Shown here: piece after piece, positions 1-64,000 of the stretch
How positions within the stretch are numbered: the first letter of the stretch is position 1
How the letters are laid out: every line of letters begins with the position of its first letter
Source: Candidatus Micrarchaeota archaeon
GTDB lineage: Archaea; Micrarchaeota; Micrarchaeia; Anstonellales; Bilamarchaeaceae
Direction: 5' to 3'
Assembly: GCA_023129075.1 (NCBI GenBank)
Contig: JAGMCT010000023.1
Coordinates: 811 to 64,810 of the forward strand
DNA: 64,000 nucleotides
Notes under the pieces: generated by a model
Databases searched by the model: none
What the model saw: the letters and a program-made list of their open reading frames with translations, nothing else
What the model was told of the DNA's origin: nothing
Position numbers and translations under genes: made by a program

Positions 1-233
1 TCTTTACTGGTTCTGCCCTTTTTGGATAGTGTTTTTCGAATAATTTAGTATAATTTAGTTTTTTCTTTGGGATAACCTGGGCAATCTTAGGAGTTTTGCT
101 TGGAATAAGACCGAGTTTTTTATTTTTCAGCGGTTTCTGCTTTTCCCTTGCCATATAAGTATTGTGTATAAAAATAAATAAAAAGAGTACCTAAAGGAAA
201 TGTACTTTTAAATCTTTCATTTCCAATCAATTT

Positions 234-1199
234 ATGGCAAAGAAGTATTCTGTAAATGTAAAAAAGGTAAGGGGAATACAGGCGAACATCAACAAACGAA
301 TTTTCAAGGGGCAGAAGAATGCTCTTATAGGGCATTATGCAGGAATCTTTTCTTTTGCAGGAAAGAAAATGGCTATTCATACGGACGGCGTAGGAACAAA
401 GGTGCTGGTTGCAGAGGAGCTTGAGAAATACGATACAATAGGGATAGATGCGGTTGCAATGAATGTGAATGACCTTATATGTATAGGGGCAAGGCCTTTG
501 GCAGGGGTTGATTACCTGGCGGTTGCAAAGGAGGACCCCTGGCTGATTGATGAAATAATAAAAGGGCTTGTGAAGGGGGCAAACCAGAGCGGAATTAATA
601 TTGTGGGGGGAGAAACCGCAATAATGAAGGATGTTATAAAAGGGGGGAAAAGGCCGTTTGACCTGGCGTTTACTGCAGTCGGGGTTGTGGAAAAATTAAT
701 TACCGGTGAAAAGATAAAGAACAGGGATGTGATGATAGGACTGGAGAGTTCAGGACTGCACAGCAATGGATACACACTTGCAAGGAAAGCCCTGGACATG
801 AAAAAATGGGGAAAAAAAATGCTTACTCCTACTAAAATTTATGTGAAGCCGGTGATGGAGATGGTAAGAAAGGTAAGGGTGAATGGAATTGCACACATTA
901 CGGGAGGTGCATTTTCAAAATTAACAAGGCTGAATAAGAAGATTGGGTTCTTTATGGATGAGCCAATAAAGCCGAAACCGATTTTCAATGCATTGTGGAA
1001 GGAAGTGCAGGATGAAAAGGAGATGTACAGAACCTTTAACATGGGGATTGGAATGGTTGTGGTTGTTCCTGCAAGAGAAGAGGATAAGGTATTAAAGATT
1101 GCAAAAAAGCATAAGATAAAGGCGCAGAGAATTGGGGAGATTATAAAAGAAAGTGGTGTGTTCCTTGGGAATGGAACAGCCCTTCATTATGAGAGATAA
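234..1199 (+). CDS. purM: phosphoribosylformylglycinamidine cyclo-ligase (AIR synthetase)
   Basis: 321 aa with the PurM/AIRS N-domain motif HTDGVGTK and a C-terminal AIRS_C-like region. Confidence 0.85.
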   Translation: MAKKYSVNVKKVRGIQANINKRIFKGQKNALIGHYAGIFSFAGKKMAIHTDGVGTKVLVAEELEKYDTIGIDAVAMNVNDLICIGARPLAGVDYLAVAKEDPWLIDEIIKGLVKGANQSGINIVGGETAIMKDVIKGGKRPFDLAFTAVGVVEKLITGEKIKNRDVMIGLESSGLHSNGYTLARKALDMKKWGKKMLTPTKIYVKPVMEMVRKVRVNGIAHITGGAFSKLTRLNKKIGFFMDEPIKPKPIFNALWKEVQDEKEMYRTFNMGIGMVVVVPAREEDKVLKIAKKHKIKAQRIGEIIKESGVFLGNGTALHYER

Positions 1200-1310
1200 T
1201 ATGCAAATTCGGGGGGTTATGATTAACCTACCTTCAAATTCCTTTTGGAATTTGGGGCATCGAAATCTGGAAGATTTCAATGAAGAGAAGGGGGGTGTCC
1301 CCCCTTCCTC

Positions 1311-2255
1311 TTGGAGAGGGATAATATGAAGGAAATAAATGAGATAATCAGGGATATAAAGGCAGTCAGGATACAGGGGGCAAGGAATGTTGCAAAGGCA
1401 GGAATCAGGGCGCTTATCATAACGGCAAAGAAAAGCAAAGCAACAGATAAAGAAGAACTGCACAGTGAATTAATAGAGGTTGCAAGAAAGGTCTCGGAAA
1501 CAAGGCCGACTGAGCCAATGCTGAGGAATATTCTTGAGGATGCATTAAGATTCGCAGCAATGGAGATAGCCTCTTCAAATGAGGATATTGAAAAAATAAA
1601 GGAAAATATTGTTGAGGAAGAAGAAAAATACCTTAGGAAAATGAGGAAGGGCGTGGAAAGAATATGGGAATATGGTGCAAAAGTACTTCCTACAGGAGGA
1701 AATATAATCACCCATTGCCATTCAAGCACAGTAACAGGAATATTCAAGAAAGCTTATGATATGGGTAAGGAATTCAAGGTTGTTGCATGCGAAACAAGGC
1801 CGTTGTATCAGGGAAGGATTACTGCAAAGGAACTGGCAAATTATGGGATAGATGTTACGCTTACGGTGGATATGGGGGTTTCCAGGTATATGAAAAAGGC
1901 AGATATGGTGATTGTAGGTGCTGATGCAATAACATCTATGGGGGACTTGATAAATAAAATAGGAACCTCTACCATTGCACGGATTGCAAGGATGAATGAT
2001 GTTTCATTTTTTTCAGCTGCAGAGACCTATAAATTTGACCCTTTGACGATATATGGGGTTAGGGAAAAGATAGAGGTTAGGGATTACAAGGAGGTTTGGG
2101 AAAAGAAGCCAAAGAACATAAAAATAGAGAATTATGCATTTGATGCAACAGCTTCTAGGTATATTAATGGGTATCTTACTGAGGTTGGTGTTCTTTCTCC
2201 GCAGTCTTTCTGGAGTTTTGCAATGAAGAAATTGGGTAAAGAGGTGGGGGTATGA
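1311..2255 (+). CDS. ribose-1,5-bisphosphate isomerase (eIF-2B alpha/beta/delta family)
   Basis: eIF2B-like fold motifs (GNIITHCHSSTV, VVACETRPLYQGR, VGADAI); overlaps the AMP phosphorylase gene by 4 bp, the archaeal AMP-salvage arrangement. Confidence 0.7.
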   Translation: MERDNMKEINEIIRDIKAVRIQGARNVAKAGIRALIITAKKSKATDKEELHSELIEVARKVSETRPTEPMLRNILEDALRFAAMEIASSNEDIEKIKENIVEEEEKYLRKMRKGVERIWEYGAKVLPTGGNIITHCHSSTVTGIFKKAYDMGKEFKVVACETRPLYQGRITAKELANYGIDVTLTVDMGVSRYMKKADMVIVGADAITSMGDLINKIGTSTIARIARMNDVSFFSAAETYKFDPLTIYGVREKIEVRDYKEVWEKKPKNIKIENYAFDATASRYINGYLTEVGVLSPQSFWSFAMKKLGKEVGV

Positions 2256-3904
2256 AGAAAAAACATAAAATTAAGAAAATCCTGAAAAGGAAAATCGTAA
2301 AAAAGAAAATCGTAAAAAAGAAGAATAAAAATATGAAGGAACTGAGCAGGGAGGAAATAGAAAAAAGAAAGAAAAAGGAAAAATTATGGGAAGAGCTTCC
2401 TCTTGTATGCAAGGCAAGGATTGTGGATATACATACAGGAAGGAAGATAGTTATTCTGCATGAGCAGGATGCAGAAGAAAACGAAATCCATGAAGGATAT
2501 AGAGTTGTGCTTAAGTACGGGAAAGAAAAGCATGTTGCTATAGTAAACCTTAGTTCTACCATTGTAAGGAAAGGAGAGATTGGAATATTCAGGGATATGG
2601 CGGGATTGCTGAAGGTGGGGGAAGGAAGAAAAATAAACATTCTGCACATGGAAAGACCGGCAAGCCTTGAATACATAAAAATGAAGATGGATGGTGAAGG
2701 TCTAAGCGAGGAAAGGGTAAAAATAATAATAGATGATTTGATGAGGAACAGGCTTGCAGAGCCTGATATTGCTATATGGATTAGTGCAATGTATATGAGA
2801 GGGATGGAAGAGAATGAGACCATTGCACTTACAAAAGCAATCGTTGAATCAGGGGATACGCTGGACTTGGACGCCAAACCTGTTGTGGACAAACACTGCA
2901 TCGGAGGAGTTGCAGGAAACAGAACAACAATGATTGTAGTTCCTATAATAGCAGCTGCGGGAATTTACATGCCAAAGACTTCTTCAAGGGCAATAACCTC
3001 TCCTTCCGGAACAGCAGATACAATGGAATGCCTTGCAAAAGTGAATTTTCAACTGAAGCAGCTCAGAAAAATGGTCAAGAAAGCAAGGGGGTGTGTAGTC
3101 TGGGGCGGAGGAATGAACATTGCACCGGCAGATGATAAGATGATAAAAATAAGGTATCCTTTAAGTTTGGACCCAAGAGGGGTTCTCCTTGCATCCATAC
3201 TTGCGAAAAAGAAGGCAGTGGGAGCCCAATATGTTGTTATAGACATACCTATTGGTAGGGGTGCAAAAATAGCAGACCCTGAAAAAGCAAAAGAACTAGG
3301 AAGGGATTTCATAAGAATGGGGAGCAAACTCGGGATGAATATGGAAGTTCTTATAACTGACGGGTCTGAGCCTATTGGAAATGGAATAGGGCCTGCGCTT
3401 GAAGCAAAGGACGTCCTTGAAGTATTAGAGGGGAATGGTCCTGAAGACCTTAGGAACAAATCCTGCTTAATAGCAGGTAGATTATTGGAAATGGTTGGGG
3501 AGGTAAAGCAGGGAGATGGTTACGACATGGCAAGTAAACTCGTAAATAACGGAAAGGCTTTGAAAAAGATGTATGAGATAATAAAAATGCAGGGCGGAAA
3601 ACCTCCAAATTCTGGAGATATACAATTCGGAAAACATAAATATGTTGTAAAGGCAAAAAGGAGCGGAAAGATAAGCCATATAGATAATAAAAAGATTTCA
3701 AAGATTGCAAGGGCTGCAGGAGCTCCAAGGGACAAGAAAGCAGGAATTTATCTCTACAGGCTGAAAGGAAACAAGGTGAAGAAGGGGGATATTTTGTTTG
3801 ATATTTATGCAGAAAGCAAGAACAGGTTGAATTTTGCACTTAAAGCGCTGGAGGTATGGCATCCAATAGAATTTGAAAAAATGCTTCTTGATGTGATGGG
3901 GTAA
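2252..3904 (+). CDS. AMP phosphorylase (archaeal thymidine-phosphorylase family)
   Basis: Glycosyl-transferase family 3 / pyrimidine-nucleoside phosphorylase motifs (HCIGGVAGNRTT, SSRAITSPSGTADTME). The lysine-rich N-terminal 27 aa may be absent; an alternative start lies near 2333. Confidence 0.75.
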   Translation: MKKKHKIKKILKRKIVKKKIVKKKNKNMKELSREEIEKRKKKEKLWEELPLVCKARIVDIHTGRKIVILHEQDAEENEIHEGYRVVLKYGKEKHVAIVNLSSTIVRKGEIGIFRDMAGLLKVGEGRKINILHMERPASLEYIKMKMDGEGLSEERVKIIIDDLMRNRLAEPDIAIWISAMYMRGMEENETIALTKAIVESGDTLDLDAKPVVDKHCIGGVAGNRTTMIVVPIIAAAGIYMPKTSSRAITSPSGTADTMECLAKVNFQLKQLRKMVKKARGCVVWGGGMNIAPADDKMIKIRYPLSLDPRGVLLASILAKKKAVGAQYVVIDIPIGRGAKIADPEKAKELGRDFIRMGSKLGMNMEVLITDGSEPIGNGIGPALEAKDVLEVLEGNGPEDLRNKSCLIAGRLLEMVGEVKQGDGYDMASKLVNNGKALKKMYEIIKMQGGKPPNSGDIQFGKHKYVVKAKRSGKISHIDNKKISKIARAAGAPRDKKAGIYLYRLKGNKVKKGDILFDIYAESKNRLNFALKALEVWHPIEFEKMLLDVMG

Positions 3905-3920
3905 AAAAAGAAAAAAAAGA

Positions 3921-4124
3921 TTATTGGAACTCTGGTTCAGGGAACTCGTCTTCAGTTAAATCAATCCCTAAATCCTGAATTTCCAAATCATCTAAGCTTA
4001 TGTCAAGAGGTTCGTTTACCTTTTTTTCCGTTACCTGTCCTTCCTCTTCAATCTCTTGTACCTGAGGACCGATACAACCAAAGAACAGCAAGGAAATCAT
4101 CAGTATGGTAATTATTGTTCTCAT
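3921..4124 (-). CDS. small secreted/lipoprotein-like acidic protein
   Basis: 67 aa; N-terminal hydrophobic signal ending FFGC, then an acidic tail; overlaps the upstream gene by 4 bp. Confidence 0.4.
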   Translation of the reverse strand: MRTIITILMISLLFFGCIGPQVQEIEEEGQVTEKKVNEPLDISLDDLEIQDLGIDLTEDEFPEPEFQ

Positions 4125-5011
4125 GCTTCCCCTCTTATCTCTTCTACTAAATCAACAAGCTTTTCCCTTGCCTCTCCAATCTTCGCTCTTGCTTCAAGTG
4201 CTTCCCCTGCATCATAGTATTCATCATCCCCTATAGATATCGCTTCATCTAAAAGGTCTTGAATCTCTTCCAGCTCGGTTTCATAACCTTCGGTTCTTTC
4301 CTGTATTCTTTCAAGGAAAAGATTCATTTTTTTATTGTTGAATTTGGCCCAGATGTGAAGATGTTTCATCCAGACATCTCTTCTTATTTCCAGTATATCC
4401 TCGTTTTCGTTGTCCACTGCATCCTGAAGGATTTCGGCATTTTCTTCTGCTTCTTCAAGAACATCCTCTATTTCTGAAACATCATAATCCCTTTCTTCCA
4501 TTGAATCTGTGGCGTTCTTTGCTACTTCCATCCAGTGTTCATGTTTTTCCAGTTCTCTTTCTGAGTTAGAAAACGCTGCGCTTCTGAAGCATACCTGAAG
4601 TTCGTCTTTCTTTTCATCAAAATCTGCCCTAATCTCAGCCATCATATCTGCTCTTTCCTGTCCCTTCAATCCGCTTCTAGCTTCTTTTCTCATGTCTCTT
4701 AAATATTCAGAGGTTTCTCTCCATACCTCTCTGAGGTCATCCATTGCCCCTCTAAAAGAGGATCGATCGTTATTCCCAACGGCGTCTGCAAGAACACCAA
4801 GTGAATCATCCAGTTGTTCCTTGTATTCATTTATCTCATCCTCGCTCGCATTCTCAACAAAATCAGGAACCGAATCAAGAAGAGAGCTCTGGAAAACCAC
4901 CCTGCACTCTGCCATATCATACCTGTGCGTCATTCCATAATCCCTGTAATCCCCAAAGAATCCTGCAAAGAGCATCCCAAGGGCCAACAAGCCTAGTAAC
5001 AATTTTTTCAT
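4121..5011 (-). CDS. secreted acidic alpha-helical protein of unknown function
   Basis: 296 aa; signal peptide MKKLLLGLLALGMLFAGFF; highly acidic E/D-rich body; strong six-frame ORF. Confidence 0.55.
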   Translation of the reverse strand: MKKLLLGLLALGMLFAGFFGDYRDYGMTHRYDMAECRVVFQSSLLDSVPDFVENASEDEINEYKEQLDDSLGVLADAVGNNDRSSFRGAMDDLREVWRETSEYLRDMRKEARSGLKGQERADMMAEIRADFDEKKDELQVCFRSAAFSNSERELEKHEHWMEVAKNATDSMEERDYDVSEIEDVLEEAEENAEILQDAVDNENEDILEIRRDVWMKHLHIWAKFNNKKMNLFLERIQERTEGYETELEEIQDLLDEAISIGDDEYYDAGEALEARAKIGEAREKLVDLVEEIRGEA

Positions 5012-5105
5012 TTAATCACCGAATACTTCTCAAACACCCTATTTAAATAAAAACTTTTCCAAAAGTTTTCAGAAAGTTTATAATCCTGTTGAAAGATAAT
5101 GAAAT

Positions 5106-5768
5106 ATGCGTTTTGTGTTTATTATGGTTTTGATTTTATGTATTGCCAATGCAGCCAATATACATGGAGAAGTATATGCAATAGATGGATTTGATAATCT
5201 AAACAACAGCATCATAAAAATAAGCGGAGAAGAGAACCATCAGCTGATGGTTAAAGAAGGGAACTACTCAATTGAGTTAAGAGAGGGGGAGTATGTTATT
5301 GAAGGTTTTTATTATGAAGAAGAGGAGCTTATTTATTATGCAAAATATGAATTGGAAGTTGGGGGTGAACCTCTAAGGTTTGATGTTGTTTTGTTTTCTG
5401 CGGAGATATTTGAGTATATTCCAACCATTTATATTGATGAAATTGAGTTGGATGAATTAGAAATAGAAGAGGAAACGGACTTTACATATGTGTGGGTTGG
5501 AATTGGAATCATTCTTATCTTATTTATTGTTCTGCTCCTGTTCAGAACCAAAAAGAAGAAAGCAAAACCCGAGGAATTGGACGAGGATTGTAAAACCGTG
5601 CTAAGGATTGTAAATGAGAATGAGGGGAGGATTACACAAAAGGAAATACGGGAGATATTAAACTGGTCGGACAGTAAACTAAGTCTGGTTGTAAGTGAGC
5701 TTGAACAATTAGAATTAATAAAAAGAATAAAAAAGGGAAGGAAGAATATAATTAAGGTGAGAAGATGA
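5106..5768 (+). CDS. membrane-anchored winged-helix transcriptional regulator
   Basis: Signal peptide, extracytoplasmic beta-rich domain, one TM helix (WVGIGIILILFIVLLLF), then a cytoplasmic wHTH (TVLRIVNENEGRITQKEIREILNWSDSKLSLVVSELEQLELIKR). Overlaps purP by 4 bp (ATGA). Confidence 0.55.
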   Translation: MRFVFIMVLILCIANAANIHGEVYAIDGFDNLNNSIIKISGEENHQLMVKEGNYSIELREGEYVIEGFYYEEEELIYYAKYELEVGGEPLRFDVVLFSAEIFEYIPTIYIDEIELDELEIEEETDFTYVWVGIGIILILFIVLLLFRTKKKKAKPEELDEDCKTVLRIVNENEGRITQKEIREILNWSDSKLSLVVSELEQLELIKRIKKGRKNIIKVRR

Positions 5769-6841
5769 AAATTTCTACTTTGGGAAGTCATTCTGCTTTG
5801 GATGTGAGTGAAGGGGCAAAAAAAGAAGGGTTTGGAACGCTTGTGGTGTGCAAAAAAGGAAGGGAAAGAACCTATGCAAAGCACTACAAAACCAGGGAAG
5901 TGAAAGGGGAAACCCTTGGGGTAGTTGATGAAATAATATTATTGGATGAATTTAGGGATATGGTAAAGGAAGAGGTGCAGGAAAAACTAAAGGGTTCTGT
6001 GTTTATTCCTAATCGTTCTTTTTCCGTGTATGTAGGTTATGATAATATAGAAAAAAATTTCAAGACGCCGATTTTTGGGAACAAATATCTCTTGAGGGCA
6101 GAGGAAAGGGATGTTCCAAACAACCAGTATGATTTGCTTGAGAAGGCAGGGGTTCCGCTTGCAAGAACCTTCAAACCTGAGGAGATAGATACACTGGCTT
6201 TGGTGAAGGTGCAGGAGGCAAAAAGAAACTATGAAAGGGCATTCTTCTTTGCTTCTTCTTATGGGGAATACCAAAAAAAATCGGAGGAGTTGATTTCTAA
6301 AGGAATCATAAAAAGAGAAGATTTGGAAAAGGCAAGAATAGAAGAGTTTATTCTTGGGGCGCAGTTTAATTTCAATTTCTTTTATTCTCCTTTGAGTGGG
6401 GAACTGGAACTGCTTGGGATAGATACAAGAAGGCAGACGAACCTGGATGGATTTTTGAGACTGCCCGCGGACGTACAGCTTGAAGCATTGAAATATAGGA
6501 GGGTGACTACTATTGAGACGGGACATATCTCAGCAACCCTGAGGGAATCTTTACTGGAGAAGGTGTTTAATATTGCAGAGCCGTTTGTGGAGACTGTAAA
6601 GAAATATTATCCAAAGGGGCTGATTGGGCCGTTTGCACTGCAGGGGGCAGTTGAGGAGAAGGATGGAAAGGAAAGGATTGTAATCTTTGATGTGAGTTTT
6701 AGGATGCCGGGAAGTCCGGGGACGAGATTTACTCCTTATTCTGAATACTTATATGGAAGAAGCGTGAGTTTTGGAAGAAGGGTTGCAATAGAGATTAAGA
6801 GAGGAATAGAGGAAGACAGGTTGGAAGAGATTATTTCTTAG
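5765..6841 (+). CDS. purP: 5-formaminoimidazole-4-carboxamide ribonucleotide synthetase (archaeal PurP, ATP-grasp)
   Basis: N-terminus ISTLGSHSALDVSEGAKKEGF resembles the conserved PurP N-terminus (IATLGSHTSL...GAK.EGF); ~358 aa ATP-grasp length. Confidence 0.7.
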   Translation: MKISTLGSHSALDVSEGAKKEGFGTLVVCKKGRERTYAKHYKTREVKGETLGVVDEIILLDEFRDMVKEEVQEKLKGSVFIPNRSFSVYVGYDNIEKNFKTPIFGNKYLLRAEERDVPNNQYDLLEKAGVPLARTFKPEEIDTLALVKVQEAKRNYERAFFFASSYGEYQKKSEELISKGIIKREDLEKARIEEFILGAQFNFNFFYSPLSGELELLGIDTRRQTNLDGFLRLPADVQLEALKYRRVTTIETGHISATLRESLLEKVFNIAEPFVETVKKYYPKGLIGPFALQGAVEEKDGKERIVIFDVSFRMPGSPGTRFTPYSEYLYGRSVSFGRRVAIEIKRGIEEDRLEEIIS

Positions 6842-6848
6842 GGGTAAA

Positions 6849-7007
6849 ATGTCTAACGTTTATGAAAAAGTAAACAATGTATGGAAATCTACCTGTAAGA
6901 TATTATTCAGGCAGGAAATAGGAGATGGATTTCCAGGCACGGTTAAGGGTTTCATCTACTTCTTTTTGCATATACAGAGATTAGGAATAAAGGGTTTTAA
7001 TCCTTAG
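6849..7007 (+). pseudogene. N-terminal remnant of the A/B paralog family (decayed copy)
   Basis: Translation MSNVYEKVNNVWKSTCKILFRQEIGDGF matches the conserved family N-terminus (YEKVNNVWKSTCRIIFGEEIGEL) for ~25 aa, then diverges and stops after 52 codons. Confidence 0.6.
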
Positions 7008-8784
7008 TCTTTTTTGGTTTTTCTTTTTCTGAGATTACTTCTTCTGGTTCCTTTACACGTTTCTTTCTCCAGTGCTTAAGGTCCACAGTTTTTACCTTCA
7101 TGGGGATGGTATATCGCTCGCCATCAAAAAATCTGGCAACGCATTCCCTAACTTTAAGATTAGTAAAGATGTTCTTTTTCTCTTCCTCAAGCTCGGAGGG
7201 GGCGATTTTCTTCCTAAAGAACTCCTCAACCTTCATGTCCATGATAGAACTGATATAACCTGCATCCTGCTTGCTCAGGCGGAATGCAACTACATTGTAA
7301 ACATTCGTAAGAATACTATCAAGGATTTCCTTTTGTATCTGCCCTAAATACTGAAGAGAAAGACAGAGAGAAAGATTGAACTTTCTGGTTTCAGAGAGAA
7401 TGTCCTTTACAACAAGGGTTTCAACAACCGGAAACTCATCAATAATAAGAATCGTGGGCTGATTGAGTTTGTGGGTAATTGCAAAGATATACATCTGCTG
7501 AATGATGGCTCCTGCAAGGAACTTAATCATTCTTCTGCCGAAGAAATGGGGGTCAAAGGAAATTATAGTAACGTCGTTTTTCTCTATAAGATCCATAAGA
7601 CGAACAACGTTCTTGTCCTTTCCTATATAAAGCTCATATTCGCTGACAAAGTTAAGGATTGGCAGAACAGCATCGTTGAAATGATGCAGATAGATATCAT
7701 CAAACTCAACGCTGAAGAACCTTTTTACTTCGTCGTTTTCAACCATACTGGCAAATTCCATCCTTTTTGAGGAATCAGTAAGCAATAGGTTTATGTTTTC
7801 CAGGCTTAGCATATTTAGTTCTGAAAGCAGATAAACTGCATAGAAGAGGATTCGCTCAGAATACTTATTCTGTTCTCCTATGACGGAAATCATTAGCTGG
7901 ACAATGAGCTGGGTAGTCATAGGGTTCTTTTCCCTTCCTATCTCAAGCGGCTCAATATAATCATTCTTAAAGTCTACAACCTTTCCTTCAATAAGCTTGG
8001 ATAATTCATTGTGGGGGTCTATAATCACAATTTTCTGACCCTTGTGCTTGGCTGAGATTGCCTTCACAAGCATTTCAAGAAGCTTGCTCTTTCCTGTTCC
8101 TGACATGCCAACGAACAAAGAATGCTTGAATACGTCAAAGTTCTCCACTCCTATTGTAGAACCATCAATCTCAAACAGGGGTTTTTCCGAATGCATGTGC
8201 ATGGTTTTCAGGAGAGGGTGGTCCAGCATCTCCATAAAAAAGGAGGGGTTCTTCTCTAAATCAATCTCAAAGAATTTCTCTGGATTGAGAAGAAATACTG
8301 ATTTTCTCCACCCATCCTCGTTAACTGCACTCCCCCATCCAAAAAGCTTTCCAAAGATAGGAAACGTGCGTATATTCAACTGTGTGATGCGCTGTTTTAC
8401 GAGGAAATCAAAAATGTTTAAATCCTTGAAGATATACAAACCAAACGGGATTCCTCCTTTTTTTATCTCATCAGTGTGTTTGCTCTCCCCTATGGGTCTG
8501 AATGGAAATATCAATGAACCGAGCTTCTTGAGTCTATCGTAGTCTCCTTTCAGAAACACCCTTACAGTATTTGCCTTTTTAAGAAAGACCATTTCAGTAG
8601 CTCTGAAGGGGAAAACAAGGCTGAAATCAAGAAAATCAAAACCAGGAACATCCCATTTAAGGAGAGTAGTGAGGAAACGGTTCCAATCGTTTATGGATAC
8701 CTTTGGGGAATAGAGGGAAAGTTCTATGGGGTTATCTTTTTTCCAGTTAAACATTTGTATCCACTTTCTAACATTCTTTTTCAC
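6997..8784 (-). CDS. P-loop ATPase of the FtsK/HerA superfamily (HerA/VirB4-like, DUF87-type)
   Basis: 595 aa; Walker A GMSGTGKSKLL at ~aa 228 and Walker B ILIIDEFP at ~aa 445, separated by a long insertion as in HerA; N-terminal ~220-aa domain. Same strand and immediately downstream of the split A|B pair. Confidence 0.6.
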   Translation of the reverse strand: MKKNVRKWIQMFNWKKDNPIELSLYSPKVSINDWNRFLTTLLKWDVPGFDFLDFSLVFPFRATEMVFLKKANTVRVFLKGDYDRLKKLGSLIFPFRPIGESKHTDEIKKGGIPFGLYIFKDLNIFDFLVKQRITQLNIRTFPIFGKLFGWGSAVNEDGWRKSVFLLNPEKFFEIDLEKNPSFFMEMLDHPLLKTMHMHSEKPLFEIDGSTIGVENFDVFKHSLFVGMSGTGKSKLLEMLVKAISAKHKGQKIVIIDPHNELSKLIEGKVVDFKNDYIEPLEIGREKNPMTTQLIVQLMISVIGEQNKYSERILFYAVYLLSELNMLSLENINLLLTDSSKRMEFASMVENDEVKRFFSVEFDDIYLHHFNDAVLPILNFVSEYELYIGKDKNVVRLMDLIEKNDVTIISFDPHFFGRRMIKFLAGAIIQQMYIFAITHKLNQPTILIIDEFPVVETLVVKDILSETRKFNLSLCLSLQYLGQIQKEILDSILTNVYNVVAFRLSKQDAGYISSIMDMKVEEFFRKKIAPSELEEEKKNIFTNLKVRECVARFFDGERYTIPMKVKTVDLKHWRKKRVKEPEEVISEKEKPKKTKD

Positions 8785-8849
8785 TTATAATAAGGAGTAA
8801 GAATGTTTTTAAATATATGCTTATTTACATAGAAAAACATAAAAAACAC

Positions 8850-9623
8850 CTATACCGTCTGTTCACTGCTGGTATTGAATATATCCGTCTCAAAACCCCC
8901 TTTCTTTTCCAAGGACTTTATTATGCCATCAACAAGAATCTTTCGCACCCTTTGGTAAGCGTCCCTTCCTACTTCAACGTTTCCAACGGCATATTTGAGA
9001 TTTTTTGCGTTGGAACAAAATAAGGCATCATGTACATTTTCACAGTTATGGCAGAAGTAAGCATTGGTGCTGTCTTTAACAGAATCGCATTCAAATGCAA
9101 CAGTTGCACGTACGCAATTATAGCAGTTGATGCAGAACTTTGAATAGAAAACCCGGAATGAACCGAATATGAATTCTGAGTATTTGGTGTATGAACTATA
9201 TGCTATATTCTTTGAGTTGAATGCATCGTTTGCTCTGTATGTGTTTACAGTATCCTCAAGCCCCATGGTTTCAGTATTATTCTTGTTCTTTCCAACCTGC
9301 ACATCTACATTGAAATAAGCAATTTCAGGGATTTCCTGCAGAAGTTCGTTGAGGGTCATGTTTTCCTTCAGTTCCTTGATCTTTATCTCACTTGCCTTTG
9401 TTTCTCCTTCGTAAAAGGAAACGATTTTCTCTTTTGGTATGAGCTCAAGGAATCTGTACTGCTTTATTAAACGGATATTTTCTCCGGTGAGTTTTGTTTT
9501 TATGTTTTCCCCCTCTCCAATATGTTGTCTCAGCCATCCCTCATATTCATCTAAAGGAGTGAGTTCTTTTCCGAATAGAAGTTTTGTTGTAGTTGAGAGG
9601 GCATTTTCTACTTCTTGATTCAT
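8850..9623 (-). CDS. paralog family protein, single B-type module
   Basis: 257 aa. N-terminal motif ALSTTTKLLFGKELTPLDEYEGWL; C-terminal Cys-rich block CINCYNCVRATVAFECDS...YFCHNCENVHDALFCSNAKNLKYAVGN. Overlaps the upstream A-module gene by 4 bp. Confidence 0.7.
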   Translation of the reverse strand: MNQEVENALSTTTKLLFGKELTPLDEYEGWLRQHIGEGENIKTKLTGENIRLIKQYRFLELIPKEKIVSFYEGETKASEIKIKELKENMTLNELLQEIPEIAYFNVDVQVGKNKNNTETMGLEDTVNTYRANDAFNSKNIAYSSYTKYSEFIFGSFRVFYSKFCINCYNCVRATVAFECDSVKDSTNAYFCHNCENVHDALFCSNAKNLKYAVGNVEVGRDAYQRVRKILVDGIIKSLEKKGGFETDIFNTSSEQTV

Positions 9624-10375
9624 GGTTGAACCCCCTTGGCTATTTTAAATATTGTTGGAAATGACTTTTTCTTCTGCATTATCTCTGCCACTTCTTCCAA
9701 AAGCTTTTCCTTTAAGGAAAGGTATTTCTCTCTTTGGAGCTCTATGTTCCCTATCATATGTTGTTTATTCTTCTGATTAAATGAAAATAGGCACTCCCTG
9801 CAGTTACCCATATGCCAGCTGAAGTACAAGTCCGATGAGGAATTTGAATAACCTGTCTGGAAAAGCCTTGTTGACCTATAATTATGGTACCCCCTTATTA
9901 TTGAATTTGTAAAGGCCGAATAGGTTGAACCAAATATGAATTTTGAACTTAGTAAGATGTTAGAATATGCTGCATACTGAGAATCATAAATAGCATTTGA
10001 TTCAAATACAAAACCAGCATCCATAGACCCATCCGATGCATTAACTTCTATGCACCTCCCAAGATTTTTGTCTCCGCAGTAGAAAAAAGTATCCTTTATG
10101 CAATCAAGCAGGGAATCAATATCTTTTATGGCATTTATATCGAGGGTCGGCTTCTTGAGTCTTTCCAATTCCGCATAAGAAATAAATCTTCCTTCTTTAG
10201 GATATTCAGAATAGTACAAGTAGATGTCTTTTCCCGAGATTGAGGAGGTTCTTTTTGTAATGGGTTCTGCTGTGGACGTTAGATATGTTTTGAACTCCTC
10301 CAGACTTCCGAGCTCTTGTTTGAATAAAGTTCTGCACGTTGAGCGAAATGCAGAATCCAATTTCTGGTTGAACAT
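9620..10375 (-). CDS. paralog family protein, single A-type module
   Basis: 251 aa with the A-module motifs FRSTCRTLFKQELGSLEEFKTYL, SGKDIY, IKDIDSLLD, YAAYSN, SSSDLYFSWHMGNCRECLFSFNQKNKQHMIGNIEL and KLLEEV. Confidence 0.7.
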   Translation of the reverse strand: MFNQKLDSAFRSTCRTLFKQELGSLEEFKTYLTSTAEPITKRTSSISGKDIYLYYSEYPKEGRFISYAELERLKKPTLDINAIKDIDSLLDCIKDTFFYCGDKNLGRCIEVNASDGSMDAGFVFESNAIYDSQYAAYSNILLSSKFIFGSTYSAFTNSIIRGYHNYRSTRLFQTGYSNSSSDLYFSWHMGNCRECLFSFNQKNKQHMIGNIELQREKYLSLKEKLLEEVAEIMQKKKSFPTIFKIAKGVQP

Positions 10376-10499
10376 ATATTAAAAGTGTGCTTAATCAGTA
10401 TTTATATTAAAGTAGTTCAGTAACTGGACTAAAAACTAGGGATTGTTTAGAGTATCATGCTGAACAGAGATATTTAAACCTAGATGGGAAAAAAGAACC

Positions 10500-12080
10500 A
10501 TGCAGAATTCTATTGCATACAATAAGATAAACGAAGCCTGGAAGGATTCCTGCAGGGTTATCTTTGGAAAAGAATTGGGGGATTTGAAGGAATACAAGGA
10601 ATGGCTTTCCATGGACATGGAATCCATGAATACAAAAAAATCAATGGTTTCAGGTAAAGATGTTTGCTGCGCAGTTCCCCATTATTGCGAGGGTGCCAAA
10701 TTTATCTCTCTGGATGAGGTGGACTTTAACAAAAGGTTTGAGCCGTTGAATATAAATGAGATAAAGGACATAGATTCTATTGTTGAAGCATTACAAGAGA
10801 GGTTTTATTATACTGGAAATGTTATACTGGCAAATTCAAGGTTTGTTGAGGAAAGCTCCAACATCTCCAATTCATTCTACATGTTTCATTCAAACTATGC
10901 ATCTGACTCAAAATATGCTGCATATTCATCATATCTTAGGTATTCAAAGTGCATGTTTGGTGTGAATGAAGATGCTCTGTCTTCCTTCGTAATAAGGGGG
11001 TTTGACCTTCACAGGGTGAGTAGAGGTTTTGAGGTGTGGAGAACATTTAGCTCAAATGATTGTTATTATACATATGGAGTGGAGGACTGCAACAATGTCT
11101 TATTTTCATTCAATACAAAGAGCAAGAAATACGTTATTGGAAATCTTGAATTAAGCAGAGAAAAATTCGCATCTCTCAAAAAGAAGTTGTTGGGGGAAAT
11201 AATTGATGGGTTGGAAGGAAAAAAAACGGCTCCTTCCCTAATGGATTTTATTCCAAAAGACCTGGAAAAAACCAGAGCTCCGAAAGTAGAAACCAGAATA
11301 ATGAAAAAAGATGAGAACAAGGAATTGATAGAAGAGGCGTTCAGAAGAACAACAAAGATTGTTTTTGGAAAAGAACTCACAGAGATTGATAGATATGGAG
11401 AATGGCTGGCAGAGAACATGCCCGGAGTTACAACTGTTGAATCTGCTGTAAGCGAAAGCCCTGTTTACCTAGGCTTATATGTTCCTTATACTCACTTACC
11501 CAAAGAGAGGCTGGTCAAAGAAGCAGAAAGCAAAAAACTTGGGGAGATAGTGAAGTTAGAAGAAAGTGAAATAGGTTCAATAGAAGAAATAAAGAAATCC
11601 CTGCAGAAGATTGCGTTCTTTACCCCTGAAACCAGAATGGGAGATAATGCTAACCTGATTTACGCAGCAGTAGTTGCTAGATCAGTAAACTGCTATAAAG
11701 GGGCTCTTTTTGCTTACAATGAAAATTGTGCCTTCTCGTTCTGGTCCAGGAACTCTAAATATATGTTTGGGTCAGCTTTAGCATTTTCCTCTCATTCGTG
11801 CATTAGGTGTTACAATTCTCTGAATCTGTCAAGGTGTTTTGAGACGGATGGTTCAAGCAATTCCTCTGATTTGTATTTTTGTCATAATTGTGAGAACGTG
11901 CAGAATTCTATGTTTACTTTTAATACAAAGAACTTGAAGAATGCTATCGGGAATGCTCCTCTTTCCTTGGAGGATTATAAGAAGGTTAAAGGAAACTTAT
12001 TGGAGCAGATTATAGGTGAAATAGAAGAGAAGGGATCATTAAAATGGAGTATATATAATATTGGGTGTGAAAAAGATTAG
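10500..12080 (+). CDS. paralog family protein, fused A-B two-module form
   Basis: 526 aa. The N half matches the A module (AWKDSCRVIFGKELGDLKEYKEWL...CNNVLFSFNTKSKKYVIGNLEL) and the C half the B module (CIRCYNSLNLSRCFETDGSSNSSDLYFCHNCENVQNSMFTFNTKNLKNAIGNA...KWSIYNIGC). Confidence 0.75.
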   Translation: MQNSIAYNKINEAWKDSCRVIFGKELGDLKEYKEWLSMDMESMNTKKSMVSGKDVCCAVPHYCEGAKFISLDEVDFNKRFEPLNINEIKDIDSIVEALQERFYYTGNVILANSRFVEESSNISNSFYMFHSNYASDSKYAAYSSYLRYSKCMFGVNEDALSSFVIRGFDLHRVSRGFEVWRTFSSNDCYYTYGVEDCNNVLFSFNTKSKKYVIGNLELSREKFASLKKKLLGEIIDGLEGKKTAPSLMDFIPKDLEKTRAPKVETRIMKKDENKELIEEAFRRTTKIVFGKELTEIDRYGEWLAENMPGVTTVESAVSESPVYLGLYVPYTHLPKERLVKEAESKKLGEIVKLEESEIGSIEEIKKSLQKIAFFTPETRMGDNANLIYAAVVARSVNCYKGALFAYNENCAFSFWSRNSKYMFGSALAFSSHSCIRCYNSLNLSRCFETDGSSNSSDLYFCHNCENVQNSMFTFNTKNLKNAIGNAPLSLEDYKKVKGNLLEQIIGEIEEKGSLKWSIYNIGCEKD

Positions 12081-12124
12081 TCATCTGTAAACTTTAAATA
12101 TACAATTGTATAGTAATAGTATAC

Positions 12125-13696
12125 ATGGAAGAATCGCCTCTTTATGAAAAAGTGAATAACGTATGGAAATCTACTTGTAGAATAATATTTGGAGAAGAGA
12201 TAGGAGAGCTAAAGGAATATGAGAAATGGTTGTCAGAATACAGAGAACCTTTCCTAAAGAAAAAATCAGCAATCTCGGGAAAGGATGTTTATTGCTCAAA
12301 TACTCAATATTGTGGAGATGCAAAATTCATTTCCTTAAATGAGATAGATTTTAATAAAAAGTTTGAGCCTCTGAGTATAAATGAGGTAAAGGATATTGAT
12401 AGTATTGTTGAAGGGTTGCAGGAGAGATTTCATTACTGTGGGAATATAAAACTAGGGAATTCTCAATTTGTGGAGAGGAGTAGCAATGTGTTCAATTCAA
12501 ACTATGTCTCATCGTCAACTACAATATTTGATTCCAACTACATATCAAACTCAAGCAGGATAAGAGTTTCAAAAACCCTTTTTGGATGCTATTTCGTAGG
12601 AGAAAGTAATTCAAACATAAGAATTTATTCTGGGTGGAGACTAAGTCGTTCATTTGAAAGCTATGAAGCATGCGAAGGAAACGATGTTATTTATTCAGCA
12701 AACGTTGTTGGGTGTTCCGAGTGTATGTTTTCAATAGGACTAAGAGGAAAAAAGTACGTAATAGGAAACAGAGAACTAGAAAAAGATACATATGCGAAAA
12801 TAAAAGAGAAGCTCATAGGAGAAATAAAAGATGAATTAGAGAAAGAAAAAAGAATATTCTCATTCATAGACATAATAAAAACAGCTCAAGCAGACACAAT
12901 AAGTTCTAGCGAAGAAAAAAAAGGGATTGTTGATAAAGAAACAATAGAAAAAGCATATAGAAAAACACTTTCAGTCGTGCTGCAATGTAAGACTAGTAAG
13001 AATATTGACCACTATAAAAATTTTCTAATGAAAAATGTTCCGGAATACATAGAGAAAAGAAAAAGTACTATAAGCAATAGAGGGTTTTTCACAGTTGTAG
13101 AATCACTACATAAAAAACTACCTAAGGAAGTATTTGTAGAATTCAATGAGAGTCAGGAAATGGCTAAGAACAGAAAACTAAACAATGATGATATAAAAAA
13201 TCTTGAGAGTATAATAACCAACATCAAAAAAATAGCATTTATTAATTTTGACTACAGAGACAGTAGGTCAGAAAATATGATTGAAACTCCTTCCTATCAA
13301 AATTCAAAAAACGCTTATCATGTTGCATATGCATATGGAGTAAAAAACTCTGCTTTTTCTCAATGGCCACGAAACAGTGAATACATGTTCGGTACATCAG
13401 AAACACTCCACTCATTATTTTGTATTAATTGTTACTTCTCAAGAGATTTGGCAAGAGCATTTGAAGTTGATTCTTCAAGGAAATGTTCTGATGTTTACTA
13501 TTCTCATAACTGTGAAAATGTACATGATTCTATGTTCTGTTTTAATAAGAAAAACATAAGAAATGGAATAGGAAATGCTGAGTATGGGAAGGATGAATAT
13601 CTTAGAATAAAGAGTTCATTGTTGGAACAGATTGTAAATGAGCTTGAACAGAAGGAGAATTTAAAATGGAACATCTATAATATTGGTTGTGGCTAA
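12125..13696 (+). CDS. paralog family protein, fused A-B two-module form
   Basis: 523 aa with the same A-B architecture. The N-terminal ~110 aa are near-identical to the next gene; C-terminal motifs include CINCYFSRDLARAFEVDSSRKCSDVYYSHNCENVHDSMFCFNKKNIRNGIGNA and KWNIYNIGCG. Confidence 0.75.
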   Translation: MEESPLYEKVNNVWKSTCRIIFGEEIGELKEYEKWLSEYREPFLKKKSAISGKDVYCSNTQYCGDAKFISLNEIDFNKKFEPLSINEVKDIDSIVEGLQERFHYCGNIKLGNSQFVERSSNVFNSNYVSSSTTIFDSNYISNSSRIRVSKTLFGCYFVGESNSNIRIYSGWRLSRSFESYEACEGNDVIYSANVVGCSECMFSIGLRGKKYVIGNRELEKDTYAKIKEKLIGEIKDELEKEKRIFSFIDIIKTAQADTISSSEEKKGIVDKETIEKAYRKTLSVVLQCKTSKNIDHYKNFLMKNVPEYIEKRKSTISNRGFFTVVESLHKKLPKEVFVEFNESQEMAKNRKLNNDDIKNLESIITNIKKIAFINFDYRDSRSENMIETPSYQNSKNAYHVAYAYGVKNSAFSQWPRNSEYMFGTSETLHSLFCINCYFSRDLARAFEVDSSRKCSDVYYSHNCENVHDSMFCFNKKNIRNGIGNAEYGKDEYLRIKSSLLEQIVNELEQKENLKWNIYNIGCG

Positions 13697-15256
13697 ATGA
13701 CGACTAAAGTATATGAAAAGCTAAATAATGTATGGAAATCTACATGTAGAATTATATTCGGGGATGAGATAGGAGAACTAAAGGAATATGAGAAATGGCT
13801 ATCTGAATACAGAGAACCTTTCCTAAAGAAAAAATCAGCAATCTCGGGAAAGGATGTTTATTGTTCTACGCCTCATTATTGCGAGGGTGCCAAATTTGTT
13901 TCTTTGGATGAAGTGGACTTTAACAAAAAGTTTGAGCCTCTGAGTATAAATGAGGTAAAGGATATTGATAGTATTGTTGAGGGGTTGCAGGAGAGATTTT
14001 ACTACACAGGAAATGTAACACTACAAAATTCCAAGTTTGTTGAGGGAAGTTCAGATATTATTAATTCTCATTTTGTTCTGAATTCAAACTTTATTGCTGA
14101 TTCGCAATATATTGCTTATACGTCGGAAATCAGGTTTTCTAAGTATTTATTCGGCGTTAGTTGCTGTGCTTATTTCAACAATGTAATTAGAGGGACTGGT
14201 TTTAATACCTCAAATTCTTTGGAGAGCTGGTTAACGTGGGAGTCAAACGGTTGTTATTATACAATCAATGTGAGGGGTTGTACAGATATAATGTTTTCAT
14301 TTGGTTTAACCGGAAAGAGAAACATGATTGGGAATTTACAACTGTCAAAAGAAGAATATTATAAGACAAAAGAAAAATTATTAGAACAGCTAAGAGACGA
14401 ATTAATAAAAAATAAAAGATTGCCAGGAATTTTTGAACTTGCAATAGGTGAACCTCCTAAAGTTGAGGGAATAACAAGAGGAAATGTTGAAGAAACAGAT
14501 CTTGCACCAATAGAAAATGCATTCAAAACAACAACAAAAATGATCCTAGGAAAAGAACTAGAAAACATAGATAATTACAAAGATTGGTTATTGAGAAATA
14601 CTATAGGTGTCCAAGAGATCCCTTCAGCGATAACCGGAGAACCCACCTATCTTGAAGATCTTATACCTTACACTCTTGTTCCTAAGGATAGGGTAGTGAA
14701 TGATAAAGAATCGTTTAAAGCATCTGAGATACTTAAGATAAAAGAAGTAACAGAAGATTTGAGGGAATTAAAGGAAAGATTCGGACGAATAATTTTATAT
14801 CCTGTACAAACTGAAGGACAGGAGAATAAAAATGTTACAAAAACCGCGGCAACAAGAAATTGTGTGGATTGTTATTATGGTTCCATTTATATAGAAAACG
14901 AAAAGTGCGCTTATTCATTCTGGCCTAGGAATTCAAAATACATATTTGGTTCATCAATGGCCTTCTCATCAAATTCATGTGTTAATTGTTATTCATCTTC
15001 AAACATCTCTAGATGCTTTGAGGTGGATGGTTGTAGTAATTCTGCAGGCTTGTACTTCTCCCATAATTGTGAAAATGTACATGATTCAATGTTTACTTTT
15101 AATGCAAAGAATCTAAGGTACTCAATAGGAAACGCAACTTATTCTCCAGACCAATATAACAAAATAAAATATTCCATATTAGAACAGATAACGAATGAAT
15201 TAGAAGAGAGGAAGGACTTGAAATGGAATATCTATAATATTGGTTGTGGAAAATAA
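13697..15256 (+). CDS. paralog family protein, fused A-B two-module form (mosaic copy)
   Basis: 519 aa with A-B architecture. DNA stretches of 50+ nt are identical to the 12125 copy, and others nearly identical to the 10500 copy (e.g. cattattgcgagggtgccaaatt...gtggactttaacaaaa), indicating gene conversion. Confidence 0.75.
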   Translation: MTTKVYEKLNNVWKSTCRIIFGDEIGELKEYEKWLSEYREPFLKKKSAISGKDVYCSTPHYCEGAKFVSLDEVDFNKKFEPLSINEVKDIDSIVEGLQERFYYTGNVTLQNSKFVEGSSDIINSHFVLNSNFIADSQYIAYTSEIRFSKYLFGVSCCAYFNNVIRGTGFNTSNSLESWLTWESNGCYYTINVRGCTDIMFSFGLTGKRNMIGNLQLSKEEYYKTKEKLLEQLRDELIKNKRLPGIFELAIGEPPKVEGITRGNVEETDLAPIENAFKTTTKMILGKELENIDNYKDWLLRNTIGVQEIPSAITGEPTYLEDLIPYTLVPKDRVVNDKESFKASEILKIKEVTEDLRELKERFGRIILYPVQTEGQENKNVTKTAATRNCVDCYYGSIYIENEKCAYSFWPRNSKYIFGSSMAFSSNSCVNCYSSSNISRCFEVDGCSNSAGLYFSHNCENVHDSMFTFNAKNLRYSIGNATYSPDQYNKIKYSILEQITNELEERKDLKWNIYNIGCGK

Positions 15257-15259
15257 TAA

Positions 15260-16870
15260 TCACTTGCATCCAATATTGTAAATATCGTATTTTAAGGTTT
15301 TGTTCTTTTCCAATTCTGAGGAGATTTGCTCTAGTAAAGAGGACTTTATTTTTCTATATTCATCAGGAGAAAGTTTGGAATTGCCGATTGCATGCTTCAG
15401 ATTTTTTACATTGAAGCAGAACATTCCATCCTGAACTGCTTCGCAATTGTGAGAAAAGTAGATGTCTGAACAGTCCCTAGAGCTGTCAACCTCAAAACAT
15501 CTGGAAAGTTTGCTTGAATTATATACATTTATGCAAAATAAAGAGTCATGAACCGTATCAACACCAAACATATTCTCAGATCTTACCGGCCAAAAGGAAT
15601 ACCCGCAGTTTTTTGCACGTAGTGGCGCTCCACACCTATAACTGTTGCTTGAATAGCCCACCATCACACATTCTGGAATATTTGAGTTCTGCAATTTTAG
15701 TTCGGTAGAAACATATCCTATATCAGCGATTATATCATGTGCTTTCTCCAGCGAAAGATTATTTACGTCATTTTTATCCGCTTTAAGGTATTTGCCTGCC
15801 AATTGGCCTTCTTCTATACGAATTATCCTGTTATGCGGGAATTTGTCAAATACTGAATAATGTACAAGACCTGATTCCTTTCCTGAAATTACTGAGGGCA
15901 GTATCTCAATTGGTTTTACATGCCTGTACAGAAAATCTGAGTAATCCTCCATAGATCCGATCGGTCTGCCAAACACTACTTTGCAGGTATCCTCAAACTG
16001 GTCCTGTACAACTGAAATGTCAGTTTCAGGGTCATCATATTTAGTTTCTGCAGTAATCTTTGAAAATACATTCTTTAATTCATCAGATTTTACCCTGGAA
16101 TTGTACAGATAATCAAGCAATCCCAGGCATTTCCTATCCTTAACCAGTTTAGCTCTTATTTCTTCAAGCAAAGATTCCTTTATTTTCATGTATTGGGATT
16201 TTTCAAGTTCTAAATTGCCTATTGTGTATTTCTTATTCTTCAGATTAAATGAAAAAATACAATCCTGACAGCCGTTAATATTCATTACATAATAACAATC
16301 CGAACAGGTATGGCTTTCATAGAATTCAAAACAGCGACTGGACCATGTAGATTCCATCGCCATTATATTAAATTTGGATTCTCCTATTCCATTTCCCCCG
16401 AAAATTCTTTCGGAGGAACGCGCCATCTTGACATGGGCCATATAGATTGAATCAAGTATGTTGAGCGAATCCAGAATGAAACTTGAGTTATGTATATCCG
16501 AGCTGTCAGAAACGAATCTTGAGTTTCCAAGAATAATATTGCCCGCATACACAAATCTTTCCTGTAGTGATTCAACTAGAGAATCAATATCTTTTATTTC
16601 ATTTATGTTCAAAGGTTCAAATTTCCTGCTATAATCTATTTCGCCTAAATCCATGAATCTTGCTGAGGGGCAATAATCGCCCTGTGCCGGAAATACTGTT
16701 TTATTTGAAATATGTGATTTTTCAGACCTCATGGCACCCGGATATTCAGATAAGTAAGCTGAAAACTCATCTAATTCACCCACCTCACCTCTTAGGACAA
16801 TCCTGCAAGTGGATTTCCATTCCTTATTAAGAGAATTGTAAACTTCGGGGTTCATGGTTTTCCTCTGCAA
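15260..16870 (-). CDS. paralog family protein, fused A-B two-module form
   Basis: 536 aa with N motifs EWKSTCRIVLRGEVGELDEF and IKDIDSLVESLQERF, C motifs CINVYNSSKLSRCFEVDSSRDCSDIYFSHNCEAVQDGMFCFNVKNLKHAIGNS and KYDIYNIGCK. Co-oriented with the upstream methyltransferase-like gene. Confidence 0.75.
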   Translation of the reverse strand: MQRKTMNPEVYNSLNKEWKSTCRIVLRGEVGELDEFSAYLSEYPGAMRSEKSHISNKTVFPAQGDYCPSARFMDLGEIDYSRKFEPLNINEIKDIDSLVESLQERFVYAGNIILGNSRFVSDSSDIHNSSFILDSLNILDSIYMAHVKMARSSERIFGGNGIGESKFNIMAMESTWSSRCFEFYESHTCSDCYYVMNINGCQDCIFSFNLKNKKYTIGNLELEKSQYMKIKESLLEEIRAKLVKDRKCLGLLDYLYNSRVKSDELKNVFSKITAETKYDDPETDISVVQDQFEDTCKVVFGRPIGSMEDYSDFLYRHVKPIEILPSVISGKESGLVHYSVFDKFPHNRIIRIEEGQLAGKYLKADKNDVNNLSLEKAHDIIADIGYVSTELKLQNSNIPECVMVGYSSNSYRCGAPLRAKNCGYSFWPVRSENMFGVDTVHDSLFCINVYNSSKLSRCFEVDSSRDCSDIYFSHNCEAVQDGMFCFNVKNLKHAIGNSKLSPDEYRKIKSSLLEQISSELEKNKTLKYDIYNIGCK

Positions 16871-16936
16871 CCGATATTGTAAATATCATATTTTAAGGTC
16901 TTGTTTTTTTCTAATTCTATATGGGGGAACTGAATA

Positions 16937-17683
16937 TTAACCATTATTCTTTGCTACAAGAATTAATCTTTTGTTTTTTTGATGTTTCTTATCTGGTGAG
17001 TCAAACGTTTCTTTTTCTATTATTTTATATCCTATTTCTCTAATAGTTTTAAGTATTTCAGGTATGCTTTTAGGTCTTCTATCCGAAAAGAAAGCTGGCA
17101 GACCGTAATCAACAACATTATTAATGAAAATTAAACCATCTTTCTTGATAAATTCTTTAAGTACCATCAAAAATAGCTTGTAATCGATGTAATTAAGAAC
17201 ATGTGAAACAACAACAGAATCAAAAGAAATTTTCTTCAAATGCAATTTTTTGAAGGCTTTTTGTGTTTCCAATTTAAGTTTCAGGAAAGAATTTCCTTCA
17301 ATTTGATTTAAATCACAAAATATGGGGTAAACAGAATCTTTCTTATATTTGTTATTATGGTACTTCAAAACATGGTAATCATTTTCCCAGTAAAAAATTT
17401 GGGAATTAGGGAATTCTTCCGGAGTGACCAAAGGGTTAAAGAAAGGCCCAACTTCAAGAATAATATTCCCCATGTTTTTCCTATATTTTTTTAGAAATGG
17501 TGAAAGCATCTGGCTGCCAGTTATCATTCTTTTTCTTGCTTCAATATCAAAATCCCCTCCATGGGGATTCTCTTCTAACGGCCAACCAGGCCAGTTGTAA
17601 ATTTTGAAATCATCCATGGATAGAACTAAACAAATCTGATATATAAAAGTTTCGGGATATTGAAGAGAGTCAAGTGAAACCAA
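16937..17683 (-). CDS. class I SAM-methyltransferase-like protein with a degenerate motif I
   Basis: 248 aa. ILEVGPFFNP aligns with MTase motif I (hhDhGxGxG) but lacks the glycines; FDSVVVSHVLNYI matches the post-II/III acidic motif of class I MTases. Confidence 0.4.
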   Translation of the reverse strand: MVSLDSLQYPETFIYQICLVLSMDDFKIYNWPGWPLEENPHGGDFDIEARKRMITGSQMLSPFLKKYRKNMGNIILEVGPFFNPLVTPEEFPNSQIFYWENDYHVLKYHNNKYKKDSVYPIFCDLNQIEGNSFLKLKLETQKAFKKLHLKKISFDSVVVSHVLNYIDYKLFLMVLKEFIKKDGLIFINNVVDYGLPAFFSDRRPKSIPEILKTIREIGYKIIEKETFDSPDKKHQKNKRLILVAKNNG

Positions 17684-17726
17684 TCATTAAAACCGTTTCG
17701 TTCTACAATTCCGACAGGTGTGTTAA

Positions 17727-19598
17727 ATGAAAGAATTAATCATTCATGCAGATAAGGTTTCTTATGAAGTAACAAAGAAAACAGGGGTGGCCGAAGAAAT
17801 TCCAAAGGAGATGGAAAAGGGAGAAATGGAGGAAGTGCTCTGGCTGAGGATAGCAGTGGAAAAGGACGATGAGGGAAAAATAGAGAATTTAGTGAGGAAG
17901 GCAGTGGAGGATGTAAAAAAAGTGGCAGAACAAGTGAAAGTGAAGAATGTGATGATTTATCCTTATGCACATCTTTTGTTTGGGTCAAAACCTTCTGACC
18001 CGAAAACAGCCCTGAATCTTCTGAAGGGGATTGAAGAGGAGCTTAAGAAAGAAGGATTTGAAGTAATGAGGGCTCCTTTTGGGTGGTACAAAAAATTTAC
18101 TGTGGTTGCAAAGGGGCATCCTCTGAGTGAATTGTCAAGGGTTTTTCATGGAGAAGAAAGTGAAGAAAGGGATGAGGTTTCTGCATCAGTGAAAGCTGAG
18201 GAAGAGCTCAAGAGTAGATTTTATATATTAACCCCTGAGGGGGAGCTTGTGGAAGCTGAGAAATATGATTATAAAGGGCGAGAAGGGCTCAGGAAACTAA
18301 TGAGCTATGAGACTAAGAAAATGAGGGCGTATGAAAAAGAGCCGCCGCACATAAAAATCATGCAGGAACAGGAGCTTGTAGATTATGAGCCGGGAAGCGA
18401 TGCGGGAAATTTCAGGTTTTATCCAAAGGGAAGGCTGATAAAGAAATTATTGGAGGAATCAATAACAGACTTTTGTATAGATTTGGGGGCAATGGAGGTG
18501 GAGACCCCTTTGATGTATGATTTTGAACATCCTTCTCTGAAGAAGTATTTGAATAGGTTTCCTGCAAGACAGTATGTGGTGCTGAGCGAGGATAAGAGAT
18601 TCTTTCTGAGGTTTGCGGCATGTTTTGGGCAGTTTTTAATGAATCATGATATGGTAATGAGCTACAGGCACCTGCCCCTAAAAATGTATGAATTGGCAAG
18701 GTACTCTTTCAGAAGGGAGCAGACTGGGGAGCTCGCAGGGCTTAAGAGGCTTAGGGCGTTTACCATGCCGGATATGCATACTCTTGCAAGAGATATGGAG
18801 ATGGCAAAAAAAGAGTTTGAAAAACAGCTGGAAGCAGGAATAGAATGGCTGGGCGGAACCGGACTCTATGAAGGAATAGAAACCGCATTCAGGGTGCAGA
18901 GTGATTTTTACGAAGAGAATAAGGAATGGTATAGGGAAATGGTAAAAAAATTGGGAAAACCTGTGCTTGTTGAGTTGTTTGATGAGAGGTATGCTTATTT
19001 TATTACGAAATTTGAGTTTAATTTTATAGATACGATGGACAAAGCGAGTGCATTAACTACGGTGCAGATAGATGTAGAGAATGCAGAAACCTATGACATT
19101 AATTTTGTAGAGGAGAACGGAGAGAAGAAAAGGCCGTTGATATTGCATGCATCCATAAGCGGGGGCATAGAAAGGGTAATTTATGCACTTTTGGAAAACG
19201 AGGCAGGGAAGATGAAGAAAGGGAAAAAAGCGATGCTTCCTGTGTGGCTCTCCCCCACCCAAATAAGGGTAATTCCCATCTCAAGAAATCAGCTGGAGTA
19301 TGCAAAGAAGGTTGCTGAGGGGTTAAAGGAATTTAGGGTTGATGTGGATGATAGGGATGAGAGCTTGGGAAAAAGGATAAGGGCGGCTGAGAAAGAATGG
19401 ATTCCCTATGTGATTGTTGTTGGGGAGAAAGAAGAGAAAGAGAAAAAAATTGCTGTTACCATAAGAGAAACACAGAATAAAAAGGAGATGAATGTAGAAG
19501 AGATTGAAAAGGAAATAGCTGAAAAAACAAGAGATTTTCCAAAAACAAAACTTTCACTTCCTCAATTAATCTCAAAAAGACCAACATTCAGAGGTTGA
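17727..19598 (+). CDS. thrS: threonyl-tRNA synthetase (archaeal type with N-terminal editing domain)
   Basis: 623 aa; class II aaRS core motifs (FRREQTGE, RLRAFTMPDMH, HASISGGIERVIYALLE), a C-terminal anticodon-binding domain and an archaeal-type N-terminal domain. Confidence 0.85.
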   Translation: MKELIIHADKVSYEVTKKTGVAEEIPKEMEKGEMEEVLWLRIAVEKDDEGKIENLVRKAVEDVKKVAEQVKVKNVMIYPYAHLLFGSKPSDPKTALNLLKGIEEELKKEGFEVMRAPFGWYKKFTVVAKGHPLSELSRVFHGEESEERDEVSASVKAEEELKSRFYILTPEGELVEAEKYDYKGREGLRKLMSYETKKMRAYEKEPPHIKIMQEQELVDYEPGSDAGNFRFYPKGRLIKKLLEESITDFCIDLGAMEVETPLMYDFEHPSLKKYLNRFPARQYVVLSEDKRFFLRFAACFGQFLMNHDMVMSYRHLPLKMYELARYSFRREQTGELAGLKRLRAFTMPDMHTLARDMEMAKKEFEKQLEAGIEWLGGTGLYEGIETAFRVQSDFYEENKEWYREMVKKLGKPVLVELFDERYAYFITKFEFNFIDTMDKASALTTVQIDVENAETYDINFVEENGEKKRPLILHASISGGIERVIYALLENEAGKMKKGKKAMLPVWLSPTQIRVIPISRNQLEYAKKVAEGLKEFRVDVDDRDESLGKRIRAAEKEWIPYVIVVGEKEEKEKKIAVTIRETQNKKEMNVEEIEKEIAEKTRDFPKTKLSLPQLISKRPTFRG

Positions 19599-19632
19599 AA
19601 CACAAGATTTATATATTAGAAAGTGTAAGAAT

Positions 19633-21165
19633 ATGGTTATGGAAAGAAAAGAAAGGGTGCTTACCAGACAGGTGCTCAAAAAGCAACCCAATATCTTCAA
19701 GAAAATAATCAAAAACAAAGGCGACCGACAGCATGGATTAGAGCTTAACAATATATTTCTTAATATCCTTGATGAAAACAAGATAACACAAGCAATGTTG
19801 AGAATACAAGCGCTTGCATTAGTACATCACATTGAAGAAAAAAACCTTGGCAGGATTATAACTAATTTTCAAAAAAGCCTTAATGATTCAGTAAAAAAGA
19901 CGTATTCAAAAGACATCCTTCAGCTTTGGAAGAATTATCAAGTCCTTAGAAAAATAGATGAAAATGAAGGGCCATTGGGTATATATAAAGAATTGCTGGA
20001 GAGTGTTGGGCCTATGGTTCTTATGACAAGAATAATGGATTTAAGCTCAAAAAAAATTATAAATCCGTACATTCCAAAACCTAAAAAACAATCTATTTTA
20101 GTTGAGCTTGCTAAGAGGATGCTTTACATTTACTCTCCTGTTGCAGAAATAATGCAGCTCCATATGCGTTCCGGGATAATTAAACATAAAGGAATTGAGG
20201 TATTATACTCGGAACAACTTGATGATGTAAGAGAGATTATTTCTGCAAAGGAATTTGAAATAAAAAAAACAATGAAAACATTCAAACAAAAAATCAATCT
20301 GACAATAGAAAAATATAATGAAGATAATGGAACAAAATTCATAATACCAAAAGACAGGGAATGCAGGATAAAAACGCCTGCAAGCATAGTTCTTAAGATG
20401 ATTGACAAAAAAATAGGGGATGTAGATAGCATCCTTGACCTTATTGCAATAACAATTGTTGAGAACAGCCAGATAGATGAAGAAGAGAAAATAAGGCACA
20501 TTTACAATCTTGAAAAAGAGATTAGTGTTGTTTTGATGGGAAATAAAACATGGCTCCTTGAAGAAGATGACCACATAAAAAATCCAAAGAATACAGGGTA
20601 TCAGGCTTTACACCAAAATTATAAAACATTGAATGGAATTGGTTTTGAGATACAGTACAAAACACTTAAGATGCATGAAAAGTCAGAGAGGGGAGACCCT
20701 TCTCAATTTCATGGAATTCACAAAAGCAACGGAAGAATAACAAAAAGGATTAGTAAAAATCTCAATGAATTCCTTGGCACTGTTGCAATGGCCAAAAATG
20801 AGGAGGAATTACTTGAAAGTTCATTAAAGGCAAGACATGCAAAAAAAACATACTCTTTAACTATCTATGAAAATGGAAAGAAAAGAATTGTCAAATTAAA
20901 ATTTTCATTTGACCCTCTTGTTGCAGATTTAGTAGCAGATTCTGTTGGATTCGAAAGAAAAGTTAATGTATATGGAAAAGAAACAGGTCTGCAATTGCCT
21001 TTTTTGAATAATGTAAAATCAGGTTCAGAAATAGAAATAATGGTAACAGACAGAAAATCTAATTATAGGAAAGAAACAATGAAATTAATATTAGCTAAAA
21101 CAAAAGATGAGAATACAGTTAAAAATATTAAATCTTATCTTAAATCTACTTCCAAAAAAGTATAG
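19633..21165 (+). CDS. RelA/SpoT-homolog (RSH) synthetase-domain protein with C-terminal TGS-like domain
   Basis: The RxKxxxSIxxK motif (RECRIKTPASIVLKM), the D-x-I-A motif (DLIAITIV) and the G-Y-Q-S-L-H...E-I-Q-I-R-T-like block (NTGYQALHQNYKTLNGIGFEIQYKTLKMHEKSERG...FHGIHK) match the (p)ppGpp synthetase domain. C-terminal VNVYGKETGLQLPFLNNVKSGSEIEIM is TGS-like. No intact HD motif is visible (ALALVHHIEE). Confidence 0.55.
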   Translation: MVMERKERVLTRQVLKKQPNIFKKIIKNKGDRQHGLELNNIFLNILDENKITQAMLRIQALALVHHIEEKNLGRIITNFQKSLNDSVKKTYSKDILQLWKNYQVLRKIDENEGPLGIYKELLESVGPMVLMTRIMDLSSKKIINPYIPKPKKQSILVELAKRMLYIYSPVAEIMQLHMRSGIIKHKGIEVLYSEQLDDVREIISAKEFEIKKTMKTFKQKINLTIEKYNEDNGTKFIIPKDRECRIKTPASIVLKMIDKKIGDVDSILDLIAITIVENSQIDEEEKIRHIYNLEKEISVVLMGNKTWLLEEDDHIKNPKNTGYQALHQNYKTLNGIGFEIQYKTLKMHEKSERGDPSQFHGIHKSNGRITKRISKNLNEFLGTVAMAKNEEELLESSLKARHAKKTYSLTIYENGKKRIVKLKFSFDPLVADLVADSVGFERKVNVYGKETGLQLPFLNNVKSGSEIEIMVTDRKSNYRKETMKLILAKTKDENTVKNIKSYLKSTSKKV

Positions 21166-22303
21166 AAGATTCCCTTGCCTCTAATTTTTTGGGCCTTACA
21201 TCTGCGGTTCTTATTTTACATGCATCTATCTTTCCCTTGAAACCTATCCTTTCACCTATTGCAATAAGAATTTCATCTACAGGGATGTGTGTTTCGTGGA
21301 TTACTGCATTCCCTACAATCATTGCTCCTTTTTCTGTGGAAAGGTAAAGGTTGTGAAGAACTTTTTCCATGTCTGCAAAGTAAGTTGAAGCTATTGGAAT
21401 GTGGGAGTATTCTTTTGCTTCTTCAGGGCATTCTGAAAAGGAAGAACCGGTTATGAAAGAACGGATGGATGCAGAGCGGACTAATTTTGTAATGTCCTTT
21501 TCCATCGCAAGCAGGCTTAATTCCAGGCCATAAACTTTGGAATAATCTATGTTGTTGAGGTAGGGAGGGGAAGTGATGAAGGCATCTGCTTTTGTTTTGT
21601 AGGAGCGGGCGTCAGCAACCAGCAATTCGGGAACAGGGCCTTTTATACTATTTTCTTTTAGGTCTTTGAGCATTTGTTTTATCTTTCTTTTGAATGCTAT
21701 TTTAGGGGGGATTGTGCTCTTTTTTGGGTCTGGTCTGAGTACGCCTCCATCCTTCCTGAAAAAACCGCTTTGGGGGAGAATAGAAACTAGCGCAAAGAGG
21801 AAAAAGGCCTTTATCTTTTCTTCCTGAATGTTTTCTATTGAAGTTCTTAGAGAAATCAACTGATTGTAATTTCTTTTTCCAAAAACCTTGGATGGATGAA
21901 ACAATTCAAAATCCCAACTCCAATCTGATTTTTCTTTTGCTGGAGAAATATTTTTCATGTTTTCATATATGGATTTTGTTTCTTCTGCTGAATAATCAGA
22001 GGTTTTTACACTGGAAACAAATATTGAAAGCGGTGAGGAATCTACTGCAATGCAGGAAATTCCTTTACTTTTGCAGACTAGGGGGGTGGTGCCGATTCCG
22101 CAAAAAGGGTCATAAACAATATTTGGCTTGAATAAAGAAAGGTAATGCTCTACTAATTCAGGGGCGTATGCCTCCTTATAATAAAACCAATTGTGTATGG
22201 GGTGTTCCTTGCCGTGTTTAAAAGTAAAATATTCTTTTATCATAAACCTATGGCCTCTTTTGAAAGTTTGTCTGCTATTTGGTTTTTTTCCCTTGGAATC
22301 CAC
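21146..22303 (-). CDS. N6-adenine/N4-cytosine DNA methyltransferase-like (alpha-type motif order), orphan
   Basis: Motif I VYDPFCGIGTT near aa 65 and motif IV AFITSPPYLNN near aa 245. The real start is probably internal (MIKEY, ~22243), because the first 60 nt overlap the RNase H gene. No adjacent restriction-enzyme candidate. Confidence 0.5.
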   Translation of the reverse strand: MDSKGKKPNSRQTFKRGHRFMIKEYFTFKHGKEHPIHNWFYYKEAYAPELVEHYLSLFKPNIVYDPFCGIGTTPLVCKSKGISCIAVDSSPLSIFVSSVKTSDYSAEETKSIYENMKNISPAKEKSDWSWDFELFHPSKVFGKRNYNQLISLRTSIENIQEEKIKAFFLFALVSILPQSGFFRKDGGVLRPDPKKSTIPPKIAFKRKIKQMLKDLKENSIKGPVPELLVADARSYKTKADAFITSPPYLNNIDYSKVYGLELSLLAMEKDITKLVRSASIRSFITGSSFSECPEEAKEYSHIPIASTYFADMEKVLHNLYLSTEKGAMIVGNAVIHETHIPVDEILIAIGERIGFKGKIDACKIRTADVRPKKLEARESSILFWK

Positions 22304-22623
22304 TTATATTGAATTTTCATTTCGTTGGAAAGGATATCAATCTTCTTTTTTAGTTCCTTTAAATGTGGTTTTTTTATCTTATATTCGCCTTTAATTTGCT
22401 TTATCAACAATTGAGAATCTGAGTTTATTACTGCTGATCCCTGCCCTTTTTCTTTAAGTAATTCCAATGCCCTTATAACTGCAGAGTATTCAGAGATGTT
22501 ATTGGTTCCTTCCCCTATAGATTCGCTTATTTTGAATTCTTTTTTACCGATAAGAATGAGAATACCGATACCCATTGGACCTGGATTCCCAGAGCACGCC
22601 CCATCAGTGTAAACTACTGCCAT
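22240..22623 (-). CDS. rnhA: ribonuclease HI
   Basis: MAVVYTDGACSGNPGPMGIGIL...GEGTNNISEYSAVIRALE is the RNase H1 catalytic core. The listed 177-aa ORF carries a spurious N-terminal extension; start set at MAVVY. Confidence 0.7.
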   Translation of the reverse strand: MAVVYTDGACSGNPGPMGIGILILIGKKEFKISESIGEGTNNISEYSAVIRALELLKEKGQGSAVINSDSQLLIKQIKGEYKIKKPHLKELKKKIDILSNEMKIQYKWIPREKNQIADKLSKEAIGL

Positions 22624-22675
22624 AAAAGAATAAGGTTCATAAAAATTTAAAAACAAGAGCAGTATATAACAAAAT

Positions 22676-23068
22676 ATGGAATCAGAAAAAGCTCCGGATG
22701 TGCAGGTGATGGTAGATGAATTGCTGTACCATCTGGAATTTGAGCATATAATAGAGAGCAGGATATTTTGCATGCGGAGTTATGGAGCAAAAGTAAATGC
22801 ATATGCAAGAATCTGGTCTCTGCCGAGTATATGGCGGAATGCTCTTGAAATAAATCCGTTTTATCTTATTGAGGTAGTCAGTGAAAATTTTGACAAACTT
22901 TCAGAAGAAAAAAAGGAGAAAGTCATATTGCATGAATTATTGCACATCCCAAAAAGATTCAGCGGCGGGCTGGTTGCACACAATAATCCGGGGGAAAGAA
23001 TAGACGACAAAAAAGTAAATAGAATATATGAGGAGTATGTTAAAAAGAAGAATAATAGACCTTTATGA
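22676..23068 (+). CDS. putative zinc metallopeptidase-like protein (HExxH)
   Basis: 130 aa with ILHELLHIP...H, an HExxH..H arrangement resembling SprT/Wss1-like minimal metallopeptidases. Confidence 0.35.
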   Translation: MESEKAPDVQVMVDELLYHLEFEHIIESRIFCMRSYGAKVNAYARIWSLPSIWRNALEINPFYLIEVVSENFDKLSEEKKEKVILHELLHIPKRFSGGLVAHNNPGERIDDKKVNRIYEEYVKKKNNRPL

Positions 23069-23504
23069 AAGTTGGTTTCTCATTTTCAATAATTGCATAA
23101 ACAAGTTCCTTTCTGAGGTTAATTGCCTTTTCCATATCTTTGCGCATTTCTTCAAGGTTGAGGTCCTTTACAACTTTTAAGAGATAAAGGGTTCTATCCT
23201 CCCCGAATCTTATTCCTTTTTTGTAAATTCTTAGGAAATCAGAGGGGAGAAGACCTTCCCTGACAATATAGTGTTTTTTCCTGAAGAACTCAAAAATCCT
23301 ATATTCCTCTTTGTAATATTTCCTTTTTTTGGAAGCCATTTCAAAGAGTTCCTTCTCATCTATATCAGAATCCAGCAGACCTTTTCTTTTTAGGTAAATA
23401 GCTTCTAAAGGGGGAAGTATATATTCTCCATTTATTTCAATTCCAGCACCAAGGTCTTTGTATTTATCCTTATCCTTTACTCTGACCCCGTATATGGTTT
23501 CCAT
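23040..23504 (-). CDS. possible tRNA-splicing endonuclease subunit (EndA-like, probably structural subunit)
   Basis: N-terminal GAGIEINGEYILPPLEAIYLKRKGLL resembles the EndA N-domain; C-terminal HYIVREGLL...YKKGIRFGEDRTLYLL resembles the EndA core (Y.V..DL...GY.V..G.KFG.DF.vY) but with incomplete catalytic residues. Confidence 0.35.
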   Translation of the reverse strand: METIYGVRVKDKDKYKDLGAGIEINGEYILPPLEAIYLKRKGLLDSDIDEKELFEMASKKRKYYKEEYRIFEFFRKKHYIVREGLLPSDFLRIYKKGIRFGEDRTLYLLKVVKDLNLEEMRKDMEKAINLRKELVYAIIENEKPTFIKVYYSSF

Positions 23505-24013
23505 TCTTCCTCCTCTTCTTCTTCCTCTTCCTTCTTAACTTCGTGTATATTCCTCTTTATCACTACTAACATCTTTGTGAGAATAGGGTAAGGAAGATAA
23601 CTCATATGTATCTCAAGCCCGCTGCCTCCTGTGCTATCAACAATAAGCTGACCTAAACCGAATATCCTCTCAATCAAAGAAACATTTACCCTTACATTAT
23701 CCACTTTATGATAAGGGATATAGACGGTTTTTGTATTCAACAGACCCTTTCTAGCTGTTACTCCTGAGGAAGTAACCTCAATCTCATTAACCTTGGTGTA
23801 AACAACCGAGATAATAAGAGAAAAAATCAACAGTAAGACAAGAGAACCATAAAAAAGGAAATTGTCAATTCCAAGAATCCTCGGAGAATTGGAAAGATAT
23901 GAAATCAGAACAAGAACAATAAAAAGGACAGTAAATGTGAAATAATAAACCCTACCGCACATCCTTATTGAGAATTCTTCATCAACCATATTAACACTTG
24001 CAGTGATGTTCAA
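23477..24013 (-). CDS. membrane protein with bacterial-type PH domain (YdbS/YdbT-like, DUF304)
   Basis: Two TM helices followed by a beta-rich domain ending GLGQLIVDSTGGS; poly-Glu C-terminus. Confidence 0.4.
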   Translation of the reverse strand: MNITASVNMVDEEFSIRMCGRVYYFTFTVLFIVLVLISYLSNSPRILGIDNFLFYGSLVLLLIFSLIISVVYTKVNEIEVTSSGVTARKGLLNTKTVYIPYHKVDNVRVNVSLIERIFGLGQLIVDSTGGSGLEIHMSYLPYPILTKMLVVIKRNIHEVKKEEEEEEEEEWKPYTGSE

Positions 24014-24053
24014 TGTAATAATTTAAATTAGTTGCGGAAAAGAAAACAAAAAA

Positions 24054-26147
24054 TTAGGAATAAAAACCTGCCTCTAGATTGATATCATTCCTTAATGAAA
24101 TTAATTTATCTCTAAGCATTTGATTTTTCGGGTCCTTGCTTCTTATATCATGGAAAATCTCATTTATTAATTCTGAGTAACCTTTTTTTCCTGGAGGGAG
24201 ATATTCTGCCTGAACAACAAGATCTGTAAGAAGTCCCTCGGCAGAGTGGCTGCCATCTAATGCCCCAACAACAGCCACTCCTATCACCAAAAGAGCCAAT
24301 TCAGCATCAATCTTCTCCAACTCAATATAACTATCACAGTTACCAAGGAAAAGAGTATTGAATATTAAATTCACTGTTTCTCCTTCAAAACTATATTCCA
24401 TTGTTTCCCTTACCTGCACTGCAATGAAAAAATCGTTTCCAACCAACAGATTAAGCATTTCGTAACGGTTAGCATTTATAAATTTCATGGAGTTTTCATG
24501 ATTATTCTTTAAGCCTGTAATAACCAGTTTCAGTACAAATCTGGCCAACCCTTTATCCATCTCGCTAAGTTTTTTGTAATTTAGATAAGGAAAAAGGTCA
24601 AAAAGGAACTGCCTTGTTTTTCCTTTCTTTTTTATTGCTCCGAGAATTATTTCTTTTAACACAACAGAAGCCAGTTCAGGATTTGTCTTTTCAAGTTTTA
24701 AATAAGGACTAATTTTTCCACTGAACAAAGAATCAAACATAAAATCCCCTTCCTCCCCAAATATTTCCCTCAACGCCAATCCAATCTTGATTGATGGGGC
24801 TAAATCAGGAGCTGTTAATAGACCAAGGATAGAAGAAAGATTATTTGAAATAAACTTCTTTGCACCTTCTTGTTTTTTTATTGCTCCTTCAACAGCAACT
24901 TTTTGTATAAGATTTGCAAATTTCGGGTCCTTTCTTTCTAATTCTTCATAACTAGCAGATTGAAGGGTATCCCATACAAAATTCACAGCCTTTTTATTAC
25001 TATTATAAGCTCCTTTGACGGCAATCCTTAATACATTTTCAGCTAGTTTTGCATCGTTCTCTGATATCCTATTGTAATCAATATAAGGAAGAATATCAAT
25101 GACAAACTCCTTTGCTTTTTGATTGTTCTGTGCTTTGGAAACTTTTTTTCTTAATATTAATTCTGCAAGTTCTTCATCAATTCTTGCAAGCTTTGCATAG
25201 GCAAAATGTTTTCCATCAAGCAAACACTTAGAAATGAGCTCACCTTTTTCCCTCCAATTATATATTAATAACTCTTTCAGAGCATCGTGGAGAGAATCAT
25301 AATCACCAAACAAAAGAGGCATTATCGTCTTCATAATCTCGTTCTTGAATGCCATTTTCATTGTTTCGTGCTCCTTTTTCAACTCATCAAACAATTCTGT
25401 ATCCCCGAACCCTTTAGTATAATCTACATTTTCTTTAAGATTTTTGAACTTCTGCAATTCCATGGCCTGCTTTATTTCATCTATAGACCTCATATATTTT
25501 CCCTGATTATAATCATCACTTGCATTCTTGAAACAAGCAAGCACCTCAATAGAAAGTTTTCTATCCTTTTCCGAGAGAATCCTCTCTATAAATTTTATCT
25601 TCTGCTCTGCGCTGGTTTTTATTGACCTTTTTATATCAAAATTAAGCAGGGGATACTCTGATTCAATAATATCTTTATAGTTGTTCCTTTCTTTTGCAAT
25701 CTCTAAAATAAAAAACAGACCCAATTTCTTTTCATTTTGGTTTCCATTTCTTACAAGCTCAAATATCCTATTTTCTTCATCGTCGGTTGTGAGAGTTAAA
25801 AGATTGTATCTTGGAGAGGATAAAATGGCCCTCAAATTCTCAAGATTTTTTTCATTAGGTTTGATGATATTTGAGGAATCAAGGAACAATGTCAAAGACC
25901 CCTGTACGTTTTCCTCATCCAGACGGAGTCTTTTACAGGGACCCATCTCCCATTTTCCATTTTCTTGTTTAAGAATGAATTCCGAGGATGGCTTTCCTTT
26001 AGCCCAGCTTATACAGAAGTCTCCGTTCTCCCTGAATTTATTCCGCATAGCACTCTCAATACCAGGTTTTGGCAAGAGTACCTCTGGCCTTTTGAATCTT
26101 ATGAGGTTAATTTTCATGGAGGGTTTTCCTCTCTTTTGTTGGGGCAT
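24054..26147 (-). CDS. large alpha-helical repeat protein of unknown function
   Basis: 697 aa with internal ~50-aa helical repeats (P.LA.VVL+.A..GA.KK......F..D..PY+.Y..L); no catalytic motifs recognised. Confidence 0.5.
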   Translation of the reverse strand: MPQQKRGKPSMKINLIRFKRPEVLLPKPGIESAMRNKFRENGDFCISWAKGKPSSEFILKQENGKWEMGPCKRLRLDEENVQGSLTLFLDSSNIIKPNEKNLENLRAILSSPRYNLLTLTTDDEENRIFELVRNGNQNEKKLGLFFILEIAKERNNYKDIIESEYPLLNFDIKRSIKTSAEQKIKFIERILSEKDRKLSIEVLACFKNASDDYNQGKYMRSIDEIKQAMELQKFKNLKENVDYTKGFGDTELFDELKKEHETMKMAFKNEIMKTIMPLLFGDYDSLHDALKELLIYNWREKGELISKCLLDGKHFAYAKLARIDEELAELILRKKVSKAQNNQKAKEFVIDILPYIDYNRISENDAKLAENVLRIAVKGAYNSNKKAVNFVWDTLQSASYEELERKDPKFANLIQKVAVEGAIKKQEGAKKFISNNLSSILGLLTAPDLAPSIKIGLALREIFGEEGDFMFDSLFSGKISPYLKLEKTNPELASVVLKEIILGAIKKKGKTRQFLFDLFPYLNYKKLSEMDKGLARFVLKLVITGLKNNHENSMKFINANRYEMLNLLVGNDFFIAVQVRETMEYSFEGETVNLIFNTLFLGNCDSYIELEKIDAELALLVIGVAVVGALDGSHSAEGLLTDLVVQAEYLPPGKKGYSELINEIFHDIRSKDPKNQMLRDKLISLRNDINLEAGFYS

Positions 26148-26208
26148 ATGTATATATATGTGAATAAAAGTATTTAAATGTTACTATTTCTGGAAAAATA
26201 GAAGGTTA

Positions 26209-27468
26209 TTAAGTACCTTCCTGCCAGCTGCCAAGATATTTCTTCTGCTCATCAGTGAGCACGTCTATCTCAACACCCATCTCCTTCAGCTGCAGCCTTG
26301 CTATCTCATTGTCTATTTCTTCTGGGAGATCAAGAACCTTTGAAGGAAGTTTTCCCTTATTCTTAACGAGGTACTCTGCGGCAAGAGATTGCCCTGCAAA
26401 AGAAGTGGCCATTACCTCCGAAGGGTGGCCTTCTGCAGCACCTAAGTTAACCAATCTTCCTTCAGCGCAGAGGTAGATTTTTTTTCCATCTATTTCATAT
26501 TCATCTAAGAACGGTCTCATCTTTCTCTTTTGTGCATTTTCATCAAGCCATTTTACATCTATCTCATTATCAAAATGTCCAGAGTTGGCAAGAACTGCAC
26601 CATCCTTCATAAGCTTGAAGTGCTCTGAGGATAGTACGTGTTTGTCTCCAGTGACTGTTATGAAGACTTCTCCTATCTTTGCAGCTTCCTTCATTGGCAT
26701 TACCCTATAGCCGTCCAGAGTGGCTCTAAGGGCTCTGAAGTGGTCAATTTCTGTGATTATTACGTTGGAACCAAGGCCTTCTGCCCTTAATGCAACCCCT
26801 TTCCCGCAGTCCCCGTAGCCTCCTACAACAACGATTTTCCCTGCGAAGAGTATATTGCTTGCCCTTAGTATGCCATCTATAGTGGATTGGCCAGTACCGT
26901 AGTAATTATCCAGGAGGTGCTTTGTTTTATTATCATTAACAGCAATCATCGGACATTTTAGAATTCCATCCTTTTCCATTGCTCTCAGGCGGATTACACC
27001 TGTGGTTGTTTCCTCGCATCCCCCTATTGTATCCTCAAGGAGTTCTTTTCTTTTTGTGTGAATTGCTGTAACAAGATCCCCTCCATCATCTATAGTTAGG
27101 TCTGGTTTTTGGTTGAGAACTCCTTCTATATATCTATAATATTCCTCATTGTTTTCGCCTTTGTAGCCGTATACAGATATGCCTTCTTTTACAAGAGCGG
27201 CAGCAACATCATCCTGGGTTGAAAGAGGATTGCAGCTTGCTATTGAAACCTTTGCTCCTCCTGCTTTCAGGGTTTTTACAAGAACTGCAGTTTCCTTCGT
27301 AATGTGCAGGGCAAGGCCTATTGTAATTCCTTCAAATGGTTTTTCTCTTTCAAATCTCCCTTTTATCAGGGACATTATACCCATTCTTTTTTCAGCAAGT
27401 TCAATATTTTTCATTCCCTGCTCTGCAAGGGAAAGGTCCTTAATCTCATAGTTTTCTCCTTTATCCAT
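26209..27468 (-). CDS. ahcY: S-adenosyl-L-homocysteine hydrolase
   Basis: 419 aa with an NAD-binding GYGDCGKG Rossmann motif, HFDNEIDV, and typical AdoHcyase N- and C-terminal blocks. Confidence 0.85.
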   Translation of the reverse strand: MDKGENYEIKDLSLAEQGMKNIELAEKRMGIMSLIKGRFEREKPFEGITIGLALHITKETAVLVKTLKAGGAKVSIASCNPLSTQDDVAAALVKEGISVYGYKGENNEEYYRYIEGVLNQKPDLTIDDGGDLVTAIHTKRKELLEDTIGGCEETTTGVIRLRAMEKDGILKCPMIAVNDNKTKHLLDNYYGTGQSTIDGILRASNILFAGKIVVVGGYGDCGKGVALRAEGLGSNVIITEIDHFRALRATLDGYRVMPMKEAAKIGEVFITVTGDKHVLSSEHFKLMKDGAVLANSGHFDNEIDVKWLDENAQKRKMRPFLDEYEIDGKKIYLCAEGRLVNLGAAEGHPSEVMATSFAGQSLAAEYLVKNKGKLPSKVLDLPEEIDNEIARLQLKEMGVEIDVLTDEQKKYLGSWQEGT

Positions 27469-27569
27469 ATTCTCACCAATAAGATATATTTAGTTATTCA
27501 ATATTTTTATACATAACTTCTTTAAGCTTTTCATTTGGAGAATCAGGTAGCTTTCATTCTTGAGAGGGC

Positions 27570-28493
27570 TTATTTTGCAGCTATTTTTTCCGTTTCATCA
27601 GAACTTTCTACCATTTTTTTAATTTCATCAACAGGTTTATCAGCATTTAACTCTATAAGCATATTCATAACAAACAATTTCATTTCCCTTGCTTTGGTAA
27701 TTTTCAGGAAAGATATCAGGTCATCTATATCAGAACTGTCTTTAATTCTATTCAATGTTTTGAGGGCAAGAAACCTTATTTCATACATCTCATCCTTGTT
27801 TGAGATTATCTTCTTTAATCCTACTGCAGAATCCCTTTCTGCTATAGTATGAAGTGCCTCCATGGCTGCTTTTACTACACTGTGCCTCACGAGTTTGGAG
27901 GGGTCATTATCCCTTATCAAAAGTACTTTTGGAACTATATGAATATCATAGGAAAAAGCAGACATACATATAGCTACTGCAGGTTTTCCAATTAACTTAA
28001 GGGATTTTATTATTGCTTCTCTTTCAGAGCTATTTCCTCTATATCTTTTTAAAAGCATTAAAAGGGCGTTTGCTCCCTCTTCTTTGTATTCCTTCAATAA
28101 TTCAATGGCCATCAATCTTTTCTCTTCTTCTGGTGCTTCTCTTCCTAACCTTTCAAGTTCAGGAACGGCCTGGAGAGTTTCTAAAAGAATCTCTTTAACC
28201 GAGGTTCTCACCCCTATATCCTTATGGCATATATGATGGGATACTAATTTGATTATATTCATAACAACTTCCTGTTTTTTCTCACTTGGTAGATTGGTTT
28301 TTAGATATAAGTTGGTTGCTTCTCTTTTTTCCTTTTCCTGACTTAAAAGATATCTTACAATGGTCTCTGGAGGAGCGAGATAAAGAGGGTTGTTCATGAA
28401 TGGAACTACGGGTCTTTTTTCGAATAATGTATTATGAAATGGATTTCGTTTCTTTTGGGGAGGTTTTTTTCTCCTTACTGTTTTTTCTGTCAT
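27570..28493 (-). CDS. HEAT/PBS-lyase-like repeat protein
   Basis: 307 aa of alpha-helical repeats (…VR.SVVKAAMEALHTIAERD…, IRFLALKTLNRI); unknown function. Confidence 0.45.
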   Translation of the reverse strand: MTEKTVRRKKPPQKKRNPFHNTLFEKRPVVPFMNNPLYLAPPETIVRYLLSQEKEKREATNLYLKTNLPSEKKQEVVMNIIKLVSHHICHKDIGVRTSVKEILLETLQAVPELERLGREAPEEEKRLMAIELLKEYKEEGANALLMLLKRYRGNSSEREAIIKSLKLIGKPAVAICMSAFSYDIHIVPKVLLIRDNDPSKLVRHSVVKAAMEALHTIAERDSAVGLKKIISNKDEMYEIRFLALKTLNRIKDSSDIDDLISFLKITKAREMKLFVMNMLIELNADKPVDEIKKMVESSDETEKIAAK

Positions 28494-28553
28494 TGTTATT
28501 ATTTATGTAAGCAAAGGTATTTATACCCATCCATTAACAAAATCAGTAACTTA

Positions 28554-28626
28554 TGAGCCCGGGAGGATTTGAACCCCCGATTCCCACCGTGTGAGGGTGG
28601 TGTCTTAACCGCTCGACTACGGGCTC
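28554..28626 (-). tRNA. tRNA-Val (anticodon CAC)
   Basis: Reverse complement GAGCCCGTAGTCGAGCGGTTAAGACACCACCCTCACACGGTGGGAATCGGGGGTTCAAATCCTCCCGGGCTC folds as a cloverleaf with anticodon loop CTCACAC. Confidence 0.85.
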
Positions 28627-28651
28627 TTTTTTATTTTTCTAAAAGTTTATA

Positions 28652-28724
28652 TAGCCCTGACCGGATTCGAACCGGTGTCAACGGATCCAGAGTCCATTAT
28701 CCTTGACCACTAGACTACAGGGCT
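28652..28724 (-). tRNA. tRNA-Gln (anticodon CTG)
   Basis: Reverse complement AGCCCTGTAGTCTAGTGGTCAAGGATAATGGACTCTGGATCCGTTGACACCGGTTCGAATCCGGTCAGGGCT with anticodon loop CTCTGGA. Its 5' end overlaps the stop codon of the HAD gene. Confidence 0.85.
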
Positions 28725-29281
28725 TTTTGGATGAAGTTCTTGTTTAATTCACCCGGTTTTATTTTAAATGTTTTTATGTTTGCATTCTTTCCTGCAAGCT
28801 CATCCCAGAATCCATCTCCCAAGAATATAGTGCTTTTTCTGGTTTCTCCTGCTTTTTGCATCAGGAGGTAAAGCATTTCAGGGTTTGGTTTGGGTCTTTG
28901 GACTGAATCCCTTCCTGCTATGAAATCAATTTTAATATTTTCCTTTTCAACGAATTCCCTTGCTGTTTGTTCGTTGTTGTTTGTTGCTATGGCTGTTTTA
29001 TGTCCTTTTTCTCTAAGGTATTCAAGCATCTCTTTTATTCCATTGTAAAGCTTGTAATTGCCTGAGTCCAGAGCGTTTTTTTCATGTCTTCCGAATATTC
29101 GGTTTATTTCTAATCTTGCTTCTTTGTCTTTCTCGGAGATTTCATTTGTAATTGTAACGAGGTGGGCCTTTGGGTCGCTGACTAAATGGCTGAATTTTTT
29201 CATTACCTCATTTTGCACTGCACCATACCAGTCTACTCCTAATTCAACCAGAGTGTGGTCTAAATCGAATATTAAAAGCAT
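28715..29281 (-). CDS. HAD-superfamily hydrolase (phosphatase)
   Basis: Start reassigned to MLLIFDLDHTLV (HAD motif I DxDxT); the 40-aa upstream extension in the ORF track overlaps the tRNA-Cys gene. The stop TAG lies inside the tRNA-Gln acceptor stem. Confidence 0.65.
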   Translation of the reverse strand: MLLIFDLDHTLVELGVDWYGAVQNEVMKKFSHLVSDPKAHLVTITNEISEKDKEARLEINRIFGRHEKNALDSGNYKLYNGIKEMLEYLREKGHKTAIATNNNEQTAREFVEKENIKIDFIAGRDSVQRPKPNPEMLYLLMQKAGETRKSTIFLGDGFWDELAGKNANIKTFKIKPGELNKNFIQKAL

Positions 29282-29282
29282 A

Positions 29283-29370
29283 AGCCAGGAAAGGGAATCG
29301 AACCCCTCTATGCTGGTTTCTTTCTCACTGGAGCTTGCAGCCAACCACATAGCCAATCTGTCATCCTGGC
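29283..29370 (-). tRNA. tRNA-Cys (anticodon GCA) with putative ~17-nt intron at 37/38
   Basis: Minus-strand GCCAGGATGACAGATTGGCTATGTGGTTGGCTGCAA[GCTCCAGTGAGAAAGAA]ACCAGCATAGAGGGGTTCGATTCCCTTTCCTGGCT. Acceptor GCCAGGA/TCCTGGC; T-arm AGGGG-TTCGATT-CCCTT; anticodon stem GTTGG/CCAGC; loop CTGCAA… The intron boundaries were not verified as BHB. Confidence 0.55.
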
Positions 29371-29512
29371 GAAGTTTCTCTGAGCCGGGAGCTATCGCCA
29401 AAGGCGATTCAATCCTGGCGAAGCCAAGAGCTATAACGCGGAGCGTTATTCAATCCTGGCGAAGTTTCTCTGAGCCGGGAGCTATCACCGAGGGTGATTC
29501 AATCCTGGCATT
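29371..29512 (-). repeat. three tandem tRNA-5'-end-like repeats (41-49 nt) upstream of tRNA-Cys
   Basis: Each unit is GCCAGGATTGAAT-[hairpin]-AGCTCCCGGCTCAGAGAAACTTC. The hairpins (ATCACC…GGTGAT, ATAACGC…GCGTTAT, ATCGCC…GGCGAT) differ by compensatory changes. Confidence 0.7.
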
Positions 29513-29540
29513 CAGTAACAATTAACATAGTGCATAACTT

Positions 29541-29558
29541 TTTAAATTGTTATATGAG
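29541..29558 (+). promoter_or_regulatory. putative archaeal TATA/BRE promoter of the 5S rRNA gene
   Basis: tttaaattgttatatgag lies ~20-30 nt upstream of the 5S 5' end. Confidence 0.3.
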
Positions 29559-29568
29559 TTAAAGTATG

Positions 29569-29688
29569 CTTGTCAGCGGTCATAGGAGAGGGGAAACACC
29601 CGTTCCCTTCCCGAACACGGAAGTTAAGCCTTCTCACGGTTTTGCAAGTACTGCCCTAAGGGTGGGAACACGGACTGCTGCTGACATC
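29569..29688 (+). rRNA. 5S ribosomal RNA
   Basis: Contains the universal 5S block CCCGAACACGGAAGTTAAGCC; the terminal helix TGTCAGC…GCTGACA closes the molecule at ~120 nt; A/T-rich TATA-like sequence ~25 nt upstream. Confidence 0.85.
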
Positions 29689-29733
29689 TTATACTCATTC
29701 TTTTAATTCTTTCTCTTAGATTAAAGTCTGCAT

Positions 29734-29817
29734 GCAGGGGTAGCCAAGCGGTCAACGGCGCCAGGTTCAGGGCCTGGTCTCTTAGTGAGTTCGAGGGTTC
29801 GAATCCCTTCCCCTGCA
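29734..29817 (+). tRNA. tRNA-Leu (anticodon CAG), class II
   Basis: GCAGGGGTAGCCAAGCGGTCAACGGCGCCAGGTTCAGGGCCTGGTCTCTTAGTGAGTTCGAGGGTTCGAATCCCTTCCCCTGCA; long D-loop and long variable arm; anticodon loop TTCAGGG. Confidence 0.85.
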
Positions 29818-29986
29818 TTTGTAAACCTATATGACGGGTCAGATTTTTACTTCGTAAATGCTCAAATTTCTGTAGAAATTTGGCACACCGTTTTTCAAGA
29901 GAAAAACAATGAATACTCTCGAAATCTCAGATTACCCTGCGGGTAATTCTCTCGGAAACCTTTGGTTTCCAAGACTTCGGATTTTA

Positions 29987-30004
29987 AGATCCCTTCCCCT
30001 GCAC
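29987..30004 (+). repeat. 15-nt direct repeat of the tRNA-Leu(CAG) 3' end (att-like remnant)
   Basis: atcccttcccctgca at 29990-30004 is identical to tRNA positions 29803-29817; preceded by a T-loop-like ttcggattttaagatccc. Confidence 0.5.
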
Positions 30005-30061
30005 TTTCTTTCAAGTTAAATAGGAAAAAGGTTTAAAAAAATACATGGCGAAATCAAAAAC

Positions 30062-30325
30062 ATGTGGCTCGGAATTGCAGGACTGGTGCTGATAATAATC
30101 GGCTGGGTTATTCAACTTCTTTCTATAAAGGAGAAAGACAGGGAAATTAAACTTCCATTTATAATGATATATTCGGCGGGGGTGCTTTTGCTGGTGGTTG
30201 ACAACTATCTGAGCGGGCTTATGGAACTTGCGCTTCTGAATTTCGTGTGCATGCTCACTGCAGCTCTTGTACTTGTGAGAGTAATTACTGTTGGAAAGAA
30301 AGGGGCGAAAAAGAGAAAGGGTTGA
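30062..30325 (+). CDS. small membrane protein (3 predicted TM helices)
   Basis: 87 aa, hydrophobic helices, basic C-terminus. Confidence 0.4.
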   Translation: MWLGIAGLVLIIIGWVIQLLSIKEKDREIKLPFIMIYSAGVLLLVVDNYLSGLMELALLNFVCMLTAALVLVRVITVGKKGAKKRKG

Positions 30326-30399
30326 GACTAAACTTCTGCGAATGAAAATCCTGTTCAGCTATTATAGAGAGAGTATCTAGGTTGAATTTGAGTAAAATA

Positions 30400-32055
30400 T
30401 TATAAGCGCACCCTATTAATTCCTCTTGAGGATAGCATTTCCGTTCTCAGATGCTCCCCGCGTTTCCACTGCTTTGGCATCTTGTCTCTCACATTCTCCG
30501 GCAGGGCCATTTCTCCGCGTTTTTGTATTTCATAATAGGGAACACCAAATACCTTACTAGCCGGATTGAGATTAAGGGCTTTTACATATATTTCAAATAC
30601 GTTTCGGTGTGTCATTCCTTCTGGAGCATAGCTCGGAGTGTTGAAGTTCGCTATCTCTGGGTGCTTCGTTATATCAACAACCATCCTTCCGCTGTCTAGA
30701 GCACTCTCACCGAATTTTGTCCCTGCAAGAGGTATGAACGAGAATACTGTCATAGCAACCTTCAACATACTGCCTGTGAATACATCCAGAAACGTTTCCA
30801 CATTCTTCATGAATGCTGTTCTCAGTGCTTTATTTGTATGTCCTGGGACACCGACGATTGCTCCCATAGTTACATACTTCAGTGCAGAAGGTGCCTCTCT
30901 TGCTATTTTCTCCATTAATTGCAATTGCGACTCCATGTCTTCAAGTTTTTCGTAAACCTTGCTCTTTGTAAGGTCTTCAAGAGGAGCGTAGAGGCTGACG
31001 CAGTTACTGAGTATTGGGTCCCTGAGCTCATCCCAATACCTATTGAGAAGACTAAGCTGTAATCCATTTCCATATTCTATACTAAATCCGTAGCTGTTGA
31101 TAAGGCCCATAATGGCTTTGACTTTTTTCAGACCAAGCGCAAGAAGGTTGTCATCTGCAATCATGAGGTGCGTTACTCCCATGCTCTTATACATGTCAAG
31201 CTCCTCTCTAATAGTCCCCAGGTCTTTATGAATCAGATATCTTTCCCTTACTCCAGTTGTGCAGTAGCCGCAACTATGCGGGCAACCGGTGCTTATTGTC
31301 ATATGAGCAAATCGATCAAAATACGGGAAGGGCTGGCCTTCCCCAGAACCGTTGAAGTAGCTAAGAACTTCTGGCCTTGGATAAAATGGCAGAGGTATTT
31401 TTATCTCATGTTTTTTATTTGCATAAGCAAGTAAAGGCTCGGGGGGCTTTGTAGTCATTTTTCCTGAGGCATCATGAATCTTTACACCGAACGGCTCGCC
31501 CTCCCCCTTAATTTTCCAAGTGAGATATGCAGGCAAGGAGGCGAATACGTGGCCGTTAAATATCACTGTATTTCTGTTTCCAGCTGCCTTGGCATAAATA
31601 CTCTCAACCTTTTCTGTAAAAACATCCCTTCCTCCAATCCAGATTTCTTTTTCCGGGAAAAGTTTTCTTACCTTCCTTATGTTTCTTGTAACAACTCCTC
31701 TTGACATGGTGAAGTTGTTCGTGAACCCTATAAAATCAGCATCTTCCAAGATGCCTTTTATTGACTCAGTGGATACAGCATTATATGTCTTCATAATTGG
31801 TTTGTCTACATATGGCAGCTTCAATTTCCCGTACTGAACGGTTTCAACCTTGCCATTGTGCGGATCCCTAAGATCCAATTGCACAACTTCTGTTTGGATA
31901 TTCCGACGTTCTGAAAAATCGCGCAGTATCCCTTCCAACTGCGGAAGCGTTGGCTCTGGGCAGTCGCCCCTATCCGAAGAATAGAGCTCGCCATCTGCTG
32001 TTTCCAAAAGCGGTTGTGGGGTTCTTATCAGGACAATCTTTATTTTTTCAGTCAT
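30400..32055 (-). CDS. B12-binding-domain / radical SAM domain protein
   Basis: CxxxCxxC motif TGCPHSCGYCT at ~aa 250 after an N-terminal Rossmann-like domain typical of class B rSAM enzymes. GC content is visibly higher than neighbours. Confidence 0.6.
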   Translation of the reverse strand: MTEKIKIVLIRTPQPLLETADGELYSSDRGDCPEPTLPQLEGILRDFSERRNIQTEVVQLDLRDPHNGKVETVQYGKLKLPYVDKPIMKTYNAVSTESIKGILEDADFIGFTNNFTMSRGVVTRNIRKVRKLFPEKEIWIGGRDVFTEKVESIYAKAAGNRNTVIFNGHVFASLPAYLTWKIKGEGEPFGVKIHDASGKMTTKPPEPLLAYANKKHEIKIPLPFYPRPEVLSYFNGSGEGQPFPYFDRFAHMTISTGCPHSCGYCTTGVRERYLIHKDLGTIREELDMYKSMGVTHLMIADDNLLALGLKKVKAIMGLINSYGFSIEYGNGLQLSLLNRYWDELRDPILSNCVSLYAPLEDLTKSKVYEKLEDMESQLQLMEKIAREAPSALKYVTMGAIVGVPGHTNKALRTAFMKNVETFLDVFTGSMLKVAMTVFSFIPLAGTKFGESALDSGRMVVDITKHPEIANFNTPSYAPEGMTHRNVFEIYVKALNLNPASKVFGVPYYEIQKRGEMALPENVRDKMPKQWKRGEHLRTEMLSSRGINRVRL

Positions 32056-32174
32056 GTTTTTTCACCTTCCGTGTTTCTATGTGTTATTTAGTGTTCTTTC
32101 TTATATTTTATACTTACTACAGAATTTTCCTAAAAAAACAAATATTTATAAATTAAATTTGTTATAATTGAAAA

Positions 32175-33128
32175 ATGGAAGAAATAGATACCAAGGACAG
32201 AATGATACTCCATGCATTGGATTTTCATGCAAGGGAGCCGGTCACAAGGCTTGCAAAAAGACTAAGAATGAGCAAAGACGTGCTGAACTATAGGATTAAA
32301 CGCCTTGAAGAGAAGGGAATAATAGAAGGTTACCATGTAGTTCCGGATCCGACCAAGATGGGAAATGTAACCTACAAACTGCTTGTGAAGTATCAGAGCA
32401 TGACTAAAGAAGTAGAGGAGGAGATGCTGGAATATCTTATAAAATCTAAGGAAACCGGCTGGGTGGCAAAAACTGAGGGAGCATATGACCTTCTTATAAT
32501 TTTTTGGCTGCCAAACGAGGTGGTTTTCGATGAATTTTTGACAAAGTTTCTGGAGAGATACGGAAGGTATTTTTATCTCCGTGACATGATAGTAATCACA
32601 GCGATTCATACATTTAGAAGGGATTATCTCTCGCCAAAAACACCTGAGAAACGTGAGGAGGTGTTCTATAGGGGAAGCGCAAAGAATATCTGCGATGAGA
32701 TTGATTTCAGGATACTTGACATCCTTCAGAGGAAGAATGCAAGAGCAAGCAATATAAAGATTGGAAAGGCGGTTGGATTAACTCCGGAAGCAGTCAGGTA
32801 CAGGATAAAGGAATTAAGGAAAAGGGGGGTAATCTGCACGTTCAGGCCAAAAATCGCACTTGAGAAAATAGGCTATTATTACTATAATGTTATGTTCAGC
32901 CTGAAGGATATGGGGGTACTCAAGAAGATATATTCATATGCACTCGGTAACCAAAATATAACCTTTTATGTAAGATACCTGGGCAAATATGATTTGGGCC
33001 TGGACATAGAAACCGAAAGCCCGGAAAGGCTCAGGGAAATACTTGAGGAGGTTCGTGCTCTTTTTGGGAAGGCAATTGTTAATTATGATGTGGTCCGCAT
33101 CTACGAAGAACTGAAAGTTACTTATTGA
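32175..33128 (+). CDS. Lrp/AsnC-family transcriptional regulator, tandem-duplicated (two HTH_AsnC + RAM-like units)
   Basis: Two copies of the AsnC HTH (DTKDRMILHALDFHAREPVTRLAKRLRMSKDVLNYRIKRLEEKGII and DEIDFRILDILQRKNARASNIKIGKAVGLTPEAVRYRIKELRKRGVI). Confidence 0.65.
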   Translation: MEEIDTKDRMILHALDFHAREPVTRLAKRLRMSKDVLNYRIKRLEEKGIIEGYHVVPDPTKMGNVTYKLLVKYQSMTKEVEEEMLEYLIKSKETGWVAKTEGAYDLLIIFWLPNEVVFDEFLTKFLERYGRYFYLRDMIVITAIHTFRRDYLSPKTPEKREEVFYRGSAKNICDEIDFRILDILQRKNARASNIKIGKAVGLTPEAVRYRIKELRKRGVICTFRPKIALEKIGYYYYNVMFSLKDMGVLKKIYSYALGNQNITFYVRYLGKYDLGLDIETESPERLREILEEVRALFGKAIVNYDVVRIYEELKVTY

Positions 33129-33199
33129 TACGGTGGAGTACAGGAGAAGAAAGACAGAGTGGTGGGTTCCATTTTATATATCTTTTTTCAGTATTCAGG

Positions 33200-33616
33200 T
33201 TGATGAGAAGGAAAACGGCAACCGGAACCCCGATGGTTAAGGCGCTTGCCTGCGGAATGCTTGAAGATAATGACAGGGTGCTTTTCCTCAAGAAGATTGA
33301 GCATGGGATTGAACGGCTGGAATTGCCCTGCGTGCTTGTACCTTCAGGAAAGGACCCGGTTTCATTGCTTGTTTCGGCATTTAAGGAGCAGACTGGCATA
33401 GACGCCGAACTTTGCGATTTGCTTTTTGAGAGGAGGCACAATGCAGGCACGCGAAGGAGGAAGAATTGGGTGCCCTGCCTTGTTTTCGGTTTCAGGGCAA
33501 AGAAAATGAGTGCAAAACCTTCTTCCGGGTTTTCCGGCTTCAAATGGATTTCCCTTGAGAACGCCAGGAAACAGAAACTTGGGAGAAATACCAAATGGCT
33601 TTATGTAAGAGGTTAG
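33200..33616 (+). CDS. hypothetical protein, possibly a degenerate NUDIX-fold protein
   Basis: SGKDPVSLLVSAFKEQTGIDAE only partly matches the Nudix box (the GX5E part is missing); the opposite-strand ORF is low-complexity. Confidence 0.3.
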   Translation: MMRRKTATGTPMVKALACGMLEDNDRVLFLKKIEHGIERLELPCVLVPSGKDPVSLLVSAFKEQTGIDAELCDLLFERRHNAGTRRRKNWVPCLVFGFRAKKMSAKPSSGFSGFKWISLENARKQKLGRNTKWLYVRG

Positions 33617-33633
33617 CAATTTAATATTGGGAT

Positions 33634-33649
33634 TGTAACTATAGTTACA
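33634..33649. repeat. 16-bp perfect palindrome TGTAACTATAGTTACA (copy A1)
   Basis: Perfect inverted repeat; extended direct-repeat partner at 37390 shares tgtaactatagttacaaatc(a/c)(t/c)aaagaaatcattt. Confidence 0.8.
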
Positions 33650-33748
33650 AATCATAAAGAAATCATTTCCACTTGGATAAAACTAATGTGGAGTTAACTG
33701 AAAGTTAACAAACGTAACCTTTAAAAAGTTAACAGATGTAAACCAATT

Positions 33749-34384
33749 ATGAAGATTTCGAAGGAACCCATAGCCAAACAGGTATTTGGATCCCCACTCA
33801 AAAGAAAACTACTGGAATTTTTATTTTCCAATCAAATGCCGGTGAGTGAACGCGAACTCGCTAGGATAATAGGGGTAAGCCACGTCGCGGTAAACAAGGC
33901 GATGAAACAGCTTCTTGATTTGAACATAGTCAAAGCGAATACGGTCGGAACTGCAATGGTATGGGAACTCAATGAAGATTCTTTCGCTTATCCATATGTT
34001 AAGGCATTCATTGAAGCAGGGAAGATAAGTCCTCTTGAATACGTGAAACGAGTACTACAGGAGGATATAAATACAATAAACAAAGCAACTGTTGTTTATA
34101 AACTTGAAAAAAAGGCGAAGAAACCCATCATAAGGGATGCATATTTGTTTGGTTCTGTTGCAGAACAAACCGGAACACCGGAAAGCGATATAGATGTTCT
34201 CATAGTACTTGATTTTGATTATGAAAATAAGCTATTAAAGAAATTACTAAACGAAACTATTGGAATGAAGATATTGGAAAAAACAGGCAATATGGTTTCA
34301 TTTCATATCTACAGTGCCAAATCTATTAAAAAAAATGATCCGCAATGGTTAGTAGGTGCTATAACCAATGGCATAAAGGTGTAA
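33749..34384 (+). CDS. HTH-fused minimal nucleotidyltransferase (MNT, antitoxin-like)
   Basis: N-terminal wHTH (ERELARIIGVSHVAVNKAMKQLLDLNIV) plus NTase core LFGSVAEQTGTPESDIDVLIV (GS…DxD). Confidence 0.6.
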   Translation: MKISKEPIAKQVFGSPLKRKLLEFLFSNQMPVSERELARIIGVSHVAVNKAMKQLLDLNIVKANTVGTAMVWELNEDSFAYPYVKAFIEAGKISPLEYVKRVLQEDINTINKATVVYKLEKKAKKPIIRDAYLFGSVAEQTGTPESDIDVLIVLDFDYENKLLKKLLNETIGMKILEKTGNMVSFHIYSAKSIKKNDPQWLVGAITNGIKV

Positions 34385-34386
34385 AC

Positions 34387-34809
34387 ATGACGAGAACCAA
34401 AAACGTATCCAGGGAAAAATATGTTGGATTTATGGAAAAAGCAGAAGCGTATTATGACTCAATGCTTGATGAGTTTGAAGAAGCGGCACAAAATCCCGCA
34501 AGATATAATAGTTGCATAACCATGGCAGTACACTGTGCAATCTCTTGGGTTGATGCTCTTACCGTATCTAAACTTGGAAAAAAATCCTCGGATTCTCATC
34601 ACGCCGCTGCCAGCATCCTATTAAAGGACATAAAGGCTTCGGACGAAGAGAAAAAGTCCAGGGTTCGCAGACATTTCTACAATTTGATGGAGATGAAAAC
34701 ACCCTGCGAGTATGAAGATAAACTACCCAGCAAGGCAAACGCTAAGCAAGCAGTGCGCTTGTGTGAAAAAATAAGGGATTTTGTTAAAAAAGAACTGGAA
34801 GGCATGTAA
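34387..34809 (+). CDS. putative HEPN-domain protein (toxin-like partner of the MNT)
   Basis: ~140-aa all-alpha protein immediately downstream of the MNT (start MTRTK two nt after its stop); R-x-R-R-H block (SRVRRHFYN) at the C-terminal helix. Confidence 0.4.
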   Translation: MTRTKNVSREKYVGFMEKAEAYYDSMLDEFEEAAQNPARYNSCITMAVHCAISWVDALTVSKLGKKSSDSHHAAASILLKDIKASDEEKKSRVRRHFYNLMEMKTPCEYEDKLPSKANAKQAVRLCEKIRDFVKKELEGM

Positions 34810-34863
34810 ACCTGCTCTTAATCAAACCTTTCCATTACTGGATTTTTTCCATCATCTGACAAA

Positions 34864-34879
34864 TGTAACTATAGTTACA
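34864..34879. repeat. palindrome TGTAACTATAGTTACA (copy B1)
   Basis: Extended ~50-nt direct repeat with the copy at 36043 (aactatagttacaaaccaagga[a/g]acaagaataacaaaccgc). Confidence 0.8.
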
Positions 34880-34931
34880 AACCAAGGAAACAAGAATAAC
34901 AAACCGCCCATCATTACAGATGCTTACGGAC

Positions 34932-35948
34932 CTAATCTTCTTTTCCACAATATTTTTCTACTTCTTTTGTTCTTTTCATTTTATCTTTTTCACCTAAAAA
35001 TGATGCTTCAAATGAATTTTTCCCAAGGGTGCCTATTTCTTCCTTTGTTAAACTCAGTGCTTTTTGTATTGCAAGATAGTTTTCGTTTACATAACCTCCA
35101 AAATATGCCGGGTCATCTGAATTTACTGTTACTAAAAGACCCTTTGCCATCATTTTTTTAATGGGATGTAAGTTGATTTTTTTGACGACTTTTAATTTTA
35201 CATTAGATAGAGGACATATTGTTAATGGGATTCTTCTTTGCACTAATTCTTTTATTAATTTTTTATCTTCCATGCAACGATTTCCATGATCAATCCTTGA
35301 AACCTTCAGAAGCTCTAATGCTTCCCATATGTACTGAGGGGGACCTTCTTCCCCAGCATGTGCAGTTGTATAAAACCCCTCTTTAATTGCTTTTTCAAAA
35401 ACCCTCTTGAATTTTGAAGGGGGGTTTCCCATCTCTGATGAATCCAATCCAACGGCAGTTATCCATTTTTTATAAGGAAGTGCCTCTTCAAGTGTTTTAA
35501 ATGCATCCTCTTCACTTAAGTGTCTTAAGAAACACATGATGATCTTACTTGTAATTCCCATGTCTCTTTTTGCAGTTACAAGTGCTTTTTTTATACCGTT
35601 AATTACAATTTCGAATTCGATTCCTCTTAAAGTGTGTGTTTGCGGATCAAAAAAAATTTCAGTATGTTTTATGTTCTGTTTCTTTGCTTTCTTGAGATAA
35701 TCAAGCGTCAATTCATAAAAATCTTTTTCTTCCTTCAATACCTTTGCACCCTGATAATAGATATCTAAAAATTCCTGTAAATTGTTGAAATTATATGCTT
35801 GCTTTAAACTTTTTACGCATTTGTACGGTATTTCTACATCATTTCTTTTTGCCATTTTAAACATGAGTTCTGGTTCCAAAGTACCTTCTATATGCAAATG
35901 GAGCTCAGCCTTCGGCATTTTTTTTATAAAATCCTTAATCTTTCCCAT
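34932..35948 (-). CDS. add: adenosine deaminase family protein
   Basis: [17 protein letters not shown] and SDDPAYFG motifs of the ADA/AMP-deaminase metal-dependent hydrolase family. Confidence 0.75.
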
Positions 35949-36042
35949 ATAAAGTTTATACTGCAGATATTTTTATTTCTTTCTAATCGCAGGATTTATG
36001 CTTCGGATATAAAATATGTAGGACCAAATATCCTCGGACAAA

Positions 36043-36058
36043 TGCAACTATAGTTACA
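36043..36058. repeat. palindrome-derived repeat TGCAACTATAGTTACA (copy B2)
   Basis: One mismatch to the perfect palindrome; extended identity with copy B1; sits ~90 bp upstream of the add start. Confidence 0.75.
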
Positions 36059-36086
36059 AACCAAGGAGACAAGAATAACAAACCGC

Positions 36087-37358
36087 TTATCTTTTTCCTG
36101 GGAGAACATTGTCAAGCAGAATGGCTATCGAAGCACCGGTTGCTATGCCTGACTGGAGAAGAATAGAAACATACTCTGGAAGCCCTGCCAGCACATCCGC
36201 TGGTACAAAACCGCAGCCAACCCCTGCTATAAGCGCCACACCAATAACAAACATATTCCTTGTGGTTATCTCAACCCCTTCTTTTATTATCCTAAATCCT
36301 GTGAGCGCTATCATCCCGTAGAGGACAAGTGTTGCACCACCGATTACAGAGAGGGGGATTGTTGAGAGCAACGAAGAAACTGCTGGCAGCAGGGAGAGCA
36401 GAATAAGGATGGCGCCTCCTATTGCAACGATATACCTGCTTGCAACGCCCGTTATTGCAACAACCCCTATGTTTTCAGAGTATGATGTTGTTCCAACCCC
36501 TCCAATCAACCCTGAGAAAAGAGAGCCAAAACCCTCTGTTGCAATACCTCTGTTTATCCTTTCCTTGGTAACCTTCACGCCTGAAACAGAGGAAACAGCA
36601 TAATAATCACCAACACTTTCCACCATTGAAACAATAAAAGCAATTATGAATGCTATGATGATCGGAAGCTCAAAAACAGGGGCACCCCAGGGAAAGAAAG
36701 ATGGAAATGAGAAGAGGGGAACACTGAGTACTGGTGAGATATCAACAAAACCAAACGGGATTGAAATCATATACCCTATTGCAATGCCCAGGAAGATTGG
36801 AACGAGTTTTGGGAACCCTCTTGAAAGTGCAAAGAACATCACGAAGGAAGCGGTTACGATGGCGACAATTATTCCTCCTATTCCAGAGGACAGCGAAGAA
36901 TTGACAGCAATCCCTGCCAGAGAAAGACCAATCAGGGCAATCGTTGTGCCTGTGACTGCAGGAGTGAAGAATTTTCTGAGAAATCCGACGATACCTGAGA
37001 GGCCGGCAATGAATTCAAAGAATCCGCCTACAATCAACGCCCCTTGTACAGCTACCATTCCTGCAGATGGAATTGCTGCAAGCATTGGAGGAAGGAATAC
37101 AAAACTGGAGCCCTGGACTATTGGGAGTTTTGAACCGAAAAGGGATTGGATAAGGGTTGCAACACCCATTGCCAAAAGAACTGCCTGGATGAAGATTATC
37201 TGCTCGGCTGGGGAGAAACCAGCAGCCTGTGAAATTATCAATGGAACAACAACGGTTGCACCGAACATACTGAGTACATGCTGTAGGGCAAGAGGAATCG
37301 AGATATGAAGAGGGGGAAACTCATTCAGCTTAATCCTTGGTGTCTTCATCCCTTCCAC
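36087..37358 (-). CDS. NCS2/NAT-family nucleobase (xanthine/uracil) permease
   Basis: 423 aa polytopic membrane protein with the NAT signature region QHVLSMFGATVVVPLI. Confidence 0.75.
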   Translation of the reverse strand: MEGMKTPRIKLNEFPPLHISIPLALQHVLSMFGATVVVPLIISQAAGFSPAEQIIFIQAVLLAMGVATLIQSLFGSKLPIVQGSSFVFLPPMLAAIPSAGMVAVQGALIVGGFFEFIAGLSGIVGFLRKFFTPAVTGTTIALIGLSLAGIAVNSSLSSGIGGIIVAIVTASFVMFFALSRGFPKLVPIFLGIAIGYMISIPFGFVDISPVLSVPLFSFPSFFPWGAPVFELPIIIAFIIAFIVSMVESVGDYYAVSSVSGVKVTKERINRGIATEGFGSLFSGLIGGVGTTSYSENIGVVAITGVASRYIVAIGGAILILLSLLPAVSSLLSTIPLSVIGGATLVLYGMIALTGFRIIKEGVEITTRNMFVIGVALIAGVGCGFVPADVLAGLPEYVSILLQSGIATGASIAILLDNVLPGKR

Positions 37359-37389
37359 TCTCTTTGTTAATATTTTTAAATTTAGTGGA

Positions 37390-37405
37390 TGTAACTATAG
37401 TTACA
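37390..37405. repeat. palindrome TGTAACTATAGTTACA (copy A2)
   Basis: Lies in the divergent promoter region between the permease (-) and the Cys-rich repeat protein (+). Confidence 0.8.
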
Positions 37406-37443
37406 AATCCCAAAGAAATCATTTAAATAGTTTATGGGGGAGA

Positions 37444-38304
37444 ATGGATAAGAAGGTGGAAATAATGAAAAGATTGTTCATTGGAGTTATAGTTTTTGCG
37501 TTTATTTTTACTGCTGGGTGCATCGGCGGCTGCTCTTCTGATGCAGACTGTAATACCTGGGAAAAGTGCGATGTAGAAAACAACGTGTGCATTCTGAAGG
37601 AAGGTTACTGTTATTCAGATACTGATTGTGAAGGAGAATTCAAAACCTGTGATACCTTAACCACTCATAGATGCGTAGTCAAGGAAGGAAGATGTTTGGG
37701 GGATGCAGACTGCGAATCCTGGCAAGTCTGCGATTCTGAAAACTATTGCAAAGCCCTTCCAGGCTTCTGTATGGGAGAAGAAGACTGCACTTCAGAAATA
37801 GATTACTGCAGTTCTGATACACACAAGTGCGAACCGCTTGAAGGCTATTGCTATAATGATTATAATTGTAATGCATGGGAAAGATGCGATATCCCAAGAA
37901 ATACCTGTATTGCAATGGAAGGAAGATGCAACATAGATTCTGAATGCAAGGCATGGGAAGAGTGCAGCAACGAGACCCATTTCTGTATTGCAAAGTATGG
38001 ATTCTGCTTAAATGACGGTGATTGTGATTACTGGCAGTATTGTAATGAGCAGACACACAGATGCTCTACTCTGACAGGTTTCTGTGAAAGGGACGTAGAA
38101 TGCAAGGAATGGCAGTACTGTGATACAGAAACACATCTCTGCGATTCAAAAAAAGGATACTGCAGTACAAATGCAGATTGTGAGGATTGGGAATCCTGCT
38201 GGGCTCACGATCACAAATGTGTTGCCAAGTCAGGAAGATGCAACACGAATGCAGACTGCAGTTATAATGAGTACTGTGATTTGAAAACTCATTACTGTGA
38301 ATAG
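37444..38304 (+). CDS. secreted/lipoprotein cysteine-rich tandem-repeat protein
   Basis: Signal peptide MKRLFIGVIVFAFIFTAGCIGGC, then ~10 repeats of ~26 aa with consensus G+C.xDxDCxxWExCDxExxxC…EG and 3 Cys per repeat. Confidence 0.6.
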   Translation: MDKKVEIMKRLFIGVIVFAFIFTAGCIGGCSSDADCNTWEKCDVENNVCILKEGYCYSDTDCEGEFKTCDTLTTHRCVVKEGRCLGDADCESWQVCDSENYCKALPGFCMGEEDCTSEIDYCSSDTHKCEPLEGYCYNDYNCNAWERCDIPRNTCIAMEGRCNIDSECKAWEECSNETHFCIAKYGFCLNDGDCDYWQYCNEQTHRCSTLTGFCERDVECKEWQYCDTETHLCDSKKGYCSTNADCEDWESCWAHDHKCVAKSGRCNTNADCSYNEYCDLKTHYCE

Positions 38305-38307
38305 AGG

Positions 38308-38580
38308 TTATTCCCTTCTATTCCATAATTTTCTTTTTTTATACATCTGCTCTTTAGCTATTACCAGCAATTCATTTCCCGCCCTTAATGCTTCATCCGG
38401 AGAGAGTTTTATTGCAACCTTCCCAGTGGTATTCATTATTCTAAGGGTGATTATTCCATCTCTTGGAAATCCATTTACCTCTGAAGGGGATTCACTCTCT
38501 ATTCTCAGCACTGTTCTGTGCTGCTCCGCTTTATCATCCTTCCACCAATGGATTACCTCTCCCTCTATCATACAAAACAC
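38308..38580 (-). CDS. small hypothetical protein
   Basis: 90-aa ORF with no recognisable motif; tightly placed between neighbouring genes. Confidence 0.3.
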   Translation of the reverse strand: MFCMIEGEVIHWWKDDKAEQHRTVLRIESESPSEVNGFPRDGIITLRIMNTTGKVAIKLSPDEALRAGNELLVIAKEQMYKKRKLWNRRE

Positions 38581-38672
38581 CCGGTCGCATATAAACCAGA
38601 ATCCTAATTGTTTTTAAATAAAAGGAGACACCTCATTTCCGGTGTTTCCGGTATCTTTTTATAAAAAAATAG

Positions 38673-39371
38673 CTACTCAGGCAAAGCATACAGAAATTCA
38701 TTTTTACTCTTCACAATACTAATATCTGTTTCTTCCTTTATGCTTAAAGTAAGCTGGCCATCAAGTACAACGTCTGCCTTATCCTTTACCTTTACCTTGA
38801 TTTCTATTGAACCATCAAATATCTCCGGGCCCACCTTTCTTCTGTAAGGTGCAAGAGGCACAACCTCTATCTTATCCTCTTTTGCAGGTATCTCCTCCCC
38901 GCCTGCAGAATATGCATAGCTTGTTGAACCTGTAGGGGTTGAGACTATAAGGCCGTCTCCTTCAAACTCTTTTTTCTCTCCATCTATTTCATATTCTATT
39001 GGAATTACCCTGTGAACCACTCCCAAAACTGCAACATCGTTTATCGCATCTCCGAAATATTTCCCTCCAACATGGCAGGAGAGCATTATCCTTTTTTCTA
39101 CTTCCTTTCCCTTTATGTATTTCAAAAGGTTTTCCTTCCAATTGTAATTTTTTAACTGGCAGAGATAACTACTTTCGCTTCCTATTCCTATAACCGGCCC
39201 TTCCAATTTATTCTTGAAGAAAAGGATGCTTCCGTCCCCTCCGATAATTATGGTTTTATCAGCATTCATTTCAACTATTTCAACGCCGTTCTCTTTCAGA
39301 AATTCTATTACCTGCTCCTTTGTCTTGTGAGCCCATTCCTTTCGTTCATTTATGATAATCTTTACCTTCAT
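38673..39371 (-). CDS. nadK: NAD(+) kinase
   Basis: GGDGSIL and GDGLIVSTPTGSTSYAYSAGG motifs of PpnK. Confidence 0.8.
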   Translation of the reverse strand: MKVKIIINERKEWAHKTKEQVIEFLKENGVEIVEMNADKTIIIGGDGSILFFKNKLEGPVIGIGSESSYLCQLKNYNWKENLLKYIKGKEVEKRIMLSCHVGGKYFGDAINDVAVLGVVHRVIPIEYEIDGEKKEFEGDGLIVSTPTGSTSYAYSAGGEEIPAKEDKIEVVPLAPYRRKVGPEIFDGSIEIKVKVKDKADVVLDGQLTLSIKEETDISIVKSKNEFLYALPE

Positions 39372-39397
39372 GGTACTGTTTTGAAAGGAATAAGATT

Positions 39398-40186
39398 TTA
39401 ATCCTCACTCTTAAAAGAGGAATGAATCAATACTGCTATATCTGCAGACCTTTTTACAATCATTCTATTATATCTCATACGTTGCAGGTGATCTACCGGT
39501 CTTAATTGAAGTGCATTCTCAAGTCTCATAAGTTCACAAACCATTGCATTCGGTTCTGTTAACTCCCAAATGGGCGCCTCTATCTTATCTCTTGGAAACC
39601 TGAGAGAATCAAGGGCCAGCACTCCAAATAATGAAGCAACGGACATAACCGATTTCGGATATCTATTCAGTACAAGGCTTACCAACTCATGTGAAGAATC
39701 TGCAATCTCAGCAATGCTCTCAAATCCATCGGGCAATGTGCTTCTTCTCATACCTCCTACACTCAAAAGACCGCTTGCAAGTATAAAATCTATATTCTGT
39801 GGCGTATCAACATTAAACGCATCTCCAGTTATATTTGTAACCTTTTCATGATGGGGTAATTCCAACATATCCAAGGCAAAGAATCTGCAGTCAAAACCCA
39901 ACTCTGCAAGTATATGCACTGTTCCTCTGCTTCCTGAACCTATTTCAAGTATTCTTGCATCCTTCAGCATTCTTCCGAGCTCCGCAAGGTTCGGTTCTAT
40001 GCTCAGGGTTTTTTTCAGATGGCAGTAAAGAGCAGAAAGCACCCTTATAGTTGCCGGGGTTCTTATTCTATCCACAAGAGGCGTATTCTCCATCCCAACA
40101 TCAGAAGAGGTTAGCTTAACATTGCGCCGGGCAAAATCACACCTTAAAGATTTTACTGGCAGCATGACTTCATTTTGTGTTGTCAT
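39398..40186 (-). CDS. class I SAM-dependent methyltransferase
   Basis: Motif I ILEIGSGSRGT; higher GC than surrounding genes. Confidence 0.5.
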   Translation of the reverse strand: MTTQNEVMLPVKSLRCDFARRNVKLTSSDVGMENTPLVDRIRTPATIRVLSALYCHLKKTLSIEPNLAELGRMLKDARILEIGSGSRGTVHILAELGFDCRFFALDMLELPHHEKVTNITGDAFNVDTPQNIDFILASGLLSVGGMRRSTLPDGFESIAEIADSSHELVSLVLNRYPKSVMSVASLFGVLALDSLRFPRDKIEAPIWELTEPNAMVCELMRLENALQLRPVDHLQRMRYNRMIVKRSADIAVLIHSSFKSED

Positions 40187-40238
40187 GTATACTATGGTGC
40201 ATATAATTTATTTTAAACCTATGTGCTGAACTTTCTTT

Positions 40239-40973
40239 ATGCTAAAAGAACCAAAAAAAGATTCGCACAAAGGAGAAAATGGAAAACTGGCAATAGTTGC
40301 AGGAGGAAAGGAATACCACGGGGCTCTGCTCTTTGCAATAGAAGGGGCAAAAAGATTTGTTGATTTGATTTATGTAATTAAGAAGGAATGGGCTTCGGGA
40401 ACAGAGACTGCTCTGCGTTCAATTCCGGAGATAATAATCAGAAATAAAAAAATGATAAAAGAATGCGATGCGGTTCTTATAGGGCCTGGAGTAGGAAAAA
40501 ACTTCAACATAACTCCTTATCTCGGGATTACAAAAACTGTTATTGACGGAGACGGGCTTAATGCAGTAACCCTCTCCCAGCTAAGAAAAACCATAATTAC
40601 GCCTCATGAAGAAGAATTTCAAAGGCTTTTTGGAATAAAAGGAACAAAGGAAAATGTAACGAAGATGGCCAAAAAGCACGGGTGCACCATCCTGAAAAAA
40701 GGAAAAGAGGATATCATCTCGGATGGGAAAACCACCCTCATAAATAAAACAGGAAACGAAGGGCTTACAAAAGGAGGAACAGGAGATATCCTGGCCGGGA
40801 TAACAGCTGCCTTCTTTACAAGAAATGATGCGCTTTCTTCAGCTTATGCAGGAGCATGCATCTTAGGAAAGGCAGGGGATTTGCTCTATAAAGAAAAGAA
40901 ATGGGTTTACGGAACTTCTGAGATTTCCTCAAAACTATCCGAAGCGTATCTACAGTTCAGGAAAGAACGATAA
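40239..40973 (+). CDS. nnrD: NAD(P)H-hydrate dehydratase (YjeF C-terminal domain family)
   Basis: HKGENGKLAIVAGGKEYHGALLFAIEGAKR, LIGPGVG and GGTGDILAGITAAF are typical of the carbohydrate-kinase-like NNR dehydratase. Confidence 0.7.
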   Translation: MLKEPKKDSHKGENGKLAIVAGGKEYHGALLFAIEGAKRFVDLIYVIKKEWASGTETALRSIPEIIIRNKKMIKECDAVLIGPGVGKNFNITPYLGITKTVIDGDGLNAVTLSQLRKTIITPHEEEFQRLFGIKGTKENVTKMAKKHGCTILKKGKEDIISDGKTTLINKTGNEGLTKGGTGDILAGITAAFFTRNDALSSAYAGACILGKAGDLLYKEKKWVYGTSEISSKLSEAYLQFRKER

Positions 40974-41334
40974 CCCCGTAATCATTAAGGATTTCCAAAG
41001 AAGAATATTCTTTTGTTGCACAGGAAAAAGAGCATTTTCCTTCTTTCCTTACTTCAGTTTCATTCAAGGAAAATACAATCTCATTTCCGTTGCATTCAAT
41101 AAAAACCTTTTTTCCAATAGAATAAATCCTTTTATTTCCATCACCAAGAATGCAAATCTCGTTGGAGATAGTTAGAACATCCTGGGCAGCGGTATTCAGA
41201 AATAAAACATCATTCTCTTTCTTCTCCAATTCGCTTATCTGTACTAAAGCGGTTATGGATATCCCTAATAAAGCGAGCCCTACAACCAGCAGCAAAAGAT
41301 ATTCAGCACTTAATTGGGCTTTCACATTTTCCAC
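40957..41334 (-). CDS. archaeal type IV pilin-like protein (class III signal peptide, DUF361-like)
   Basis: N-terminus MENVKAQLSAEYLLLLVVGLALL fits the prepilin cleavage motif K/R-G/A-Q|LS.E followed by a hydrophobic helix. Confidence 0.5.
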   Translation of the reverse strand: MENVKAQLSAEYLLLLVVGLALLGISITALVQISELEKKENDVLFLNTAAQDVLTISNEICILGDGNKRIYSIGKKVFIECNGNEIVFSLNETEVRKEGKCSFSCATKEYSSLEILNDYGVIVLS

Positions 41335-41515
41335 TCAAAAGAATGAATGCGGGATTCTCTATCTCATCAATCTTCTCCATAATCTCATCGCTCTTCTCTT
41401 CTATCTTCTCCCCGCTTTCCTTACCCATCTCTATCATGTAATACGCTGCAAGGGCAACTATCGCAATCAAAACAGCCAGCAGTATCAACATTTCAGCACT
41501 TAATTGGCCTTTCAT
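41303..41515 (-). CDS. archaeal type IV pilin-like protein (class III signal peptide)
   Basis: MKGQLSAEMLILLAVLIAIVALA is a class III signal (KGQ|LSAE) followed by a hydrophobic helix. Confidence 0.5.
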   Translation of the reverse strand: MKGQLSAEMLILLAVLIAIVALAAYYMIEMGKESGEKIEEKSDEIMEKIDEIENPAFILLSGKCESPIKC

Positions 41516-41519
41516 ATTT

Positions 41520-42275
41520 TCACCTTATATAAGAGATATCCTTCGTCTTCTGAGGAAGAACCATCTCTTTTTGTATCTCTTCCTCAATCTTTTTAATTAT
41601 TTTTTCCCTTACTTTTGCTTCCTTTCTCATTTTCTTTAAATCTATCTCAAAACCAAGATACTCAGAAAGCATTGAGAGGATATTCTCTGCTGAATCTATA
41701 TCTACATAATCACCGTGTGTCTCACCCATCAGGCATACGCCCGGAATCTTTCTCAACCCAGCCAGAGCAGGAAGCAGACCTGCTATTCCAACTATTGCTC
41801 CTTTGGATTTCCCGAATATTACCCCTCTTTTCTTGAAAAGTTCTATACTTCTTTTATTATTTGAAGAACCAAATATTCTTTTCTTCTTTTTCAATTTTCC
41901 TGTCCTGTACCCTCCAATAGTTACTATCTCGCTTACCTTATTTTTTTCGCAGAAATCCAGCACCATTCCTGCAATCTCGTACTGTGCTTCGCTTGTAGGG
42001 GCCTGTACATCCCCCAAAAGAACAAGGAGGTCTTTTTTCTTGGTTTTTATAGTATAACATTTGTTTTTTATCAGCCTCAGTCTCCCTCTTTTGGTCATTA
42101 AAACTTGGTGGGGGAAATGAGGGGAATAAAGCTCTGCTATAAGTTTTCCTCCTAACTCATCAACCATATACTTGCACAAAATCTGGCCTATTAATCCTAT
42201 CCCCGGCAACCCCACAAGAAGAATAGGCTCATTCATCTCAACCCTGTTTTTTTCTATTATAACCGTCTCCTTCAT
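41520..42275 (-). CDS. PAC2-family protein (proteasome assembly chaperone-like)
   Basis: PILLVGLPGIGLIGQI is the hallmark N-terminal motif of archaeal PAC2/DUF75 proteins; start set at MKETV, so the upstream extension is dropped. Confidence 0.55.
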   Translation of the reverse strand: MKETVIIEKNRVEMNEPILLVGLPGIGLIGQILCKYMVDELGGKLIAELYSPHFPHQVLMTKRGRLRLIKNKCYTIKTKKKDLLVLLGDVQAPTSEAQYEIAGMVLDFCEKNKVSEIVTIGGYRTGKLKKKKRIFGSSNNKRSIELFKKRGVIFGKSKGAIVGIAGLLPALAGLRKIPGVCLMGETHGDYVDIDSAENILSMLSEYLGFEIDLKKMRKEAKVREKIIKKIEEEIQKEMVLPQKTKDISYIR

Positions 42276-42416
42276 CCTAACACCTTTTTTCCCTCCTGTA
42301 AACTGCATACTTATCCTGGGGTTTGTATGGAGAGGGGTGGGAAGAAACAGTGATTTTCCCGCAGTGCTCAGTTTCAAGAGTATAAGAACTGCAAATCTGA
42401 CATTTTCTTATCTTTT

Positions 42417-43154
42417 TCATTTGTCTTCCTCTAACTCAAGGACATGTCCAATGGCCCCGAGATTTTCATCTATTTTCTTGATTGTTTCTCTTAATTCCTG
42501 CTCTAATGCTTTGGGGTCCTGTCCCTTTGATTTTACGCTGTAGTTCCCCGGACCGAGATAAAGTACATCAATATCTTTCATTGCCTCTTTCAAATGTTCA
42601 ACACCTTCCGGACCAAACACATGCAAATTGAATTTCTTGGTAACTGTAACAATCGGTTTCTTTAGATATTTCTTTGCAATCCCTATGAATTCATTTAGAA
42701 GTTTTTCAGTTATATCAACCTTTTCAGTTCCCTTTTCCTCATCTCTCAGATCCTCAAAGAAATCCAGCGGGTCTTCATATACCTTTTTTATCTCTGCAAA
42801 AATCTTTTCGGCATCAGTCTTTGACTTCAGGTTTTTGAGAGCAACCATCACAAATTTCTTTGCTCTTTTCTCCCTTTTTACTCCTTCAATCTTTTCCTTT
42901 TTCTCTGCTTCATTCACTCTTTTCAAAGAGATATCAATCTGCTGTTTTTGGGGGTCAAGTCTTGTCACCCTGGCAACAACTGTTTGTTTTTCTGAGATAA
43001 ATTCGTGGATGTTCTTTATCCACCGGGGGGCAACCTCGGAGATATGCAGGAACGCTTCCATGTTACCGTATTCAGGAAGAATACAAAAAGCACCATAAGG
43101 AAGAATCTTCTTTATTTCTCCAATAACAAGGTCGTTTTTTTTGGGGTACTCCAT
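42417..43154 (-). CDS. eif2a: translation initiation factor 2 alpha subunit
   Basis: S1 domain LVIGEIKKILPYGAFCILPEYGNMEAFLHISEV and downstream helical and alpha-beta domains; start reassigned to MEYPKKNDLV. Confidence 0.8.
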   Translation of the reverse strand: MEYPKKNDLVIGEIKKILPYGAFCILPEYGNMEAFLHISEVAPRWIKNIHEFISEKQTVVARVTRLDPQKQQIDISLKRVNEAEKKEKIEGVKREKRAKKFVMVALKNLKSKTDAEKIFAEIKKVYEDPLDFFEDLRDEEKGTEKVDITEKLLNEFIGIAKKYLKKPIVTVTKKFNLHVFGPEGVEHLKEAMKDIDVLYLGPGNYSVKSKGQDPKALEQELRETIKKIDENLGAIGHVLELEEDK

Positions 43155-43321
43155 CACTCCACCTTTTCTTTGATAACTGTTCCGCCTACAACTATTACTT
43201 TTCCTCCGCTTGACTCTGTTAACACCTTCCCGCATACTTTGCACTTCACCCTCAAAGTCGCTCTTTCATAAACAACCTGCTCATTTCCACATTCGCATTT
43301 AATTAACATAAAATTTGCCAT
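43154..43321 (-). CDS. rps27e: ribosomal protein S27e
   Basis: C4 zinc finger KCECGNEQVVYERATLRVKCKVCGKVL; start set at MANFMLIKCE. Confidence 0.7.
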   Translation of the reverse strand: MANFMLIKCECGNEQVVYERATLRVKCKVCGKVLTESSGGKVIVVGGTVIKEKVE

Positions 43322-43326
43322 TTTTT

Positions 43327-43623
43327 TTACCTCTGTATCTCCAGTTTTTTCTTTGTTCTTCCGCTTATGGTTCTCTCGTGTTTTTTGTTGCACTCAGGAC
43401 ATATAAGCATAACCCTCTGCCGTTTTCCCTGTTTTTTTACCGTTTTTTCACCGGCCCTCTTACCCCCGTGTCCTTTGAGGCTTTTCTCGTGCTTTCTATT
43501 TCCGATTGACATCTTTCTTGCCCTGCCTTTGCTCGGAATCTTCACCTTATGTACAGTGTGTTTTCTGCAGTAAGGACAATATGTGTTTGTCTCTTTTGGA
43601 AATTTCATTGTTTTCACCTTCAA
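43327..43623 (-). CDS. rpl44e: ribosomal protein L44e
   Basis: MKFPKETNTYCPYCRKHTVHKV…CPECNKKHER zinc-ribbon r-protein; a few N-terminal codons may be extra. Confidence 0.75.
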   Translation of the reverse strand: MKVKTMKFPKETNTYCPYCRKHTVHKVKIPSKGRARKMSIGNRKHEKSLKGHGGKRAGEKTVKKQGKRQRVMLICPECNKKHERTISGRTKKKLEIQR

Positions 43624-44123
43624 ACATTTTCTGCCAGATTGTCTTTTAAGAGTATCGCTGCTTCCTCCTCAGGAAGTTCAACAAGCTGGTCCCCGACGTA
43701 CGGTCCATATATCTTACCGTCTGAACCCTTATACGCGGTTATATCCTTGAGTATCTTAATCCTTTTAATGTTTTCCTTTTTTTCGGTCCAGAAGCTGTTC
43801 ATCCTTTTCTTATTCTTCCATATCACTTCATATACTTCGGCAAGGAATGTGCTTTCTTCTCTAGAGAGAGATTCTGAACTCTGTTTTCCCTTCATTGCCA
43901 TGAATACTATTTTCTCTATTCTCTTTTCCTCTATATCTACAAGTATTTTCTTTATATTTTCATATTCCTTTATCACAAGAAGGGATTCCCCCACCATTGC
44001 TTTGATCTTTTTTTCTTCAAGGACCTTTTTTATTTCTTCATAAAAATTAGGTTCAAGTGTACTTATCTCTGCGGATGATGCTTCCTTTCTCTGCAGTTCT
44101 CTGAGTTTGGCATAATTAAGCAT
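43620..44123 (-). CDS. GINS complex subunit (Gins15/Gins51-like)
   Basis: N-terminal LRELQRKEASSAEISTLEPNFYEEI resembles the archaeal Gins51 A-domain start (ELR.IQRRER…L…FYE). Confidence 0.5.
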   Translation of the reverse strand: MLNYAKLRELQRKEASSAEISTLEPNFYEEIKKVLEEKKIKAMVGESLLVIKEYENIKKILVDIEEKRIEKIVFMAMKGKQSSESLSREESTFLAEVYEVIWKNKKRMNSFWTEKKENIKRIKILKDITAYKGSDGKIYGPYVGDQLVELPEEEAAILLKDNLAENV

Positions 44124-44314
44124 TATTCTATTATAGGGTGTTGGTTTTAAAAATATCAGCCTTCATCGCAGGCGCTCCATCCACACTGTATGCATTCAAT
44201 ACATCCTGCCCTGTGTATAACTCTGCTTCCGCAAACAAGGCATATATTAACTGCCATAAAAATCTATTGTAAAAAGAAAAAGGAAAAAAATAAGAACGAA
44301 TATTGGTTTGTGTT

Positions 44315-44614
44315 TTAGAATCTTCTTCTTCCGCCGCCGCCAAATCCACCGCGTTCTTTTCTTTCTCCCATTGGCCTTGCAATATTTACTCTAAGCTTCA
44401 TGTTCTGGACTTCCTTTCCGTCCGTCTCCTCTATCGCTTTGTCTGCCATTGCATCATCTTCAAAGGTTACGAATCCAAAACCCTTGGACCTTCCTGTATC
44501 CCTATCTGTGATGAGAACTGCCTCGGATATCTCTCCGTATTCGGAGAACAAACCTACCATATCTTCCTTAGTCATGCTGAACGGAAGATTCCCGACATAT
44601 ACTTTCTTGCTCAT
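44315..44614 (-). CDS. RRM-domain RNA-binding protein with Gly-rich tail
   Basis: RNP-2 KVYVGNLPF and RNP-1 RSKGFGFVTFE motifs; C-terminal GGFGGGGRRRF. Confidence 0.75.
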   Translation of the reverse strand: MSKKVYVGNLPFSMTKEDMVGLFSEYGEISEAVLITDRDTGRSKGFGFVTFEDDAMADKAIEETDGKEVQNMKLRVNIARPMGERKERGGFGGGGRRRF

Positions 44615-44702
44615 ACAATCTCCTCTAATTTACTGTAACATAAAATAAACCGGTGCGCATTTAAAGGGTTCGGTCAGGAGTCCCAAGACGGAAGGGGGCT
44701 CC

Positions 44703-45485
44703 CTAGCCCCTGCCTGCCTCTTTCCAAAGCATATCAAAAAATTTCCTGTAGGAATTAGCAGGTATTGAATCCTCAATAAGAAAACCGTAGGGCTTTTCTG
44801 TATAAACTATGATTGCTACTTTGTTTCCACCTATTACTGTTTCCTGCAAGGGTTCAATCTCTTTTTTTGTGTATCTTACTTTGGTTAATGGTTTTTTATC
44901 CAGCTCTTTTCCCCAATACCTAAGAGAAGGTTGAAAAATAATCCTGGCTTTTGTTTTGTTTTTTATTCTTCTATTATGGAGGTGCCTCCAGAAATAATCT
45001 CCTAATCTCTCCTGCTGGGGCTTTGAGCCGCCATATGAATCATATTCTTCCGGAGAGTCCTGGACAAGGTAATTCAGCATCTCTTTGATCCCTCTTATCC
45101 CCCTGTAAATTGTTGCCTCTGGTTTCTTTCCTGCTGTATTCTGTCTTGCAAGAAGTTCGGGCAGTATTTCCTCAAATCTCTTTTTCTTATCTTCAATAAA
45201 ATCACTAATCGACCTAGGATTTATACATTGGTAACTTCTTTTCCTGCCTTCTAAGACATAGGTTACAAGACCTTTTTCACCAAGGGAATGCAGTGCCCTG
45301 TGAACTACTGCATTCTGCAAGTTAGATCTTTTAACAATAGGTCCTGCCGAGGAAGAACCCAGCTCCAGCAATGCTAAATATACCTTAATCTCAACCCCGG
45401 TAAGTCCTATATCTTCCAAAGCTGATGTATCCATAACCTTATTTATATTGTTCTTACATTTAAATGTTTCTATTTTTGTAGTCAC
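44703..45485 (-). CDS. TrmB-family transcriptional regulator
   Basis: N-terminal TrmB HTH GLTGVEIKVYLALLELGSSSAGPIVKRSNLQNAVVHRALHSLGEKGLV plus a C-terminal sensor-like domain. Confidence 0.65.
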   Translation of the reverse strand: MTTKIETFKCKNNINKVMDTSALEDIGLTGVEIKVYLALLELGSSSAGPIVKRSNLQNAVVHRALHSLGEKGLVTYVLEGRKRSYQCINPRSISDFIEDKKKRFEEILPELLARQNTAGKKPEATIYRGIRGIKEMLNYLVQDSPEEYDSYGGSKPQQERLGDYFWRHLHNRRIKNKTKARIIFQPSLRYWGKELDKKPLTKVRYTKKEIEPLQETVIGGNKVAIIVYTEKPYGFLIEDSIPANSYRKFFDMLWKEAGRG

Positions 45486-45545
45486 AATTGTGATTATAAA
45501 TATTAATATACTTGAACGACTCTTAATGTAGCAAGAGGTGGTAAA

Positions 45546-46400
45546 ATGTCAGAAATAAAATGGATGAAGGTAATATTGGCTGTGCTTATGATAGCCACAC
45601 TGGTCGTTGGAATCAGGGCATTCACATCAACTGAAACTGCCCAGCCTGAGGAATCTACATTAGAGAAAATAGAAAGAACAGGAAAGCTTACAGTTTGCTA
45701 TATTGAATGGCCCCCAACAGTTATCAAAGATCCCAAGACAGGTGAACTGTCCGGGCATTTTGTTGACATGGCTGTTTATATGGCCGGGGCAATGGATACC
45801 GAACTGGAATTCCAGGAATCAAGCTGGGGGACTTTCCCTGCGGACCTTAACAGCGGAAGGTGCGACCTGTCAATTGCAGGTACGTTCTCAACAATTCCGA
45901 GAGCTAAAGCTGTTGCATTCTCAACGCCAATAAGCTATATAGGAAACGGAGCTGTAATCAAAAAAGACTCGGAATTTGAAGGTTATTCTTCAGTAGATGA
46001 ATTTGACAAGGAAGGAATAACTATTGCAGTCCTTAACGGGGAGCAGGGACACGAATACGTTAAACAGAATTTCAAGAATGCTGAGATTAAGGTTCTCCAA
46101 GGGAGCGACCTGACCCTTCCATTGGTTGAAGTAGCTACAGGGAGGGCGGATATCGGACTGGCAGACTCAATTACCACAACAAGATTTGCAGAAAACCAGC
46201 CGGAAGTAGTGGACCTATTTGCTTCAAATCCTTATAATGTAAATCCAATAGCCTGGGCAGTAAGGTACGAGGACCAGGAATGGCTGCAATTCATCAACAC
46301 TGCTATTGACTACATGGACAGCACAGGAAAAACAAGGGAATTTGAAGAAAGATATGATGTGAAATGGCTGAGGCCGAAGAAGGAGTGGTCCGTGGAATAA
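45546..46400 (+). CDS. polar amino-acid ABC transporter substrate-binding protein (SBP family 3)
   Basis: N-terminal TM/signal anchor, then an SBP_bac_3-like fold (KLTVCYIEWPPT…DLSIAGTFSTIPRAKAVAFS…). Confidence 0.65.
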   Translation: MSEIKWMKVILAVLMIATLVVGIRAFTSTETAQPEESTLEKIERTGKLTVCYIEWPPTVIKDPKTGELSGHFVDMAVYMAGAMDTELEFQESSWGTFPADLNSGRCDLSIAGTFSTIPRAKAVAFSTPISYIGNGAVIKKDSEFEGYSSVDEFDKEGITIAVLNGEQGHEYVKQNFKNAEIKVLQGSDLTLPLVEVATGRADIGLADSITTTRFAENQPEVVDLFASNPYNVNPIAWAVRYEDQEWLQFINTAIDYMDSTGKTREFEERYDVKWLRPKKEWSVE

Positions 46401-46419
46401 TCTTCAGAGTGAGGTTAAC

Positions 46420-47094
46420 ATGAGCTACACGTGGAATTTCGGAGAAATCTGGAAATACAAAGAGGTCTTTCTTGAAGGTTCAGTTATTACAATGGAGTTG
46501 ACTGTATTAATTTGTTTTTTTGGAACTTTGTTGGGTTTAGGAATTGCTCTGTTAGAAAGAACTAACAACAGATGGATTAGAATTCCTTTAAGGTTATACA
46601 TCGATGTTACAAGAGCAGTTCCTGTTTTGGTTCTTTTAATATGGCTCTACTATTGTATTCCAATATTTACTGGTTTAGGACTGGATAGTTTTGCAACTGC
46701 ACTAATAGCACTTTCCATAAACATGTCTCCTTTTGCTTCGGAAATTATAAGGTCTGCTATTGAGTCAATACCTAAAGGGCAGTACGAATCCGGTCAGGTT
46801 CTTGGGTTTACCAAACTGCAAACAATGTTCAGAATTATTCTTCCCCAAGCAGTCAAACAAATGATACCAAACATGGTTAGTTTATACATAACTATGCTAA
46901 AATTTACTTCTTTGGCTTCAGTTATTGCAGTAAATGAACTGCTGCATGTTGGGAATACATTAATCAGTAATACTTACAGGCCTCTGGAGGTTTATACAAC
47001 CGTTGCTTTGGTTTATATTGCCCTGGTAATTCCCCTTACTTATTTATCCAAGAGATTGGAGAGGGGAGTATCAATAGGAAAGGTGGCAGTATGA
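46420..47094 (+). CDS. polar amino-acid ABC transporter permease
   Basis: 224-aa His/Glu/Gln/Arg-family permease with an EAA-like loop; overlaps the ATPase gene by 4 bp. Confidence 0.7.
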   Translation: MSYTWNFGEIWKYKEVFLEGSVITMELTVLICFFGTLLGLGIALLERTNNRWIRIPLRLYIDVTRAVPVLVLLIWLYYCIPIFTGLGLDSFATALIALSINMSPFASEIIRSAIESIPKGQYESGQVLGFTKLQTMFRIILPQAVKQMIPNMVSLYITMLKFTSLASVIAVNELLHVGNTLISNTYRPLEVYTTVALVYIALVIPLTYLSKRLERGVSIGKVAV

Positions 47095-47879
47095 AAAAGA
47101 AGAAAAATCAGGCAAAACTTTCAGTATCCCTGCTTGGAAAAACCAACGGGAAAAGGGAGGAGCCACCTCTCCTTGAAATTAAGGATTTGAGCAAGGATTA
47201 CTCGGATAAACCTGTCCTTAAAGACATATCATTTACTTTGAATGACAATGAGATATTGGGGGTTATCGGTCCGAGCGGTGCAGGAAAATCAACTTTGCTG
47301 AGATGCATAAGCAGGTTAGAGGATAGTACAAAAGGAAACATGTTTTTTGAGGGGGGCGAACATGGAGCAAACAGCGATATTGGAATCGTATTTCAGGATT
47401 TGCAGTTGTGGCCCCACAGAACAGTCCTGCAGAATATTATAGATACGTTGATACATGTTAAGAGGTATAAAAAAGAAAAGGCAATAGATATTGGGAAGGG
47501 CCTGCTCAGGCAGTTTGACCTGCAGGACAAAGAAAATGAATATCCCAAGGATCTATCCGGTGGAGAAAAACAAAGGGTTGCTATTGCAAGAGCATTAGCT
47601 ACAAATCCAAAGCTTCTTTTGCTGGATGAGATAACATCCTCGCTTGACCCCGAGTTAATTCATGAACTTTTGTACTATATAAGGTCCCTTTCAAAACAGG
47701 GAAAATCCATGGTGGTGGTGTCCCATCATATGGGATTCATCAGGCAGTTGGCAGACAGGGTGATTTTTTTGGAAAACGGAGCAATTATAGAAGAGAATAA
47801 CGCAGAAGAATTATTCAGGAACCCTAAGAATGAGAGAACAAAAAAATTCATAGAGAAAAATCTGGTAGGAATGTTGTAG
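47091..47879 (+). CDS. ABC transporter ATP-binding protein
   Basis: Walker A GPSGAGKST, signature LSGGEKQRVAIARAL, Walker B LLLLDE. Confidence 0.85.
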   Translation: MKKKKNQAKLSVSLLGKTNGKREEPPLLEIKDLSKDYSDKPVLKDISFTLNDNEILGVIGPSGAGKSTLLRCISRLEDSTKGNMFFEGGEHGANSDIGIVFQDLQLWPHRTVLQNIIDTLIHVKRYKKEKAIDIGKGLLRQFDLQDKENEYPKDLSGGEKQRVAIARALATNPKLLLLDEITSSLDPELIHELLYYIRSLSKQGKSMVVVSHHMGFIRQLADRVIFLENGAIIEENNAEELFRNPKNERTKKFIEKNLVGML

Positions 47880-47910
47880 ATATTTTGTTTAGTTCTTTCA
47901 TTGTTAAAAT

Positions 47911-48798
47911 TCACTCAAAACTTAAATATCTCTCACCCCTGTCTGGAAAAATAGTAACTATGTTTTTGTATTTTTGAGCTATTCTCCTTGCAGCCAGGAG
48001 GTTTGCTCCTGAGCTTATTCCAACCAAAACACCATATTCTTTTGCTAGTTTTTTGTGCATATTGACGGCATCTTCACTTTTTATCCGGAGTATCTCATCA
48101 ATCCAATGAAAATTATCCTTCACGAGTTTTGGGATGAATCCCTCTCCGATTCCTTGTATTTTGTGCAAACCTGGTTTTCCTCCGGACAATACCGCGGATT
48201 CAGCAGGTTCAACTCCAATTATTTTCACATCTGGATTAATTTTTTTTAATGCCTGTGCAACACCGATTAAGGTTCCGCCTGTTCCTATCCCTGCAACAAA
48301 AGCGTCAATCTTGCCATTTGTTTGTTCCAGGATTTCTCTGCCTAAACCTTCCCTGTTTGCTGCTATATTGTCTGGATTTTCAAATTGTTTAGGGAGCCAG
48401 AATCCTGGATGCTGTTCTGCAATTTTTTCGTATCTTTTTACGGCCCCTGCAATATCTTCTTTAGCAGGAGTAAAAATAAGTTCTGCTCCAAATGCTTTCA
48501 TCATTTTTTTTCTCTCAATACTCATTGACTCGGGCATTACTGCAGTGAATTTGTATCCCTTAATTGCAGAGATCATAGAAAGAGATATCCCGGTATTTCC
48601 GCTGGTTACTTCCAAGATTTTACTTCCTGGTTTCAATTCTCCTCTTTCTTCTGCTTTTCTCAGGATGTACCAGGCCATCCTGTCTTTTACGCTCCCGGTT
48701 GGATTTGTTGTTTCCAATTTTGCGTTTATTTTTCCTATTTTTATCATTGGCGTATTGCCTATCGTATCAAATATATTGGAGACACCGTAGGCCACCAA
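47911..48798 (-). CDS. cysK: cysteine synthase / O-acetylserine sulfhydrylase (PLP-dependent)
   Basis: PLP-lysine motif TGSVKDR, glycine-rich GIGTGGTLIG and SSGAN. Confidence 0.8.
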   Translation of the reverse strand: MVAYGVSNIFDTIGNTPMIKIGKINAKLETTNPTGSVKDRMAWYILRKAEERGELKPGSKILEVTSGNTGISLSMISAIKGYKFTAVMPESMSIERKKMMKAFGAELIFTPAKEDIAGAVKRYEKIAEQHPGFWLPKQFENPDNIAANREGLGREILEQTNGKIDAFVAGIGTGGTLIGVAQALKKINPDVKIIGVEPAESAVLSGGKPGLHKIQGIGEGFIPKLVKDNFHWIDEILRIKSEDAVNMHKKLAKEYGVLVGISSGANLLAARRIAQKYKNIVTIFPDRGERYLSFE

Positions 48799-49103
48799 CT
48801 ATCTTATTTTTACTTTCCATAGTTTTTCACCTCTTATATTTTTTTTATAACTCAAAAAAACAAAAATAAAAGAATGTTTTCAGAAATAAGAATCAGCAAC
48901 AACAAACAAGAGCTTGCACTAGAAATAATGTATTTGGTTTTACAGGTATTAGATTGAATTGCTCCATAGAACAATAAAGGAACATAAGCTGTATTTAAAC
49001 ATTTCGTTTACGGTGTTTTGTATTTTATCCCGAGCGAACGCACTCGGCATTCTACTGCCAGACCTAAATCAACCTTAAGTCTGGTATCAAAAAGAACATG
49101 GAA

Positions 49104-49856
49104 TCATAGGGTGGCATTTTCCCATACCTCTTCAAAAAATTCCTTATAATGTTCATAATTCTTTTTTGATTTTATTACAAACGCGGTGGGTTTTTCCCCC
49201 CACACCACAGTCATTATGTGGTTTTTGAAAATAAAAGTACCAATAGGAAGTTTCCGCTTCGTAAATCTCATCTTCATTCCTTTGTATTTGTGGGATTTGG
49301 TTATTACAGATTTGAAAGGTTTCTGGGAAATTAATCTGACTTCTATCCCTTTTTCAATTCTTTTCTTATGGTAGCTTAGGAAAAATCTTATAACACGTTT
49401 TTCCTTAAGGGTTTCTCCGAGCATAAAAACCTGGTATTCTTCTCCCTTATTCAAGGTATTCAAAATAAGGTTAAAGGCAGCTTTCAATCCATCAAATGAT
49501 TCATATACAGTTGCCTCCTGTTTTTCTTCAGTAAGTTTTCTTCTCTGTTCTATGTAGGGTATTATCTTTTCTTCCAGTTCTTTTCTTTGCTTTTCAATTT
49601 CTCTCTCCCTTTCATTAAGGATGTCTATCAGGTTCCTTGGGTCTGATGCCTGAAAATGCTTTACATTGTTCCTTATAACAAAACTCACAAGGCCTTTTTC
49701 CTTGAGTTTCTCCAGAATGGAATATATCTTGGAATCAGGCACTTTTGCGTTTTCAATAATAGGGCCGACAGTGCTGCTCTCCAATTCCAGGAGGGCAAAG
49801 TAAACCTTTAGCTCTGAATTTGTCAGTCCCAATCGGGTTAGTACTTCAAGGTCCAT
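49104..49856 (-). CDS. TrmB-family transcriptional regulator (second paralog)
   Basis: MDLEVLTRLGLTNSELKVYFALLELESSTVGPIIE…KLKEKGLV TrmB HTH; the upstream 27 codons of the ORF are probably not translated. Confidence 0.6.
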   Translation of the reverse strand: MDLEVLTRLGLTNSELKVYFALLELESSTVGPIIENAKVPDSKIYSILEKLKEKGLVSFVIRNNVKHFQASDPRNLIDILNEREREIEKQRKELEEKIIPYIEQRRKLTEEKQEATVYESFDGLKAAFNLILNTLNKGEEYQVFMLGETLKEKRVIRFFLSYHKKRIEKGIEVRLISQKPFKSVITKSHKYKGMKMRFTKRKLPIGTFIFKNHIMTVVWGEKPTAFVIKSKKNYEHYKEFFEEVWENATL

Positions 49857-49956
49857 AAGAATAATTAGAGGCTGCTTATTTATAAATATTTGCGTTTTAC
49901 CCCCACCAAGGGAGGGGGTTAGAATTATAAATAACAAATGTTGTTACTTGTAGTAG

Positions 49957-51558
49957 GTGATGGAAATGGATGGTTTTGAAGAACTGGAAGAACTAATAGA
50001 GAAGATGGAGGTTGGAAGTCTGGATACATGTAGGAACGTTTGTGTAGAAACCCTCCTGAGCCTTGGTATGAACAAGGAGCAGGTCTCAGTGTTAATTGAT
50101 GGGCGGCCTGCTGACCTACGAAGGCATCGTGCTTCTTTTCTTGATCTGGAGCCCCACAGGCAACAATTTAATCATGTTAATAAGTTACCCGATACAGAGT
50201 TGACAACCACATGCAGGAAGTTTTTCTGGCAACAATCTAATTATGTTAACAAGTTACCCAAATGGCTGAGGTATTCTATTTATGCAAAAAAGGCGTTTGC
50301 TTCCAGCCTTGCTTATAGGTGGCTAAACGAAGGAAAGCTGGAAAAGGTAAAAAGACTGCTTGAGTATGAAGATAGATTAGTTGGGATTGGTACAGCTATA
50401 GGGATTGAAGCCTATGGGCTGGATAGTCTCCAGGTAACCGAAAAAGAAAAAGCAAGAATCTGGATGCGATGCCGCTTGCTTCTGGGTGACGGGTGCAAAA
50501 TTGTTGTGACGGAGAAGGAGATTCTGTTTTTGATAGAAAGCCTAGAGGATTATAGGCATGCGATGGAGAATTATAATGCAAGAATGAAATACAACACAAA
50601 AGATGGGCCATCCCTCAGTTCTAAGGAGCTGCTTGCAGGAACTGCGACTCATGTGCTTAAAATAGCCGCAAAAAAAGGGACGGATATTTCCTCTGCTATA
50701 ACTATTCTTACAAATCTTTTAGAGTATATGTTGAAGTTAGAAAAAGAGTTAGCAAAAGAAGAACTCATTCTACCGCATCCATTTACTTTTTTCAAGGATG
50801 CAACTGAGGCGCTTGCACACCATTATGCAAATAAGGAAAAATGGAATAAGATAGAGGAATTAGTGGAACACCACGACCAATCTGTCAGATACTACACAGG
50901 CCATGCGTTTACAGTCAACTATTACCCCTCAAATGATAAACCATCCAATCCTTCTTTTAGTAAGATTCCGGAAACCGAGGAAGGAACGAGAATTAAAATA
51001 AAGGCTTTTCTGTCTTGTGCGAATAATGGTTGTTTTTATGGGGAAATTGAAAAAGTTGTCGAAATGGGGGAAAGGGCCCTTCCTTTTATCATAAGACTTT
51101 CCAAAAGCCGTTTTCCTGAAATCAGAAGTAATGCATTCGAGGTATTCAGAAGTGCTAGCAAAAAGGGAATGGACATCTCATCTGCTATCTATACTCTTGT
51201 AAGCGTCCTAGGAAAGGAAAGATCACATTGGCGGGAGACTGATTTTGCAGGTCTTGCGGTTGATGCGCTCAGGAACCTTGTTGAAAAACGCGACTCAGTT
51301 GAGAAATTAAGAGAAACTCAGAAAATAATCAAAAGTTGCTTCAGAAAATGGATGAGCAGTCAATCAGAAGGCATTTCCAATGAAAAAGTTCATGCACAGT
51401 TTGAGGTGTCAAAGCTTCTGTTGTTCATTTCAAACAAAGAGAAAGAGATTGCCAAAAATATGGGCGGGGAACTTCTACATAAAGAATCGGTTAAGCCACC
51501 GAAAAAGGAGAGTGGTAAAATAAAGGCTCCCGAAATCAAACAGAAAATAAAGAGGTGA
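49957..51558 (+). CDS. hypothetical protein (higher-GC gene)
   Basis: 533-aa clean ORF with no recognisable motifs; GC content visibly above the local background. Confidence 0.4.
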   Translation: MMEMDGFEELEELIEKMEVGSLDTCRNVCVETLLSLGMNKEQVSVLIDGRPADLRRHRASFLDLEPHRQQFNHVNKLPDTELTTTCRKFFWQQSNYVNKLPKWLRYSIYAKKAFASSLAYRWLNEGKLEKVKRLLEYEDRLVGIGTAIGIEAYGLDSLQVTEKEKARIWMRCRLLLGDGCKIVVTEKEILFLIESLEDYRHAMENYNARMKYNTKDGPSLSSKELLAGTATHVLKIAAKKGTDISSAITILTNLLEYMLKLEKELAKEELILPHPFTFFKDATEALAHHYANKEKWNKIEELVEHHDQSVRYYTGHAFTVNYYPSNDKPSNPSFSKIPETEEGTRIKIKAFLSCANNGCFYGEIEKVVEMGERALPFIIRLSKSRFPEIRSNAFEVFRSASKKGMDISSAIYTLVSVLGKERSHWRETDFAGLAVDALRNLVEKRDSVEKLRETQKIIKSCFRKWMSSQSEGISNEKVHAQFEVSKLLLFISNKEKEIAKNMGGELLHKESVKPPKKESGKIKAPEIKQKIKR

Positions 51559-51563
51559 TGTAA

Positions 51564-52520
51564 ATGACCAAACAGAAAATGAAAACAGTTGCATTTGAAC
51601 ATCAAGGAAAAAAGAAAAGATTGGGCGGATTTGGCAACATCAGAGGTTGTGATGGTTTCTCAGGCTTCCCTTCAATTTTACCGTTGCTGGACAGGTTCAA
51701 TAAAGCAAATGATACCCATGTCAGAATTCCGAAACTGGATGAGCTAAATTATATCCTTACTAAACAAAAAATAGGGGATAAAGAAAAAAGGCTTAATGTT
51801 GAGGAATTAATGAACAGGCTTTATTACTATGATTCATTTCCAGCGCAGGCAATGATTATATACAACAAATCTGGGAAGGCTTTTGGTTCAGAAGTGTATG
51901 TAGCTTCTGTAAATTATGTTGGAATCACTAAGGAACTGTGTGTGCCCACCGGGTGCTATAAAGGAGAAAAAGGAATAGCATTGGTAGTGCCTGATTTAAG
52001 TCCTGATGACTTTGTATCTGTTGGTAAAGGAAAATTTGAATCAACGTATCATGAGTATATAAAATATTTTAATTTTCCAACGGGAGATAGCGTTTACGAC
52101 TATGACTACGCCCGTAATTATATGTATTCTTTTCTGATAGATATCCCAGATAACAGATTTATCGTTATTCCGGACTTTCCTTCTAAAGATGGCTGGTATC
52201 TACCGCATGATGCAACCGGTATTCCTCATGGAAAACGGCTTGACAGTCCAATAGATAACCCAGAGGCCAGATATTTATTGAGAGGTAAATGTTGTCATAT
52301 TGCTCTCCTGAACTTCTTTCTCTCTATTGAAAGCGACAATCCTTTCATTGATATTTGGCACACAAAGAAAATAATAAAAAACAGGATTGGGGTGAATGCG
52401 CGAGGGATGGTAACGGATCCATTTAGTGTTGGGGTGGTCTTCCCAGAAGAGGAACTGGACAAGGTTGAAAAAGGGCATAGTAAGATGATGAATAATATAG
52501 AGGAATGGGAAGATTTCTAA
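51564..52520 (+). CDS. hypothetical protein
   Basis: 318-aa ORF 5 bp downstream of the previous gene, forming an operon pair; no recognisable motifs. Confidence 0.4.
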   Translation: MTKQKMKTVAFEHQGKKKRLGGFGNIRGCDGFSGFPSILPLLDRFNKANDTHVRIPKLDELNYILTKQKIGDKEKRLNVEELMNRLYYYDSFPAQAMIIYNKSGKAFGSEVYVASVNYVGITKELCVPTGCYKGEKGIALVVPDLSPDDFVSVGKGKFESTYHEYIKYFNFPTGDSVYDYDYARNYMYSFLIDIPDNRFIVIPDFPSKDGWYLPHDATGIPHGKRLDSPIDNPEARYLLRGKCCHIALLNFFLSIESDNPFIDIWHTKKIIKNRIGVNARGMVTDPFSVGVVFPEEELDKVEKGHSKMMNNIEEWEDF

Positions 52521-52844
52521 CGAGGAGAAATAGGATGTTGGATTTGATGGAATATATTTTGGAGGATTTAAACAGAAAATAAATAGGTTACAAAATCACT
52601 TCATCTCCATTTTCAAAAATTTAACATGGTTTTTCAAAAACCACCCTAAAAACACGAAAGGATTGTTTTTGATATTTCTCCCTGTTTTTTCTTTACAATC
52701 ATAATATTGAATGTTTACCCCCACAACATACACAAACCCTGTTATTTTTGCTAATGTGGAGGTATAATAATATTATTCAAAATTCGGGGGAGGGTCAGGA
52801 GGACCCTCAAACTGGGGAGGGGATGTCCCCCTCCGCGGGTCGGA

Positions 52845-53041
<197 letters not shown>

Positions 53042-53200
53042 GAGTTTGCGAGCAAGGGGCTTGAGTTGCAAAGCAACTTTGCGGGACAAGCGTTTTCCGA
53101 ATGGAAAACGATGTGCCATTTCCGAAAGGAAATGTGCATATCACCGAAAAGGTGATTCAACCGCCACCCCTGCGAGTCAGTGAGCAAGGGATTTGTTTTC
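53042..53200 (-). repeat. upstream array of four short hairpins plus a duplicated tRNA-5'-end segment
   Basis: On the tRNA strand, CCCTTGCTCACTGACTCGCAGGGGTGGCGG is duplicated. It is followed by hairpins TTGAATCACC-TTTTC-GGTGATA, CATTTCC-TTTC-GGAAATG, CGTTTTCC-ATTC-GGAAAACG and AGTTGC-TTT-GCAACT. The first hairpin shares its motif with the tRNA-Cys repeats. Confidence 0.6.
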
Positions 53201-53299
53201 AATTCATAATATGAAAAAACACAGCCCCTGCACAAGTAATTCAGAAGTCCCATTAGATTTATAAAGTAATTGTTTTAATAAAAAAACAGGTGATTATAC

Positions 53300-53536
53300 A
53301 TGGGTGTAAAACTCTCCAAACTTTATGGCATGGAAATGTTTACTGATGGCGGAAAATTCATTGGAACAGCTCAGGAATTCGTCATTAACACAGAAGCAGG
53401 AGAGGTTTCAAGGATTCTTCTTGAACAGCTTCCGGCATCAAAAGAAAAAACCAAACAGATTCTCAAGGAAAAAAGCTTGATGTATAAAAATGTAAAGTCT
53501 GTTGAGGATGTTATTGTAATAAAAAAGAGGGAGTAG
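53300..53536 (+). CDS. PRC-barrel domain protein
   Basis: 78 aa; GMEMFTDGGKFIGTAQEFVINTEAGEV fits the PRC-barrel small-protein pattern common in archaea. Confidence 0.5.
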   Translation: MGVKLSKLYGMEMFTDGGKFIGTAQEFVINTEAGEVSRILLEQLPASKEKTKQILKEKSLMYKNVKSVEDVIVIKKRE

Positions 53537-53567
53537 TCCTTCTAACTTCTAATTTTCAGGTGATGGT

Positions 53568-54128
53568 GTGAATTGGAAAGAAGCATTAAACAGATTAATG
53601 GAAGGAAACAAACGGTTTGTAGAAAATAAAAGAAATGAGTATGATTTCAAAACAACGAGAATGAAAACTCTGAATGGACAAAATCCATATGTAACTATTA
53701 TCGCATGCAGCGACTCCAGAGTTGTCCCGGAATATATATTTGATGTGGATATAGGAGAAATCTTCAAGATAGAAACCGCAGGAAATATAGTTGGGGAAAT
53801 TAGTCTGGGAAGTGTAGAATATGGTGTTGATCACCTGAAAACACCATTGCTTGTAATCCTCGGACACGAGAGGTGCGGGGCAGTTACCGCAACGTGTCAT
53901 GGAGGGGAAGCGCACGGGCACATAAAAAGTATTGTTGAAAAGATAAAGCCGGCTGCTGATAAAACAAACCAGAATATAGAGGAGGCTGTAAACGAAAATA
54001 TGAAACTGGTTGAACGAGATATTCTGGAAAGAAGCCTGATTGTAAAGAAACTTGTAGAAAAAGGAGAACTAAAAATATTGAGAATTAAATACCTGCTCAG
54101 CACAGGTGAAGTAAAAAGAATGGAGTAA
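53568..54128 (+). CDS. beta-class carbonic anhydrase
   Basis: Zinc-ligand motifs CSDSRV and HERCGAV; GTG start. Confidence 0.75.
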   Translation: MNWKEALNRLMEGNKRFVENKRNEYDFKTTRMKTLNGQNPYVTIIACSDSRVVPEYIFDVDIGEIFKIETAGNIVGEISLGSVEYGVDHLKTPLLVILGHERCGAVTATCHGGEAHGHIKSIVEKIKPAADKTNQNIEEAVNENMKLVERDILERSLIVKKLVEKGELKILRIKYLLSTGEVKRME

Positions 54129-54133
54129 ATAAA

Positions 54134-55324
54134 ATGGCTACTGAAAAGGAATACGGATTCAAAAAAACAGTAAAAAAACTCTCAAAATACAAGGGAAGCG
54201 GAACCCAACTCATATCAGTTTACGTACCTGCAGGATATCCAATACACGAAGTAACAGGAAAGCTAAGAGAGGAACTAAGCCAGTCATCAAACATAAAATC
54301 AAAACAAACAAAAACAAATGTCCAGGATGCGCTGGAGAAGATAATAAACTATCTGAAGATGTTCAGAAAAACCCCTGAAAACGGGCTTGCTGTATTCTGC
54401 GGAAACATATCGGATGACCCTTCCAAAAGCGATGTTCAGCTTTTTTCCCTGGAGCCTCTAGAGAGATTAAGCGCAAGCATCTACAGATGCGATTCAGAAT
54501 TCTTTCTTGAACCCCTTGAAAGGATGATGGAAAGCAAGGACTCTTATGGTATAGTTGTAATGGACGGCAGAGAAGCAACGCTAGCTATGTTGAAAGGAAC
54601 CCAGATGGACATAATAAAAACAATAATCTCACATGCGCATGCAAAGATAAAGGTGGGCGGACAGTCCGCAATGAGGTTCCAGAGATTGATTGAGGAAAGC
54701 AGAGAGATGTACTACAAAAAGATTGGGGAAGCCATAGACTCTATATTTCTTGGCAAGGTAAAAGGAATAATAATAGGAGGACCTGGACCATCAAAGGATT
54801 TCTTCATAAAAGCAAAAACCTTCAATTATCAATTGAATATATTGGGGGTTGTTAACACAGGATACAGTGATTCTTATGGAGTAAGGGAGGTAATGGCCAA
54901 GAGCGGAAATCTTATACAGCACCAGGAAGCGATAAAGGAAAGGGAGTTTGTGGAGAGATTCATAAAAAAAGTTGTAAAGGAAGGGCTTGCAACTTATGGA
55001 TTAAATGAAGTAATTCAAGCTGTGGAAAAAAAACAGGCTTCTATGATTCTTGTATCCGAAGACCTTGAACTCACAGTAACAGGATTTAAATGTCCAAAAT
55101 GTGAATTTTTTAAGGAAAATATAGGGAAAAAAATAGATGGTATGAACTGTCCTAAATGCAATGCCTCCATGATAGAAGAAGAGGAAATGCCTGTAGTAGA
55201 TTATATAATTGACCTGGCAATGGACAAAGGAATAGAGGTTGAAGTAATATCAACAAAAACAGTTGAAGGCGCCCAGTTTCTGAATGCCTTTGGTGGACTT
55301 GGAGCATTCTTAAGATATAAATAA
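54134..55324 (+). CDS. prf1: peptide chain release factor aRF1
   Basis: NIKS motif (SSNIKSK), GGQ motif (KVGGQSAMRF) and eRF1 domains 1-3; a CPKC…CPKC zinc-ribbon insertion in domain 3. Confidence 0.85.
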   Translation: MATEKEYGFKKTVKKLSKYKGSGTQLISVYVPAGYPIHEVTGKLREELSQSSNIKSKQTKTNVQDALEKIINYLKMFRKTPENGLAVFCGNISDDPSKSDVQLFSLEPLERLSASIYRCDSEFFLEPLERMMESKDSYGIVVMDGREATLAMLKGTQMDIIKTIISHAHAKIKVGGQSAMRFQRLIEESREMYYKKIGEAIDSIFLGKVKGIIIGGPGPSKDFFIKAKTFNYQLNILGVVNTGYSDSYGVREVMAKSGNLIQHQEAIKEREFVERFIKKVVKEGLATYGLNEVIQAVEKKQASMILVSEDLELTVTGFKCPKCEFFKENIGKKIDGMNCPKCNASMIEEEEMPVVDYIIDLAMDKGIEVEVISTKTVEGAQFLNAFGGLGAFLRYK

Positions 55325-55355
55325 TTCAAATAATCTGGTTCTGGATAGAAAACTA

Positions 55356-55916
55356 TTATAGTAAAAATAAAAGGTGGAACAGAGCGGCAGCTGCTAGCGT
55401 AATCATAAGATTATCATCCAAAAATATTGGGAAACTTTCTGCAACAGCACATAAAAAAGCAAGCGGAACAGCGTACCAGCCTATGAATATTCCAGAGATT
55501 AAAGAACCGAAAAAGAATGCAAGAGAACCCTCGAGGGTTTTAACCGGATTATAAGGCAGTCTTATCTTTCCTGTTCTTCCAATAATTGTTGAAAGCCCGT
55601 CACCCAGTGCAAGGACAGTTATCACTGCGTACTCCCACTGAATATCTGGTATCATAAGGAGAATAAGCAGAACCCCAACAGAGAACCATGCAGAGCCGTA
55701 ACCAGGCACTTTTGCTTCTCTTCTCTCAAATTTATCCACAAACCAGGATACCACAGGAATCCTATAACCCAGAAGAATAAGATTCACCAGGAGAAATCCA
55801 GAGAATATCATCCCGCTCAGAAGATAAATAAGCTTGGTTCTGCCGAATAAAAAAAGTATAAACATAAAGAATATGCCGAGCAGGATGTGGATTAATTGTC
55901 TATTTCTTTCTCTCAT
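55356..55916 (-). CDS. integral membrane protein, polyprenol/dolichol kinase-like
   Basis: Six TM helices; LALGDGLSTIIGRTGK resembles the CTP-dependent dolichol/phytol kinase motif; overlaps the downstream PAP2 gene. Confidence 0.35.
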   Translation of the reverse strand: MRERNRQLIHILLGIFFMFILFLFGRTKLIYLLSGMIFSGFLLVNLILLGYRIPVVSWFVDKFERREAKVPGYGSAWFSVGVLLILLMIPDIQWEYAVITVLALGDGLSTIIGRTGKIRLPYNPVKTLEGSLAFFFGSLISGIFIGWYAVPLAFLCAVAESFPIFLDDNLMITLAAAALFHLLFLL

Positions 55917-56349
55917 GGTGCCACCTCCATGCTGTATCTACTATTAAATAGGATACAGGTGCGATTATAAAACCTGCTGCAATATCCTCGAAGTAATGAA
56001 CTCCAAGGTAGAGCCTGCTCATCCCTATGAGAAAAGCAAAAATCCAAAATAACGGAAACGATTTTTTATTTATGAATGCAATCATCAGTGTCAAAGCAAT
56101 TGCAGCATGACCGCTTGGAAACGAAAAAGAAAGCGGGCAGAAATCCTCTCCAACACACGGTCTTGGAACCTGAAGAATTCCTTTTAATCCATAAACCAAA
56201 AGAGCTGCAAGAATTATTGCAAAGGTTATTTTGGCTATCTTCTTTGGTCTTTTTTCAGTTAGTAAAACCAAAAATAGAACAAACATGAAGAAAATAACAG
56301 AGTTGCCCAAAACCAATGAGAACTCATGAAACACTGGAATATACATCAT
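55900..56349 (-). CDS. PAP2-family phosphatase (undecaprenyl/phosphatidate phosphatase-like)
   Basis: PAP2 signature KGILQVPRP … PSGH … SRLYLGVHYFEDI. Confidence 0.7.
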   Translation of the reverse strand: MMYIPVFHEFSLVLGNSVIFFMFVLFLVLLTEKRPKKIAKITFAIILAALLVYGLKGILQVPRPCVGEDFCPLSFSFPSGHAAIALTLMIAFINKKSFPLFWIFAFLIGMSRLYLGVHYFEDIAAGFIIAPVSYLIVDTAWRWHHERKK

Positions 56350-56397
56350 TTTCTCTTAGAATATTGTAAGTTTAAAACTCTTTCCTAGGCTGTCTTA

Positions 56398-58305
56398 TTA
56401 CCTGAACAAAACTTCCATCACATCAAGCACAAGAGAAACCTCTTTTTTCTGGAAACCGCAGTTGTTTAAATAAATAACAAAATCCTCAGGCTGCCTTGCC
56501 CATGCAGGGGTATTTCTAAGCGCTTTAACTATCTTTTCTTTTCCACCAAAACGTTTTACTCCCTTGAACATATCCTCAGTGATAAATGTCCCGCCGTACA
56601 AATGAATGTTTGCTATTGCCTCCTGCAAAATTCCTGTTCTTCTCCCTCTTAGTATTCCTGAAGCAGCAAAATCAACAACCTTCTCTCCAACACTTTCCCC
56701 GGTTCTTCCGAAAAATACCTTCATTCCTGAAGGTGAAACACCTGCTCCTTTTACTGACTCGGAGAATAACTCGTCTGTTCTTCTTACAACTTTTGATATG
56801 TCCACCCTATTTCCCTTAGCTATCTTATATGCAAGAGAAAAGGGTTTTTCCTGATAAATAGTAACTTTTATTCCGGGGTATATCTCTTCAAATGCATTCT
56901 TAAGCGCGGTTGCATATTTATCATTAAAAAAATCAGTTGCCGGATGCCCAAGGAGATTCATCATGCTTGGCCCTACGCCATTTTTCACCAATGTTTGCCC
57001 TACTGCCTTTCCTTCTGTTTCAGCTGCCACCTTAAAACAAGCTGTAGTATAATCATCAAAACCCAATCTGAACCCAACAAATCCATCAGGTTTAATTCCG
57101 CTCGGAAGCTCTTTTATGGCTTTTCCATCCAATCTAACAAACTTCCTTAATACCTTCAGAATCTCTTCTCCTTTGTGCTCTCCAAGTTTTTTCTTTATAC
57201 TGCTGAACAATCCCCTCGTTTCTCCCCATGAAAGAAACTTTGACATTGGCTTTACTATCTCTCCTGGTTTCCCCTTAATGGAAACAACACCTAATTTTCC
57301 TCCCCTTTCAACTATTAAACCCTCTTCTGCACTCAGAGAAAATTTCTTTAGAGAATTCTTAACATCCTTCCATTTCTTAGGCAATTTCGTAACACTCCTT
57401 TCAGTGCTTTCAAATACCTTGTCAATATTTTTGTATAATTCCGTTCCAAACCTCTCGGCAGCTTTTTTCTCATGTCCTATGAATGTGATTACAATCTCGT
57501 CTCCTCCGGTTCTTACTGCACTCCCTCCTACTTTCTTTGCAGCCCTTTCAGCAGCTCCAAGGTAAACAAATAAACCAATATCTCCCAGCTCCCTTGAGAT
57601 ATTATTAAGAAACCATGTTCGTCCCTTATCTACTGTAATGAAGGTAGTGCGGATTCCTTTTTGAAAATCTACTGAAACCATTGTTTTTTTGATTCTTTCT
57701 TTTACATCTTTTACATCCACTCCTGCTTCCTGATTAAGCGCCTTGAATAACTGGGATTTGTCCTTGTAAACAAACATCTCTTTTGCTGCATCAGCAAGCT
57801 CATCTGTATTTTTTATCCTGCTTTTCTTTGTTCCCTCCATTAATGCAGAAAAGATTTCATCAACCTTGCCTGGTGCATTCTCCAATCCTCTTTTTGCGAT
57901 ATCCTTCTCCATCTTTATGCTGGATTTAAGCAGCTCTTTTGCTGCCTTTGTATTCCTGGATTTTTTGATAAGATATTTAGATATCTCTTTTATTCCTTTA
58001 TAGCCTGCTTTTCTTGCTACTACAATCTCCGGAGCAAGGGTAAATCCGCTTGCTGCCATACCGCTTACGGAAACAGCATCAACTATTCCAAGGGCGGCAA
58101 GCATGCCCATATTTATTCCTAATTCTGTTTTGTTTTCTGAGTTTTTTATGCCTTCAAGTGTTTCAGGAACCCAGTAAAATGGAATTACGGTGTCTGCTAT
58201 AAAATTTGCGGTTTCTTTGATGGTTTTTGCATAGTCCTCTGCCTTTGGCTGTAATCCTCTTTTTCCGATTTCAGTATAATATTCCATTTTATCTGCAGGT
58301 ACCAT
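56398..58305 (-). CDS. large hypothetical protein with a possible GGDEF-like palm motif
   Basis: 635 aa; VRTGGDEIVITFIG preceded by an LGAAERAAKK helix resembles the R-x-GGDEF core of nucleotide cyclases; no other domain recognised. Confidence 0.4.
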   Translation of the reverse strand: MVPADKMEYYTEIGKRGLQPKAEDYAKTIKETANFIADTVIPFYWVPETLEGIKNSENKTELGINMGMLAALGIVDAVSVSGMAASGFTLAPEIVVARKAGYKGIKEISKYLIKKSRNTKAAKELLKSSIKMEKDIAKRGLENAPGKVDEIFSALMEGTKKSRIKNTDELADAAKEMFVYKDKSQLFKALNQEAGVDVKDVKERIKKTMVSVDFQKGIRTTFITVDKGRTWFLNNISRELGDIGLFVYLGAAERAAKKVGGSAVRTGGDEIVITFIGHEKKAAERFGTELYKNIDKVFESTERSVTKLPKKWKDVKNSLKKFSLSAEEGLIVERGGKLGVVSIKGKPGEIVKPMSKFLSWGETRGLFSSIKKKLGEHKGEEILKVLRKFVRLDGKAIKELPSGIKPDGFVGFRLGFDDYTTACFKVAAETEGKAVGQTLVKNGVGPSMMNLLGHPATDFFNDKYATALKNAFEEIYPGIKVTIYQEKPFSLAYKIAKGNRVDISKVVRRTDELFSESVKGAGVSPSGMKVFFGRTGESVGEKVVDFAASGILRGRRTGILQEAIANIHLYGGTFITEDMFKGVKRFGGKEKIVKALRNTPAWARQPEDFVIYLNNCGFQKKEVSLVLDVMEVLFR

Positions 58306-58320
58306 TCATATCACCAATAA

Positions 58321-58965
58321 TTACCATGTCCAGGAGCCAAGAATATCAATGGTTCCTTGTAGACTATCCAATCTCTTTTCTTCGTCCTCTTCCTTATACT
58401 CCAATATTTTTTTGGAAAGATTCTCAGCAATAAAAAGCAGAGCTGTTCCGTCTCCATCTAACATCTTTGCAGCATGCACAATTTGCTCAAGCATCTCCTC
58501 GCCTTTTTGAGTCAATCCAAGCTCTTTAAGTTTGCCTGCCCTTTCATCTAACAGGTCCCAGAGAAGCTTATCGCTTCCCCATGCTCTTACCAACTCCTCG
58601 GTATAATCCATTGCCTCTAAAAAATCTTGCTCAGAATCATCAAAACCATTAATCATCCTTGCAACAAGATCTTTTGCATCTTCCTTTCTTGCTGCATCAA
58701 GAAGCTCCTTAAACCTCCCTCTTACCTCAGGTCTGAATTGTTTGAGCTTCTCTTTTGCTTCTGCAATCTCTTTGTCTCTTTCTTCTTTTGGTCTTTTCCT
58801 AAAGATATACTTAATTATATCAGCAGTTATACCCTTCGGCCTCCCAGGAACCCTGAAACTCTCCCAGAACCTTGCTTTTGGGGAGGGCCATGGTTTTTTT
58901 CCTTTTTTATTTTTCATTTCAGCAGATTCAACCATATTATCACTCAAATGCTGTGTAATTAACAC
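58321..58965 (-). CDS. hypothetical protein
   Basis: 214-aa helical protein 16 bp downstream of the previous gene; likely co-transcribed. Confidence 0.4.
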   Translation of the reverse strand: MLITQHLSDNMVESAEMKNKKGKKPWPSPKARFWESFRVPGRPKGITADIIKYIFRKRPKEERDKEIAEAKEKLKQFRPEVRGRFKELLDAARKEDAKDLVARMINGFDDSEQDFLEAMDYTEELVRAWGSDKLLWDLLDERAGKLKELGLTQKGEEMLEQIVHAAKMLDGDGTALLFIAENLSKKILEYKEEDEEKRLDSLQGTIDILGSWTW

Positions 58966-59014
58966 ATTACAAGTTTAAAATTCTTTCTTTTTTCTTAACT
59001 GAACAGAATTCTCT

Positions 59015-60598
59015 TCAAAAAAAACCTTTAACAATAGTGAAAATAACCATCGCAGAAACCGAGAGAACCCCGAAATAGATTACTGAGTTTGAGGGTTTTG
59101 CCTCGCTTTCAGAGATATAGTAGGATACAAGAACGGAGTAGATTATGAGATATGTGGGAATTACTGAAGGAGCCAGATTTGCTATTTCATTATTTATCTC
59201 CATTAAAGAGGATATCTTCAATATCAATGAAAGTGAAAGCGCAAGAACCGCAGGCAGTATAAATCCTCCTGCAAGAAGGGTGTATTTCTGCATCGCAAGA
59301 AGATTGCTTCTTTCCCTCTTTATCTGGAACAAGGAGAGTATGTCTTCAGAAATAGAGGTCATATATCTTGAGGTATCTGCACCACTGCTGAGAACCTCTT
59401 CTATAAAAAGGCAGATTCTTTCTCCCATCTTTCCTGTTCTCTTACCAAGGGAAACCAGAACCTTTGACTGCTTTACATGGGATTTCAATTGTTTGAGAGA
59501 AATCTCCAATTCCTCCTTTAATTCTTCTCCTGAAGAAAGCATCGGAATCAATATTGATTCAAGGGTTTTTCCTTTTGGGCTTTGTGCAGCTGAAAGAAGC
59601 GCATCCGGGAGCTGGTTCTCTATTTTTTCCAGTCTTTTAATCTCCAGATATTCCTTGTAGGAAAGACCCAGCACAAGCAGAACGCCAAGGATAATTATTA
59701 TTGTCATCCAGAAGGAAGGCAGATTAAGGAAAGAAAACAGTATGAGCAGGAGTGCAAGAAGTATTGTAAGCAGAAGCGGGAATCTGCTGAAATCGTTCTG
59801 CAGAACCTCCTTTGGTTCGCATGATTTCATGAAAAGAAGCAGGATTACCGAGATTAGAGGAAACCCAATGAAATAAAGGAATATGAAAGCTATTGGAGGG
59901 AATTTCATTTGAAAAGCGATTCCTCCAACTGTTGTGAATATAAGAACTATTGCAGGAAGAAGGGTTGAAATTGCTATGAATAAAAGACCGAACATTGCCT
60001 GTTTTGAGGCGAATTCCTTAAGCTTGTACTTTCTGATGTTGAGCAGGTCTTCTGAGATTCTCTTTATATTATCCTCTCTGCCGTATCTATAAGCTGTTAC
60101 CACCTGCGCTATCGCTCTTTTTATCTGCAGGGACTTTATTCCTTTGAGCATGGAAAGAAGTGATGTATCAAGCGCCATTCCTTTCTTTATCTCTCTTACC
60201 GCCTTCTTCAGAAGGGAAGGGAGCATACCCTCCTCTTTTGAGATTAAACCAAGGGTCCTTGGAAAAGGAATCCTGAGCTCCAAAAGCATGTGCAGTGTTT
60301 TCAGGAAATACGGCAGTTCTGCTTCCATGGTCTTTTCTTTTTCATCTAGAAGAATAGAAGGGAAGCGGAGGAAGAAAAGAACAAGCAGAAGAAAGGAGAG
60401 TATAAAGGCAAAAAAGGAAAACACAAAATCAAAGGGGATGAGAGAGAGCATTATGAGAATTGAAAAAACAAACGAAAGAATAAGGGAAAATGTTGTATAA
60501 GACTCTATATCTCCGTTAAGGAGTTCAAGTTGTTTTTTGAGTTTCGTATTGGAATAATGAATCTGCGGGAATCTTTTTGAGAATTCTATAATGTCCAT
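59015..60598 (-). CDS. archaeal pilus/archaellum assembly membrane protein (TadC/FlaJ-like, two T2SS-F domains)
   Basis: 527-aa polytopic membrane protein with two cytoplasmic helical T2SSF-like domains between TM bundles. Confidence 0.55.
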   Translation of the reverse strand: MDIIEFSKRFPQIHYSNTKLKKQLELLNGDIESYTTFSLILSFVFSILIMLSLIPFDFVFSFFAFILSFLLLVLFFLRFPSILLDEKEKTMEAELPYFLKTLHMLLELRIPFPRTLGLISKEEGMLPSLLKKAVREIKKGMALDTSLLSMLKGIKSLQIKRAIAQVVTAYRYGREDNIKRISEDLLNIRKYKLKEFASKQAMFGLLFIAISTLLPAIVLIFTTVGGIAFQMKFPPIAFIFLYFIGFPLISVILLLFMKSCEPKEVLQNDFSRFPLLLTILLALLLILFSFLNLPSFWMTIIIILGVLLVLGLSYKEYLEIKRLEKIENQLPDALLSAAQSPKGKTLESILIPMLSSGEELKEELEISLKQLKSHVKQSKVLVSLGKRTGKMGERICLFIEEVLSSGADTSRYMTSISEDILSLFQIKRERSNLLAMQKYTLLAGGFILPAVLALSLSLILKISSLMEINNEIANLAPSVIPTYLIIYSVLVSYYISESEAKPSNSVIYFGVLSVSAMVIFTIVKGFF

Positions 60599-60714
60599 TA
60601 ATGAAGGTTTTGAAAAAGAGAATTTATATTGTTTTAGGAGGTATTGGTGTGAACCGGAAAAAAATTGGATTATAGTTTAAACAGGAAGAAGAATATTAGA
60701 ATATAGATAGAATA

Positions 60715-60787
60715 ATGGGAGATCGGAGATTTGAACTCCGAACACCAGCTCCCAAAGCTGGCAGCTTACCAGGTTGGCCCAATCTCC
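60715..60787 (-). tRNA. tRNA-Pro (anticodon TGG)
   Basis: Reverse complement GGGAGATTGGGCCAACCTGGTAAGCTGCCAGCTTTGGGAGCTGGTGTTCGGAGTTCAAATCTCCGATCTCCC; anticodon stem CCAGC/GCTGG, loop TTTGGGA, canonical T-arm CGGAG-TTCAAAT-CTCCG. Confidence 0.75.
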
Positions 60788-60820
60788 CTGCTTTTTCTAT
60801 AGACTTTTTATTCTAAAAGA

Positions 60821-61438
60821 CTAAAGCTTTAAAAATGAAATCTTGAGTTCGTTAGAAATCTCAACCAAACCCGCTTCAAGGAAATGAGCGGCTGGCACTT
60901 TCAGTATTTTCGTATTCCCTATCTCTCCAATCCCCTTGTGTTCATGTATATGACCGCATACGCAGAGAGCAGGCTGTTTTTCCTTTATTATCTCAAGAAC
61001 AGCTGAACTGCCTGCATGCCCGTCCCTTACCTCATCAAAATAACCATAAGGGGGAGCATGAGCAGCAAAAATGGTTTTAGAATCCATTGGAAGGTTCTTC
61101 ATTCCAGAATATAATTCTATCTCAGGAAACTCCCCAGGGGTTCCAAAAGGAGTAGGGGGGCTGTACCCAAATCCCACAAGAGAATAACCATTTTCCAGCT
61201 CCATTCTCTTTTCATGGATGTTCTTTTCCCCGAATAAATCAACTATCTGTTTGCTCTCATTGTTTCCAGGAATAAAAAGGCCGTTCTGTATCTCCTCTAC
61301 TGCTTTCTGTGCAAAGGAAAAATTGTTTCCGGTAACATCCCCGCAGATAACGGTGAGGTCCATTTCCCTGCTTTTTTTTATTATTCTGTCTAAAGAAAGT
61401 TCATCATTATGGATGTCTGCTGAAAAAAGAATCCTCAT
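60821..61438 (-). CDS. calcineurin-like metallophosphoesterase
   Basis: Metal-ligand motifs D.H (SADIHND), GDVTG, GNNE, GHIHE. Confidence 0.7.
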   Translation of the reverse strand: MRILFSADIHNDELSLDRIIKKSREMDLTVICGDVTGNNFSFAQKAVEEIQNGLFIPGNNESKQIVDLFGEKNIHEKRMELENGYSLVGFGYSPPTPFGTPGEFPEIELYSGMKNLPMDSKTIFAAHAPPYGYFDEVRDGHAGSSAVLEIIKEKQPALCVCGHIHEHKGIGEIGNTKILKVPAAHFLEAGLVEISNELKISFLKL

Positions 61439-62238
61439 TCTTTCACGGTTTTGTGTATCTCCTCGACTCTTTTATCAAGCGATATCTTGAGTTCTTCTGC
61501 TATAAAGCGCTTTGTATAATGGTCCGCTCTTGCAGCAAGCGAGAGTTTTGCTGCGAGTATTCTTGCAATCTTACCTCTCTCCTTTTTGGATGCTGTTGAG
61601 ATAAGAGGATGCTGGAATATTATTCCGTGTTTTGGGGGATTTACCTTTTTGTTTCTGAGATGCTTGAAAAGCGCCCTTTCTGCTCCTATAACCTGTACTG
61701 TACTGGCAGGCATGAAAGCCAGTTTTTTCAGTCCACCGGCAACAGAAATGAGCTCGCCTGCAAGCTTGGAACCGGCAAGATAATCCAGATTAGGACATAT
61801 CTCCTTTGTGAGTTTGGAAAGGTATTTTTCATATTGCTTTTTCAGGTTGTAGAGAGAAAGGATTGTTTCTGCAAGCTCCTTTATCTTTTCCATATCCCCC
61901 TGAGTGAGCTTTGCACCTATGCTTGCCTTTGCTTTCTGCACTATTTCTTCTGCTTTGTTTTCTCCAATTACCTTTCGTACAGAATCTACTGAGGGAGTAT
62001 CCTTATCAAACAGCAAAACAACCTTCACAAACCTCTCTTTATCCCCCATTTTAAATTCAGGGAAATAAGTGCCATACATTCCTTCAAGCCTTTCCTCCAG
62101 CTGGTGAACCACCTCTTCCAAATCCTTTATTGTCTTTGAAATATGTATTACCATCCCGTCCCTGCTTGTTAATAGTTCCTGGGTTTTTTTCTTTGCTTTT
62201 CTCATGAACAATTCTCTTTTTTCTTTCATACAAAACAC
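61435..62238 (-). CDS. Nop-domain protein (Nop5/Nop56-58 C-terminal domain; short form)
   Basis: LAGSKLAGELISVAGGLKKLAFMPASTVQVIGAERALFKHLR…PPKHGIIFQHPLI…RGKIARILAAKLSLAARAD is the snoRNA-binding Nop domain; the N-terminal domain is absent or short. Confidence 0.6.
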   Translation of the reverse strand: MFCMKEKRELFMRKAKKKTQELLTSRDGMVIHISKTIKDLEEVVHQLEERLEGMYGTYFPEFKMGDKERFVKVVLLFDKDTPSVDSVRKVIGENKAEEIVQKAKASIGAKLTQGDMEKIKELAETILSLYNLKKQYEKYLSKLTKEICPNLDYLAGSKLAGELISVAGGLKKLAFMPASTVQVIGAERALFKHLRNKKVNPPKHGIIFQHPLISTASKKERGKIARILAAKLSLAARADHYTKRFIAEELKISLDKRVEEIHKTVKE

Positions 62239-63369
62239 CTATTCGTAATTTTTGTCCCACATTTCTTTTGCGAGTTTTCCTTTATATAAGTATGCTTCAA
62301 CATCGACCTTCTCAACCGCTTCCCTGTGTTTTTCAAGGAATGTATTTACCTTACCTATAAGAATCTCCTTGAGTTCTCCTGTAAGCATGCTTCCGCTTGT
62401 ATATTCTTCTTTTATTTCCTTCAGTCTTTTGTCATCAGGTTCAAAGAAGATGTCAAGCCATTGGAAGGAAACATCAACAGAGACCTCTCCGCCTTTTTTC
62501 CTGTGCTCCTCTACTGTTTCCTTTCCTCCTGAAAATGCATACTTATTTATCTTCTTTTTCACGGTTTTTTCATCATCCGTAAGCCATACTGCGCTTTCCT
62601 TTATACTTGAACTCATCTTTCCGCTCACTCCTGTAAGCGGAGGGAAGAATTTAGAATGGATTGCTGCTGTTTTGTAATAACCAAGGGTTTCTGCAATATC
62701 TCTCTGGATTCTCCAATAAGGGTCCTGATCTATTGCAGAAGGAATCAGACATCTTTTCTTTTCAAAGAAAGTAGGAACAATCTGGGAAGCGGGGTAATTA
62801 ATCATTCCTATGCTGGTTTCATTAGTAAATCCGAATACTGCCTTTGCTGTAGAGAAAGTAATCTTTCTTGCGGTTTTCAGAATTAGGGGATAAATATTTT
62901 TTATGTATTCACTGTCGCGGAAAATGAATGTCTTGTTTGGATTAAAACCAAGTGCTGCTATATTCCTTATATTGTCTTCGCTGTTCTTCTTTATTTCATT
63001 CCATGTTCTCTCCCTGTTATAAAGAAACTTCTCATCATCAGTTATCTGTATGTAAAGATTGACATCAAATGCATCCTGGAGGTATTTGGTAAAGAGCAAA
63101 GGGATTACATGGCCAAGGTGCATCTGACCGCTGGGGCCTCTTCCTGTGTAAAGAAAGAAACCTTTTCCTTCTGTATGGTCCTTTAATACAATGTCCAGGT
63201 CCCTGTGGGAAAAGAAAAAATCCCTGCTTATCATATTGGGGCCTTCCTTCATCTTATTCAATAGTTTTTCCTTTAGTGTTTTGTCTATTTTTTTTGTGCC
63301 GAATTCCTGTATTAATTTATCGTAATCAACCTCGCCCTGAACCTCCCAGGGGGTAACCTTGCTATTCAT
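62239..63369 (-). CDS. trpS: tryptophanyl-tRNA synthetase (archaeal/eukaryotic type)
   Basis: HIGH-like GRGPSGQMHLGH and KMSKS-like KMSSS; N-terminal TPWEV…DYDKLIQEFG is typical of archaeo-eukaryotic TrpRS. Confidence 0.75.
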   Translation of the reverse strand: MNSKVTPWEVQGEVDYDKLIQEFGTKKIDKTLKEKLLNKMKEGPNMISRDFFFSHRDLDIVLKDHTEGKGFFLYTGRGPSGQMHLGHVIPLLFTKYLQDAFDVNLYIQITDDEKFLYNRERTWNEIKKNSEDNIRNIAALGFNPNKTFIFRDSEYIKNIYPLILKTARKITFSTAKAVFGFTNETSIGMINYPASQIVPTFFEKKRCLIPSAIDQDPYWRIQRDIAETLGYYKTAAIHSKFFPPLTGVSGKMSSSIKESAVWLTDDEKTVKKKINKYAFSGGKETVEEHRKKGGEVSVDVSFQWLDIFFEPDDKRLKEIKEEYTSGSMLTGELKEILIGKVNTFLEKHREAVEKVDVEAYLYKGKLAKEMWDKNYE

Positions 63370-64000
63370 TTTTTGCCTCCTTAACCCATTCGTAATACTT
63401 TCTTAAGCCGTCATCTATGTAAACTTTGGGCTGCCAGCCCAATTCTTTTTTTGCCTTTTCTGTATTTGAAGATGTGTGCTGGACGTCTCCCTGTACATCC
63501 CCGCTGAAAACCAATTCTGAAGAAGAATTAGTGATTTCTTTTATTTTCTGTGCAAGCTCAAGCACGGTTACTTTATTTCCGCCTCCTAAATTATAAGAAG
63601 TTGTTTTTCCCTTATTCAAAGCAAGAATAGTGCCTTCCACAATATCAGAAATATAAGTAAAATCCCTGCTCTTTTTGCCGTCTCCGTATATCTCCAAGGG
63701 CTGATTTTTCATCGCATTGTGCATGAATTTATTTATCGCAAGGTCCGGCCTTACTCTTGGGCCGTAGACCGTGAAATAGCGAAGCATCGGAATCTCCAGG
63801 CCGTAAAGTTCTGAGAACACCCTGCAGTAGTGCTCTCCTGCAAGCTTGGAAACACCGTAGGGGGAGATGGGTTCTGTGGGGTGGTTTTCATCAAAAGGAA
63901 GGTGGTGGATTTTTCCATAAACCGAAGAGGAGGAGGCAAAGACCACTTTTTTTATTCCTTCTTCTTTTGCTGCCTGAAGAACATTGAGCGTTCCTGTGAT
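63362..64000 (-). CDS. NAD-dependent epimerase/dehydratase (UDP-sugar 4-epimerase-like), 5'-truncated by window end
   Basis: SDR-extended catalytic YGVSKLAGE (YxxxK) and C-terminal epimerase domain; the reading frame continues past position 64000. Confidence 0.7.
   Translation of the reverse strand: MTGTLNVLQAAKEEGIKKVVFASSSSVYGKIHHLPFDENHPTEPISPYGVSKLAGEHYCRVFSELYGLEIPMLRYFTVYGPRVRPDLAINKFMHNAMKNQPLEIYGDGKKSRDFTYISDIVEGTILALNKGKTTSYNLGGGNKVTVLELAQKIKEITNSSSELVFSGDVQGDVQHTSSNTEKAKKELGWQPKVYIDDGLRKYYEWVKEAKNE

Follow-up and report, generated by a model that had tools for sequence, protein, structure and literature searches.

A palindrome repeated around a bacterial-type deaminase gene of a Micrarchaeota archaeon as a putative, locally duplicated operator

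A 16-bp palindrome, TGTAACTATAGTTACA, recurs between neighbouring genes of a Micrarchaeota contig. With moderate confidence we interpret it as a putative site of a dimeric, sequence-specific DNA-binding protein of Micrarchaeota and related DPANN archaea; the predicted protein is probably a helix-turn-helix (HTH) transcription factor. An operator is the most likely reading because the copies lie far beyond chance expectation and recur at conserved promoter positions in related archaea. DPANN archaea have tiny genomes and few regulators and obtain nucleotides from their hosts, and to our knowledge almost nothing is known about their transcriptional regulation. A conserved and recognisable operator would provide a handle on both regulator and regulon in organisms that do not grow in isolation.

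The analyzed window is a stretch of 64,000 nt. A motif scan of this window located exact copies of the palindrome at 33634-33649 (here named A1), 34864-34879 (B1) and 37390-37405 (A2). The fourth copy, TGCAACTATAGTTACA at 36043-36058 (B2), carried one mismatch (TGCAAC...). According to ORF and public gene calls all four copies were intergenic, as the initial annotation had described, and they were consistently orientated in the same direction. In 100 dinucleotide-preserving shuffles of the window no match with up to two mismatches was obtained, i.e. none is expected by chance. Allowing three mismatches added only one weak site in the window, at 50697. The same four window sites were returned by GTAAC-N4-GTTAC with at most one mismatch, and a spacing scan found no sites with other half-site spacings, the 4-bp spacer being the only one that occurs. 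The motif has the form TGTAAC-TATA-GTTACA, often lengthened to TTGTAAC...GTTACAA, and an asymmetric extension, ...ACAAAYC, is common to all four window copies. It consists of two inverted half-sites of 6 bp each, whose centres are 10 bp or one helical turn apart. This geometry agrees with that of dimeric HTH operators.

Each of four consecutive gene boundaries contained one copy, and none was present at about 50 other boundaries in the window. The first gene of this stretch is a NUDIX-like ORF of 137 aa (33203..33616, forward strand) with only a weak Pfam match and the highest GC3 in the window. The A1 unit (33634..33668, forward strand) lies 17 nt past its stop codon and comprises the palindrome and a 19-nt shared right flank, AAATCATAAAGAAATCATTT. 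The palindrome ends 99 nt before the ATG of a gene for a winged-HTH domain fused to a minimal nucleotidyltransferase (HTH-MNT; 33749..34384, forward strand), an MntA-like antitoxin whose winged-HTH domain gave weak GntR, Crp and ArsR-type matches. Its toxin partner, a HEPN-domain protein, is encoded at 34387..34809 on the forward strand. B1 is held in a 65-nt repeat unit (34851..34915, forward strand) between the convergent 3' ends of the HEPN gene (stop 34809) and of add (stop 34932), the latter encoding a bacterial-type adenosine/adenine deaminase (34932..35948, reverse strand). The second copy of this unit (36030..36094, forward strand) contains B2, whose palindrome begins 94 nt ahead of the add start codon. 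At its right end the unit overlaps the stop codon (36087-36089) of a pbuX-like, NCS2-family nucleobase permease gene (36087..37349, reverse strand). The A2 unit (37390..37424, forward strand), again the palindrome with the shared right flank, separates the permease gene from the divergent gene of a Cys-rich repeat lipoprotein (37465..38304, forward strand), which is convergent with a conserved 87-aa gene (38308-38571, reverse strand). The four gene identities proposed earlier (HTH-nucleotidyltransferase, HEPN protein, adenosine deaminase and NCS2 permease) all held, the deaminase matching NF006850 above the cut-off. The same applied to the distances given for A1 and B2 and to the divergent setting of A2.

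The repeats extend beyond the palindrome, in agreement with the nested arrangement that had been pointed out. The outer pair (33634-33668 and 37390-37424) had 35 nt in common at 94% identity, and the inner pair 50 nt at 96% or, over the complete units (34851-34915 and 36030-36094), 65 nt at 89%. Since the flanks are shared, the window copies spread by copying and not by independent origin, which counts against an operator. We propose that the cluster would have originated through local duplication of two small modules, each carrying the putative operator (A, about 35 nt; B, about 50-65 nt), with the B pair coming to bracket a horizontally acquired gene. The foreign nature of add is indicated by its composition and phylogeny. 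Its best homologues (65-72% identical) were from Patescibacteria and Bacteroidota, and it had the lowest GC3 of 53 window genes; in another Micrarchaeote, add is located between rpsG and the EF-2 gene. Such a duplication would mean that an acquired gene can become bracketed by regulatory modules of its host.

Most first-gene start codons in the window are preceded by a TATA-like element that begins 27-32 nt before them, which indicates leaderless transcripts. A2 is located between two such divergent core promoters. The TATA-like box of the permease gene (ATTTAAAAATAT, 37371..37382, reverse strand, about -30 from the ATG at 37349) lies 7 nt to its left, and that of the Cys-rich lipoprotein gene (TTTAAATA, 37422..37429, forward strand) 16 nt to its right. 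We infer A2 to be the clearest functional site of the window. If a dimer bound there, it would adjoin the BRE/TATA of the leaderless permease promoter, with 16 nt separating it from the Cys-rich gene's TATA box; because of this closeness to both boxes it could control both divergent genes, helping or hindering TBP/TFB recruitment. For the other copies the layout is less direct. The centre of A1 precedes the HTH-MNT ATG by about 107 nt and the TATA-like box of the HTH-MNT/HEPN operon (TTTAAAAA, 33720..33727, forward strand, at -29) by about 80 nt. The centre of B2 precedes the add ATG by about 102 nt; by direct reading the TATA-like element of add (AAATAAAAATAT, 35967..35978, reverse strand) is about 20-30 nt upstream of that ATG. 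Both sites may serve as auxiliary or looping sites, although about 100 nt from a start codon is an unusual distance in archaeal regulation and counts against an operator. As B1 lies where the 3' ends of two genes converge, there is no promoter for it to control; inspection of its flanks revealed no TATA-like element alongside, and it is probably a by-product of the duplication.

The palindrome was also present in other DPANN-type archaeal contigs, including orthologous sites. No close relative with the same locus as the window was found, so that the conservation described here refers to related loci. Two Micrarchaeota (loci L114 and L116) carry a divergent pair of genes for a glycosyltransferase (GT2, 78% identical) and a ferredoxin (70%). 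Here, the sequence between the divergent TATA boxes has TGTAACCATGGTTACAAA as its longest perfectly conserved stretch, a layout identical to that of A2; the half-sites are kept, and the centre shows a symmetrical change from TATA to CATG. A small gene for a Cas2-fold protein directly follows the palindrome in seven archaeal metagenome loci. The palindrome ends 1-2 nt before the leaderless ATG in L028, L030, L031 and L083, and two of these loci, L030 and L031, have a TATA-like element at about -32, with the palindrome between this element and the start codon. In L031, L069 and L080 the site is kept at the small-gene/helicase promoter while the flanks diverge. Downstream of purN it is perfect in both STA_38 and L038 (loci L006/L038), with diverged flanks and changed neighbour genes. 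The palindrome is thus perfect at orthologous intergenic positions with diverged flanks, and it occupies set core-promoter positions in several lineages. The operator suggested by the initial annotation is supported by these positions together with the dimer-type geometry and the placement of A2.

These placements may be compared with archaeal repressor operators of the MDR1, Phr, LrpA and TrmB types, which lie between the TATA box and the transcription start. The Cas2-fold gene palindrome in L030 and L031, downstream of a TATA-like element and just before a leaderless ATG, is alike. However, A2 as the best-placed site of the window is upstream of TATA/BRE, and the other three are promoter-distal or promoterless.

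A repetitive or architectural role was considered as well. In this case the palindrome would be the core of a REP- or MITE-like extragenic element, or an architectural, insulator or roadblock site marking any gene boundary; it would either be selfish or serve a nucleoid-associated protein as binding site, and would define no gene-specific regulon. We regard this as unlikely, but several observations point towards it. Divergent, tandem and convergent gaps are all used without clear bias, and a stop codon often lies within 20 nt of the site (A1, twice in L006, L038, L082, L094 and site L069-229). Short convergent gaps hold about 4 of roughly 25 archaeal sites (B1, two in L006 and L094) and one site, at 7911 in L069, is inside the helicase ORF; with such numbers there is no clear promoter bias, which also counts against an operator. 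The position relative to the core promoter is defined for A2, L114/L116 and the Cas2-fold loci and not for B1, L006a, L006b, L094 and the intragenic site of L069. Moreover, the distribution is patchy, since in a species-representative collection the exact 20-mer was intergenic in only three species genomes (one binned as bacterial), and no copy was found in about 100 kb around orthologues of the tandem Lrp gene. The window copies have family-specific flanks. Nearly all copies are perfect, which is unusual for a regulon and a further point against an operator, but the relatives were gathered by exact-match scans and this ascertainment partly explains it.

On the other hand, the ends of the A and B units showed neither terminal inverted repeats nor significant target-site duplications, and no T-tract or stable RNA structure was present. 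The Cas2-fold gene and the GT2/ferredoxin promoter each have the site at a fixed and conserved place with respect to TATA box and start codon, which indicates a promoter-specific function. REP/BIME elements and MITEs resemble the sites as short extragenic palindromes in every gap type, here with family-specific flanks. In contrast to them, the sites were found with neither a RAYT nor a transposase; they lack terminal inverted repeats outside the core and show no significant target duplications, their copy number appears very low, and orthologous promoter positions are kept over deep divergence. A structured RNA or intrinsic terminator was made unlikely by the weak folds (only a hairpin with a 6-7-bp stem, z-scores -0.5 to -1.8), by the lack of a T-tract and by Rfam, which gave no relevant match at the copies; terminator-like sites overlapped none of them.

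The nested direct repeats A1-[MNT/HEPN]-B1-[add]-B2-[permease]-A2 are also what would be predicted if the palindromes were att-like recombination sites or hotspots at which circular modules were inserted serially, Campbell-style, into a minimal cassette array. If true, this would be a new and very simple route to the assembly of gene modules. The occupation of four consecutive boundaries and no others in the window agrees with such an array, as do the 19-50 nt of extra shared flank, reminiscent of an attL/attR-like duplication, the foreign add gene with its different context elsewhere, and the toxin-antitoxin pairs among the cargo here and in L002. Additionally, L006 and L038 differ by a 2.86-kb indel that starts about 10 nt away from a palindrome. 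However, the palindrome is not repeated at the far end of this indel and a 3' remnant of the deleted gene persists in L038, so that the indel represents an ordinary deletion, constrained by the 32-nt intergenic gap. No integrase, transposase or recombinase domain was detected by Pfam in 20 scanned window ORFs, and add homologues in L111, L112 and L118 occur without such a site. That B1 and B2 have both flanks in common would not follow from simple site-specific integration. The 7-bp repeat CCATCAT around B1 is no better than chance, since 22% of random positions are likewise flanked by repeats of 7 bp or more. A cis-regulatory role accounts better for a motif that stays perfect at orthologous promoters across deep divergence, and we consider recombination sites likewise improbable.

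The array shares with integron attC arrays and Xer-dependent dif modules a directly repeated palindromic site between successive modules and a cargo of toxin-antitoxin and acquired genes. In contrast, neither an integrase (IntI) nor a Xer gene was found among the 20 ORFs scanned with Pfam, and attC sites are imperfect, 55-140 nt in length, with R''/L''/L'/R' boxes and extrahelical bases, whereas the window site is a perfect palindrome of 16 bp whose flanks yielded no extended hairpin. Unlike integron cassettes, the window modules have their own promoters, mixed orientation and repeats sharing both flanks. A more speculative proposal, to which we give little credence, is that the stand-alone Cas2-fold protein (about 78 aa, beside the palindrome in seven loci) would recognise the site, repress its own promoter and, via binding or cleavage, promote insertion or duplication of modules, making the window array a minimal, integrase-less DPANN cassette system.

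Returning to the putative operator, its core and geometry are identical to those of the HcpR2 box, GTAACnnnnGTTAC, of CRP/FNR-family regulators in Clostridia, Bacteroides and Thermotogales (Rodionov et al. 2005, PMC1274295). Both have inverted half-sites of 5-6 bp with a 4-bp spacer and one helical turn, and both are promoter-proximal. Bacterial metagenome matches of the palindrome adjoined hcp and Crp-like genes or LysR genes, and several of them are such boxes beside hcp. In contrast, the host here is archaeal, and the archaeal sites conserve the centre (TATA or CATG) and extend to TGTAAC...GTTACA(AA). A tblastn search with an approximate E. coli CRP query and a partial HcpR2-like protein found no CRP/FNR-like protein in the window or the Micrarchaeota loci, and hcp was absent from the scanned window ORFs and related loci.

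An archaeal counterpart is the Lrp-type operator of Ss-LrpB, TTGCAAAATTTGCAA (PMC4046817), likewise a palindrome with TTG.A/T.CAA-like arms and an AT-rich centre. It measures 15 bp compared to 16-18 bp for the window motif, whose half-site is TGTAAC. The ChIP study of Ss-LrpB showed that archaeal transcription factors occupy intragenic and promoter-distal sites, which in that case had no effect on expression (PMC4046817).

The initial annotation had named the HTH-MNT protein and the adjacent tandem Lrp as candidate regulators; on this reading the sites would act in toxin-antitoxin autoregulation or as Lrp operators. A1 does precede the HTH-MNT operon, whose MNT protein has a winged-HTH domain; L006 and L082 contain Lrp-family genes whose ends are 2-8 nt away from the palindrome, and archaeal Lrp boxes are palindromes with AT-rich centres. 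However, the Lrp genes have the motif at their 3' ends. Three tandem-Lrp orthologues (50-61% identity) had no motif within 10 kb on either side; they are always divergently paired with a radical-SAM gene, and neither that divergent promoter nor the window's own Lrp promoter contained it. No HTH-MNT homologue was found near any other copy, and the motif is spread across many unrelated loci and lineages. Neither candidate was thus upheld, and we consider this explanation very improbable.

The proposed purine-salvage regulon was retained in part. Purine neighbours recur, namely add and the NCS2 permease gene in the window, purN and a DUF84 NTPase gene in STA_38, and the purL-purQ-purF operon in L069, where the site lies about 40 nt upstream of the TATA box. 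However, toxin-antitoxin genes, the Cys-rich lipoprotein gene, ftsZ, the glycosyltransferase/ferredoxin pair, the helicase gene and the Cas2-fold gene are neighbours as well. Several purine-linked sites lie at the 3' end of a gene, and the majority of the remaining neighbours have no relation to purines. The purine link is suggestive, and the regulon is not purely purine; the site adjoins genes for purine uptake, salvage and synthesis, toxin-like genes and cell-envelope genes. Like HTH-MNT and tandem Lrp, TrmB-like proteins did not co-occur with the motif, and the palindrome that belongs to the TrmB-like gene is a different one, TCACAATTGTGA.

The sequence TGTAACTATAGTTACA was found as an exact match at positions 33634 (copy A1), 34864 (B1) and 37390 (A2) of the window; a fourth copy at 36043 (B2) differs by one mismatch (TGCAAC...). 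Dinucleotide-preserving shuffles gave no match to the palindrome at up to two mismatches. Relaxed scans of the 64 kb, allowing three mismatches or using the pattern GTAAC-N4-GTTAC, gained nothing credible, and half-sites at spacings other than N4 were absent. Based on the shuffles and the relaxed scans, a chance origin of the four copies was ruled out, and the four sites reported in the initial annotation were confirmed as a real feature by pattern scan and shuffles. The gene content described around them was confirmed as well. It comprises a tandem Lrp (32175–33128), a weak NUDIX-like ORF (33203–33616, plus strand), the HTH-nucleotidyltransferase (MNT; 33749–34384) with its HEPN partner (34387–34809), the adenosine deaminase gene add (34932–35948, minus strand), an NCS2 nucleobase permease (36087–37349, minus strand) and a Cys-rich lipoprotein (37465–38304). 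At 0.54 (z=+3.1), GC3 was higher in the NUDIX-like ORF than in any other gene of the window, and the ORF gave just a sub-threshold Pfam match; it may be foreign or not a true gene.

All four copies have an identical orientation and a common asymmetric tail, ACAAAYC. The outer pair A1/A2 is alike over 35 nt (94% identity); for the inner pair B1/B2 the identity is 96% over 50 nt and 89% over 65 nt. Neither type of flank, A or B, was found on its own, away from the palindrome. The four copies are two duplicated modules and not four independent sites.

Cassette recombination had been proposed alternatively, and Campbell-type insertion of circular DNA that bears the module would yield such nested direct repeats. 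Against a dedicated system, the scanned ORFs included no recombinase, the palindrome does not qualify as an attC site, and a 7-bp repeat flanking B1 was no better than chance, so that a target-site duplication around B1 is not significant. The sole indel difference adjoining a site elsewhere was an ordinary deletion. Here, the Candidatus Iainarchaeum MAG STA_38 carries a palindrome 7 nt past the purN stop which is perfect in a relative (84% nucleotide identity), while the immediate flanks have diverged and the adjoining 2.86 kb are missing in the relative. Cassette excision was rejected for this pair, as a second copy of the palindrome is missing and part of the deleted gene persists. Overall, we regard a recombination site as unlikely.

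In the window, TATA-like elements begin 27–32 nt ahead of the start codon for most first genes, and transcripts are therefore essentially leaderless. Copy A2 has a core promoter on either side, the two pointing away from each other: the permease TATA (37371–82) is 7 nt to its left and the TATA of the Cys-rich gene (37422–29) 16 nt to its right. The MNT start codon follows ~107 nt downstream of the centre of A1, and the MNT TATA, at -29, ~80 nt downstream. For B2, the centre precedes the start codon of add by ~102 nt. Near B1 there is no TATA-like element. This copy lies between two convergent 3' ends and therefore cannot be a promoter element. An RNA element or terminator was dismissed after Rfam, folding and a terminator scan all came back empty.

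The add gene bracketed by B1 and B2 is foreign, since its nearest homologues are found in Patescibacteria and Bacteroidota (65–72% identity), its GC3 is the lowest among the 53 window genes, and in another Micrarchaeote (L111:9301-13348) add is placed between rpsG (ribosomal protein S7) and the EF-2 gene. There it interrupts the conserved S12-S7-EF2 cluster. The motif did not travel with add: the homologues in L111, L112/L113 and L118/L119 are without such a site, and the motif thus belongs to the host locus. In relatives a HAD hydrolase gene precedes the Cys-rich gene, which makes the arrangement in the window a derived one.

In the reading with the most support, to which we give about even chances, the palindrome is a conserved putative operator of a dimeric DNA-binding protein in DPANN archaea that was locally duplicated in the window. 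Short flanks would have been copied along with the operator, and the genes enclosed by the copies are a toxin-antitoxin pair, the acquired deaminase gene and the permease.

Comparison with related loci supports a cis-acting site bound by a protein. The palindrome past purN, kept perfectly in STA_38 and its relative as the flanks diverged, is one such case. In two Micrarchaeota with flanking proteins of 70–78% identity, TGTAACCATGGTTACAAA is the longest perfectly conserved block in the gap between divergent glycosyltransferase (GT2) and ferredoxin genes. The block is located between the two TATA boxes, the same layout as found for A2; the half-sites of the palindrome are kept and its centre is altered symmetrically. 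Two further loci, L069 and L031, share the order purF, pheT, small gene, palindrome and helicase gene with proteins of ~45% identity, and in both the palindrome is situated in the divergent promoter of the small gene and the helicase gene. L069 additionally carries a purL-purQ-purF operon whose TATA is preceded, at ~40 nt, by a site with one mismatch.

A perfect palindrome was also present inside the Hef-like helicase ORF of L069 (7911–7926), where it encodes IVTIVT. Another copy, in the promoter region of the helicase gene, precedes it by ~400 nt, a spacing at which looping could be possible. Among the archaeal sites about 4 of 25 were found in convergent gaps and one in an ORF. There is no obvious depletion from non-promoter DNA, and a repeat element or architectural site therefore stays in contention, as a reading we hold to be rather improbable. 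Archaeal regulators are known to bind non-promoter sites without an effect on expression (PMC4046817).

When one genome per species was scanned for the exact 20-mer, three genomes had the sequence in an intergenic context. It was present four times in STA_38, on three contigs, once in another Micrarchaeote, and also on a contig binned as Ktedonobacteraceae with a second copy carrying two mismatches; a match inside a Ruminococcus gene looks like chance. An 18-mer metagenome scan returned 92 stretches, most from unrelated organisms and a subset archaeal. Some of these matches are bacterial operator sites by hcp and a Crp-type gene, or by LysR and ABC-transporter genes, and the core GTAACnnnnGTTAC is identical to the HcpR2 (CRP/FNR) box in the literature (PMC1274295). 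That the recovered copies are perfectly identical is due in part to searching for exact matches. Viral contigs gave no palindrome match, and a literature search by sequence returned malaria primers only and nothing on Micrarchaeota intergenic palindromes. An ABC-ATPase homologue near several matches was rejected as a shared link, as the similarity was that of generic ABC transporters.

In seven archaeal metagenome loci a stand-alone protein of ~78 aa is encoded directly beside the palindrome (L012:293-532, minus strand; L028:11585-11815, plus; L030:2425-2694, plus; L031:9642-9884, plus; L069:7190-7423, minus; L080:1342-1575, minus; L083:1660-1809, plus). In four of the seven (L028, L030, L031 and L083) the palindrome stops 1–2 nt short of the ATG, and in L030 and L031 it is immediately downstream of a TATA-like element. 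The stretch between TATA and start is the classical place for an archaeal repressor operator. Pfam gave no family for the protein and matches to Cas2 by sequence were marginal. A confident structural model (pLDDT 90) matched almost exclusively Cas2 among its top 30 solved structures (PDB), with VapD lower down the list. The family is a narrow one: a set of 1.84 billion proteins yielded 76 cluster representatives. The window itself encodes no homologue, and neither a CRISPR array nor a cas1 gene is visible at the seven loci. The protein could itself bind the palindrome, or it could be a toxin-like target under regulation.

The regulators named in the initial annotation, the HTH-MNT, the tandem Lrp and a wHTH protein, are unlikely. 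For the tandem Lrp, three orthologous loci (50–61% identity) were without the motif, be it within 10 kb on either side, in the promoter or at 3' ends. No HTH-MNT homologue was found near any other copy, and autoregulation by the HTH-MNT was discarded as a general explanation. Lrp-family genes terminate 2–8 nt from the palindrome in L006 (STA_38) and L082, which is coincidence and not evidence for regulation. The divergent partner of the tandem-Lrp orthologues is always a radical-SAM gene; this two-HTH Lrp and radical-SAM pair occupies 30400–33128 of the window and the region around 8800–10950 in L103, L106 and L108. The recurrence across Micrarchaeota suggests a conserved regulator-target pair. 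In STA_38 a tandem-Lrp-like gene adjoins a homologue (L006:6010-7593) of a window cluster of about eight paralogous genes (8850–16870, both strands, 250–536 aa); the one member scanned (10500–12080) had no Pfam domain. TrmB-like regulators were rejected since the promoter of the TrmB-like gene bears a different palindrome. This palindrome, GTCACAATTGTGAT, lies in the divergent promoter of the TrmB-like regulator and an ABC-transporter binding-protein gene (45470–45500) and is probably the operator of the TrmB-like regulator itself.

As to the proposed purine regulon, genes with a purine role recur beside the palindrome: here these are add and the NCS2 permease, in STA_38 purN, and in L069 purL-purQ-purF. 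We estimate that they exceed the expectation at 1–2% purine-related genes, for a category set post hoc. Several of these sites sit at 3' ends, and other neighbours are unrelated to purines: toxin-antitoxin pairs, the Cys-rich lipoprotein with an 87-aa partner, ftsZ, inositol-phosphate synthase, GT2/ferredoxin and helicase. A further neighbour in STA_38 counted as purine-related, read by eye from the translation, is a fusion of a cytidylyltransferase-like and a putative DUF84 NTPase part. A purine-linked regulon is possible, not established.

Elsewhere in the window, a 510-aa protein (19633–21165, plus strand) has a RelA/SpoT nucleotidyltransferase domain (Pfam E=3e-14), and its gene adjoins a DNA methylase-like gene (21146–22303). 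A tRNA with an intron of ~120 nt (52845–53041, minus strand) was missed by ARAGORN and the Rfam gathering scan and scored 41.7 bits in a sensitive Rfam scan; its 3' part nearly repeats, in inverted orientation, that of tRNA-Leu(CAG) (29781–29818). The first 8 nt of the minus-strand tRNA-Leu(CAA), GCCAGGAT, are repeated four times immediately upstream of the tRNA (29363–29509), each repeat heading a 41–49-nt unit with a small hairpin.
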